Source: Bacteroidales bacterium
Lineage (GTDB): Bacteria > Bacteroidota > Bacteroidia > Bacteroidales > UBA3824
Length of the DNA: 40,031 nt
Assembly (NCBI GenBank): GCA_045640025.1
Contig: JAZUEG010000320.1
Span: 1 to 40,031, forward strand
Direction: 5' to 3'
Shown: positions 1 through 40,031 of the stretch, piece by piece
How positions within the stretch are numbered: the stretch's first letter is position 1
How the letters are laid out: every line of letters starts with the position of its first letter
Program-made: the position numbers and the translations under genes
Notes under the pieces: model-generated
Database searches by the model: none
Told to the model about the DNA's origin: nothing
Seen by the model: the letters and a program-made list of their open reading frames with translations, nothing else

Positions 1-11
1 ATAGCATTATT

Positions 12-1745
12 GTGACTTCGTATATTATGCATAATGATTTTTCAAACAACAATCCTTGTTTGGATCAATACATTATGCATTCTGATGACGTATATTATAG
101 AGTTTCAAAATCATTGTCTTTGAGAAGTATTGAAGATGTAATTGAGGCCTTTGAACATTCTGTTGGCAAGTCTAATTCTATATCTAATGGTGCTGTATAT
201 ACTCCCGAATATATTAGAATGAAGATTGTTGAAGAGTGTTTCCTTCGTTTTGGTAATGAGGTTAATATTGGAGATCTTAATTGCATTGATTTTTCTTGTG
301 GGTGTGGCGCATTTTTGTGTACGCTTTGCAAGGAAATAAAAAGTCGTACCAATCTACCATATTCTTCTGTTCTAAAACATATATATGGAGTTGATATTTC
401 TGATAGAAGCGTAGAAAGAGCAAAGATTCTGTTGATTCTGTTGGCTCTATCGGAGGGAGAGATTATTGATAGTGATATTTTAAATATTGTTGTAGGAAAT
501 GCTTTGGATATTGATATCAAGAGTCTTTTGAAAGTCGATAAAGGATTTGATATTGTAGTTGGCAATCCACCTTATGTGAGGGCAAAAAATATGGATATTT
601 GCTCTAAATCAGTATTGTCTAATTGGACGGTTGCTAAGTGTGGCAATCCCGATTTGTATATACCATTTTTTGAGATAGGTGTAAAAATTCTTTCTAAAAA
701 GGGTATTTTGGGATTTATTACAATGAATTCATTTTTCAAAAGTTTAAATGCGAGGTTGTTGCGTAAGTTTTTTTCTGAAAATAAACTTTCTGTTCGCATT
801 GTTAATTTTGGTGATGAGTTGATTTTCAATAGGTTGGCTTATACTTGTCTTACTTTTGTTAGTCTTGATGTATCTGATGGGCTTGAATACGTATTAGGCT
901 CTTCCAAGGATATTAAGGACAATAAAGATTTTGTATTTTCGAATATTAAGTATTCGACATTGGATTCGCATAAGGGATGGAATTTAAATAAGGCTGACGT
1001 GTTTAATAATATAAAGAAAATTGAATCCGTTGGAGTTCCATTGTCAGAAAAGTACCTTATTAAGAATGGAATTGCTACTCTTGCAAATGATGTATTTATC
1101 TTCAAGCCTGATTATGAGGATGAATTGTTTTATTATATTGATAATATTCCAATTGAACGAGGAGTTTGCAAGGATATCATAAAGCCAAATACTCTTCATA
1201 ATGAGTCTGAAATCACAACCAAGATAGAAAAGGTAATCTTCCCTTATGACAATAATAATGTTGTATTGTCTGAAGATATTTTTAAAGAGAAATATCCTAA
1301 TGCATTTAATTATTTAGGTCTTCATAAAGAAAAACTTTTGAATAGGGATAAAGGACATTTTAATTACAAATGGTATGAGTTTGGACGCTCTCAGGCAATA
1401 ACAGATAAGGGAAAGAAATTATTGTTTCCTTATATGACAGATATTTCACGTTTCATCTACACCTCTCACGAGGATATGATGATATATTGTGGTTATGCCA
1501 TATATAATGAATCGCAGGAAGAGTTGATGATTTTGAAGAAGATACTTGAATCAAGCGTGTTTAATTACTATATGCGCTACACAAGTAAACCCTATTCGAC
1601 TGGTTATTATTCGTATGCCAAAAATTATATTAAATCTTTTGGTGTATGTGATTTGGATAGTTCTGAAAGACTTTTTTTACTTAATTCAGGCGATATGGAG
1701 TCGGTTAATCGTTTTTTGGAAAACAAATATGCAGTAGAGATTTAA
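12..1745 (+). CDS. N6-adenine DNA methyltransferase, gamma class (Eco57I/TaqI-like), with C-terminal target-recognition region; 5' end may lie outside the window
   Basis: 577-aa ORF. It has GAVYTPEYI, the AdoMet motif I-like FSCGCGAFL, and the catalytic motif IV VVGNPPYV (NPPY), in the order typical of gamma-class amino-MTases. The roughly 300-aa C-terminal half is compatible with a TRD. The listed start is GTG at 12 and the first ATG is at 27. The frame stays open back to base 3, so the start is uncertain. GC is clearly lower than in 1800-4600. Confidence 0.8.
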   Translation: MTSYIMHNDFSNNNPCLDQYIMHSDDVYYRVSKSLSLRSIEDVIEAFEHSVGKSNSISNGAVYTPEYIRMKIVEECFLRFGNEVNIGDLNCIDFSCGCGAFLCTLCKEIKSRTNLPYSSVLKHIYGVDISDRSVERAKILLILLALSEGEIIDSDILNIVVGNALDIDIKSLLKVDKGFDIVVGNPPYVRAKNMDICSKSVLSNWTVAKCGNPDLYIPFFEIGVKILSKKGILGFITMNSFFKSLNARLLRKFFSENKLSVRIVNFGDELIFNRLAYTCLTFVSLDVSDGLEYVLGSSKDIKDNKDFVFSNIKYSTLDSHKGWNLNKADVFNNIKKIESVGVPLSEKYLIKNGIATLANDVFIFKPDYEDELFYYIDNIPIERGVCKDIIKPNTLHNESEITTKIEKVIFPYDNNNVVLSEDIFKEKYPNAFNYLGLHKEKLLNRDKGHFNYKWYEFGRSQAITDKGKKLLFPYMTDISRFIYTSHEDMMIYCGYAIYNESQEELMILKKILESSVFNYYMRYTSKPYSTGYYSYAKNYIKSFGVCDLDSSERLFLLNSGDMESVNRFLENKYAVEI

Positions 1746-1809
1746 TAATATGCTGAATGTATGTTCTTTGTTCTAGGTCGTTGTTTGGCTGGCTAATTAA
1801 AATACTCCT

Positions 1810-1870
1810 GAAACCCGTGGAAATCTATCAAAAAAAGGACGATTTCCACGGGTTTCGGTGCTTTTTTTCC
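1810..1870. terminator. Bidirectional intrinsic terminator between convergent methyltransferase and kinase genes
   Basis: Perfect 16-bp inverted repeat gaaacccgtggaaatc (1810-1825) / gatttccacgggtttc (1841-1856) with a 15-nt A-rich loop. A T7 run follows at 1862-1868 on the + strand. The loop and flank provide U-rich sequence on the - strand. Confidence 0.7.
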
Positions 1871-2713
1871 CTATATCCTCTCTATCTTCAGCGTTACGTG
1901 CCAACCGTTCATTGGCTTGTCTGATAGGCAGAGGTTGTAGCCCTGGGACATTAGCATTTGTCTTGATATTGAGAGGCCTATGCCATTGCCGGTGGTTTTG
2001 GTGGTGAAGAAGGGGATGAAGATGTCGCGCCTTACGTCGGGCGGGATGGGGTCGCCGTCGTTGCTGATTGTGAGGGCGTTGCTGTTGTTGCTGATCTGGA
2101 TTTTGTTGGCGTTGGCTTCTATGGCGTTTTTTATGATGTTGATGAATACCTGACGGAGGAGGTTCTCGTCGGCGCGGAATACGGAGTTTTCGGGGATGTC
2201 TATCGTCCAATTTACTGACGGATAGAGCGATGTGATGGTGTTGACGAATTCCCTGAGGTTGATGTCGGCAATGCTCGGCTCCTGCAATTGGGTGAGTTTT
2301 CGGTAACTGTCAACAAATGAGGCAAGGCTCTTGCTGGTGTCGTGGATGGATTGTATGCCTTCCTCGTAGATTGAGCCTTTGATTTTTGGGCTGGCGAGGT
2401 AGGCCTGACTGATACTCTGGATGGGTGTGGTGGCGTTCATTATCTCGTGGGTGAGCACACGGGTGAGCCTGCGCCAAGATTCCACCTCGTTTTGAGCCAC
2501 AAGGCCCGCGATGTGCTGGCTGAGGTCGTTGAGGGTTTCCTGGATGGCGCGCTCTCCGAAAAACAGTCCCTTAGGCAACACCTTGAATGTGAAGTCTTTG
2601 TTGCGGATGGCCTCTCGCATTACTCTTGCGCTCTCCCTCAATCTTGCCTGATGTCGGTAAAAGCATATCGCGCCTATCGCGAGGGCTATGGTTATTATGA
2701 TTGCTGTCTCCAT
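1871..2713 (-). CDS. Sensor histidine kinase (single N-terminal TM helix, HisKA + HATPase_c)
   Basis: 280 aa. Motifs: N-terminal hydrophobic helix METAIIITIALAIGAICFY, H-box LTHEIMNATTPIQ, N-box IIKNAIEA, G1 SNDGDPIP, F-box FIPFFTTK, G2 GNGIGLSISRQ. Its ATG overlaps the stop codon of the upstream response regulator by 1 nt (TAATG). Confidence 0.85.
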   Translation of the reverse strand: METAIIITIALAIGAICFYRHQARLRESARVMREAIRNKDFTFKVLPKGLFFGERAIQETLNDLSQHIAGLVAQNEVESWRRLTRVLTHEIMNATTPIQSISQAYLASPKIKGSIYEEGIQSIHDTSKSLASFVDSYRKLTQLQEPSIADINLREFVNTITSLYPSVNWTIDIPENSVFRADENLLRQVFINIIKNAIEANANKIQISNNSNALTISNDGDPIPPDVRRDIFIPFFTTKTTGNGIGLSISRQMLMSQGYNLCLSDKPMNGWHVTLKIERI

Positions 2714-3234
2714 TATTTTCTGAGTTTTGCGTATAGGGTCTGTCTTGTAATGCCAAGTAGTTCAGAGGCTTTGCTCATATTTCCGTGGCATTTGTCAACG
2801 GCTTTTCTTACGTGTTCTGTCTCTATTTTTTCCAATGGAAGTATTTCCTCGTTTTTGTCGATTGCGTCTTTTAGTACGCGGATCAGTTCGTCGTTGTCCC
2901 AAGGTTTGGATACGAAATCGCTGGCTCCCGATTTCAGGGCCCTTACGGCGAGTTTCACTTCGGCGTAGGCTGTTATCAGCACTATGGGGATGTCGGGATG
3001 ACGCTTGTGGATTATCTGCAACCACATTATGCCTTCTTGTCCTGAGTTGACTCCGAGCGAGAAGTTCATATCGAGGAGCAATACGTCGATGTGTTCTTGT
3101 TGGAGGGTGGCGAGGATGTTGTCGGGTTTCTGCAATGTGATTACTTTCTCGAATACGCCGTCGAGGCATATTCGTGAGGCTGTGAGGATTGCGGGGTTGT
3201 CGTCCACTACTAATATGTTTCCGTAATTTGCCAT
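2713..3234 (-). CDS. Response regulator: receiver domain fused directly to a Fis-type HTH (NtrC-like but lacking the sigma54 AAA+ module)
   Basis: 173 aa. Receiver motifs ILVVDDNP, LLLDMNF, LITAY and SKPWD. The C-terminus EHVRKAVDKCHGNMSKASELLGITRQTLYAKLRK matches the NtrC/Fis-family HTH. There is no Walker A or GAFTGA region between the two domains. Confidence 0.8.
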   Translation of the reverse strand: MANYGNILVVDDNPAILTASRICLDGVFEKVITLQKPDNILATLQQEHIDVLLLDMNFSLGVNSGQEGIMWLQIIHKRHPDIPIVLITAYAEVKLAVRALKSGASDFVSKPWDNDELIRVLKDAIDKNEEILPLEKIETEHVRKAVDKCHGNMSKASELLGITRQTLYAKLRK

Positions 3235-3344
3235 AATTATTGTTTTTGTTTTGGTCGCTTCGCTCGAAATCGGTCAAAAATCAGCAAAAATCTTTTTTTT
3301 TGAGGCAGAAATCTTTGCCGAAAATTTTTCAAAAATCTTTTTTA

Positions 3345-3473
3345 CGCCTACGGCGTTTGGAGAAACATAAATTGACACGAATTTTTCATAAATTACTACT
3401 TTAATAGAGAAAATTTTTGATCAATTTATGTTAATTCGTGATAATTTATGTTCAAAAACCTTCGCCGTAGGCG
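3345..3473. repeat. About 130-bp imperfect palindromic element in the divergent intergenic region
   Basis: cgcctacggcg (3345-3355) pairs with cgccgtaggcg (3463-3473), and cacgaatt (3376-3383) pairs with aattcgtg (3433-3440). aacataaattga (3364-3375) is perfectly complementary to tcaatttatgtt (3421-3432) and 10/12 complementary to ataatttatgtt (3441-3452). Confidence 0.6.
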
Positions 3474-3619
3474 GAATTTGTTTTCCTTCTGCAAAGATAA
3501 TCATAAATATTGTTCGCTGGGAATTTGGAGTGTATGATTTTCATACAGTCTTTTGTATGATTATCATACAAGCGTGCTTTGGTGGGGTGCGATTGCTTGG
3601 CAGGGTGGTCCGGAGGGTG

Positions 3620-3627
3620 TAATTTTG
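3620..3627 (+). promoter_or_regulatory. Bacteroides-type -7 promoter box (TAATTTTG) for the tolC-like gene
   Basis: Matches TAnnTTTG and lies 25 nt upstream of the ATG at 3652. Confidence 0.45.
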
Positions 3628-3651
3628 TGGCGTAATCAGTTTTAAAGAATA

Positions 3652-4647
3652 ATGATGAGACAGGTTTTTGTATGTTTTATGCTGATGTCGGTTTCGGCTC
3701 AGGCTCAGGAGGTTTGGAGTCTGGATCGTTGCGTGGATTTCGCCGTTAGGAACAACCACGAGGTTTTGATGGCTGGCGTTTCGGTGTCTGACGCAAGGGC
3801 TGACAGGTTGGAGGCCGTGGGGGCGTTTCTGCCTCAGGTGGAGGCTGGGGTTTATCCGCAGTTCAGTTTTGGACGCGCCGTGGATCCCGAGACCAACACT
3901 TTCGGAAATGTCAATAATTTCAGTAGCAATTTCGGCTTGTCGGCCTCGATTCCGCTGTTCACTGGGTTCAGTAACCTGAATGATTTGCGCGCGAGGAGGG
4001 TTTCTCTCTTGATGGGCCGTCAGGAATTGCTTGCTGAAAAAGACGCTGTGGCTCAGGATGTTATTAGATGTTATATTGACGCTCTGTACTATAAGGGCGC
4101 CCTGGAGATTGCCTCTATTAAGATGGCTGAAAGCCAAATGCTATTGCATCAGAGCCGGGTGCTGAATGAGATTGGCCTGAAGGGCGAGGCCGATGTTGCT
4201 GAGATGGAGGCCGTGTGCGCGGGCGATGATTTTGAGGTGGCTCGACAGCGAGGTTTGCTGAGGGCGTCGCTTCTGCAATTGAAACGGAAGATGAACCTGA
4301 CGGCGCAGACAGAGATTCTGTTGGTGTCTATCCCCGAGATAAATCTGATAGTAACAGACAGTGTGTCAGTGGATTCGGTTTTTGAGGGTTTCTGTGGACG
4401 GTCACCCAAAATTCTGCAAGCCGAATATGCGGTGACTCAGGCGGAGTATTCTCTGAAATCGAGCAAGGGCGCGCTAATGCCGTCGGTATCGCTCGGGGCT
4501 GAGGTTTCGTCGGGTTATTATCAGACTCAGGGCGCTAATCATCTGAGTTTCAGCAATCAGATGAGCGACAATCTGGGCGAGTGGATTTATGCGAGTGTCA
4601 GGAAGACGGAATTGTTTTTAATCTGTGAACCTCAATTGTATGTTTAG
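3652..4647 (+). pseudogene. TolC-family outer-membrane efflux protein, 3'-truncated
   Basis: Signal peptide MMRQVFVCFMLMSVSAQAQ is followed by the typical OEP start EVWSLDRCVDFAVRNNHEVL. About 315 aa of TolC-like sequence are present, whereas full-length family members are clearly longer (from memory, 430 aa or more). The last 10-15 codons (RKTELFLICEPQLYV) run antisense into the 3' end of the endonuclease gene and coincide with a sharp GC drop near 4600. Confidence 0.7.
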
Positions 4648-5694
4648 ATTAATACGCAATTCGTCTCCTTCGTTATAGATATTGCCAAAATTATGACGGC
4701 TGGTACTTGGTGTATCAAATCGCAAGTTGAAAAACATATAATCTTCCAAATCATTTCGATCAAAGAAGTGATAACACACAATATCCCCGTCTTCTTTTAC
4801 GATAATATATCCGCCATTGGCGTTGAAACGACCCGTCCAAGGTTTGTTTGCTGTCATACCTAATGCATAAGCAACCAAAAATTGTTTGATTTTGTATTCA
4901 TACATAGGTACTTGGGTTGTAGGAGTCAATAAGTGTAAAGGGTCAGACGTTTTCAGAATTTCTGTAGCGTCTTCCAATGTTCTTACCTGTCCACTATAAT
5001 AGCACAGCAATTCTTCTGCGAGAATGCGTTCCAAACTTGTATCCAACATTAAAAGATTTTCGTGGAAGGTTTGGTTCATTACTGAAACAAACTCAACACT
5101 GGCATTCAATGAATTAAGCAATTGAAATTTTGCTCTGAAATTGCTTAATGAGTTAAACTCTTCAACTCTGGTGCTTGGAAAATTTGAGATTCGATAAATG
5201 AAATTTGTTCCGTTTTTATTGGCATTGAATAACGTAGGTGAACCGCCAACCTTAGACTTTATGCTGTAGCCAAGTTCAGGCTTAGAACCTGTATTTAGGT
5301 TGTGGATTACGATTCTTATATCAGCCTTGTCGGATGATTTCGCTTTAACACCACCGCATTTGATTTCGTCCATAAAGGCTTCGATTTCGTTTTTCAATGC
5401 CTCGTTGTGAGTTTCAGACAAATACTCAAAAAGTTGCGATGACTTTGTTAAGAAATCGTCTTGGCTGATAGTAATATTTAGACTCTCTCCCGAAATCAAA
5501 ATACGTCTTCTTATTTCATCAACTTTATACATATTTCGATTAGGACTATCGTCGCGGAAAATCGAGAGAATGGGATAGAATTTGTCATCATATCTATTCA
5601 AATGTCCGTCTCCACAAAACAATTTTCCGTCAGCCAAAAGTCTGAAGAATGCGTAAAGTTCGCTTAATTCGCCTTTGTTTCCGTTTAATGCCAT
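4618..5694 (-). CDS. Type II restriction endonuclease, HpaII-like family (candidate CCGG specificity)
   Basis: 358 aa, lying 2 nt downstream of the m5C MTase gene in the same orientation. The N-terminus GNKGELSELYAFFRLLADGKL resembles the conserved NKGEWSE-Y-LKLL start that I recall for the RE_HpaII family. The length matches my recollection of R.HpaII. Both the family call and the specificity rest on memory and have not been searched. Confidence 0.55.
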   Translation of the reverse strand: MALNGNKGELSELYAFFRLLADGKLFCGDGHLNRYDDKFYPILSIFRDDSPNRNMYKVDEIRRRILISGESLNITISQDDFLTKSSQLFEYLSETHNEALKNEIEAFMDEIKCGGVKAKSSDKADIRIVIHNLNTGSKPELGYSIKSKVGGSPTLFNANKNGTNFIYRISNFPSTRVEEFNSLSNFRAKFQLLNSLNASVEFVSVMNQTFHENLLMLDTSLERILAEELLCYYSGQVRTLEDATEILKTSDPLHLLTPTTQVPMYEYKIKQFLVAYALGMTANKPWTGRFNANGGYIIVKEDGDIVCYHFFDRNDLEDYMFFNLRFDTPSTSRHNFGNIYNEGDELRINLNIQLRFTD

Positions 5695-5696
5695 AA

Positions 5697-7037
5697 TTAC
5701 AGATGATTTTTTGAAACCAACAAATCTATTATTTGTTTTGCAGTTGCTTGAATTGCAGGAACAGCAACGCTGTTTCCAAATTGCTTGTAAGCCGAAGCGT
5801 CGGCAACTACAATTTTGAAATTATCGGGATAACCTTGTAAACGAGCCCATTCTCTCGGGGTCATTTTTCGGATTCCTTCTTTGTTAACTTCACCTTTTAT
5901 ATGTGTTGTTGGAGTTAAATCTTTTTGTCTGTGATCAATAACAAGATTTCTCTCTCTTCCCATACCTCCAACAACAATTGCATTAGCAACTCCGTCATCA
6001 GGAATAATCTCATATCCAAAACCATTTCCTTTGGCTTCGTGCCTTGCTTTATGATTAATCAGAGTTTGTATATATGTTGTTGATAGGTAGTATTTTGCAG
6101 GTACGGGATTTTCTTCCCTGATATCAATGAAATGTTTGGTAACTTCTTCTTGTTTAGGATATTCGAAGTCTTCTTTCGATATTCCCAAATCTTTTCTGAA
6201 CCCAACAATGTAAATTCGTTCCCTATGTTGAGGAACTCCAAAATACATAGCATTAACAATTTGAGGGTCAGGTATAATATAGCCAACTTCATCCAAAGCA
6301 TTGAGAATGGTTTGGAAGGTTTTGCCTTTGTCGTGTATAACAAGACCTTTGACGTTTTCAAGAAAAATTGCTTTAGGTTTTTTCCTTCTCAGAATTTCTG
6401 CAACGTCAAAGAATAAAGTTCCTCTTGTTTCTTCAAAGCCCAATCTTTTTCCTGCCAAAGAAAATGCTTGACAAGGAAAACCGGCGCACAAAATATCAAA
6501 ATTATCTGGTATATACTGTTTTATAGTTTCTTTGGTAATATCTCCAAAGGGAACTTCTCCATAATTTGCATAATAAGTTCTCTGCGCTTGCTCATCCCAT
6601 TCTGATGAGAAAACACATTCGCCACCTAAGTTTTGTAAAGCCATTCTGAAACCTCCAATTCCTGCAAACAAATCTATGAAAGTAAATCTAGGTTTTTCAC
6701 AAGGAGGAAAAGGACAATTTTTAACTTCGTCAAACAATGTTGGCATAAATGGATTTACTAATTCCTGCGCAACAGATCCTTTGTTATTAACTTCTTTGTT
6801 GTCAGTAATAAAATCAATCCAATCTTTTAACAACAATTCACCTCTTTCTTTATATGGTGTGACGAATTGCTCGTTATCTTTAAATTTAAGATAATGAGTA
6901 ATTATGGAAGCCTGGTCGTTAAATGATATTAATGTATCATCTTCATTTAGAGAAGCCTTACTAAATAACTGAACGTTTTTTAGACTTTGTTTTTTTACAA
7001 AATCCATTAATCCAAAACTAGATGAAACAAGTGCCAT
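5697..7037 (-). CDS. DNA (cytosine-5) methyltransferase
   Basis: 446 aa. Motifs: I FIDLFAGIGGF, IV GFPCQAFSLAGKR, VI FLENVKGL, VIII QHRERIYIVGF, X QFGNSVAVP. The TRD contains KGNGFGYEI, which is reminiscent of CCGG-type enzymes. There is an N-terminal extension of about 110 aa before motif I. Confidence 0.9.
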   Translation of the reverse strand: MALVSSSFGLMDFVKKQSLKNVQLFSKASLNEDDTLISFNDQASIITHYLKFKDNEQFVTPYKERGELLLKDWIDFITDNKEVNNKGSVAQELVNPFMPTLFDEVKNCPFPPCEKPRFTFIDLFAGIGGFRMALQNLGGECVFSSEWDEQAQRTYYANYGEVPFGDITKETIKQYIPDNFDILCAGFPCQAFSLAGKRLGFEETRGTLFFDVAEILRRKKPKAIFLENVKGLVIHDKGKTFQTILNALDEVGYIIPDPQIVNAMYFGVPQHRERIYIVGFRKDLGISKEDFEYPKQEEVTKHFIDIREENPVPAKYYLSTTYIQTLINHKARHEAKGNGFGYEIIPDDGVANAIVVGGMGRERNLVIDHRQKDLTPTTHIKGEVNKEGIRKMTPREWARLQGYPDNFKIVVADASAYKQFGNSVAVPAIQATAKQIIDLLVSKNHL

Positions 7038-7040
7038 TTG

Positions 7041-7319
7041 TTAAAAGAATTTTACAGTTGTATAAGGTTCTAACTCTTTAATGCCTATTTCATAAATGTC
7101 AACGTTTGATTTCTCACAGATATCAAACGATTCTTCCATTAAACGATTATATATTTGGCACTCTTCTTTTGAAAATGAAGTTTGTTTTGTCTCATTTGAA
7201 ACATATTCCTCAAATGAAGTATCAGGATGAAAATTAATTCTTCTTTCCTCAACAATGTGATGAAAGAATGTTTCTACTTCTTTAACACTCTTAATATGAG
7301 ATGATTTGTTATATTTCAT
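7041..7319 (-). CDS. Hypothetical 92-aa acidic protein, first gene of the R-M operon
   Basis: The ORF ends 3 nt before the MTase ATG and shares its strand and its low GC. No HTH or other motif was recognised. Confidence 0.45.
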   Translation of the reverse strand: MKYNKSSHIKSVKEVETFFHHIVEERRINFHPDTSFEEYVSNETKQTSFSKEECQIYNRLMEESFDICEKSNVDIYEIGIKELEPYTTVKFF

Positions 7320-7350
7320 TTTTCTTTGATTGGTTATGTTTTTGTTGCTT

Positions 7351-7358
7351 CAAAGGTA
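7351..7358 (-). promoter_or_regulatory. -7 promoter box (TACCTTTG on the - strand) for the R-M operon
   Basis: The + strand reads caaaggta, which is TAnnTTTG on the - strand. It lies about 30 nt upstream of the ATG at 7319. Confidence 0.4.
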
Positions 7359-7416
7359 TAAAAACATTTCTTACTATCCAAAAGAATTTAAAACTATTAA
7401 ATTTAGATTTGTATAA

Positions 7417-8835
7417 TTTTTTGTAGATATCAGCCTTGCTTTCAAGATTTTAGGCGAGGCTATTGTAATTACAAGTTCAGCATTCCTGATATCGTTGGTC
7501 TTTGTGGCTCTGATGTGCAGGTTTGGAGCATTGGCAAATTCGCTGTCGGGCAGTATCAAGATTTCCGACAATCCTGGCTTGCTGTGTATTGTTCTGTTGG
7601 TGAGCGTGTTAGTAGCCATATTGTCTAATATACAAAGCCTGAGATACTACACCTCGTTTCAGCCTGTGGAGGCGCTGAAAGGCTCGATGGGACATACAGG
7701 AAAGGGACGCAGGCTGAGAACTTGGCTTGTGGGATTGCAGTTTGTGGCCTCGTTTGTGCTGACCGTAATAATATCGTTGCTCTATTGTCAGTCAAGTTAT
7801 ATTTACTCGTCGGACTATGGTTTCTACAAGGACGCCCTTATCACGTGCGATATCAGTGCAAGCAATATTCCAAATAGAGAAAAGGAGTGTTTGAGGTCAG
7901 AATTGGAGAAACTTACTACTATTCAGAGTGTTGCCTATACCTCTATGGTGCCTGGCACGGATGATGAATGTATGGGTTGGACACGAGGAGGCGATGACGA
8001 TTTAATATCTATGAGTGTGGTTACTGTGGATCCTAAGTTTTTCAAAACCTGCGGAATAGAAATCGTGGAAGGTGATGATTTCAAGGAGACTGACAGCGAT
8101 GTCTGCATTATCAACAAGGCATTGCAAGCCAAATATCCCGAACTAATCCATATTGGACAGCCATTGTTTGAGGATGATTTCAAGGTATTGGGCATTTGTC
8201 AGGATTTCAGAATTTTCACTACTAGAATTGATAACAGAAACGAACCTGTGGCATTCGTGATTATGGGCGAGAAATACAGCAATTGGAGCGATGAACGTTC
8301 AATCGCATTAATCCGTATTGCCGATGGAGCGAACCCGATGGAAGCGCGCCGTCAGGTATCTGATGTTGTGGCCAAATTCTCCGACGGTGTAACTCCCGAG
8401 GTGAAATTCCTGGACGAAAGACTTGAAGCCGTTTATGACGAGGAGATGAAATTTATCCGTCAGGTGCAGACCTCGGCGCTTCTGATACTCGCAATCACGC
8501 TGATAGGAGTTTTCTGCCTCACGATGTTTGAGACCGAATACCGCAGAAAGGAAATCGCAATCCGCAAGGTGATGGGAAGCACCGTGGAGGAGATCCTTGC
8601 GCTCTTTGTGCAACGCTATGCCGTGCCGTTGGCGGTGTCGTTCGTTATTGCAGGTCCGCTGGCTTATTATCTTGGAAGTCAGTGGCTTGAAAACTTTGCC
8701 GAGCGCACACCGATACATTGGTGGATATTCCCGCTATCGTTTGTGGCAGTGTCGGCGGTCGTGGTATCCACGGTGCTGGTTCAGAGTTACCGAGTGGCGA
8801 CAGAAAATCCGATAAACAGTGTTAGGACGGAGTGA
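7417..8835 (+). pseudogene. FtsX/MacB-type ABC transporter permease, 5'-truncated (C-terminal half only)
   Basis: The frame is open from 7417. The sequence starts mid-domain with FtsX-like TM text KILGEAIVITSSAFLISLVFVAL...QPVEALKG. It then has a MacB_PCD-like periplasmic region and a complete second FtsX domain (EIAIRKVMGSTVEEILALFVQRYAVPL...). No plausible N-terminus or ATG is present; the listed start is a TTG at 7495. Confidence 0.7.
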
Positions 8836-8864
8836 AAAATTTTTTGTAATTTTGCGGGGTTTTT

Positions 8865-8930
8865 AGAACGCAGATGACACAGATGATACAGATTTTCACT
8901 GATTTTTTTATCAAAATTAATCTGCGTTCT
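8865..8930. repeat. Inverted repeat (11-bp arms) between the permease remnant and the MFS gene
   Basis: agaacgcagat (8865-8875) pairs with atctgcgttct (8920-8930). The loop contains cagatga-type short repeats. It could be a terminator or a 5'-UTR structure. A TAATTTTG box sits at 8847-8854. Confidence 0.4.
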
Positions 8931-8964
8931 CAAAATTACATTAAATAACACTTTTTATCAAGAT

Positions 8965-10164
8965 ATGTATAAAGGATTGATAGCCTTGGCGTTTGGTACA
9001 TTCGGCCTTGGTATTTCGGAATTTGTGATGATGGGCATTCTGCCGTATGTGGCGCACGATTTCAATATCGGAATTGCTCAGGCTGGGCATTTTATTTCGG
9101 CTTACGCATTAGGCGTTTGCGTGGGTGCGCCGTTGGTGGCATTGTTCGCGAGGAAATGGCGCTTGAAGAATATTCTCTATCTCCTGATGGCGATTTACTC
9201 GCTGTCGGCAGGCTTGATTGCGTGCTGTCCCGTCTATGAGGAGGGCGGTTCGCACTGGCAGTATTACCTGATGATGGCTCTCAGATTCTTACAGGGAACA
9301 CCTCACGGAGCGTTTTTCGGTGTGGGTGCCGTTGTGGCCGACCGTCTGAGCAAATCCACGGGCAAGGCGGCCTTCGCGGTTGCCATTGTGTCTTCCGGAA
9401 TGACTGTTGCCAATCTTATCGGAAATCCGCTTCTAACCTTCGTAACTTCCAATTTCTCTTGGCGTTACGTGTTCTGTTTCACGGCGCTCTGGGGCATTAT
9501 CACTTGGATAAGCATTGCAAGGCTGATACCCGATCAGGAGCCCTTGCCCGACCACGGTGTAAAGGGTGAGTTTAGGTTTATGAAACACCTTGCCCCGTGG
9601 TTGCTTTTCGGTTGCACGATGTTCGGAAACAGCGGTGTATTTGCCTGGTATTCATATATTTCGCCTACCTTGACCGAACTTGCTGGCGTTCCCGAGAACT
9701 GGCTTACCTTTATGATGATACTTGCAGGCGCTGGTATGGTGATTGGAAACCTTGTGGGCGGAAAACTCTCCGACCGTTTCAAGCCCGGGCATACTGGACG
9801 TGGGATTGAGATAGTTATATTTATCTCACTGATACTCATTTATTTCTTCACTCATATCAATTGGTGCGCCGTGGTTTTGATGTTCATAACTGCGGGTGCT
9901 TTGTTCGCGGTATCAGCCCCTCAGCAATTGCTCTTTGTGCGTCACAGCGAGGGTGGCGAGTTGATGGGAGGCGCAATGGTTCAGATTGCCTTCAACCTCG
10001 GAAATGCTATCGGCGCTTGGGCTGGCGGACTCCCGATTGTGGAGAGTCAGCCTCAGAGTTACCATTATCCTGCACTCGTGGGCGCGTGTCTGGCGGTGTT
10101 TGGCGTGGTTTGCTATTTTGCGTTTTGCAGGAGGTATGAGAGGGGTGTAAAGTTGAAAGAGTAA
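8965..10164 (+). CDS. MFS transporter, DHA1 family (AraJ-like)
   Basis: 399 aa with about 12 hydrophobic segments. There is long collinear similarity to E. coli AraJ as I recall it: ALGTFGLG..EF..MG, AGH.IS.YALGV.VGAP..ALF, GAFFGVGA, SGMTVANL.G, FSWRY, APW..F...MFGN.GVFAW.SY, FA.SAP.Q.L, GGEL.G.A..QIAFNLG.A.GA..GG. Confidence 0.85.
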   Translation: MYKGLIALAFGTFGLGISEFVMMGILPYVAHDFNIGIAQAGHFISAYALGVCVGAPLVALFARKWRLKNILYLLMAIYSLSAGLIACCPVYEEGGSHWQYYLMMALRFLQGTPHGAFFGVGAVVADRLSKSTGKAAFAVAIVSSGMTVANLIGNPLLTFVTSNFSWRYVFCFTALWGIITWISIARLIPDQEPLPDHGVKGEFRFMKHLAPWLLFGCTMFGNSGVFAWYSYISPTLTELAGVPENWLTFMMILAGAGMVIGNLVGGKLSDRFKPGHTGRGIEIVIFISLILIYFFTHINWCAVVLMFITAGALFAVSAPQQLLFVRHSEGGELMGGAMVQIAFNLGNAIGAWAGGLPIVESQPQSYHYPALVGACLAVFGVVCYFAFCRRYERGVKLKE

Positions 10165-10320
10165 AGTTTAAAGAGGAAAGTTTAAAGATGAGAGATGAGA
10201 GATGAGAGAGGAGAGAGAAAAGTTCATTGACCTATCATAGAGGTCGTTAGACCTCCACGTTCAGTAGCCCCGGCCTCCACCAAATATTTGCAACGGCAGA
10301 GGCCGGGGGTATTTGGGTGG
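10151..10320 (+). repeat. Composite REP-like intergenic element X, copy 1
   Basis: It comprises agttgaaagagtaaagtttaaag, a (gatgaga)x3 heptamer run (10187-10207), hairpin gaggtc-gtta-gacctc (10240-10255), and hairpin ccccggcctc (10268-10277) / gaggccgggg (10299-10308). An inverted copy lies at 20323-20470. The first 14 nt supply the last codons and the stop codon of the MFS gene. Confidence 0.75.
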
Positions 10321-10321
10321 C

Positions 10322-10444
10322 GTGTCCGTAGGCTCGGCGATCTCGTGTGTCCGCAGGCTCGGCACGTGCCGTGCTTCACCAACGGTTAATTATGTGACGC
10401 CTCTTCGAGGCTGGGAGGGACATAAGTTTTGGTAATAAAATCAT
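10322..10444 (+). repeat. Direct repeat Y, copy 1 (upstream of the ATPase gene)
   Basis: The 67-nt core 10347-10413 matches 12060-12126 at 66/67 by hand alignment. It shares a ttttggtaataaaatcat tail (10427-10444 versus 12135-12152). It contains the perfect palindrome ggcacgtgcc (10361-10370) and the internal sub-repeat gtgtccgYaggctcggc x2. Confidence 0.8.
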
Positions 10445-10566
10445 AAAAGTTTTGATGTTTTTATTTAGTTGGTAATTAGGCTTTTAGTGTTGATATTAAC
10501 ATTTATTAACGTGCGGAATGTATGGTTTTTTGACAGATTCCGCACCTATATCGGGATTTTTTTGTT

Positions 10567-10574
10567 TATATTTG
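10567..10574 (+). promoter_or_regulatory. -7 promoter box TATATTTG
   Basis: TAnnTTTG lies 27 nt upstream of the ATG at 10601. Confidence 0.45.
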
Positions 10575-10600
10575 CGGTGTAATTTTTTTTATTTTTGATT

Positions 10601-12022
10601 ATGGGATACGCAAAGGAAGTGATTGGAAGACATTCGGAGCAGGATGTTCTTGATATGTGCCTTGATAGTGGAAAGGCGGAGTTCGTGGCTGTTTATGGTC
10701 GCAGGCGCGTGGGTAAGACTTTCCTTATTAAGCAGTTTTTCAAGAATAAGTTTGATTTCTATACCTCAGGAGTTTATGGCTTGGGTATTGAAGATCAACT
10801 TGAAAATTTCCGTGTTCAGTTGGAGTTGTATTCCGACAAAAAAATTGCTAAGTTTTCTTCCTGGTTTGAGGCTTTCGGCGAATTGCGTAGATATTTGTCG
10901 GGTCTCAGAAAAAAGAAAATTATTGTCTTTATTGACGAACTTCCCTGGCACGACACTCCTAAATCTAATTTTATCCGTGCCTTGGAGTCGTTTTGGAATA
11001 TGTGGGGCGCCGATCAGCCGAGGTTGAAACTGATAGTTTGTGGATCGTCTACCACCTGGATGACAAATACTTTGCTCGGCGACAAGGGAGGACTCCATAA
11101 TCGTGTGACTCGGCGTGTAAGGTTGAGCCCTTTTTCTTTGGGCGAGACTGAGCAATATCTTTATAAACAGGGTTTTGTCTGGAAACGTATGACTATTCTT
11201 CAATGTTATATGATTTTGGGTGGTACGCCTTATTATCTGAGTCTGTTGCAAAACTCGCTTAGTCTGGAACAAAATGTAAACAATCTGTTTTTCTCTGGCG
11301 ACGCGCAATTGAGGGATGAGTATGATTTGCTTTTCCGCTCGCTGTTCAACGACGCGATGTATTACCGCAAGGTTGTGGAGGCCATTGCTGGCAAGGTGAA
11401 GGGACTTACTCGCAAGGAAATTATTGAAATCTCAGGTATCAGCGATAATGGACGACTTAGCGAAGTGCTTGATAATCTGTGTAAATGCGATTTTCTTCGA
11501 GAGTACAGAGCATACGGAAAAAAGGCTAAGGACTCGTTGTATCAACTTACTGATATGTATGTTTTCTATTACTATAAGTTCGTCAAGGATTACAAGGGAA
11601 TGGATTTCGAGGCTTGGAGCAAGGTTCGGGAGTCGGTGAAAAGCAATTGGTATGGCTATGCTTTTCAGCAGACTTGTCTTAATCATATTCCTCAGATACG
11701 CAGGGCTTTACGGTTGGAAAGTATTGCGAGCGATGTTAGTTGCTGGAATTATAAGGGCGACGAGGGTTCTGGACAGATTGACCTGATACTGGATCACGGC
11801 GAAAGTTTTGTAAATGTCTGTGAGATAAAGTATTCCAAGTCTCAGTACGTTATCGACAAGGATTATGAGGAGCACCTGTTGGAACGAGCGTCGTTGTTTC
11901 AGCGGACTACGAATTGCGAAAAGAGCATTCTACATACGTTCATCACCACTAATGGCGTAAAGCCTGGAAGACATTCTGATGTGGTAAACAGCGAGGTGGT
12001 ACTGGATGATTTGTTTGATTAG
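10601..12022 (+). CDS. AAA+ ATPase (ATPase_2/DUF234 type) with C-terminal PD-(D/E)XK-like module
   Basis: Walker A GRRRVGKT, Walker B IVFIDELPW, sensor-like VCGSS. The C-terminus QIDLILDHGESFVNVCEIKYS fits a D...E-x-K nuclease-like motif. I prefer the ATG at 10601 over the TTG at 10595. A paralog lies at 23422-24879. Confidence 0.8.
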   Translation: MGYAKEVIGRHSEQDVLDMCLDSGKAEFVAVYGRRRVGKTFLIKQFFKNKFDFYTSGVYGLGIEDQLENFRVQLELYSDKKIAKFSSWFEAFGELRRYLSGLRKKKIIVFIDELPWHDTPKSNFIRALESFWNMWGADQPRLKLIVCGSSTTWMTNTLLGDKGGLHNRVTRRVRLSPFSLGETEQYLYKQGFVWKRMTILQCYMILGGTPYYLSLLQNSLSLEQNVNNLFFSGDAQLRDEYDLLFRSLFNDAMYYRKVVEAIAGKVKGLTRKEIIEISGISDNGRLSEVLDNLCKCDFLREYRAYGKKAKDSLYQLTDMYVFYYYKFVKDYKGMDFEAWSKVRESVKSNWYGYAFQQTCLNHIPQIRRALRLESIASDVSCWNYKGDEGSGQIDLILDHGESFVNVCEIKYSKSQYVIDKDYEEHLLERASLFQRTTNCEKSILHTFITTNGVKPGRHSDVVNSEVVLDDLFD

Positions 12023-12152
12023 GGGCTGGGAGGGGTGTTCCCGTAGTCTCGGCTCTCACGTGTCCGCAGGCTCAGCACGTGCCGTGCTTCACCAACGGTT
12101 AATTATGTGACGCCTCTTCGAGGCTGTCCTGAAATTTTGGTAATAAAATCAT
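12021..12152 (+). repeat. Direct repeat Y, copy 2 (immediately downstream of the ATPase gene)
   Basis: See copy 1. The motif ggctgggaggg sits at the start here (12024-12034) but inside copy 1 (10409-10419). Confidence 0.8.
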
Positions 12153-12255
12153 TGTTTTGGGTTGCTGATATTTTTGGGGATTTCGTATATTTGTTTTGGT
12201 AATTTAGGACAAATGTTTTATTTTTGTCGCAAACGATATAAAATATATAGAAACT

Positions 12256-13101
12256 ATGAAAGTTATTGCAAATCAGGAATTTGGAGGTGAGCGTCCGCTG
12301 TATGCCTCTCACGATATCAGGTTGGAGAATGTTACTATCCACGTGGGCGAGTCGTCTATCAAGGAGTCGAGCAATGTGGAGGCCGAGAATTGTAGGTTTG
12401 AGGGCAAGTATGTTTTCTGGGAGGTGGACGGTTTCAGCGTCAATAATTGCTATTTTGCCGAGAGTGCGCGCAGTAGTCTCTGGTATTCAAGGAATTGCCG
12501 TATGACCAACTGCAATGTGGACGCTCCTAAACTGTTCCGCCGTATGGACGGTATTTACGTGGAGAACACCAAGTTCAACAATGGCGAGCAGTTTCTCTGG
12601 GATTGCCAAAACATTGAACTCAGAAATGTTGAGATTCAGAACTGCGACTATGTTTTTATGCACTGCGAGAATGTAAAAATCTCCGACTATCATCAGGAGG
12701 GAAACTACGGTTTCCAATATGCCAAGAATGTTGAGATCCACAATTCAGTGCTCAACAGCAAGGACGCTTTCTGGGAGGCTGAGAATATAACTATCTACGA
12801 TTCAGAGATTAACGGTGAATACTTGGGCTGGTATGCCAAGAATATGAAACTTGTACGCTGTCATCTCACTGGTGAGCAGTTGCTTTGCTATGTTGACGGT
12901 CTGATACTCGAAGACTGCACTTTCGGACCCGACGCAAATCTTCTCTTTGAGTATTCCACCGTGAATGCCAACATAAAAGGCGATGTCACTTCAATAAAAA
13001 ATCCAACCTCAGGAACCATAAAAGTGGAAGGCAAGGTTGGCGAGATTATCTGGGACGAAAATCAGAAGGAGCCTAAGGACGCGGTGGTCTTGTGCAAATA
13101 A
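12256..13101 (+). CDS. DUF3737-like protein (predicted beta-helix repeats)
   Basis: 281 aa with repetitive segments of about 22 aa, such as IRLENVTI, VEAENCRFEG, FSVNNCYF, CRMTNCNV, IELRNVEIQNC, VKISDY, VEIHNSVL, ITIYDSEI, MKLVRCHL and LILEDCTF. Size and N-terminus match my recollection of DUF3737. A TATATTTG box lies at 12186-12193. Confidence 0.6.
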   Translation: MKVIANQEFGGERPLYASHDIRLENVTIHVGESSIKESSNVEAENCRFEGKYVFWEVDGFSVNNCYFAESARSSLWYSRNCRMTNCNVDAPKLFRRMDGIYVENTKFNNGEQFLWDCQNIELRNVEIQNCDYVFMHCENVKISDYHQEGNYGFQYAKNVEIHNSVLNSKDAFWEAENITIYDSEINGEYLGWYAKNMKLVRCHLTGEQLLCYVDGLILEDCTFGPDANLLFEYSTVNANIKGDVTSIKNPTSGTIKVEGKVGEIIWDENQKEPKDAVVLCK

Positions 13102-13153
13102 TCCAAAAAATATTTATATTTGTGACGGTTTTTAATCTCAACGAGTATAATTT

Positions 13154-14626
13154 ATGAAAAGGACAATTTTGCCGGCCTTGGCGCTGGCGTTTTTGGCAAG
13201 TTGTGGAGGAGGTAGTCAGCAGACCTCGCAACAGGCAGGAGAGGGGCAGACAGATACTGCGCCGTCAGCAACCACTAACGACATAGTGGACGAGACCACT
13301 ATTATGGATATCTATAATATGATACCCGACAAGAAGGAAGGTTTCAAGGAGTTTGAGAAGGTGAATGCTCAGTGCTACCGTCAAAGGAAATTGTTGTGCG
13401 AGTATGAGGGTACGGAGGATTATTTGACAGAGTCCCTCAACTTCTATAAGTACAACGACGGTGGATGGTTGTTGATTTTCGACGGTTCTGGCTATGAGGA
13501 CGACAATTTCCAAAAGTTGTATGATTACAAGGACGGAAAACTCACACCTTCCAAAATGAAGTTACCTACCAAGAGGGCGAAGGATTTGGTAGAGGATTAT
13601 CTCTATTTCCTTGGTGCTGAGGATCAGTTGGCTGATGATGAGTTGACCGCATTCCCATACGGTCAGGATACTTTGGCTTGCGATTACGATCCCAACGATG
13701 GCATTGAGTTTCCACAAGACTATGCGTACGGTTTTATGTATTTTGTTTGGGACGGCGAGAAGTTTGTGGAGCAGGCTTTGATTCCTTCGTCCTCCGATTA
13801 TGTAGATGAGAAAGGACTCAGAAGTTATTGGACGGTGGAGGGTATCGATATTGGAGGTACTCGTCCCAAGGCCATAAAGGGCTACACTATTAAGGAGGAG
13901 AAAGGCGCGTTTGTCTATTATCTGAACGGTGAGAAGAGGTTCTCGGTGTATGAGGGAGATTCCGGCATTGAGAAGATCTGTGTTTTTACCGAATATCTTG
14001 GTTATTATATAGGACACGACCGTAAAGGATTGGATCAATATAATAAAGGCCTTGAATACAACGGTTGTGTGGCTACCAAAATATGTGACAACTGCAATCT
14101 CATCGAGTATGTTTTCGACAAGCCTGACGGTGTGGTTGTCCAAATCAATATCGTGAAGGGAGACGACTCTGTGGATCCCGAGACGATGATGGATTTCTAT
14201 GTGCAGGTTCTCAATGCTGGCGAATACAGCGATTTTGTGAACGATCCCAAGGAGATGGATGTTCAGGAGGGAGAGAACGGATGTTTCCACGAGAGCCGTA
14301 TGGGCGCAGGCTTTACCGAGAATTTCCATTTTGTCTGCTACAAAAGAGGAAAGGATTTGTTTGGCGCGATAGATTGTGACAATAATAAGGTTGATATTTG
14401 GAAGTTTGAGAACGGCAAGGCCATTGAGTTGAAGGATGTTATGCCTGATGGATCAGATCTGTGTTACGTATTTAAAGTGAATGCTGATGTGCTTGATAAG
14501 TCGGAGATTTCTTATCATTTGACCTGTGGTGGACAGTTGGTAGTAGGTTTAGTTATGGCCGACGGCGAAGGCCCTGAGGCAATGTTTGTTTTCGACGGTA
14601 GAAGATGGTCGCGTGAGGAAGAATAG
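13154..14626 (+). CDS. Lipoprotein, function unknown
   Basis: Signal peptide with lipobox MKRTILPALALAFLASC. 490 aa. A TATATTTG box lies at 13115-13122 and a terminator lies downstream. Confidence 0.75.
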   Translation: MKRTILPALALAFLASCGGGSQQTSQQAGEGQTDTAPSATTNDIVDETTIMDIYNMIPDKKEGFKEFEKVNAQCYRQRKLLCEYEGTEDYLTESLNFYKYNDGGWLLIFDGSGYEDDNFQKLYDYKDGKLTPSKMKLPTKRAKDLVEDYLYFLGAEDQLADDELTAFPYGQDTLACDYDPNDGIEFPQDYAYGFMYFVWDGEKFVEQALIPSSSDYVDEKGLRSYWTVEGIDIGGTRPKAIKGYTIKEEKGAFVYYLNGEKRFSVYEGDSGIEKICVFTEYLGYYIGHDRKGLDQYNKGLEYNGCVATKICDNCNLIEYVFDKPDGVVVQINIVKGDDSVDPETMMDFYVQVLNAGEYSDFVNDPKEMDVQEGENGCFHESRMGAGFTENFHFVCYKRGKDLFGAIDCDNNKVDIWKFENGKAIELKDVMPDGSDLCYVFKVNADVLDKSEISYHLTCGGQLVVGLVMADGEGPEAMFVFDGRRWSREEE

Positions 14627-14656
14627 GCTTCTCTTTTCTCTGATATATATGAAAAA

Positions 14657-14698
14657 CTGTCAGTCGCTTGATGGGAAGTGGCTGACAGTTTTTTTTTT
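14657..14698 (+). terminator. Intrinsic terminator
   Basis: Stem ctgtcag (14657-14663) / ctgacag (14682-14688), with extra flanking pairs, followed by a T10 run (14689-14698). Confidence 0.7.
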
Positions 14699-14732
14699 GT
14701 TGGTATCAGTATGGTGTTCTGTGTTGATGTCG

Positions 14733-15071
14733 TTAGTTTATCGAAAATTCAATAGGGATGTTACAATAGTCATAAACAATTTCATAGATTGCAACTTCTC
14801 TAGCGTCAATATCGTCATCAATTTTAATCATTTTGTCCATAAGTTTTGCGAAGTAAGTCTTTTGTGTGGCGTCGAATTCTTTTATTGCCATTAGTGCTAG
14901 TATTGCGGATTTGCAATTTATATCATTAACGTCTTGTTCGCTTAATTCCAATTCTTTGATTAAAGAGTTGAAGAGTTCCGTTTCTCTATAATCAATTATT
15001 TCGTCTGCGTATACAATGTCGAGAAGTATACGCATTATTGCAATTTTTTGGGAGTGTTTTAATGGCTTCAT
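14733..15071 (-). CDS. Hypothetical protein, possibly TerB-like fold
   Basis: 112 aa. It has two helical repeats with a TerB-like pattern: IAIMRILLDIVYADEIIDYRETELFNSLIKEL and YFAKLMDKMIKIDDDIDAREVAIYEIV. Low GC. The fold assignment is by eye only. Confidence 0.5.
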   Translation of the reverse strand: MKPLKHSQKIAIMRILLDIVYADEIIDYRETELFNSLIKELELSEQDVNDINCKSAILALMAIKEFDATQKTYFAKLMDKMIKIDDDIDAREVAIYEIVYDYCNIPIEFSIN

Positions 15072-15137
15072 ATATTTATATTTTTTGCAAAAATAATTAT
15101 TTTTTTGATTGTATTATTGTTTGATTAAAAAAATGTA

Positions 15138-15145
15138 TATATTTG
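15138..15145 (+). promoter_or_regulatory. -7 promoter box TATATTTG for the DUF488 operon
   Basis: TAnnTTTG lies 15 nt upstream of the ATG at 15161. It overlaps the TTG start of the ORF track, which argues for the ATG as the true start. Confidence 0.5.
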
Positions 15146-15160
15146 AAAAATTTTCTGGCT

Positions 15161-15721
15161 ATGGTAAAGTCTTGTATATATACAATTGGTCACGGCAACA
15201 AATCTATTGAAGAATTGGTCACTATTCTTAGGTCTTATGGAATTAAGTATTTGATTGACGTAAGATCTAAGCCATATTCCAAATATTATCCACAATTCAA
15301 TAGGGAAGATCTTGCTGTGTCTATAAATAACACTGGTGATATTGTTTATGGATATATGGGTGACCAAATTGGTGGTTTGCCTCCTGACGATAGATACAAA
15401 ACCAATGGGAAAATGGATTATAACAAGATGAAAACTAATCCTAATTATCAGATTGGGTTGTCCCGTATTATTAAGGCCAATAATTTAGGTTTTCCTACTT
15501 GTTTGATGTGTAGTGAGAGTAATCCTGCAGAATGTCATAGGTCTAAACTTTTAGGAGAGTCTTTACGAGAAAACGGGATCATAATTAATCACATTGTTAA
15601 AAACAAATTGGGTAAATATGTTTTGAAATCCCAAAAAGATGTGATAAATGAGGTTGCAAACGAAGGTGTTGAGGATCTGTTTGGAGAATCATTGTGTTTA
15701 ATGTCTAGAAATACTTATTGA
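15161..15721 (+). CDS. DUF488 family protein (paralog A)
   Basis: The N-terminal IYTIGHGNKSIEELVTILRSYGIKYLIDVRSKPYS and C-terminal LMCSESNPAECHRSKL match the conserved DUF488 signature (IYTIGHS...L.DVR..P.S and LLC.E..P..CHR). Confidence 0.75.
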   Translation: MVKSCIYTIGHGNKSIEELVTILRSYGIKYLIDVRSKPYSKYYPQFNREDLAVSINNTGDIVYGYMGDQIGGLPPDDRYKTNGKMDYNKMKTNPNYQIGLSRIIKANNLGFPTCLMCSESNPAECHRSKLLGESLRENGIIINHIVKNKLGKYVLKSQKDVINEVANEGVEDLFGESLCLMSRNTY

Positions 15722-15722
15722 A

Positions 15723-16202
15723 ATGAAGATATATACAGTTGGTGTTTACGGAAAAACAGAAGAGGAATTTTTCTCTTTGTTGACAGATAATAGTATAGAT
15801 ACTTTTCTGGATATACGTCAAAGGAGGGGCGTTCGTGGTTCTCTTTATCGTTTTGTGAATAGTAATTATTTGCAAATGAAACTTAAACAGATGGGTGTTA
15901 ATTATTTGTATAAAAAGGAATTAGCGCCTACTACTGAGATAAGAGAGAAACAATGGGCTGAAGATAGGGATAAGAATGAGACAAAAAAACTTAGAACTAC
16001 TTTGAGTTCTTTATTTTCGAATTGCTATTGTAGTCAAATTCTTGATAGTTTTGATTTTGAGGCTTTAATTAGGGATTTGGAAATAATTCAATCAGAGAAT
16101 GTTGTGTTGTTCTGTGTTGAATCTGTTGCTACCGCTTGTCATAGGTCTTTGTTGGCAAAACGATTGAAAAGTAGTTATGGATTTGAAGTAATAAATTTGT
16201 AA
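15723..16202 (+). CDS. DUF488 family protein (divergent paralog B)
   Basis: Motifs IYTVGVYGKTEEEFFSLLTDNSIDTFLDIRQRR and LFCVESVATACHRSLLA. It starts 1 nt after the stop codon of paralog A. Confidence 0.7.
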   Translation: MKIYTVGVYGKTEEEFFSLLTDNSIDTFLDIRQRRGVRGSLYRFVNSNYLQMKLKQMGVNYLYKKELAPTTEIREKQWAEDRDKNETKKLRTTLSSLFSNCYCSQILDSFDFEALIRDLEIIQSENVVLFCVESVATACHRSLLAKRLKSSYGFEVINL

Positions 16203-16213
16203 ATTCGTATTGT

Positions 16214-16819
16214 ATGTCTCGTATAGTTGTTGTTGCTAGGACAAAGATGAAGAGCGGTGTTTGTTGTGGCGCTCTTGATTTGGATACCTTAGAGTTCCTG
16301 AGGATACATAATGAGCGTGGTGCCCATTTGACAGATGATGCTCCATATCAAGTAGGACAAGTTTACGAGGCTGTGTATCAAACAGCCTGGAATGCAAGGC
16401 CTTTGCCCCATTCCGAAGATAAACAATTTATTTCTAGTGTTTATCAGCATACTATGTCGGAATTCGAATTGATAAATTTTGTAAATGATAATGTTTTGGT
16501 TTATGAAGGAGATTTGTCAAATGTTTTTGAAGGATGTTTGAAATTGTCTTCTTTTTCTCCTTATATCGATAAAGATGCAGTTCCTTCCCATAGTGTTTGT
16601 TTTTGGCGTAGTAATGTTCCTTTGAAAAAAGTAATTTCTTTTGGAAAGGTCAAATATAATTCCGAACGACATTTTTTAAGTTATGTTGGTTTTCAAGATC
16701 CTGTTGACGAAATACCGGAAGGAACTTTGATTAGGCTTTCATTGGCTAATTGGTGGTCAAAGGACGACCGTTTTGAGAAAAAGTGTTATTTGCAGTTGTC
16801 TGGTTGGTATGGTTTGTAG
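16214..16819 (+). CDS. Hypothetical 201-aa protein, third gene of the DUF488 operon
   Basis: It starts 11 nt after the DUF488-B stop and shares its strand and low GC. The N-terminus is IVVVARTKMKSGVCCGALD and the C-terminus is KKCYLQLSGWYGL. I cannot place the family with confidence; it vaguely recalls proteins annotated as dual-OB domain. Confidence 0.6.
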   Translation: MSRIVVVARTKMKSGVCCGALDLDTLEFLRIHNERGAHLTDDAPYQVGQVYEAVYQTAWNARPLPHSEDKQFISSVYQHTMSEFELINFVNDNVLVYEGDLSNVFEGCLKLSSFSPYIDKDAVPSHSVCFWRSNVPLKKVISFGKVKYNSERHFLSYVGFQDPVDEIPEGTLIRLSLANWWSKDDRFEKKCYLQLSGWYGL

Positions 16820-16820
16820 T

Positions 16821-17135
16821 TTATGTTGTTCTGTAGTGAAACTCTTCGTTTTCAAGTTGTTCTGAAGTAGGGTTTTCCTGTTCCCATACTTGTTGTGCAA
16901 GGATATCTACCTTTTTTGTGTAATTTTCTTTGTTTGTTCTCATTTTTGTGCTACCCCATTCCTCAATAGTCTTTTCGTTGATTTCACCATTGTCCCACAT
17001 TGCGTCGATGGCTTTCTGGGCCTTCTCTGCAAAATAATGGGCTATCAGATTGCGAAATTCCTCGTAGTCAGCGTCTGTTTTTATGTTGCGCACAACGTTA
17101 AGTATGTCAAGTTGCGCCATTTCAGAGTAACTCAT
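16821..17135 (-). CDS. Hypothetical 104-aa helical acidic protein
   Basis: Clean ORF convergent with the DUF488 operon. No motif recognised. Confidence 0.5.
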   Translation of the reverse strand: MSYSEMAQLDILNVVRNIKTDADYEEFRNLIAHYFAEKAQKAIDAMWDNGEINEKTIEEWGSTKMRTNKENYTKKVDILAQQVWEQENPTSEQLENEEFHYRTT

Positions 17136-17290
17136 ATTTGTTGTGTTTTATAGTTTTCTGCAAATTTATAGAAAAGAATTTGTTTTCGCAATTTATCCTA
17201 AAACATTTTTTGTCCATTTTTTATACACTTCTTTCTGCCAAAATCCCATATCTTTGTGCCGTTGATTTCAAACTAAAAACTATTAATAAA

Positions 17291-17869
17291 ATGGAACAGA
17301 AATTTTGTCAGAGTTGCGGAATGCCTCTTAGCGAGGAGATTTTGGGTACTAATGCTGATGGTAGCAAGAATGAGGACTACTGCATTTATTGCTACAAGGA
17401 CGGCGCTTTCACTGGTGATTTCACTATGGAGGAGATGGCTGAGTATTGCTCGATGTTTGTGGAGGAGTTCAACAAGAACACAGGCAAGAACCTTACCGCC
17501 TGCGAGTACAAACAGGAGTTGTTGAAGTGGTTCCCTATGTTGAAGCGCTGGAATCTTCCCAAGGATCAGATTCCTCACGCCGACCACCCTATGAAGAAGG
17601 TTTTCATCAGCGAGGTGAATGCTCTTGGTATCAAGGATTTGTCTATCACAAATCTTTATGTGCTTCAAGGTTCGTTCATAAATCAGGCTTACAACCTCAA
17701 CGGCAACAATATCAAGGTTCTGGACGACAACGCCTCTTACTGGGGAAATCAGGTTCAGAAATCTGACGGCCGTTGCTACGGTATCGCCTGCGACGAGAAG
17801 TATATCCTCGTAAGTGAGTATGGCAAGGATGGAGCTGACCCTGAGATTGTTGTATTGAAGAGACGATAA
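17291..17869 (+). CDS. Zinc-ribbon domain protein (Zn_ribbon_2-like N-terminus)
   Basis: MEQKFCQSCGMPLSEEILGTNADGSKNEDYCIYCYKDGAF has CxxC...CxxC spacing typical of the putative zinc-ribbon family. The ATG at 17291 is preferred. The 51 upstream codons of the ORF track are AT-rich, promoter-like sequence. Confidence 0.7.
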   Translation: MEQKFCQSCGMPLSEEILGTNADGSKNEDYCIYCYKDGAFTGDFTMEEMAEYCSMFVEEFNKNTGKNLTACEYKQELLKWFPMLKRWNLPKDQIPHADHPMKKVFISEVNALGIKDLSITNLYVLQGSFINQAYNLNGNNIKVLDDNASYWGNQVQKSDGRCYGIACDEKYILVSEYGKDGADPEIVVLKRR

Positions 17870-18005
17870 TTGCTTCGTCTTCGGCATTTTTTAGACAAAA
17901 ATTATCAAAAATTACCAAGAATTATTCAAAAATTTTCTCTGAATGTAATTTATGGATAATTCGTGGTAATTTCTGGTAATTCGTGTTTTTTTACAAATTA
18001 CAGAA

Positions 18006-18374
18006 ATGATGAAAGTTAGCAAGATCCTATCAATTTGTGTGGCTGTTATGGGATTGGTGCATATCGTGGCCACTTTTACTCCGTTGATTGCCAATAAGTT
18101 GTCTATGCTGGAAGATTCGGCGCAGGGGGCGTTTGTATATTTCAGCCTTATGTGCGGTGCATTGCTCCTTGTGGGCGGATTAGTCTGTTTTATGATAGCG
18201 GACAAGGTTTCTGAGTATCAGTTTTTGCGCAGGCCTTATTCGCTGTTGCTGTCGTCGGTTGCCATAGACGGAATTCTGGCCGTTTGCTATATGCCTCACA
18301 ATCTTTTTGCGTGGGCTATATTCGTGCTTGCCGTGGCGTTGACGGTTGCTGGTTTTGTTAATAACAAAAAATAA
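18006..18374 (+). CDS. Small integral membrane protein (4 predicted TM helices)
   Basis: 122 aa, strongly hydrophobic. It is followed 5 nt later by the GNAT gene. Confidence 0.6.
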   Translation: MMKVSKILSICVAVMGLVHIVATFTPLIANKLSMLEDSAQGAFVYFSLMCGALLLVGGLVCFMIADKVSEYQFLRRPYSLLLSSVAIDGILAVCYMPHNLFAWAIFVLAVALTVAGFVNNKK

Positions 18375-18379
18375 GAATT

Positions 18380-19000
18380 ATGAAAATTAGATTAGAGACT
18401 CCTGCCGATTTCCGTGAGGTTGAGAACCTTACGCGAGAGGCTTTCTGGAATGTTTACCGCCCTGGTTGCGTGGAGCATTTTGTACTGAACAGATACCGCA
18501 ATAATCCTTGGTTTGTTCCCGAACTGGATTTTGTGATGGAGGAAGACGGCAGGATAATCGGTCACGTGATGTATTCCAAGGCCGAGATAATAGGGGAGGA
18601 CGGCAATGTGATTCCTGCCTGGACTTTCGGCCCAATAAGCATTCATCCCGATTACAAGCGGAAGGGTTATGGGCTGATGCTTCTGAACTATTCGCTTCAG
18701 AAGGCCAAGGAATATGGGATCGGGATTCTCTGTATGGAGGGCAATATCGATTTTTACGGGAAGGCGGGCTTTGTGTTGGCAAGCACGTTGGGGATTCATT
18801 ACCACGGCGAGCCCAAGGAGTCGGAAGTGCCGTATTTCCTTGCCAAGGAACTTTTGCCCGGTTATCTTGATGGTCGCGAGGGAACGTATCACACTCCCAA
18901 AGGCTATTTTGTGGCCGACGAAAACCCTCAGGAGTTCGAGGCTTACGAGGCTGGTTTCCCGACGAAGGAGAAACTGGTTTTGCCTGGGCAGTTGGGATAA
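18380..19000 (+). CDS. GNAT family N-acetyltransferase (YhbS-like)
   Basis: 206 aa. Motifs ETPADFREVENLTREAF and the acetyl-CoA-binding-like stretch IHPDYKRKGYGLMLLNYSL. The C-terminal extension is as in the COG3153-type proteins. Confidence 0.75.
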   Translation: MKIRLETPADFREVENLTREAFWNVYRPGCVEHFVLNRYRNNPWFVPELDFVMEEDGRIIGHVMYSKAEIIGEDGNVIPAWTFGPISIHPDYKRKGYGLMLLNYSLQKAKEYGIGILCMEGNIDFYGKAGFVLASTLGIHYHGEPKESEVPYFLAKELLPGYLDGREGTYHTPKGYFVADENPQEFEAYEAGFPTKEKLVLPGQLG

Positions 19001-19073
19001 AATGGGATTTATGCGACAGTGATGCATAAATTTTCAAAAGTTTTGGGTTGTTGTTGTTTATGAAAAAATTTAC

Positions 19074-19081
19074 TATATTTG
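19074..19081 (+). promoter_or_regulatory. -7 promoter box TATATTTG
   Basis: Lies 18 nt upstream of the ATG at 19100. Confidence 0.45.
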
Positions 19082-19099
19082 CGCCTTAACGCAAAAATT

Positions 19100-20302
19100 A
19101 TGAAGGACAACAATTTGACAAAATACACCCACGACGGGTTGGATCTTCCGATTGAGAATTGGAATGTGGGAAGTCATTCTTTTGATGATTTGACTTCGGT
19201 GATTCAGACAACTCACGATGCCTCGCAGACTTCGGCAATCAAGGCAATCAACCGCTTGCAGACTATGCGCAACTGGTTGATAGGCTATTATATTGTGGAG
19301 TTTGAGCAGAATGGCAAGGACAGGGCTGAGTATGGTAAGAAGTTATTAGAGACTCTTGAAAAAAAAGTTAATAGAAAAGGGTTGAATATGACTTTGTTTA
19401 GATATGCAAGAAAATTTTACTTGTTGTATCCACAGATGGTTGATAATATCAGTGATTGGGTTTTTGAATCAACGACTAATCAATCGTTATTTAATGAAGT
19501 TGATGTTGTAGAAGTAATTGATAATCAAGTTGATGAAATTCGCGCGACGCCGTCGCGCGAATTTAGAACTCCTGGACAACGTCTTATTTCGCGATTGTCT
19601 TTTTCTCACATTAGAGAGATTATGACAATTGACGATCCTTTTCAGCGTTACTTTTATGAGCAGGAGTGTATCAAGTGCACTTGGTCTGTAAAAGAGTTGC
19701 GCCGTCAGATATCTACAAATCTTTATGTGCGTGCTGGTATCAGTGCCAATCCTGAGAAGTTGCTGTCGGCATATACTGACAATAATTCTGATACTCCCGC
19801 TCTTCAAATCCGTCAGCCGATGACTTTTGAGTTCTTGGGCTTGAAGGCTCAGGATATTGTGGACGAGAACGATTTGGAGGATGCCCTTATTTCTCATCTT
19901 CAGGAGTTTATGATGGAGTTGGGTAAGGGTTTCTGTTTTGAGTCGCGTCAGCAGAGGATCGTTATTGATGACGAATATTTCTATCCTGATTTGGTTTTCT
20001 ATAATAGAATGTTGCATTGCAATGTGATTATCGAATTGAAAAACGAGGAGTTCTCTTATCAGAATTTTGGTCAACTGAACGCATACGTGTCTTATTATAA
20101 GGAGAATGAGATGCAACCTGGTGACAATCCTCCAATTGGTATTCTGCTCTGCACCCGCAAGGGAAAGAAAATGGTGGAATATGCTCTCGCTGGAATGGAT
20201 AATCAATTGTTTGTTTCCACATATATGCTTCAACTTCCTGAGAAAAAGGTCCTTGAGGATTTCTTGCTGAAACAGATGAAGGAATTCGGCGAGGAACTTT
20301 AA
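19100..20302 (+). CDS. YhcG/DUF1016 family PD-(D/E)XK nuclease-domain protein
   Basis: The N-terminal part is NWLIGYYIVEFEQNGKDRAEYGKKLLETL...FYLLYP...WSVKELRRQI. The C-terminal nuclease core is FEFLGL...EDALISHLQEFMMELGKGFCFESRQQRI...PDLVFYNRMLHCNVIIELK...GQLNAYV. The ATG at 19100 is preferred over the alternative start at 19079. Confidence 0.75.
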   Translation: MKDNNLTKYTHDGLDLPIENWNVGSHSFDDLTSVIQTTHDASQTSAIKAINRLQTMRNWLIGYYIVEFEQNGKDRAEYGKKLLETLEKKVNRKGLNMTLFRYARKFYLLYPQMVDNISDWVFESTTNQSLFNEVDVVEVIDNQVDEIRATPSREFRTPGQRLISRLSFSHIREIMTIDDPFQRYFYEQECIKCTWSVKELRRQISTNLYVRAGISANPEKLLSAYTDNNSDTPALQIRQPMTFEFLGLKAQDIVDENDLEDALISHLQEFMMELGKGFCFESRQQRIVIDDEYFYPDLVFYNRMLHCNVIIELKNEEFSYQNFGQLNAYVSYYKENEMQPGDNPPIGILLCTRKGKKMVEYALAGMDNQLFVSTYMLQLPEKKVLEDFLLKQMKEFGEEL

Positions 20303-20322
20303 TCTCTAAAAATCCTCGGATA

Positions 20323-20470
20323 CCCCGGTTTCCCCGGTTTCCCCGGCCTCTGCTGTTATTGATAATTGGTGGAGGCCGGGGCTACTGAGCGTGGAGGTCT
20401 AAAGACCTCGGAGGGAGGCGTTTAATTTTTAAACTTTCAACTTTATACTTTAAACTTTACACTTTCAACT
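20323..20470 (-). repeat. Composite REP-like element X, copy 2 (inverted relative to 10151-10320)
   Basis: The reverse complement reads agttgaaagtgtaaagtttaaag ... gaggtctttagacctccacgctcagtagccccggcctccacc ... cagaggccgggg, collinear with copy 1. It also carries a (ccccggttt)x2 tandem at 20323-20340. Confidence 0.75.
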
Positions 20471-20475
20471 AAAAA

Positions 20476-20790
20476 ATGGCTTGTTCACCGGAATTTATTG
20501 ATTTTGTTTGCAATCAGTTGTCGCCGTTGGGGGAGGTGAGGGCCCGCAAGATGATGGGCGATTATGTGATTTATGTGGATGAGAAATGCGTTATCCTGGC
20601 TTGCGACGAGATTTGCTATGTCAAGATTGTCCCTGAGATAGAGGAACTGTTGTCTGACGCTGAGCGTGGTTTCCCTTACGACGGCGCCAAGGAGCATTAT
20701 ATTCTTGATATTGAGCACCGTAACACTGCGCTTAAGGTGGTTGGGATTCTGCGGGATGTTTTGCCGTATCCGAAGAAGAGGAAGAAGTAG
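20476..20790 (+). CDS. TfoX N-terminal domain protein
   Basis: 104 aa. FIDFVCNQLSPLGEVRARKMMGDYVIYVDEKCVILACDEICYVK matches the TfoX_N pattern (L...g.v..r.MFG.y.ly.dg..fa...dd.ly.K). Confidence 0.7.
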   Translation: MACSPEFIDFVCNQLSPLGEVRARKMMGDYVIYVDEKCVILACDEICYVKIVPEIEELLSDAERGFPYDGAKEHYILDIEHRNTALKVVGILRDVLPYPKKRKK

Positions 20791-20878
20791 AAGACTAAAA
20801 TTGTCAAAAAATCATACAAACTAAACCCTTGAAAATCAGTTGTAAAATTTTTAGACAATGCGTCTGATGTTGGCGATG

Positions 20879-20886
20879 TACTTTTG
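20879..20886 (+). promoter_or_regulatory. -7 promoter box TACTTTTG
   Basis: Lies 29 nt upstream of the ATG at 20916. Confidence 0.4.
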
Positions 20887-20915
20887 CATATCGAAAACAT
20901 TAAAACGCATATAAT

Positions 20916-23282
20916 ATGAAGAGATTTTTGATTGTGTCCTCAGTGGCTCTGTTGTCGTCTACTGCATTGGGACAAAACTATAAGGGTTCGGTTGTGGATG
21001 CTGATAATCAGCCTGTTCCATACGCCAATGTGGTGATGATGAGTCTGCCTGACAGCGCTTTTGTGTGCGGTACTGTGTCGGATGTCGATGGTAATTTCGT
21101 TTTGGAGTGCAATGGGAAGGCCGACCTTCTGAGGCTCTCGTCTATCGGTTTTCAGACTGTGTATGTACAGAATCCCAAGGAGGATCTGGGTGTGTTGAGT
21201 CTGTTGTCGGCTGATAAGGAATTGAACGAGGTGGTCGTTAGCGCCCAAAAGCCAAAGACAAGACTTACAGGCAATTCGATGGTTACAAGCATTACGGGCT
21301 CGGTTTTGGAGAAGTCGGGAACTGCCAAGGAGATGCTGGCCAAGGTGCCTGGTATGATGGAGGGCAAGGATGGATTGGAGGTGATAGGAAAGGGCGCTCC
21401 TGTCTTTTACATAAATGGCCGAAAGGTGCAGGATCTGGATGAACTTAAACGTCTGCAAAGTGATGAGATTAAGGAGGTTGAGGTAATCACCAATCCCGGC
21501 GCGCAGTACGATGCCACGGTGTCGTGCGTGGTTAGGATCAGGACTGTGCGACGTCAGGGAAACGGTTTCGGTTTCGACCTCCATTCCGAGGACTGCTACG
21601 ATATCGAGTACGGCAAAAACAACAAGAATGCTACCGCAAACCTGCGATACAGGCACAAGAATGTGGATGTTTTTGGACTGATTAATTACTGGGACTGGAA
21701 TTCCATAAACGATCAGACTCCTCATCAGTGGACTTATTTCAGGAATGGCGACGATATCAAGGTCTTGGATCAGGACGCGCGTCTCAGGAACGACTGGTAT
21801 GGAAAGGCTTTGAACTATAATTTAGGTGCCAACTGGCAAATATCTGACAATCATTCTGTTGGCGTTCGTGTGGATAAGCACGACAAGTTGGGAGGATATT
21901 CTTCTATGGAGGAGCAGACCAACATTGTGGAGTACCTGATGAGTGCGCCGTCAGAAACAAAAAAATCCGACAGCCATTCGTATCAGCGTAGCGACGACAC
22001 CGAGCCTTACAATGTGGACGGCAACGCCTATTATAATGGCAAGGTGGGTAAACTCGGTATTGATTTCAACTTCGATTTTATGACCAAGAAGTCGCAGGAC
22101 AACAATATTGTGGATCTTTTTGACGCCGACAAGCGCTCCACCATTGATACCAAGAAGACCAATATGGTGGCAGACAAATTGGTGCTCACTTATCCTGTTT
22201 GGAAGGGTCAACTTACTGTGGGTGAGGAGAATTCGTCGGTGATGCGCAAGAGCGATTATGTTGTGGAAGGTCTGGATATCTCGTCGTCGAAATCTGAGGT
22301 AAGGGAAAACAATCTGGCGGTTTTTGCCGAGTATGGTTTCCAATTGGAGAAACTGGGCGCCTTTACGGCCGGCCTGCGCTACGAGCACGTGGGTCTCGAC
22401 TACACAAGTTTCAGCAATCCCGAGAATTCGCTTTCGAGAAACAACGACAATGTGTTCCCCTCGGCCTCGTGGTCAAGGCAGTTTGGTCAGGTGCAGACCT
22501 CGCTTAGTTACCGTTTCAAGGTTCAGAGACCTAATTACTGGAGCCTCAACGAGGCTATGGTTTACTTGAATCCTTATTCGTATCAGCAGGGCGACCCTAA
22601 ACTGAAGAATCAGAATTCTCAGAATGTGGATGCCAATATCCATTGGAAGGTGCTGAATCTCTCGATGTCGTACGGATGCGTGAAGAATTCTTTCGTTGAG
22701 TGGTCGTATGTGCATAATGATGAGGGCGTTATCGTGATCAGGAATATCAATCTTGATGAGCCCGTTAATAAGTTCTCGGCCTTTCTGAATGCCTCTCCAA
22801 CTTTCGGAGTTTATTCTCCAAATTGGACCGCTGGAATTATGAGCGCCACTTTGAGCAAGACTTTAGCAGATCCACGCGAAGCCTCTGATGCTCGGGAAAT
22901 TTGCTATCGCAAGCCTATCTCGATTATCAACTGCAACAACGCTTTCCGCCTGAAGGGCAACTGGCAGTTGGAGGCCAATCTGTTCTGTCAGTTTAAGGGC
23001 GACGTGATGACTTACAGGCTTCAAAACAATCTCTATAACCTGAACTTTGTGGCTCAGAAGAGTTTCCTGAAAGACAAGTCGCTGGTCTTGCGCGTCACCT
23101 TTGATGATGTGCTCCGCAAATCGGGTCAGGATGTGGCTATGGACTGCGGTTATTATTACTTGGAGCAGAGTCAGCACAGGAATAGTCAGAGGCTAAATGT
23201 CTCTGTAAGATACACTTTCAATCAGAGTCAGAGCAAGTATAAGGGCACCGGGGCCGGAAGCGAGGCCAAGGAGAGGATGTAG
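20916..23282 (+). CDS. Outer-membrane beta-barrel protein with CarboxypepD_reg-like N-terminal domain (TonB-dependent-receptor-like)
   Basis: 788 aa. It has a signal peptide, then YKGSVVDADNQPVPYANVVM...GTVSDVDGNFVLE (carboxypeptidase-regulatory-like fold), a plug-like segment and a long region of alternating beta-strand character. The terminal RYTF lies about 24 aa before the C-terminus. Confidence 0.8.
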   Translation: MKRFLIVSSVALLSSTALGQNYKGSVVDADNQPVPYANVVMMSLPDSAFVCGTVSDVDGNFVLECNGKADLLRLSSIGFQTVYVQNPKEDLGVLSLLSADKELNEVVVSAQKPKTRLTGNSMVTSITGSVLEKSGTAKEMLAKVPGMMEGKDGLEVIGKGAPVFYINGRKVQDLDELKRLQSDEIKEVEVITNPGAQYDATVSCVVRIRTVRRQGNGFGFDLHSEDCYDIEYGKNNKNATANLRYRHKNVDVFGLINYWDWNSINDQTPHQWTYFRNGDDIKVLDQDARLRNDWYGKALNYNLGANWQISDNHSVGVRVDKHDKLGGYSSMEEQTNIVEYLMSAPSETKKSDSHSYQRSDDTEPYNVDGNAYYNGKVGKLGIDFNFDFMTKKSQDNNIVDLFDADKRSTIDTKKTNMVADKLVLTYPVWKGQLTVGEENSSVMRKSDYVVEGLDISSSKSEVRENNLAVFAEYGFQLEKLGAFTAGLRYEHVGLDYTSFSNPENSLSRNNDNVFPSASWSRQFGQVQTSLSYRFKVQRPNYWSLNEAMVYLNPYSYQQGDPKLKNQNSQNVDANIHWKVLNLSMSYGCVKNSFVEWSYVHNDEGVIVIRNINLDEPVNKFSAFLNASPTFGVYSPNWTAGIMSATLSKTLADPREASDAREICYRKPISIINCNNAFRLKGNWQLEANLFCQFKGDVMTYRLQNNLYNLNFVAQKSFLKDKSLVLRVTFDDVLRKSGQDVAMDCGYYYLEQSQHRNSQRLNVSVRYTFNQSQSKYKGTGAGSEAKERM

Positions 23283-23300
23283 GGGGTGTATGATATCTTA

Positions 23301-23348
23301 AAACTCAGCCAAATTAATTAGTTTTTGTTTAATTTGGCTGAGTTTTGG
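23301..23348 (+). terminator. Intrinsic terminator
   Basis: 16-bp perfect stem aaactcagccaaatta (23301-23316) / taatttggctgagttt (23330-23345), ending in a T-rich sequence. Confidence 0.65.
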
Positions 23349-23367
23349 AAAATTGGTTTTGCTTTTG

Positions 23368-23375
23368 TATATTTG
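23368..23375 (+). promoter_or_regulatory. -7 promoter box TATATTTG
   Basis: Lies 46 nt upstream of the ATG at 23422. Confidence 0.4.
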
Positions 23376-23421
23376 CATTGTAGTTGATATTTAGAATATT
23401 AATTGTTTCAAATGTATCAAA

Positions 23422-24879
23422 ATGAATGATTTGAGGTTTGCAAATATAATAGGCAGAAAACGTGAACTCGAGGTGTTGGGTCAGGTTCTTGAGTCCGATA
23501 GGTCTGAGTTTGTGGCTATTTATGGCAGAAGGCGTGTCGGAAAGTCTTTTCTGATAAGTGAGTTTTTCGACAACAAGTTCTCGTTTTCGGTGGTGGGGTC
23601 GTATCTGAAGGAAAACGACGAGGCCACTTACAGGCAGACTCAGTTGTCGCATTTCTATGATCAGTTATTGGCATTTGGACTCAATGCAAATGCTCCAAGG
23701 ATTACCTGCTGGCGCGAGGCGTTTTCGTCTCTCAAGCAGTTGTTGCTGAGAAAACGTAGCAAGCGTAAGGTTGTTTTTATTGACGAACTGCCCTGGCTCG
23801 CTGGGCCTCAGTCGTCTGAACTGATTTCAGAACTCGGATATTTCTGGAATTCCTGGGCCGAGCGTCAGAAAAACATTGTGCTTGTGGTTTGCGGATCCGC
23901 CACAAGTTGGATGCTTGATAATATTATCCGCGATTACGGTGGATTGTATGGCAGACTTACACAGCGCATTAAGTTGTCTCCATTTACATTGGGTGAGTGT
24001 GAGCAGTTTTACAAAAGCCGTGGCTTCAAATTCTCAAGATACGAGATTGCCCTGTCGTATATGGTTTGGGGTGGCATTCCTTATTATATGAATATGCTGA
24101 AACGCAATCTTTCTCTTACTCAAAATATTAATAATCTGTTTTTTGGAGTAGACAATTACGAGGAAGAGTTTAAATCGGTTTATACAGGATTGTATTCGTC
24201 AACCGACAGATATATTTATATAGTGATGGCATTGGGCAAACGTTTTTATGGACTCACACGCTCCGAAATTCAGAAATCAATTCAGGTTTCGAGCGGTGGC
24301 ACATTAACCAAGATGCTTGATAATCTGCTTGAGTCGGGCGTTATCCGTCAATATCCAAGATATGGAAAATCGCGGGTAGAGACTGTTTTTCAGTTGAAGG
24401 ATTACTTTTCCCTGTTTTATCTCCGCTTCATATACGGCAAAAGTCAGTTGGGCTCTTGGAATATGATTAACCGTTCTGGCAATTTTTACTCCTGGGCGGG
24501 TAATACATTCGAGTTGCTCTGTATAGACCATATTCCTCAGATTTTGAGCGCTTTGCGATTGAGGGGCGTCAGGAATGTGTATTGCTATTCAGGAACGGCC
24601 TCTTCGGGAAGGGAGGCTCAGATAGATTTAGTTTTTGAATCTGAAGGAGAGCGTGCTGACTATATCTGCGAGATTAAATTCTCTGAAAATCAGTTTGCTA
24701 TTGATGTGGATTACGAATCCAAGTTGTCGGACAAAATCGATGCTTTCCTCCATAGCAAACAGCACAAGCCTACTCGTTCGTTGTTGCTTGTTATGATTGT
24801 GGCCAATGGCTTGTCGAAAAATGAACATTCTCATCAGGTGGATGAGGTGGTTACATTGGATGATTTGTTCTCTGAATGA
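23422..24879 (+). CDS. AAA+ ATPase (ATPase_2/DUF234 type) with C-terminal PD-(D/E)XK-like module, paralog 2
   Basis: Walker A GRRRVGKS, Walker B VVFIDELPW, VCGSA. The C-terminus is QIDLVFESEGERADYICEIKFS. It is collinear with 10601-12022 over its whole length. Confidence 0.8.
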   Translation: MNDLRFANIIGRKRELEVLGQVLESDRSEFVAIYGRRRVGKSFLISEFFDNKFSFSVVGSYLKENDEATYRQTQLSHFYDQLLAFGLNANAPRITCWREAFSSLKQLLLRKRSKRKVVFIDELPWLAGPQSSELISELGYFWNSWAERQKNIVLVVCGSATSWMLDNIIRDYGGLYGRLTQRIKLSPFTLGECEQFYKSRGFKFSRYEIALSYMVWGGIPYYMNMLKRNLSLTQNINNLFFGVDNYEEEFKSVYTGLYSSTDRYIYIVMALGKRFYGLTRSEIQKSIQVSSGGTLTKMLDNLLESGVIRQYPRYGKSRVETVFQLKDYFSLFYLRFIYGKSQLGSWNMINRSGNFYSWAGNTFELLCIDHIPQILSALRLRGVRNVYCYSGTASSGREAQIDLVFESEGERADYICEIKFSENQFAIDVDYESKLSDKIDAFLHSKQHKPTRSLLLVMIVANGLSKNEHSHQVDEVVTLDDLFSE

Positions 24880-24994
24880 TATATTATTGATTTTTAACCT
24901 TTTTTTTATCTTTTTTCATTGGACAATTATTTATATTTCGACAACGAAATTGCAACTATAAGTTAAATGTTTAACTATTAAAAAACTAACGACT

Positions 24995-25453
24995 ATGAAA
25001 ACAAAATTCAGATTTTTGGCGGTGCTGATGCTTTCGGTGCTGGCCTTTACGCTACCCTCGTGCGATGATTGCTGGGACGATTACGAGAACTATGATGGCG
25101 ACTACGACGAGGATATGTCGCGCGTGATTTGCGGTGTCTGGGAGGGCGACTTCGACGGCGTGGATACCGAGATGGAGTTCAATCCCGATTACAGGAATGC
25201 CAAATGGGGCTATGGCACAGAGTTTTGTGGCGATGACAAGTTCGATTTTGAGTGGGAGATCCGCTATGGTATCCTGGAACTCACTTACCGCGATGCCCAC
25301 GACCGCGACTGCCGAATCGGCAATTACCATATCACCAACAAGCGTTTCAAGGGCCGTTTGAACAACACCGATATCCATTTCTCTTTCAAGAAAACCGACA
25401 AGTATTACTCGTTTAATCCTCCGTTCGACGAGAGAATGGGAAATTATAAGTAG
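24995..25453 (+). CDS. Small lipoprotein, function unknown
   Basis: Signal peptide plus lipobox MKTKFRFLAVLMLSVLAFTLPSC. The mature N-terminus is acidic. 152 aa. Confidence 0.7.
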   Translation: MKTKFRFLAVLMLSVLAFTLPSCDDCWDDYENYDGDYDEDMSRVICGVWEGDFDGVDTEMEFNPDYRNAKWGYGTEFCGDDKFDFEWEIRYGILELTYRDAHDRDCRIGNYHITNKRFKGRLNNTDIHFSFKKTDKYYSFNPPFDERMGNYK

Positions 25454-25492
25454 TTTTTTTTAGTTGAGAGATTAGAGATTAGAGATTAGAGA

Positions 25493-25527
25493 GCCTTTCG
25501 GATTTTGGGATTCGGAAGGCTTTTTTT
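25493..25527 (+). terminator. Intrinsic terminator
   Basis: Stem gcctttcg (25493-25500) / cggaaggc (25513-25520), which includes one G-U pair, then a T7 run (25521-25527). It is preceded by (gagatta)x3 at 25467-25487. Confidence 0.6.
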
Positions 25528-25536
25528 GTGGGTTAT

Positions 25537-25602
25537 CCTCATAAAATTGTAGTTTTCGGGTGTTTGATCCCTCATAAAATTGTGATGGTGTTAAGTAATT
25601 TG
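25537..25602 (+). repeat. Two degenerate tandem 33-bp units (cctcataaaattgt core)
   Basis: cctcataaaattgt occurs at 25537-25550 and 25570-25583, exactly 33 bp apart. Confidence 0.6.
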
Positions 25603-25717
25603 TTTATTTACAGGATCTTTGCTTGGGTAGTTTTGGTTTAGTTTTGATGTAAGTAATTATTTACAAGTGATATGCAGATTTAAGATTGAGTTCTTTGGTT
25701 GAGATAATCCTGAAAGA

Positions 25718-25816
25718 TGCGATTAGGGCAAAATTTGGTGGTTTGAAATTTGCGATTAGGGCGATTTTTAGCGTTTTGAAAATTGCGATTAGGGAAAGTG
25801 TGAATTGTAGTTTGTT
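25718..25816 (+). repeat. Three degenerate tandem 33-bp units (tgcgattaggg core)
   Basis: tgcgattaggg occurs at 25718-25728, 25751-25761 and 25784-25794, exactly 33 bp apart. Each copy is preceded by tgaaa plus 2-3 further nt (tgaaaga, tgaaatt, tgaaaat). Confidence 0.7.
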
Positions 25817-25978
25817 GTGAATTAGTTGGTTTTGCGTGGTGGTTTTGATGATGTTCTCTTTTGTAAAATTTGATTGAATTTGACATATTTTGAAATTTGT
25901 TGTTTGGTAGAGAGAATTGAGGGTGTTTTGGTGAAAAATATTCACAGATTTTGTTTTGAGTATATAAAAAAGGTGATT

Positions 25979-25986
25979 ATATTTGC
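25979..25986 (+). promoter_or_regulatory. -7 promoter box TATATTTG, candidate promoter of the long leader and the MotAB-HNH operon
   Basis: This is the only TAnnTTTG I found in a suitable + orientation between 25900 and 26243. It lies about 85 nt upstream of the long hairpin and about 258 nt upstream of the ATG at 26244. Confidence 0.35.
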
Positions 25987-26069
25987 ATTCGGTATTCAAC
26001 AAATTTGCCTATGAACATTTAGACAATATTTACATATAATAATATTTAAAAGTATTAACTAAATTCATT

Positions 26070-26184
26070 CTTGCTGAAGTTTGGCGACTTAAACAGAATT
26101 GATTGAGTTGAAGTTAATGCCTGCGTGCTTTGTGCGTGGGCTTTAACTGTCTGTCAATTCGGGTACGCCAAACACCTCAGCAAG
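26070..26184 (+). ncRNA. About 115-nt multi-tier hairpin (candidate structured 5' leader or small RNA)
   Basis: Helices traced by hand: 26070-26077/26177-26184 (8 bp), 26080-26086/26166-26172 (7 bp), 26096-26102/26154-26160 (7 bp), and 26112-26128/26132-26148 (apical stem, 1 mismatch). The apical stem has several G-U pairs, so it works only as + strand RNA. A T8 run lies at 26210-26217. Confidence 0.4.
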
Positions 26185-26243
26185 CAGATATGTTAGAGTG
26201 CCACGCTTATTTTTTTTGATAACAAATTAATACAATAATAGAA

Positions 26244-27704
26244 ATGGAAAATTTATTTAAGTTAGACTCGCTAACAATAATTTGGTTGACTATAACCGTG
26301 TTGTTGCTTATAGTATCGATTGTGTTAGTTACGGTTTGGAAAAAGAAAGGGACTTTGTCAGATAATCAACGAATGATTGATTGTTTACCTTCTTTGTTGT
26401 CAACGTTTGGCGTTTTGGGTACTTTTATTGGTATTACAATTGGATTGATTCATTTTGAGACAAGTGATATTGATGCTAGTATACCTAAATTGTTGGATGG
26501 TCTTAAAACAGCATTTTTTACTTCTCTTGCTGGTATGGGATGTTCTATGATTTTACAACAGATAATCTCCTTTGTCTTTGATAGAGCAGAGAAAAAATCT
26601 GATATTTCCATTGCCTCTCAGAAGATTGTAGAGGCAGTAGAGGAAATGAAGAATGTTTTGAGTAAGCAATCTAGTGATTTAGAGTCTGTTCAAACTAATT
26701 TTTATAAATACGCAGAAGGTCAATTGTCTTCTTTGGGTAAGGGAATTGATAAGATGTTGTTAGCATTGAATGGCATTTCTTCTGATACCGACAATATTTC
26801 AACTATTTCAGAATCATTAGCGTCAATAAATAAATCTGTTGATTCGGTTGATGGATATTCTGCCAAGATTTTGAAGGGTGAAGATGAACTAAATTCCTCT
26901 TTGAAGTCGTATATCGCTAAGTTCGATATAGGAATTGCTGATTTGCAGAGGCAGATGTCAGGAACAAATGTGTTGCTCGGTGAAAAATTTGATGAGTTTA
27001 GTCAATTGCTGAAGAAGAGCAATACTGAGGCTCTTGTTGAGGTTATGAAGAAAGTAACCGAGGAATTCCAAAAGCAGATGAATGATCTTATTGGTCGTCT
27101 TGTAAAAGAAAATTTCCAACAATTGAACGATAGTGTTAAGCGTTTGAACGATTGGCAATTGGAGAACAAAGAGATGATTCAGAAGTTGACTTCTCAGTAT
27201 GTTCAGATGACCGATTCTTTCGAGAAGACTTCTACAACACTTGATAAGGTCGGTAAGGATACTACTGTTTTGGTTTCTGATGGCAGTAAACTTGATCAGA
27301 TTGTCAAGGCCTTGAATGAGGTGATGGTAGATGACCAACGTTTTGTTGAAATGGGTGTAAATCTCACTGAGTCTGCAGAAAGTGTAAGAGATGCTAATGC
27401 AAGTTTCAATGATAGTGCTCAGAAACTAAGCAACTGGGTTCTTAAACAAAAGGATTTTAATGAGAATGTTAATGTCTTGATTAAGAAACTTGATGATATT
27501 AATAAGATTAACGATTATGCTTCTACTTTCTGGTCAGAGGCTCGAAAAGGTATGAATGATAGTGTTGGTATTTTGCAAACTGGTTCAAAGAATTTGCAAC
27601 AGCAAATCAATGGTATTAATCAGTCATTCTATGAGCGATTGAGTGCAACTCTTGGCGAACTTGACAATCTTATAACTTCGTGGTTAAAGAATAATAGGAG
27701 ATAA
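26244..27704 (+). CDS. MotA/ExbB/TolQ-like proton-channel protein with long C-terminal coiled-coil tail (ZorA-like)
   Basis: 486 aa. TM1 is LTIIWLTITVLLLIVSIVLVTVW. TM2 LPSLLSTFGVLGTFIGITIGL matches the GLLGTV.G motif of MotA/TolQ/ExbB. TM3 is LKTAFFTSLAGMGCSMILQQI (AL.TT..GL-like). The following roughly 370 aa are heptad-rich, Cys-free helical sequence of low aromatic content (Q/E/K/L/N/S). Confidence 0.8.
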   Translation: MENLFKLDSLTIIWLTITVLLLIVSIVLVTVWKKKGTLSDNQRMIDCLPSLLSTFGVLGTFIGITIGLIHFETSDIDASIPKLLDGLKTAFFTSLAGMGCSMILQQIISFVFDRAEKKSDISIASQKIVEAVEEMKNVLSKQSSDLESVQTNFYKYAEGQLSSLGKGIDKMLLALNGISSDTDNISTISESLASINKSVDSVDGYSAKILKGEDELNSSLKSYIAKFDIGIADLQRQMSGTNVLLGEKFDEFSQLLKKSNTEALVEVMKKVTEEFQKQMNDLIGRLVKENFQQLNDSVKRLNDWQLENKEMIQKLTSQYVQMTDSFEKTSTTLDKVGKDTTVLVSDGSKLDQIVKALNEVMVDDQRFVEMGVNLTESAESVRDANASFNDSAQKLSNWVLKQKDFNENVNVLIKKLDDINKINDYASTFWSEARKGMNDSVGILQTGSKNLQQQINGINQSFYERLSATLGELDNLITSWLKNNRR

Positions 27705-27706
27705 TT

Positions 27707-28405
27707 ATGGCAAAACATAACGAATGGATGTCTGTTTCTGACTTGATGACAGGATTGATGATTATCTTTCTTTTCATTACGGTTGCTTATATGAAACGAG
27801 TTAAGGAAAATCAAAACGTCCTTAATGATTATGTTGAGACTCGAAATCAATTGTACGAAGAATTGAAAGATAAATTCCAAGTTGAATTGAATAATCGAGA
27901 TTTGGCGTTAGGCAATGATTTGTCTATGAAGTTCAATAATGCGTCTAGTTTGTTTGAATCAGGCAAATCTGAATTGACAAATGAGTTCAAGCAAAAATTG
28001 GATATGTTTTTGCCAAAGTATCTTGATATTTTGCTCAATAGTGAATTTTCTGATGAGATAATGGAAATTCGAATTGAAGGACATACCGATCCCGTTAGAT
28101 TTGATGCTCTGGACAAGGATCCTTATATTGCCAATGTAATTCTTTCTCAACGTCGTGCGTTAGAGGTTTTGAAATATTTAAGGAAACTTCCTATGTATGA
28201 GGAGTTAGATTCTGCCAAGAAAGCCAAACTGAACTTTTGGTTTACTGCAAATGGATTTTCTTATGGAAAATCTCTTGATAGTAGTGGCGAATATACTTAT
28301 GTTAGTAAGAATGACATTGATAACGATAAATCACGTCGAGTGGAGTTTCGTATTATTACACGAGGTGATGATATATTGATTGATTTTGTTAATAAGAATA
28401 AATAG
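27707..28405 (+). CDS. MotB/OmpA-like peptidoglycan-binding stator protein (ZorB-like)
   Basis: 232 aa, starting 2 nt after the upstream stop. The N-terminal TM helix WMSVSDLMTGLMIIFLFITVAYM carries the conserved channel Asp (D12) as in MotB/TolR/ExbD. The OmpA-like C-terminus has IRIEGHTDPV, LSQRRALEVLKYL and SRRVEFRI. Confidence 0.85.
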   Translation: MAKHNEWMSVSDLMTGLMIIFLFITVAYMKRVKENQNVLNDYVETRNQLYEELKDKFQVELNNRDLALGNDLSMKFNNASSLFESGKSELTNEFKQKLDMFLPKYLDILLNSEFSDEIMEIRIEGHTDPVRFDALDKDPYIANVILSQRRALEVLKYLRKLPMYEELDSAKKAKLNFWFTANGFSYGKSLDSSGEYTYVSKNDIDNDKSRRVEFRIITRGDDILIDFVNKNK

Positions 28406-28408
28406 ATT

Positions 28409-29284
28409 ATGGAAGAGCCAAAGTTAATATGTTCGTTTTCTAAATTAAGGAATTTTATAGAAAGTTCGGGAGTTACCGTGGGTAATCGTCCGACTTATCG
28501 TGCTGTAAGGGCAGGAGATATTACTATAAAGAATGGTAATTTATCAGGTGAGGTCTTTGAAGATGCCGATGGTATGTTTGCTGTAAGTGATTCTGATGGG
28601 GTTGATCGAAAGGTTTTCCTGATAAAAAAATCATATAACTTTGGATATGGATCTACTCCTAAGGCACATTTATGTATGTGTGAAGCGGTAAACACTTTTG
28701 GCTCAAGTTCGTATAGATATGCTAATGACTTGCCGATTTCTGTTAGGGATTCTAGTTCAGGCAATAATATAAGTCTTAGCAATCTTGGATTGTGTAATTA
28801 TTGTAGGAATCAATTGCAGAATGAGTTTTCTAAAATTAGATCTATCAATGAATTTGTTGATATATTAAAGTCTGCCGATGATGGCTTGTTTAATGAGCCC
28901 GAAAACAATGAAGTTGATTTTAATGGTTATGTAAAAGATTGGAACAAAATCAGTGAGGCGTATCGTGTGACAAAGCAATACAAGTGTGAGAAATGTGGCA
29001 TTGATTTAGATGATTTTCAAGGCCATTTTTATTGTCAAGTTCATCACAAAAATGGTGATAAATTAAACAATAGAACAAATAATCTGATTTGCTTATGTGT
29101 TGCTTGCCATTCAAATGTAGATGCTCGGCATAAGGATAATTTCAGTACTAAAGCAAATCAAGAATTGCTTAAGGCTTTTGAGAAATATAAAAAGGAGAAT
29201 AACAAGCAGGTTGATGTACCACAACAAAACAATCCTCTTTCTGTTGAATCTCATTTAACGAGTTTGTTTAAATTTAAATCTTAA
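28409..29284 (+). CDS. HNH endonuclease-domain protein with unknown ~190-aa N-terminal domain (ZorE-like effector)
   Basis: 291 aa, starting 3 nt after the upstream stop. The C-terminal motif is CEKCG...QVHHKNGDKLNNRTNNLICLCVACHSNVDARH, which has CxxC, HH, N, N and CxxCH and so gives a zinc-finger-type HNH. Confidence 0.8.
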   Translation: MEEPKLICSFSKLRNFIESSGVTVGNRPTYRAVRAGDITIKNGNLSGEVFEDADGMFAVSDSDGVDRKVFLIKKSYNFGYGSTPKAHLCMCEAVNTFGSSSYRYANDLPISVRDSSSGNNISLSNLGLCNYCRNQLQNEFSKIRSINEFVDILKSADDGLFNEPENNEVDFNGYVKDWNKISEAYRVTKQYKCEKCGIDLDDFQGHFYCQVHHKNGDKLNNRTNNLICLCVACHSNVDARHKDNFSTKANQELLKAFEKYKKENNKQVDVPQQNNPLSVESHLTSLFKFKS

Positions 29285-29298
29285 TATGATATAAGATT

Positions 29299-29499
29299 AT
29301 GGATAAGATTACGACACGTGTCGAATTTGACGCAACCCGAGCAGAAGTCGACCGTCTTATTGCCGAGGCAACCGAAAAAGGTATGCTTGAACCTGAAATG
29401 GACAACGAATATATTCAGGAAATTTCTCGTCTCTGTCTTTTAATGGCAGATTACGAGGATAATGTGCTCAAGATTTTTCCATTGAGGGAACGGGGTTAA
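29299..29499 (+). CDS. Small 66-aa protein resembling only the N-terminal helical part of HigA-type antitoxins (possible gene remnant)
   Basis: The pattern ITTRVEFDATRAEVDRLIAEA...EYIQEISRLCLLMADYEDNV resembles the N-terminal region of HigA-like proteins (I..e.EY..al..i..L.....l..L..lI..YE). No HTH follows. GC is backbone-like, which differs from the adjacent low-GC operon. Confidence 0.35.
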   Translation: MDKITTRVEFDATRAEVDRLIAEATEKGMLEPEMDNEYIQEISRLCLLMADYEDNVLKIFPLRERG

Positions 29500-29633
29500 G
29501 CATTAATCATCAATAATTTATAATTATCCCCCAACTTGGGGGACAATTATATAAAAGAACGTTACGGCGGATTATCCAATTTCTTGACTATCCCCGTCCG
29601 AAACGGCTCGTACTTATCTTTTGTAATGCTCGC

Positions 29634-30083
29634 CTACTTAGATTTTGTGAAATCTAAATCCCTTCTTGATGGTCTTTCGTATGTGAATTTTGTGTTTCCG
29701 TCAGGATGTGTGATTGCAAAATCCATAAGCGAAATTATTGGCATTCCTATTAGGATGTCGTAATCAGGAAGTTCGTTTACTACAACTTCTACGTCTTCAA
29801 ATAGTTCTCCACTCGGCAGTCCCAAATGAACACGACATACTTCTCCTTCGCAATCTCCGCCTGCGCCTGCTATTATTGCTTTGCCGATAGGTTTTAGACA
29901 AAGTGCTTTTGCAACTTTAGGAGTGATGATAACGCTACTTGCGCCTGTGTCCCAAGCGCCTATGTTTGTGTGGTAGTATTCTTTTATTTGTTCTCCTTTG
30001 GATAAATCGGCGGGTGGAAAAATAAGGCATTCTGTTACAATTGCCTCAGCCAAGCCATTGTAATTGGTTACGAATTTTCCCAT
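29634..30083 (-). CDS. Retropepsin-like aspartyl protease
   Basis: 149 aa. It has the catalytic AWDTGAS (D-T-G-A) and a downstream ILIGMPIIS (the hydrophobic-hydrophobic-Gly motif of clan AA). The size fits a single-lobe, dimerising bacterial retropepsin. Confidence 0.7.
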   Translation of the reverse strand: MGKFVTNYNGLAEAIVTECLIFPPADLSKGEQIKEYYHTNIGAWDTGASSVIITPKVAKALCLKPIGKAIIAGAGGDCEGEVCRVHLGLPSGELFEDVEVVVNELPDYDILIGMPIISLMDFAITHPDGNTKFTYERPSRRDLDFTKSK

Positions 30084-30247
30084 TTTATTTCTGAAATTTT
30101 CCTAATGTGATAATGCCTGTGGGTATTGCACGTGATGCTCTTAACCTTGAAGGAGGTAACGATAACTCGCTTTCCTACAAGATTTTGTTTTGGCATTTTT
30201 ATTCTTTCCTTGAAGTCCTCTATTTTGAAGTCCTTGAATTCTTTCAT
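30068..30247 (-). CDS. Hypothetical small basic protein (59 aa) upstream of and overlapping the protease gene
   Basis: An internal ATG at 30247 gives MKEFKDFKIEDFKERIKMPKQNLVGKRVIV.... TAnnTTTG boxes on the - strand lie at 30263-30270 and 30283-30290. It overlaps the protease start by 16 nt. No homology recognised. Confidence 0.3.
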   Translation of the reverse strand: MKEFKDFKIEDFKERIKMPKQNLVGKRVIVTSFKVKSITCNTHRHYHIRKISEIKWENS

Positions 30248-30353
30248 CGCGATAATTTTTTGCAAAAATATAATTTTTTTCCCAAATATAGTGTATTTGT
30301 GAAAATATTTTCTAATCTCCACCCAATAATCCTTGCTTTTTCAATATTTTTGT

Positions 30354-30361
30354 TATCTTTG
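30354..30361 (+). promoter_or_regulatory. -7 promoter box TATCTTTG for hipBA
   Basis: Lies 37 nt upstream of the ATG at 30399. The 16-mer ttatctttgcaactga is identical to the one at 36473-36488, upstream of the Rpn gene. Confidence 0.45.
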
Positions 30362-30398
30362 CAACTGATAATATATTATTAATTAAAGGCGATTCTTT

Positions 30399-30734
30399 AT
30401 GGATACTAACAATATATTAGCACTTCTGGAGCAATATACAATTGACAATCCTGATGATGTGGCGATGGAGATTGCTAATGATTTCAGGAGGCGGAGGATT
30501 GAGAAAAATCTTACCCGTGAGCAGGTGGCCGAGATGTCGCAGGTGCCGTTGTCGAATATCGCGAGGTTCGAGCAGAAGGGACTTGTCTCGCTTCAGAACC
30601 TCATAAAGATTGCTATGGCCGTTGGCTATACTTCCGACATTAAGAATATTTTCAAGACTCAGAAGTATCAGACAATGGATGAAATGCTTCAGATAAAGAG
30701 AAATCTCAATAAAAAACGGGCTACTAAGAAATGA
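30399..30734 (+). CDS. hipB: XRE-family HTH antitoxin (HipB-like)
   Basis: 111 aa. The HTH is LTREQVAEMSQVPLSNIARFEQKG. Its stop overlaps the hipA start (ATGA, 4-nt overlap). Confidence 0.7.
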   Translation: MDTNNILALLEQYTIDNPDDVAMEIANDFRRRRIEKNLTREQVAEMSQVPLSNIARFEQKGLVSLQNLIKIAMAVGYTSDIKNIFKTQKYQTMDEMLQIKRNLNKKRATKK

Positions 30735-31849
30735 AATCTATCGAAAAACTTTTAGTGAAATATCACGGTAGGGGGGTGGGCAGGTTGTCCCTTACTCCTA
30801 ATAGCCGTTTGTGCGCTTTTGAATACAATAGTCAATGGTTGTCTGATGGATTCTCTATTTCTCCGTTGGAATTGCCGTTGAAGCCTGGAGTGTTTGTTGC
30901 AAAACCTAATCCGTTGGCTGGTAATTTCGGCATTTTTGAGGATAGTCTTCCTGATGGATATGGCCGTTATCTCCTGCATAAAACTCTTCAGAGTCAGGGA
31001 GTTGATGATAATAATCTTTCTGTCTTGGATAGGTTGAGCATTGTTGGCAGTGGAGGTATGGGCGCGTTGTGTTATGAGCCCGAGACCCATATTTTGAAGG
31101 CTGTGGAAGTCGCTGATTTCGACTTGCTTCAACAACGTGCCTTGGAGGTTCTTCAGGAAAAGACTGATGATGACGCAGGATTGCTTTTGTACAATAGTGG
31201 AAACAGCGGAGGGTGCCGTCCAAAGGCGGTTTTCTCTGATAGTCAGGGACATTGGCTTGTAAAATTCCGCCATACATACGATCCTAAGGATATGGGAGTT
31301 CAGGAATTTCATTATAATGAGATTGCCCGTAAATGTGGAATTCAAGTTCCTGATTTCAAGTTGTTGAATAGTAAGTATTTCGCTACACGTAGGTTTGATA
31401 TTTCAGGAGACGGAGAGCGCATTCACGTGGCCACGGCAGGAGGATTGCTTGGCTTGTCGCTTTCCACACCTGTACTTGATTATGCTAATTTGTTGTCGTT
31501 GACGGGCTATCTTACTCAGGATTATAAGGCCGTAGAGGAGATGTTTCGCCGTATGGTTTTTAATTATCTTGCTGATAATAAGGACGATCATTGCAAGAAT
31601 TTCGGTTTTATGTGTATGGGTGGTGTTGACGGCAAGTACCGTTGGCGTCTGGCTCCTGCGTATGACCTTACTTATTGTGCTGACGGCTATAACGGTGAAC
31701 ACGCCACTTCCGTGAATGGAACGTCGAAACCGAAACTATCTGATTTTGTGACAGTTGGTCAAAAGGTTCGGATTCAGGAAAGCCGTTGCCGAGAGATTAT
31801 TGCGCAGATTACCGATAATTGCGGTGATTTGTTGAGGTATAAATTCTAA
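30731..31849 (+). CDS. hipA: HipA-family serine/threonine kinase toxin
   Basis: 372 aa. The N-terminal coupling domain reads GRLSL...FEYNSQWL...ISPLELPL. It has GGCRPKA, the catalytic loop DDHCKNFGF and the Mg-binding region LAPAYDLTY. Confidence 0.8.
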   Translation: MKSIEKLLVKYHGRGVGRLSLTPNSRLCAFEYNSQWLSDGFSISPLELPLKPGVFVAKPNPLAGNFGIFEDSLPDGYGRYLLHKTLQSQGVDDNNLSVLDRLSIVGSGGMGALCYEPETHILKAVEVADFDLLQQRALEVLQEKTDDDAGLLLYNSGNSGGCRPKAVFSDSQGHWLVKFRHTYDPKDMGVQEFHYNEIARKCGIQVPDFKLLNSKYFATRRFDISGDGERIHVATAGGLLGLSLSTPVLDYANLLSLTGYLTQDYKAVEEMFRRMVFNYLADNKDDHCKNFGFMCMGGVDGKYRWRLAPAYDLTYCADGYNGEHATSVNGTSKPKLSDFVTVGQKVRIQESRCREIIAQITDNCGDLLRYKF

Positions 31850-31860
31850 TTTTTTTTGCT

Positions 31861-32292
31861 ATGCTTACCAAATATGACTTTGAATATCAGTTGATTCCGC
31901 AGTTGATTGATTGGGTGGAGAACGAGAATCCGGATGCTATCGGCAATCTGGCTGACAGGAATTTCTTTGAGGTGGTGATCACTAAACAGGGTGGTTGCAC
32001 GTTTTATCTTACCGACTTCAGGGCCGAGGCTATGCCTCTTGTGGCGGGGAAGTCGGGACTTATTCTCTATACTTTCCCAAGACCCGAGAAGCAACCTGAG
32101 GCGCTCTTCGGCGTTATCGTGATCACTTTCTCGGATAATCTTGTACACCTGAAATATTACACTCTTGAACTCGGCGCCAATGAGAACGAATATTTCGTCT
32201 TTCAGGCCGGTGTGGATATGCGTTTGAATTTCGGTGTTTTATCAGGCGAACCTACAAAAGAGAATTTTGTGAAGTGGTTGAAAGGGGCCTAA
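31861..32292 (+). CDS. Hypothetical 143-aa protein tightly linked downstream of hipA
   Basis: It starts 11 nt after the hipA stop and has the same strand and GC. No motif recognised. Confidence 0.55.
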   Translation: MLTKYDFEYQLIPQLIDWVENENPDAIGNLADRNFFEVVITKQGGCTFYLTDFRAEAMPLVAGKSGLILYTFPRPEKQPEALFGVIVITFSDNLVHLKYYTLELGANENEYFVFQAGVDMRLNFGVLSGEPTKENFVKWLKGA

Positions 32293-33317
32293 ATCTCCAC
32301 TCCAAATCTCAACAATCCTACCGCGCAGTTGTAGCCTTCCTGGTGGATTAGGTGGATGGCTGGCTGTATATACATAAAATCGTTTATTGAGTATTGGGCG
32401 GTGAGTTCGATGGCGTATTCGCTGATGTCGCGAAATTTGGCGATGTCGGCGAAGAGGCCGAGTTTCCAATTCCTTAGGTGGCAGTTTCCTCCAAGGCCGA
32501 TGAAGTCGGTGCATTGGTTGTGGATGTGGAAGGCGTGGGAGTAGCCTGCGATGAGGCTGATGTGGTCGCTGAGGCGTTGCTCGGCGTAGGTCCAAAGTGT
32601 TGTCTTGGTGTCCTTCTTGTCGAGGTCGAGTTCGCTCTCGATAGCGCCGTGGTGGATGGCTACGCCTGCGAAGTATTGACTACCATTGTTGCGGTACTCA
32701 AATTGTGTGAGTCCGAAAACGCCGTCGCTCTTGGGACAGAATCGGAACATATTCTCCTCGCCTGTGAATTTGTCGGAAGCAACGCCGTTGTATAGCGACG
32801 CCTGGATTTCGTATTTCTCTTTCTTGTAGGCATAATGCATTCCAATAGATGTTACGGGATAATTGGCTATGGGATAGTTGTTTGCTATCGTTGGGAAAAC
32901 TCCGCAACTACTGTTTATGAAGAGGCTGGTGACCTCGCTGGCGAAGTAGTCGTCGTTCATATTGCGGATGCCGAATTCTAATGTGTGGAACTCGTTGATA
33001 TTCCACTCCAAATCCAAAACTGCGAGCGTCAGGGCGATGTTGTCGGCCTCTATGTTTGAGAATCCCTGTTCGTCGTCGGCGATGGAGTTGTCGCGGGTTT
33101 TTACGAACGAGATTGTCTGACCCTCCAAGGCAAAGCGCTTACCTAATGGCAGTCTTGCGTTGATACTCAGTTGGTTGAGAAAGTTTATATCGCCGTGGGT
33201 GTTGGTTTGAAGTTCTGATATGTAGGAAAGGCCGAGAGTTTTGTCGTCGTCTGACTCCTGAGAGAATGCTGACTGGCTGATTATGAGCACCGTTAGCAAA
33301 AATAAAATTTTTTTCAT
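32289..33317 (-). CDS. Putative outer-membrane porin-like beta-barrel protein
   Basis: Signal peptide MKKILFLLTVLIISQSAFSQ. 342 aa with alternating hydrophobic beta-strand patterning and many Gly, Asn and aromatic residues. It lies downstream of mgtA on the same strand. Family assignment (OprB-like?) is uncertain. Confidence 0.6.
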   Translation of the reverse strand: MKKILFLLTVLIISQSAFSQESDDDKTLGLSYISELQTNTHGDINFLNQLSINARLPLGKRFALEGQTISFVKTRDNSIADDEQGFSNIEADNIALTLAVLDLEWNINEFHTLEFGIRNMNDDYFASEVTSLFINSSCGVFPTIANNYPIANYPVTSIGMHYAYKKEKYEIQASLYNGVASDKFTGEENMFRFCPKSDGVFGLTQFEYRNNGSQYFAGVAIHHGAIESELDLDKKDTKTTLWTYAEQRLSDHISLIAGYSHAFHIHNQCTDFIGLGGNCHLRNWKLGLFADIAKFRDISEYAIELTAQYSINDFMYIQPAIHLIHQEGYNCAVGLLRFGVEI

Positions 33318-33538
33318 TTGTAAGTCTTATTTTGAAAGTCCATTAATTTCGCTTGCAAAATTAATGGACTTTGGGGTTAGTAGCAATACCTAAAAGTAGG
33401 TATTATTTTTAGGGTGGTAATCCTCTAAGAGGTTAAGAGAGGTAAGAGTTTTTTTTTTCTCGCACGGAGATTAATAGATTTAGAGTTTCTTTTTTAAGAG
33501 TTTACATTTTTAAAAATAAAATTTTAAAAAATGTGAGT

Positions 33539-33568
33539 GTAAGAGCGCTTCTGATGAAATGCTCTTAC
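33539..33568 (-). terminator. Candidate intrinsic terminator after mgtA
   Basis: The - strand reads gtaagagc-(14 nt)-gctcttac followed by actcacatttttt. The stem is 8 bp (33561-33568 / 33539-33546). Confidence 0.45.
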
Positions 33569-33588
33569 CCTCTTAGAGAGAAATTTTT

Positions 33589-36240
33589 TTACAGCCATTT
33601 GCCGAACTTACGGATGTACCACGTTTTGATGAGTTGGGTGAGTACGCAGTAGCAAAGCAAGGTTGCTATCAGCCAAGGGAAGTAACTCATTGGCAGTGGC
33701 ATAAGTCCGATGTAGGTGCCGAATGGGGTGAATGGGATTGCGATGCCGATGGCCATTATCGCAAAGGTCATCACCATTAACGGCCACGAGGCTCGGCTCT
33801 GGATGAATGGTATTTTCTGTGTGCGGATCATATGTACTATGAGTGTCTGAGACAACAAACCCTCTATGAACCAACCACTTTGGAAGAGTGTCTGCATTTC
33901 CTCGCTCTGACAGCCGAACACGAACCACATTAACAGGTAGGTGGTGATATCGAATATGCTGGATATTGGGCCTATGAATACCATAAACTTGCTGAGGTCG
34001 CTGGAATCCCAACGGCGTGGCTTGCGGAGGAATTCAGGATCCATTTTGTCGAACGGAATGGCTATCTGCGATATGTCGTAGAGTAGGTTCTGTATCAGCA
34101 AATGGATGCTGAGCATTGGCAGGAAGGGCAGGAACGCCGACGCGGCCAATACGGAGAACATATTTCCGAAGTTGCTCGATGCGGTCATCTTCACGTATTT
34201 GATGATGTTTCCGAAGGTCTCGCGTCCCGATTTTACGCCGTCCTCCAATACCATAAGGTCTTTTTCGAGGAGGATGATGTCGGCGCTCTCCTTGGCGATA
34301 TCGACGGCCGAATCCACTGATATTCCGATATCTGACTGTCGGAGCGCGCTTGCGTCGTTGATGCCGTCGCCGAGGAATCCCACGGTGTTGTCCTGTTCCT
34401 GGAGAAGCGTGATTATCTCGGTTTTCTGCAATGGGGTAAGTTTGGCAAACACACGGTTGTCCCTTACGGCGTCGCGCTTCTGCTGGTCGGTCATCTGCTG
34501 GAATTCTATTCCTGATACGCTGTTCCAAGCCTTGATGCCCACCTGACGCGAGATTGTGTTCACAACTGCCTCGTTGTCACCGCTTAACACCTTTACCTCT
34601 ATGCCCGAGTCGTGGAGTTTCTGGATAGCCTCCTTGGCCGACTCCTTGGGCGGATCGAGGAAGGCGAGGTATCCGATAAGCACCATATCTTTCTCGTCCT
34701 CTATCTTGAATTCGCCTTCCTTGTCGAGGAACGATTTGTGGGCCACGGCGAGTACGCGCATTCCCTTGTTGTTCATATCGCGGACAATGCCCGTCGCCAT
34801 TTGGTGGATATTTCCGTTGAGAGGTATCACCTTGCCGTTCAGTTCGAAATGAGAGCATATATTAATCATCTCTTCAACTGCGCCCTTGGTGATTATCTGA
34901 CGCTTGCCCTGTTTGTCCTCCACCACCACCGACATACGGCGACGGGTGAAGTCGAATGGGATCTCGTCGATTTTCTTGTAATCTTCTGTAACAACGTCGA
35001 GCGGTTTGCCATTCTCGTTTACGTGCTCCACAATGGCCTTGTCCATAAGGTTTTTGAGGCCCGTGGAAAAATACGAGTTGAAGAATGCGTGGCGGAGAAT
35101 CCTTCGTGTGGTGTCCTCCGATCCGTCGGCGTTCAGGTACTTGATGAGTTCCACCTTGTCGCGGGTTAGGGTGCCTGTCTTGTCGGTGCAGAGGATGTTC
35201 ATTGCGCCGAAATTCTGTATTGCGTTCAGGTCCTTTACCACAACCTTTTTCTTCGACATTCTCACTGCGCCCTTGGCGAGGTTTGCGGTCACGATCATCG
35301 GGAGCATTTCGGGTGTGAGGCCCACTGCCACGCTAACGGCAAAGATGAATGCCTCCAACCAATCGCCCTTGGTGAATCCGTTTACCATAAATACGAATGG
35401 CACCATTATCAGCATAAACTTGATGAGGAGCATAGAGACCTTTGTGATGCCCTTGTCGAAGGCGGTCTCGGCGCGGTGGCCTGCGATGGATTTGGCTATG
35501 GTGCCGAGGTAGGTCTGGTTTCCCGTGCCGAACACGATGCCCTTGGCGGTTCCGCTGATAACCGTGGAGCCCATAAAGGCAAGGTTCTGGATATCAACCA
35601 CTGATGGCTCTTCGGTCTGATACTCAGGCATTTTCTCTATGCCCTCGCTCTCTCCTGTCAACGACGACTGGCTCACGAAGAAGTCCTTGGCCTCTATGAT
35701 CCTGATGTCGGCGGGAATCATATCGCCTGCGGATAGGAAAACGATGTCGCCTGGCACGAGGTCCTCCACAGGGATTTCGCCACTCTTGGTGTTGGAGCGC
35801 TCCACGTAACAGGTGTTTTTCACCATTTTGAGGAGTGCGTCGCTCGAACGGCCTGCCTTGAGTTCCTGCACGAACCTCAGGATTGCCGAGAATATCACCA
35901 TTGTGGAGATTATGATGATTGTGGTCCAATCCTGTTCGCCTGGCTCGGCAAGCAATACGTCGAGGACGAAGGATATTATCACGAGCACTGTCAATACTCC
36001 CACGAAGGGGTTAATGAATGCTGATACGAAGAGTTTTGCGGGGTTGGTTTTCTCTTCGTGGACCACGGTGTTTGGGCCGTATTTTCTTCGACGAGCCATT
36101 ACCTCGTGCTCAAAGAGGCCGTTTCGGGCGGAATCGAGCATATTGTAGATCCCTGCCTCTGTCTGCCTTGCCACCAAGCGAGCGTATTCGCTGTTGTAGT
36201 TGGGCTTGGGTGCGATGGTTTTTCTGAAAAACTTGAACAT
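33589..36240 (-). CDS. mgtA: Magnesium-translocating P-type ATPase
   Basis: 883 aa. It has the phosphorylation site ILCTDKTGTLT, TGES (LTGESEGIEK), the hinge FLGDGINDASAL, and MVKNTCYV / PGDIV actuator motifs. Overall length and N-terminus are typical of MgtA/MgtB. Confidence 0.88.
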   Translation of the reverse strand: MFKFFRKTIAPKPNYNSEYARLVARQTEAGIYNMLDSARNGLFEHEVMARRRKYGPNTVVHEEKTNPAKLFVSAFINPFVGVLTVLVIISFVLDVLLAEPGEQDWTTIIIISTMVIFSAILRFVQELKAGRSSDALLKMVKNTCYVERSNTKSGEIPVEDLVPGDIVFLSAGDMIPADIRIIEAKDFFVSQSSLTGESEGIEKMPEYQTEEPSVVDIQNLAFMGSTVISGTAKGIVFGTGNQTYLGTIAKSIAGHRAETAFDKGITKVSMLLIKFMLIMVPFVFMVNGFTKGDWLEAFIFAVSVAVGLTPEMLPMIVTANLAKGAVRMSKKKVVVKDLNAIQNFGAMNILCTDKTGTLTRDKVELIKYLNADGSEDTTRRILRHAFFNSYFSTGLKNLMDKAIVEHVNENGKPLDVVTEDYKKIDEIPFDFTRRRMSVVVEDKQGKRQIITKGAVEEMINICSHFELNGKVIPLNGNIHQMATGIVRDMNNKGMRVLAVAHKSFLDKEGEFKIEDEKDMVLIGYLAFLDPPKESAKEAIQKLHDSGIEVKVLSGDNEAVVNTISRQVGIKAWNSVSGIEFQQMTDQQKRDAVRDNRVFAKLTPLQKTEIITLLQEQDNTVGFLGDGINDASALRQSDIGISVDSAVDIAKESADIILLEKDLMVLEDGVKSGRETFGNIIKYVKMTASSNFGNMFSVLAASAFLPFLPMLSIHLLIQNLLYDISQIAIPFDKMDPEFLRKPRRWDSSDLSKFMVFIGPISSIFDITTYLLMWFVFGCQSEEMQTLFQSGWFIEGLLSQTLIVHMIRTQKIPFIQSRASWPLMVMTFAIMAIGIAIPFTPFGTYIGLMPLPMSYFPWLIATLLCYCVLTQLIKTWYIRKFGKWL

Positions 36241-36365
36241 AATTCTTGTGGTGTTTTATGTGTTTGTATTTGTTTTTTTTCTTACCTCTGATGCTTCGGT
36301 TTTTTATCGTTCCGATTACGGGTGCAAAGGTAGGGCGAGTTTTGGAAAATGGCCGTTAGTGATTG

Positions 36366-36414
36366 ATTAGAAGAATGTTAGAATTGTTTAATGGATTTCT
36401 AATTGTTTTCTAAT
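36366..36414. promoter_or_regulatory. Divergent pairs of 11-bp-phased hexamer/heptamer boxes (candidate OmpR-family response-regulator binding sites) between mgtA and the + strand genes
   Basis: ttagaa at 36367-36372 and 36378-36383 reads as ttctaa on the - strand, facing mgtA. ttctaat at 36397-36403 and 36408-36414 faces the + strand promoter TATATTTG at 36437-36444. Each pair has an exact 11-bp period. Confidence 0.45.
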
Positions 36415-36444
36415 ATCGGCGAATGGGATTTATGATTATATTTG
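36393..36444 (+). repeat. 52-bp promoter-region direct repeat, copy A
   Basis: atttctaattgttttctaatatcggcgaatgggatttatgattatatttg versus 37457-37508. It shows about 90% identity by hand alignment and ends in the TATATTTG box. Confidence 0.75.
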
Positions 36445-36473
36445 TTTTTGTTGCTTATTTTGAGAAATTTAAT

Positions 36474-36481
36474 TATCTTTG
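36474..36481 (+). promoter_or_regulatory. -7 promoter box TATCTTTG proximal to the Rpn gene
   Basis: Lies 37 nt upstream of the ATG at 36519. Confidence 0.45.
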
Positions 36482-36518
36482 CAACTGAAAATCAATAATC
36501 AAAAATCGAAAATAAAAA

Positions 36519-37373
36519 ATGGCAAAGTATCTAAATCCCAAAGCGGACCTTACCTTCAAGAAGGTTTTCGGAGAGCACAAGCACCTTGTGATAAGTCTCC
36601 TAAATTCCCTTTTGCCTTTGCCTGAGGGTATGAAGATTGAGTCTGTTGAGTATCTCAGCGGTGAGAATCATCACGGAAATATAGATAAAAAATATTCCAT
36701 TGTTGATGTGAAGTGCACCGACAATTATGGACGCACCTTCGTGGTTGAAATGCAGAATTACTGGACAACGGCATTCTTCTCACGCACACTTTATAATGCC
36801 GTTCTCACTTACAGCAATCAGTTAAAAAAGGGTCAGTCGTTTGATAAACTGAAGGATGTATATGCTCTTAGTCTTGTCAACGAATCTGAGATAAAATGTT
36901 CAGAGGAAAACGCCAACGAGTATATTCACGAGTATTACCTGACAAATCAGAAAAACGCAAAAGATGTCCATAAGGATATCTCGCTTATATTTGTGGAGTT
37001 GCAGAAATTCAAGTCTCTTGGTAAGAAATTCGACGATAAGGCCGTTGACAAAATGGCAAATCTCTGGCTGAAATTCCTCACTGAGATCGACGACGATACC
37101 GTGGATGTTGATCCCGAACTCCTGAATTCCCCCGTAACCGCAGAGGCGCTTGAGATTGTTGAGACCGCGGCTTATACTCCCGAGGAGTTGGAAGCCTACA
37201 ATAAATATTGGCTTGATATCTCCACCGAGCGGTCTGCGTTGGCAGAAAGCCGTAAGGAAGGAATTACGGAGGAAAAATACAATGTAGCCCACAAGATGAA
37301 ATCCGACAATCTGCCTTTGGATTTAATTGCAAAATACACTGGCCTCTCCGCCGAAGAGATTGCGAATATTTAA
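36519..37373 (+). CDS. Rpn-family PD-(D/E)XK recombination-promoting nuclease / putative transposase
   Basis: 284 aa. The N-terminus MAKYLNPKADLTFKKVFGEHKHL...YSIVDVKCTDNYGRTFVVEMQ is the characteristic start and D...E-x-Q/K core of the PDDEXK_2 / Rpn family that is abundant in Bacteroidales. Confidence 0.85.
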   Translation: MAKYLNPKADLTFKKVFGEHKHLVISLLNSLLPLPEGMKIESVEYLSGENHHGNIDKKYSIVDVKCTDNYGRTFVVEMQNYWTTAFFSRTLYNAVLTYSNQLKKGQSFDKLKDVYALSLVNESEIKCSEENANEYIHEYYLTNQKNAKDVHKDISLIFVELQKFKSLGKKFDDKAVDKMANLWLKFLTEIDDDTVDVDPELLNSPVTAEALEIVETAAYTPEELEAYNKYWLDISTERSALAESRKEGITEEKYNVAHKMKSDNLPLDLIAKYTGLSAEEIANI

Positions 37374-37394
37374 TAAAAATACTATTTAAGCGCC

Positions 37395-37441
37395 GTGCAC
37401 GGTAGATTCCGAAAATGATTCTGCCGTGCACGTTTTTTTTT
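37395..37441 (+). terminator. Intrinsic terminator
   Basis: Stem gtgcacggtagattc (37395-37409) / gattctgccgtgcac (37417-37431), 13/15 paired, followed by a T9 run (37433-37441). Confidence 0.7.
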
Positions 37442-37456
37442 GTTGTGTCCGCTCTT

Positions 37457-37508
37457 GATTTTCTAATTGTTTTCTAATATCGCGGAATTGGAATAATGAT
37501 TATATTTG
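37457..37508 (+). repeat. 52-bp promoter-region direct repeat, copy B (ttctaat boxes at 37461-37467 and 37472-37478; TATATTTG at 37501-37508)
   Basis: See copy A. The box-to-promoter spacing (22 nt) is identical in both copies. The -7 box ends 6 nt before the ATG at 37515, which implies a leaderless or near-leaderless mRNA. Confidence 0.75.
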
Positions 37509-37514
37509 TGCGCG

Positions 37515-38216
37515 ATGAATACTATTTTGATTATAGAGGACGACAGGAGGCTGGCTTCGTTGCTTCGGCAGGGTATGGAGGAGGCTGGGTATCAGGTAAT
37601 CTTGGCTTATGATGGCGAGATGGCTCTGCAACTTATGCAGTTGGATTTCGGGCGTATCGGGTTGGTAATCAGTGATATTCTGCTTCCTGGTATCAGCGGG
37701 CTCGATCTCTGCAAGCGTATCAGAAGCCGTTTTGCTGATATTCCGATTCTGATGCTTACGGCTCTCGGTACTACCGACGATAAGTTGGAGGGTTTCGACG
37801 CTGGGGCGGATGATTATATGACTAAGCCTTTCGATTTCAGGGAGTTGATAGCGAGAGTAGGGGTTTTGTTGAAGAGGGCGGGTAATAGTGGCGCCGTCAG
37901 CAATATCAAAAACACTACGCTAACCTACAAGGACCTGATGCTGGACCCTGTTCGTCACGAGTGCAAGCGTGGAGGCGTTGGTATCAGCCTGACTCCCAAG
38001 GAGTTCTCACTTCTGAAATACCTTATGGAGAATGCCGAGAAGGTGGTTTCGAGGGCTGATATTCAGGCTCAGGTATGGCAGACGCATTTTGATACGGGAA
38101 CCAACTTTATTGATGTGTATATCAACTACTTGCGTAGGAAGATTGACAAGGATTTTGATTTGAAACTTATCCACACCAAGCCTGGGGTGGGTTTTATTTT
38201 GAGCGATGGACAATAA
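37515..38216 (+). CDS. OmpR/PhoB-family response regulator
   Basis: Receiver motifs ILIIEDD, VISDILLPG, LMLTAL and TKPF. The winged-helix output has LTPKEFSLLKYLMEN...YINYLRRKID...IHTKPGVGF. The ATG at 37515 is preferred over the TTG at 37506. Confidence 0.88.
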   Translation: MNTILIIEDDRRLASLLRQGMEEAGYQVILAYDGEMALQLMQLDFGRIGLVISDILLPGISGLDLCKRIRSRFADIPILMLTALGTTDDKLEGFDAGADDYMTKPFDFRELIARVGVLLKRAGNSGAVSNIKNTTLTYKDLMLDPVRHECKRGGVGISLTPKEFSLLKYLMENAEKVVSRADIQAQVWQTHFDTGTNFIDVYINYLRRKIDKDFDLKLIHTKPGVGFILSDGQ

Positions 38217-39429
38217 GATTCTTCTGACTTTCAAATATACCGCGGTGATGTCGGGAGTGATGATTATTTCTCTGATAATCATTTACTTGATGAGCGACAG
38301 CGCGAGGATTTCGGCTTTCAGGAATACTCTGAAATCTGAGGCCATTACCAAGGCCAACCTCTTTCTTGAGAACCGTGTGGATGCGCCCACGATGCAACAT
38401 ATCTACCTGAATAATACGCAGTTTATCAACGAGGTGGAGGTGGCCGTCTATACTACTGACTTCCAAATGCTATATCACGACGCTCAACAGCACGATATCG
38501 TGAAGGAGACTCCCGAGATGATTGCCGAGATTGTTTCCCGTGGCGAGATGGATATTGATGTAGAGACTGGGTATCAGGCCGTTGGGATTCTCTATAATGG
38601 TAAATATGTGGTGACGGCCTCGGCTCACGATGGATATGGCGAGGCCAATATGCATTCTTTGAGGAATACTTTAAGTGTGATTCTGCTGGTGTCTGTAATT
38701 CTGATGATTCTTGTTGGCTATTATCTTGCTATCCGCACAATAAAACCGATTGAGAAGGCGCTTGCTTCTCAAAGGATGTTTGTGAGCAATGTGTCGCACG
38801 AACTCCGCACGCCGTTGGCCGTGGTGATGGGTGAGTTGGGACTTGCGCTTCAGAGGGAAAGGACTGCCGAGGAGTATCAGGAGCGTATTGAGCGGGCATT
38901 GCAGGATACTCAGAAGATGTCGGATATCGTGATTGGCCTGCTGAATATGGCGCGCGCCGATTATGATATGTCGCAGATTAAGATGGATGTTATCCGCATT
39001 GACGAACTCGTTATGGATGTGCGCGATGAGTTGCTCAGGGCCAAGCCCGACTATCATATTAATGTGCAGTTTGCTGATGTTCCCGAGAGCGATGAGGCTG
39101 TCTCGGTGACGGCAAACAGGTATCTTCTCGCCCTTGCCTTCCGCAATCTAATAGAGAACAACTGCAAGTATTCCAAGAACAGAACGTCGGAGGTTTCGAT
39201 TTCGGCGGTCTCGGGAAGTCCTGTTATCTCATTCTCCGACAGCGGGATAGGTATGAGCGACGATGTCCGCAAGAATGTTTTCGAGATTTTTTACCGTGGC
39301 GAGGGAAACGGAGAGTCTGGCCACGGAATAGGAATGGCGCTGGTTCAGAGGATTGTGAGCCTTCACGGGTTTGCGATTGAGGTAACGAGCAAGGAAGGAG
39401 TGGGAACGAGGTTTGTGGTGAGGATGTGA
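38206..39429 (+). CDS. Sensor histidine kinase (two TM helices flanking a ~130-aa periplasmic domain)
   Basis: 407 aa. H-box VSNVSHELRTPLAVV, N-box FRNLIENNCKYS, G1 FSDSGIGM, G2 GHGIGMALVQRIV. It overlaps the response-regulator gene by 11 nt. Confidence 0.88.
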   Translation: MDNKILLTFKYTAVMSGVMIISLIIIYLMSDSARISAFRNTLKSEAITKANLFLENRVDAPTMQHIYLNNTQFINEVEVAVYTTDFQMLYHDAQQHDIVKETPEMIAEIVSRGEMDIDVETGYQAVGILYNGKYVVTASAHDGYGEANMHSLRNTLSVILLVSVILMILVGYYLAIRTIKPIEKALASQRMFVSNVSHELRTPLAVVMGELGLALQRERTAEEYQERIERALQDTQKMSDIVIGLLNMARADYDMSQIKMDVIRIDELVMDVRDELLRAKPDYHINVQFADVPESDEAVSVTANRYLLALAFRNLIENNCKYSKNRTSEVSISAVSGSPVISFSDSGIGMSDDVRKNVFEIFYRGEGNGESGHGIGMALVQRIVSLHGFAIEVTSKEGVGTRFVVRM

Positions 39430-39472
39430 TAAAATAAATATCGTAAACGATATAAGTTAAAGAAATATTTTG

Positions 39473-39480
39473 TATCTTTG
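39473..39480 (+). promoter_or_regulatory. -7 promoter box TATCTTTG
   Basis: Lies 22 nt upstream of the ATG at 39503. Confidence 0.45.
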
Positions 39481-39502
39481 TGGCGGATTAAACTAATAGA
39501 TT

Positions 39503-39943
39503 ATGCCATACGAACAACTTAAATTAGATAATCAACTGTGTTTCAGACTTTATACGGCGTCGAGGCTGGTTACTGCGGGATATACTCCTTTCTTCAAGGA
39601 GTTTGGAATCACGTATCCGCAATATTTGGTTTTGATGGTTTTGTGGGAGACCGATAAGGTTACCGTCAGCGAGATTACCGAGCGTCTGAAACTTGAAACC
39701 AATACTGTAACTCCGCTTCTTCAACGTATGGAGAAACAGGGACTTATTCTCCGTAGCAAAGGTAAGGTGGATACGCGTCAGAGGATTGTGTCGCTCTCCG
39801 AGGCTGGCAAACAACTTGAGGAGCGTATCAAGGAGGTCCCAAACTGTCTTGCCCGCGGAATCGTGGACGGCGGTATGTCGATTGAGGAACTTACAACGCT
39901 GGTGCCGTTGCTGGATAAGTTTATAGCGATTGTGGGGAAATAA
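39503..39943 (+). CDS. ohrR: MarR-family regulator, OhrR-like (organic hydroperoxide sensor)
   Basis: 146 aa. The N-terminal LDNQLCFRLYTASR carries the reactive Cys in the OhrR-typical NQLCF.LY context. ITYPQYLVLMVLWE, TVTPLLQRMEKQGLI.R and D.R...V.LSEAG are collinear with B. subtilis OhrR as I recall it. Confidence 0.75.
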   Translation: MPYEQLKLDNQLCFRLYTASRLVTAGYTPFFKEFGITYPQYLVLMVLWETDKVTVSEITERLKLETNTVTPLLQRMEKQGLILRSKGKVDTRQRIVSLSEAGKQLEERIKEVPNCLARGIVDGGMSIEELTTLVPLLDKFIAIVGK

Positions 39944-40031
39944 ATGAATAAAAGAATAAACGAATAAAAGACGTTATAATATTAAAAGACATTATAATTT
40001 TATAAGACACGCACGTCCGTGCGTCTCTACG

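Follow-up and report, generated by a model that had tools for sequence, protein, structure and literature searches.

The window, the whole 40,031-nt stretch of Bacteroidales DNA that was analysed, contains three ORFs on the same strand that encode proteins of 486, 232 and 291 aa and are separated by 2 and 3 nt, respectively (Table 1). The ORF coordinates agree exactly with the tight packing described in the first-pass annotation, and the motifs quoted there (FGVLGTFIGI, LKTAFFTSLAGMG, VSDLMTGLM, GHTDPV, SQRRA, RRVEF and CEKCG...HHKNGD...CLCVACH) are all present in the translations. The genes, zorA, zorB and zorE, have a one-operon layout with a terminator on the 5′ side and a hairpin on the 3′ side. 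The predicted terminator, which serves the upstream gene at 24995-25453, bounds the Zorya transcription unit on its upstream side, and the downstream hairpin is likely a two-way terminator that forms the other limit, followed by a convergent aspartyl-protease-like gene (minus strand, 29634-30083). A small ORF immediately downstream of zorE may share its transcript or could be the remnant of a gene; a 97.6%-identical locus (L152) has the same gene call, and in more distant Zorya loci the ORF does not appear as a conserved partner.

The region was previously described as a low-GC island, and the GC content is indeed 0.335-0.352 at 26-29 kb versus 0.40-0.53 across most of the window, one among several low-GC patches in the window. 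Near the operon are an HpaII restriction-modification pair, an Eco57I/MmeI-like methylase and HipBA. The ORFs of the window that were scanned included no recognisable Druantia III gene. We consider it highly probable (~0.9) that the three genes constitute a complete type II Zorya anti-phage operon in a defence-gene-rich region of a Bacteroidales chromosome.

Table 1. Features of the zorA-zorB-zorE locus (positions within the window)
Feature	Position	Strand	Description
Intrinsic terminator of upstream gene	25488..25532	+	17-bp hairpin then U7; -20.6 kcal/mol, z = -4.95, 0/200 shuffles fold as well
Putative Bacteroides-type promoter	25955..25985	+	-33 TTTG 25955-25958, 19-nt spacer, -7 TATATTTG 25978-25985; consensus match
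Structured 5′ leader of zorA, diverged family member	26022..26221	+	Hairpin 26070-26187 and downstream GUGCCACGC box 26198-26206
zorA, type II	26244..27704	+	486 aa; MotA/ExbB-like three-helix membrane domain and helical cytoplasmic tail of ~365 aa
zorB, type II	27707..28405	+	232 aa; N-terminal TM helix with Asp12 and OmpA-like peptidoglycan-binding domain
zorE	28409..29284	+	291 aa; ZorE N-terminal domain and CCCC-zinc HNH nuclease domain
Small ORF	29299..29499	+	66 aa; begins 14 nt past zorE; no Pfam match
Hairpin between zorE and convergent gene	29519..29551		Terminator-like site on minus strand; -16.8 kcal/mol, z = -3.8

The ZorA, ZorB and ZorE proteins

Family membership of the three proteins, the integrity of their catalytic and structural residues, the operon organisation and the conservation of synteny were computed directly. 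ZorA matches the PADLOC profile ZorA2 (PDLC00635) over residues 5-481, corresponding to positions 4-498 of 505, with an E-value of 2.9e-154, and the type I ZorA1 profiles match weakly, at 1e-16 or worse, on the TM core. Its best PDB match is the ZorA of 8VVI (E 6e-19), from Sulfuricurvum kujiense, to which identity is low outside the TM core. Pfam MotA_ExbB scores 22.3, just below the cut-off of 22.9, and the precomputed Pfam entry PF28082 (ZorA-like_t1) is faintly present on a protein 99% identical to ZorA. The description of this protein as three TM helices with almost no cytoplasmic loop followed by ~370 aa of helix agrees with the AlphaFold2 model, in which the N-terminal helices span residues 9-35, 42-69 and 76-115 (pLDDT 75-87) and residues 120-484 are helical with short breaks only. 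Alignment with relatives identifies invariant TM motifs at G56-G67 and T89-M98, and the tail also aligns, with its distal half (238-474) strongly conserved. ZorA was initially considered unusually short. However, 486 aa is a normal length, as the lengths of 2033 relatives are concentrated between 450 and 600 aa, with exactly 484 aa in many of them; the PADLOC ZorA2 profiles have 420-590 positions, the solved type II ZorA from S. kujiense has 378 aa (PMC11890865), and the ~700 aa used as the yardstick is the length of type I ZorA.

ZorB matches PADLOC ZorB2 (PDLC00641) over its full length (E 2.3e-71), and its best PDB match is the ZorB of 8VVI (E 4.6e-35, residues 3-230), in which the Asp of SLSDMMT is aligned with D12 of the SVSDLMT sequence. 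With Pfam OmpA at 31.8 bits, over the cut-off, these matches bear out the recognition of a MotB-type TM Asp and an OmpA-like domain. The gene calls in L152 divide zorB into pieces of 43 and 193 aa, a split that could be strain decay or an assembly error.

ZorE matches PADLOC ZorE2 (PDLC00644) with an E-value of 1.5e-70, residues 5-263 aligning with positions 5-265 of 267. Its HNH residues are C193, C196, H212-H213, K218, N221, C230, C233, H234 and H241; the HNH His, Asn and Cys are invariant among relatives and Pfam HNH_3 scores at its cut-off, in agreement with the C-terminal zinc-finger HNH noted originally. The N-terminal domain had been described as unrecognised. This does not hold, as it falls within the region covered by the ZorE2 profile, the two-domain architecture is common to 161 cluster representatives (E ≤ 1e-30), mostly of 250-290 aa, and a His/Cys3 cluster (H87/C91/C129/C132), invariant among relatives, is present, as published for E. 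coli ZorE. The N-domain of E. coli ZorE has been named DUF8245 and assigned a zinc site, and mutants of this site have been reported (bioRxiv 10.64898/2026.05.12.724681). That the N-domain here is the equivalent of DUF8245 rests on the PADLOC coverage, the His/Cys pattern and the residue spacing rather than on aligning the sequence directly with E. coli ZorE; compared by residue numbers, the His-then-Cys pattern and spacing are consistent with H90, Y189, H226, K231, N234, N238 and H247 as published. The Pfam version searched gave no DUF8245 model match for seven ZorE family members, and precomputed PF26739 matches are present on two ZorE relatives. In the structural model, the HNH part has pLDDT values of 76-91 and the N-domain is of low confidence (pLDDT < 50); no relative of ZorE with a solved structure was found.

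The five Logan loci with the closest ZorE relatives (L001-L005) have zorA-zorB-zorE synteny in all five cases, in differing neighbourhoods, and encode ZorA of 469-499 aa, ZorB of 230 aa and ZorE of 262-286 aa. Among genome loci retrieved with ZorE, ZorA and ZorB adjoin zorE in 20 of 26. In 19 of these 20 both genes are directly upstream, in the order A-B-E, the exception being L023 with zorE between zorA and zorB; the A-B-E order is found in L001-L013, L015-L022, L024-L025 and L028. The MotAB-like pair is thus syntenic with homologues of the third gene, the neighbourhood check that had been proposed. Across the loci compared, ZorA, ZorB and ZorE relatives are 27-71% identical and their motifs are invariant. 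The genome loci are mostly from Bacteroidota, including Prevotella, Bacteroides, Paludibacteraceae, Pedobacter and others, and the NCBI records designate close relatives of these proteins as 'hypothetical protein'.

The zorA upstream region and a family of related leaders

The intergenic gap that precedes zorA (25454-26243) was first read as a single 790-bp, repeat-rich structured leader. The gap, the repeats and a stable hairpin do exist, but the region is not one leader; it consists of a terminator, a spacer, a putative promoter and a ~250-nt 5′ UTR, and the structure is not specific to Zorya. The first 75 nt contain the intrinsic terminator of the upstream gene, and between this terminator and the promoter is a spacer of ~420 nt that is not conserved and contains short repeats. 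The small repeats in the gap are AGAGATT, present 3.7 times at 25467-25492, a 33-nt unit present 2.5 times at 25711-25794, and a 14-nt word that occurs twice. From the location of the putative promoter, transcription would start near 25990-25995, giving a 5′ UTR of ~250 nt, and the Zorya operon is probably transcribed from this promoter with a structured 5′ UTR. The UTR hairpin is long and imperfect, with GCGUGGG at its apex and a predicted stability of -56.8 kcal/mol (z = -4.7).

This hairpin belongs to a family found in >120 metagenome loci. It scores 136 bits against model R1, a partly circular value as R1 was built from the window copy together with L006 and L007. Covariation in the family is strong: over 71 members, pairing is kept in 92.7% of cells and compensatory change occurs at 32 of the 47 pairs. 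At least one TAnnTTTG is present within 260 nt on the 5′ side of the GCGTGGG anchor in 65 of 69 dereplicated members, with 64 matches clustered 131-160 nt upstream of the anchor and that of the window copy at -156. The promoter and the distance to the start codon are fixed in the family, the leader ending 45-65 nt before the start codon, and mutually exclusive pairings are possible. The leader in the window lacks the upstream AAGAAGCGUUAUGC box of the family and its small GGAACUG-loop hairpin. Rfam searches gave no match for the whole window at the gathering score or for 25450-26300 at E ≤ 1, and nothing on the element at E ≤ 0.1 in 12 loci with canonical leader copies; the family has no match in Rfam 15, and the literature searched contained no description of it.

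Members of the family head diverse, unrelated accessory genes, often right after mobilisation genes. The cargo includes defence systems (Zorya II and genes of DarT-like and AbiE-like types) along with surface lipoproteins and WYL regulators, and the downstream genes have no common metabolic theme. The leader is a portable promoter-plus-leader module common to many accessory genes of gut Bacteroidales and, as a hypothesis, it most likely sets or switches the expression of the cargo behind it. A fuller reading, to which we give somewhat less than even odds, is that these are portable expression modules of gut and rumen Bacteroidales, absent from Rfam 15 and the literature searched, each with a sigma-ABfr-type promoter, a fixed start-codon distance and a structured ~250-nt 5′ UTR that can adopt either of two mutually exclusive pairings. 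They would travel with the cargo of mobilisable elements and work as a common switch, either by attenuation or as a leader that responds to a protein or an RNA, and so put many horizontally acquired genes, including the Zorya operon, under one signal. The nearest comparisons are attenuators, riboswitch-like and other cis-regulatory 5′ leaders, and multicopy Bacteroides sRNA families such as FopS; like these, the leader is a conserved structured RNA with its own sigma-ABfr-type promoter and is multicopy across Bacteroidales genomes, and it differs in having no Rfam 15 match and no common metabolic theme downstream. FopS are multicopy, trans-acting sRNAs of 65-70 nt in Bacteroides, reported to have been deposited in Rfam (PMC11697453), in contrast to the ~250-nt leader, which lies in cis.

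Type II Zorya, alternative readings and proposed function

For each protein, a type II PADLOC profile is the best match and is aligned end to end, with type I and type III profiles scoring far below it; together with 8VVI as the best PDB match and the synteny, this sustains the proposal in the first-pass annotation that the genes are zorA, zorB and zorE of a type II Zorya. The top NCBIfam matches are also to 'type II Zorya' models, ZorA2 NF041792, ZorB2 NF041787 and ZorE NF041791, which are narrow E. coli-type equivalogs with cut-offs that are far from being reached (108.9 versus 700 bits for ZorA, 108.2 versus 400 for ZorB and 59 versus 600 for ZorE), which places the proteins far from those of the reference systems in E. 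coli. This shows divergence inside type II rather than another family, and the locus is a canonical type II Zorya, already recognised by existing defence-finder profiles. Phage range, and a direct versus an abortive outcome, may differ from those of the E. coli systems.

It is unlikely that the operon, type II Zorya by sequence, is silent, decaying or directed mainly against conjugative or mobilisable elements rather than phages. The split zorB in the nearly identical locus L152, the otherwise usual presence of the leader on cargo of mobilisable elements and the degenerate state of the window's own leader copy are in keeping with such a fate, but all three ORFs are intact with key residues conserved, as are the motifs in relatives of 27-71% identity, and E. 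coli type I Zorya is reported to protect against phage and not against conjugation or transformation (PMC11946911). Less probable still is a minimal or divergent subtype, or a distinct MotAB-nuclease system, as was suggested originally, which would be classed as a new type because of its shortened tail and a novel domain in its effector. The widely missed NCBIfam thresholds, the low identity of ZorA to the S. kujiense protein beyond the TM core, the absence from ZorE of the C-terminal nuclease-like extension of Druantia-associated E. coli ZorE (bioRxiv 10.64898/2026.05.12.724681) and the lack of a solved ZorE relative point in that direction. Against this, PADLOC-DB v2 (2023) already holds the ZorA2, ZorB2 and ZorE2 profiles (505, 238 and 267 positions) that are matched end to end, the length of ZorA is typical of its family and exceeds that of the characterised type II protein, the N-domain of the effector is inside the ZorE2 profiles, and the three genes have the type II composition and order. 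A very improbable reading in which the first two genes are a conventional ExbB/TolQ-ExbD/TolR energiser or the stator of a motility system (MotAB, GldL/PorL-like) for TonB/Tol or gliding, with an unrelated HNH neighbour, could draw on the borderline MotA_ExbB and generic OmpA matches, a very weak GldL match in the ZorA tail (E 7e-4) and a TonB-dependent-receptor-like gene 3 kb upstream (20916-23282), but it is refuted by the profile and synteny results, as type II Zorya profiles are ahead of every other family by >100 orders of magnitude, no ExbB, TolQ, ExbD or TolR model is among the NCBIfam or PADLOC matches and no PomA model scores, no TonB, TolA, ExbD or Pal partner is adjacent, the ~365-aa helical tail is a Zorya hallmark not found in ExbB/TolQ, and the HNH gene keeps company with the pair in most loci.

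As a type II Zorya, the system is like that of E. coli (Doron et al. 2018; Mariano et al. 2025, PMC11890865) in its gene set and order, its long-tailed MotA-like ZorA, its MotB-like ZorB with a TM Asp and peptidoglycan-binding domain, and its ZorE with a zinc-site N-domain and an HNH domain. [quoted passage not shown] The closest solved relative of ZorA and ZorB is the S. kujiense type II ZorAB (8VVI), with which the TM core motifs, the ZorB Asp and a tail that starts directly after the third TM helix are common; the S. kujiense ZorA is, however, ~108 aa shorter and the tails align in patches only. The type I EcZorI ZorABCD (Hu et al. 2024, PMC11946911) likewise has a 5:2 peptidoglycan-anchored ZorAB motor with a signalling tail, but its ~700-aa ZorA has an extra N-terminal region and its effectors are ZorC and ZorD, not ZorE. 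MotAB, ExbBD and TolQR belong to the same 5:2 motor superfamily, to which the borderline MotA_ExbB match and OmpA-type anchor relate the pair, but they have no long helical tail or nuclease partner, and no TonB, TolA or flagellar genes are located near the pair in the window.

Type II Zorya has been reported to form a 5:2 complex with a tail bundle and to recruit the ZorE nickase to the membrane when triggered by infection, and in E. coli, where the nickase activity of ZorE has been published, the tail and the nuclease of ZorE are needed for protection against phage, as is ion flow (PMC11890865). Stoichiometry, envelope sensing, nicking and phage protection would, by extension from such published homologues, also apply here. 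By homology to the E. coli and S. kujiense systems and to the structures 8QYD and 8VVI, ZorA and ZorB would assemble as an ion-driven ZorA5:ZorB2 motor in the inner membrane, anchored to peptidoglycan through the ZorB dimer domains, with ZorB Asp12 in the ion path and the five ZorA C-termini bundled into a long cytoplasmic tail. [quoted passage not shown]

The literature searched revealed no characterised Zorya from Bacteroidales, as the first-pass annotation had supposed, no study of Zorya in Bacteroidota and no experiment on phage protection by the clade found here or in Bacteroidales. Intact, recognisable type II Zorya is common in Bacteroidota, in Prevotella, Bacteroides, Paludibacteraceae, Pedobacter and others, under the name 'hypothetical'. 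The Zorya result itself is modest, a further member of type II, and offers a specific system with which Zorya could be tested in a gut anaerobe that has another envelope and other phages; the leader family is the unexpected part. If correct, a conserved cassette of promoter and structured leader precedes dozens of accessory and defence genes that are unrelated to one another, and in mobilisable elements it is often placed at the junction of backbone and cargo. Such a cassette would allow the mobile genes of gut Bacteroidales to be regulated through one common element, and could be used directly as an expression part when engineering Bacteroides.

A type II Zorya operon

The three tightly packed ORFs at the centre of this analysis are present in the ORF list with the 2 and 3 nt spacing given in the first-pass annotation, and all the motifs quoted there are found in their translations. 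When compared with PADLOC-DB, the product of gene 1 matches ZorA2 (PDLC00635, E 2.9e-154, residues 5-481 aligned with positions 4-498 of 505), that of gene 2 matches ZorB2 over its full length (PDLC00641, E 2.3e-71) and that of gene 3 matches ZorE2 (PDLC00644, E 1.5e-70, residues 5-263 aligned with positions 5-265 of 267); type I and III Zorya profiles score orders of magnitude more poorly. The top NCBIfam matches are models named type II Zorya ZorA2, ZorB2 and ZorE, with scores that reach just 10-27% of the equivalog cut-offs. Pfam provides generic or borderline domains only, MotA_ExbB for gene 1 (22.3 versus a cut-off of 22.9) and OmpA (31.8) and HNH_3 (24.8) for genes 2 and 3, respectively, which is why sequence reading alone, or the NCBI pipeline, would leave the genes unnamed; close relatives carry the NCBI name 'hypothetical protein'. 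Among solved structures, the type II complex of S. kujiense, 8VVI, gives the best matches, its ZorA chain to gene 1 (E 6e-19) and its ZorB chain to gene 2 (E 5e-35), with Asp12 of ZorB (SVSDLMT) aligned with the Asp of SLSDMMT, and placement with ordinary ExbB/TolQ proteins was not observed. These profile and structure matches bear out the proposed ZorA-ZorB-ZorE identification, and the locus is an uncharacterised new case of the already profiled type II Zorya. The suggestion that it might be a minimal, divergent or distinct system does not hold, as ZorA is of typical length and the N-terminal domain of ZorE lies inside the ZorE2 profile.

Gene 1 had been considered unusually short relative to a ZorA of ~700 aa, a yardstick that applies to type I. 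ZorA2 profiles have 420-590 positions, and the 2033 homologues of gene 1 identified at E<=1e-10 are 450-600 aa long, many exactly 484 aa. The structurally characterised type II ZorA of S. kujiense is 378 residues long, and its tail begins at residue 100 (PMC11890865). In an alignment of 22 ZorA relatives, the transmembrane motifs are invariant, the mid-tail is variable and is the site of the length differences, and the distal tail (238-474) is strongly conserved. The AF2 model of ZorA has helices at 9-35, 42-69 and 76-115 (pLDDT 75-87), followed by the expected helical tail at 120-484. The tail is modelled with low confidence, which is no surprise when a part that bundles as a pentamer is predicted as a single chain.

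The N-terminal domain of gene 3, unrecognised at first pass, is covered by ZorE2. Of 1.8 billion cluster representatives searched with a ZorE profile, 161 match at E<=1e-30, mostly with both domains covered and mostly 250-290 aa long. In the seven closest relatives, H87, C91, C129 and C132 of the N-terminal domain are invariant, and C193, C196, H212, H213, K218, N221, C230, C233, H234 and H241 are common to the HNH part. The E. coli ZorE has an N-terminal DUF8245, with a Zn site at H90, and H226, K231, N234, N238 and H247 are essential (2026 preprint, bioRxiv 10.64898/2026.05.12.724681). Based on residue numbers rather than an alignment, the spacing in the window ZorE (H213, +5, +8, +12, +21) is the E. 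coli pattern. A scan of ZorE relatives with a Pfam set that lacks DUF8245/PF26739 detected HNH families only, a profile search of PDB sequences found no solved relative, and an AF2 model from the 7-sequence alignment has pLDDT <50 for residues 1-176.

In the published type I and II systems, ZorA and ZorB assemble 5:2 into MotAB-like complexes, in which a ZorB dimer binds peptidoglycan and the five ZorA C-termini come together in a tail; defence requires ion flow, peptidoglycan binding and the tail, and ZorE is a Mg/Mn-dependent nickase sent to the membrane by ZorAB on infection (PMC11890865, PMC11946911). As the window proteins retain the residues needed for these functions, ZorAB and ZorE would, by analogy, act through the same mechanism as the published homologues. 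Membership of the Zorya family is assigned with high confidence; that the phage range, and direct versus population-level protection, would also be as in the homologues is proposed with lower confidence. The literature searched contained no study of Zorya in Bacteroides.

The triad is conserved as a unit. Contigs encoding a 49-53%-identical ZorE keep A (469-499 aa), B (230 aa) and E (262-286 aa) in unrelated neighbourhoods. A genome scan with the ZorE alignment identified 26 loci, of which 20 have ZorA and ZorB adjoining the ZorE match, consistent with the synteny expected of gene 3. ZorA and ZorB immediately precede ZorE in 19 of these, and L023 has zorE placed between the two other genes. 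Five of the remaining six match the HNH domain only; in the sixth, L014, ZorB is present but ZorA could not be detected. Most hosts belong to the Bacteroidota (uncultured Prevotella and Bacteroides, Paludibacteraceae, Phnomibacter, Pedobacter, Balneola, Lewinellaceae, Chitinophagales), with a few others. ZorA-, ZorB- and ZorE-like genes are also present in MAG contigs assigned to Ca. Parcubacteria (L017), Ca. Woesearchaeota (L023) and Ca. Methylomirabilis (L011); CPR and archaeal contigs are unexpected for a peptidoglycan-anchored diderm system and may reflect mis-binning. In L152, which comes from another sample and is 97.6% identical, the zorB call (L152:1926-2625) is split into two ORFs (43 and 193 aa), either from an inactivating frameshift in that strain or from an assembly error.

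Genomic surroundings of the operon

Accessory and defence genes form a mosaic across the window, in which Zorya is one of several defence systems and the HpaII-type restriction-modification pair is complete. The low-GC island noted previously is present, as one of several such patches: GC is 0.335-0.352 at 26-29 kb versus 0.40-0.53 in most of the window. No tRNA gene or integration site was detected across the window, and no integrase or mobilisation gene was recognised among the window ORFs scanned.

Features of the window and of the region upstream of zorA
Feature	Position	Strand	Remarks
Eco57I/MmeI-like N6 methylase	12-1745	+	near window start, ORF from 12
HpaII endonuclease and C5 methylase	4618-7037	-	RE_HpaII E 3e-113; C5 methylase E 4e-104
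ATPase_2/AAA_14 protein, first paralogue	10595-12022		
Two DUF488 proteins and Dual-OB (DuOB) protein	15143-16819	+	low-GC patch, GC 0.32-0.35
YhcG nuclease	19079-20302		
ATPase_2/AAA_14 protein, second paralogue	23422-24879		directly upstream of Zorya region
Repeat AGAGATT	25467-25492		x3.7
Intrinsic terminator of upstream gene	25488-25525		then U7
14-nt repeat CCTCATAAAATTGT	25537-25583		twice, 33-nt spacing
33-nt repeat unit, core TTGCGATTAGGG	25711-25794		x2.5
Putative Bacteroides-type promoter	25955-25985		TTTG, 19 nt, TATATTTG; consensus match
Long hairpin	26070-26187		-56.8 kcal/mol, z = -4.7
Gene 1 (zorA), 486 aa	26244-27704	+	ORF list
Gene 2 (zorB), 232 aa	27707-28405	+	ORF list; 2 nt after gene 1
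Gene 3 (zorE), 291 aa	28409-29284	+	ORF list; 3 nt after gene 2
66-aa ORF	29299-29499	+	start 14 nt past zorE; no family match
Retropepsin-like aspartyl protease gene, 149 aa	29634-30083	-	convergent to Zorya operon
HipB-like HTH and HipA kinase toxin-antitoxin pair	30399-31849	+	beyond aspartyl protease gene
PD-(D/E)XK_2 protein	36519-37373		

ATPase_2/AAA_14 (DUF4143-type) ATPases also adjoin other Zorya II loci (L001:5264-6604, L003:1601-2959) and occur beside loci of the leader family described below (upstream-gene clusters 2 and 8); the recurrent ATPase may have a functional link to these loci, or may simply travel often in the accessory regions of Bacteroidales. The DUF488 proteins have 192 and 159 aa, the second matching the DUF488-N3a subclade, and with the adjacent DuOB gene they may constitute a small conflict or defence module. 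A HipA module is also located near the Zorya locus in L001. The 66-aa ORF is kept in L152 (L152:3519-3719) and, by eye, resembles the N-terminal part of HTH-less HigA-like antitoxins; it may be a remnant.

A putative promoter and structured leader upstream of zorA

The 790-nt gap upstream of zorA (25454-26243) had been described as a single repeat-rich, structured leader. It does contain repeats and a stable hairpin, but is a composite, with short repeats occupying the spacer between the terminator of the upstream gene and the zorA promoter. The spacer repeats are absent from the related Zorya loci L001-L031, and a BLAST search with the whole gap as query returned nothing significant, either in 31 Zorya-related loci or elsewhere in the window, so the repeats and spacer are locus-specific; the spacer is matched in the near-identical L152 alone (97.6% identity over 4961 nt).

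Folding of the upstream regions of related loci revealed, in L006 (Prevotella) and in L007 (Bacteroides), hairpins of similar form that have in common with the window hairpin a GCGUGGG apex, a GGU...CC.A..ACCU segment and a GUKCCACG box, with both sides changed in 19 of the 47 pairs of the consensus fold. The family is detectable through structure and then by a structure-derived pattern, and was missed by sequence BLAST. The pattern, with 24 invariant positions, is estimated to have one or two chance matches in the metagenome collection and has at least 120. The family has at least 123 loci, with members in L006, L007, L032-L151 (for example L065:4810-5064, minus strand) and L153:3501-3674. 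In a covariance-model alignment of 71 members, 92.7% of hairpin cells are paired, versus 37-46% with partners slid, and 32 of the 47 hairpin pairs have compensatory changes; doubly changed cells number 592 versus ~100 in controls and the covariation score is 0.524 versus at most 0.09, pairing and covariation figures somewhat flattered by the alignment having been fitted to the model. The long hairpin is thus strongly supported by covariation, and the abundance of G-U pairs indicates an RNA read from the + strand.

An ORF starts on the same strand 45-65 nt past the CCACG box in 48 of 71 dereplicated members, versus 3 of 69 on the opposite side. At least one TAnnTTTG -7 box is present within 260 nt upstream of the GCGTGGG anchor in 65 of 69 members; 64 matches are located 131-160 nt upstream of the anchor (-156 for the window copy), with a background of ~1 per kb. 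From the covariation, the ORF-start spacing and the placement of TAnnTTTG, it follows that the family consists of a promoter with a structured 5′ leader of ~250 nt, and it is widespread in Bacteroidales. The window member (25955-26221) is diverged, with its hairpin maintained through compensatory changes. Missing from it are the 5′ AAGAAGCGUUAUGC box and the small hairpin with the GGAACUG loop, its zorA ATG is just 38 nt past the CCACG box, and the 56 nt between hairpin and ATG have no stable predicted fold and are ~75% A+U (own count).

The 3′ tail of the leader, GGCAUUGCAGUUCCACGC, nearly repeats the 5′ arm, GGCAUAGUGGUUCUCACGC, and each is able to pair with GCGUGGGCUGCUAU; the window region concerned is 26134-26206. 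Of the cells, 95.9% allow the alternative pairing, which is mostly invariant; one pair clearly covaries (CG 36, UA 15), and one C/U position covaries with both partners. As the two pairings are mutually exclusive, the leader may be a two-state switch or attenuator. A CCACG-CUU-CGUGG mini-hairpin with a U-run behind it is present in many copies, as is a hairpin of variable stem whose GGAACUG loop, ~20 nt ahead of the ATG, is conserved.

Rfam 15 has no family that matches the element, and a literature search with leader sequence words returned chance matches only and no paper. No annotation lies under the element in annotated Bacteroidales records; the plasmid gene table omits RNA genes and two phage records are unannotated.

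Neighbours and identity of the leader family

Among the matches listed, the proteins encoded downstream of the leader fall into 53 unrelated clusters, including BACON-LRR surface proteins, lipocalin-like lipoproteins, WYL-WCX regulators and many unknowns. An HsdR-like helicase (by eye) starts 510 nt past the box, and the gene downstream of the canonical copy in P. distasonis (NZ_OY725823, near 147.9 kb) encodes a DUF4433 (DarT-like) protein. For the upstream side, the two nearest 5′ genes were clustered in every locus, and an identity could be given to only three of the recurrent families, to two through Pfam and to one, rarA-like, by eye. The upstream gene encodes a Mob_Pre-type relaxase in at least 22 loci, and the next gene upstream, recovered in eight of these Mob_Pre loci, is Toprim/CHC2 primase-like in all eight. 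The element thus sits where the backbone of mobilisable elements meets their cargo.

A DNA cruciform or inverton is disfavoured, as the many G-U pairs of the helices would become A-C mismatches in the complementary strand and gene starts show a strong polarity towards one side. A Zorya-specific element is rejected: Zorya II is present in 5 of the 123 element loci among the matches listed, and L001-L005, the loci with the closest relatives of the window ZorE, lack the element. An integron attC-like site in a cassette array is not supported, with a second copy within reach in 1 of 69 loci and no integrase among the recurrent upstream neighbours identified, and identity with the FopS/GibS sRNAs is ruled out by size and architecture.

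One contig, L041, has two leader copies in the same orientation 2.7 kb apart (L041:2908-3071 and L041:5601-5771), with a 293-aa ORF, AbiEii-like by eye, between them. The leader is also present on two 'Bacteriophage sp.' contigs from human faeces (MT836071.1:12295-12465 and MT837628.1:624-800), and may be carried by phages or phage-like elements in addition to mobilisable elements. The promoter-leader family, of which the first pass caught a glimpse in its unusual structured leader, does not depend on Zorya and is the lead worth following.
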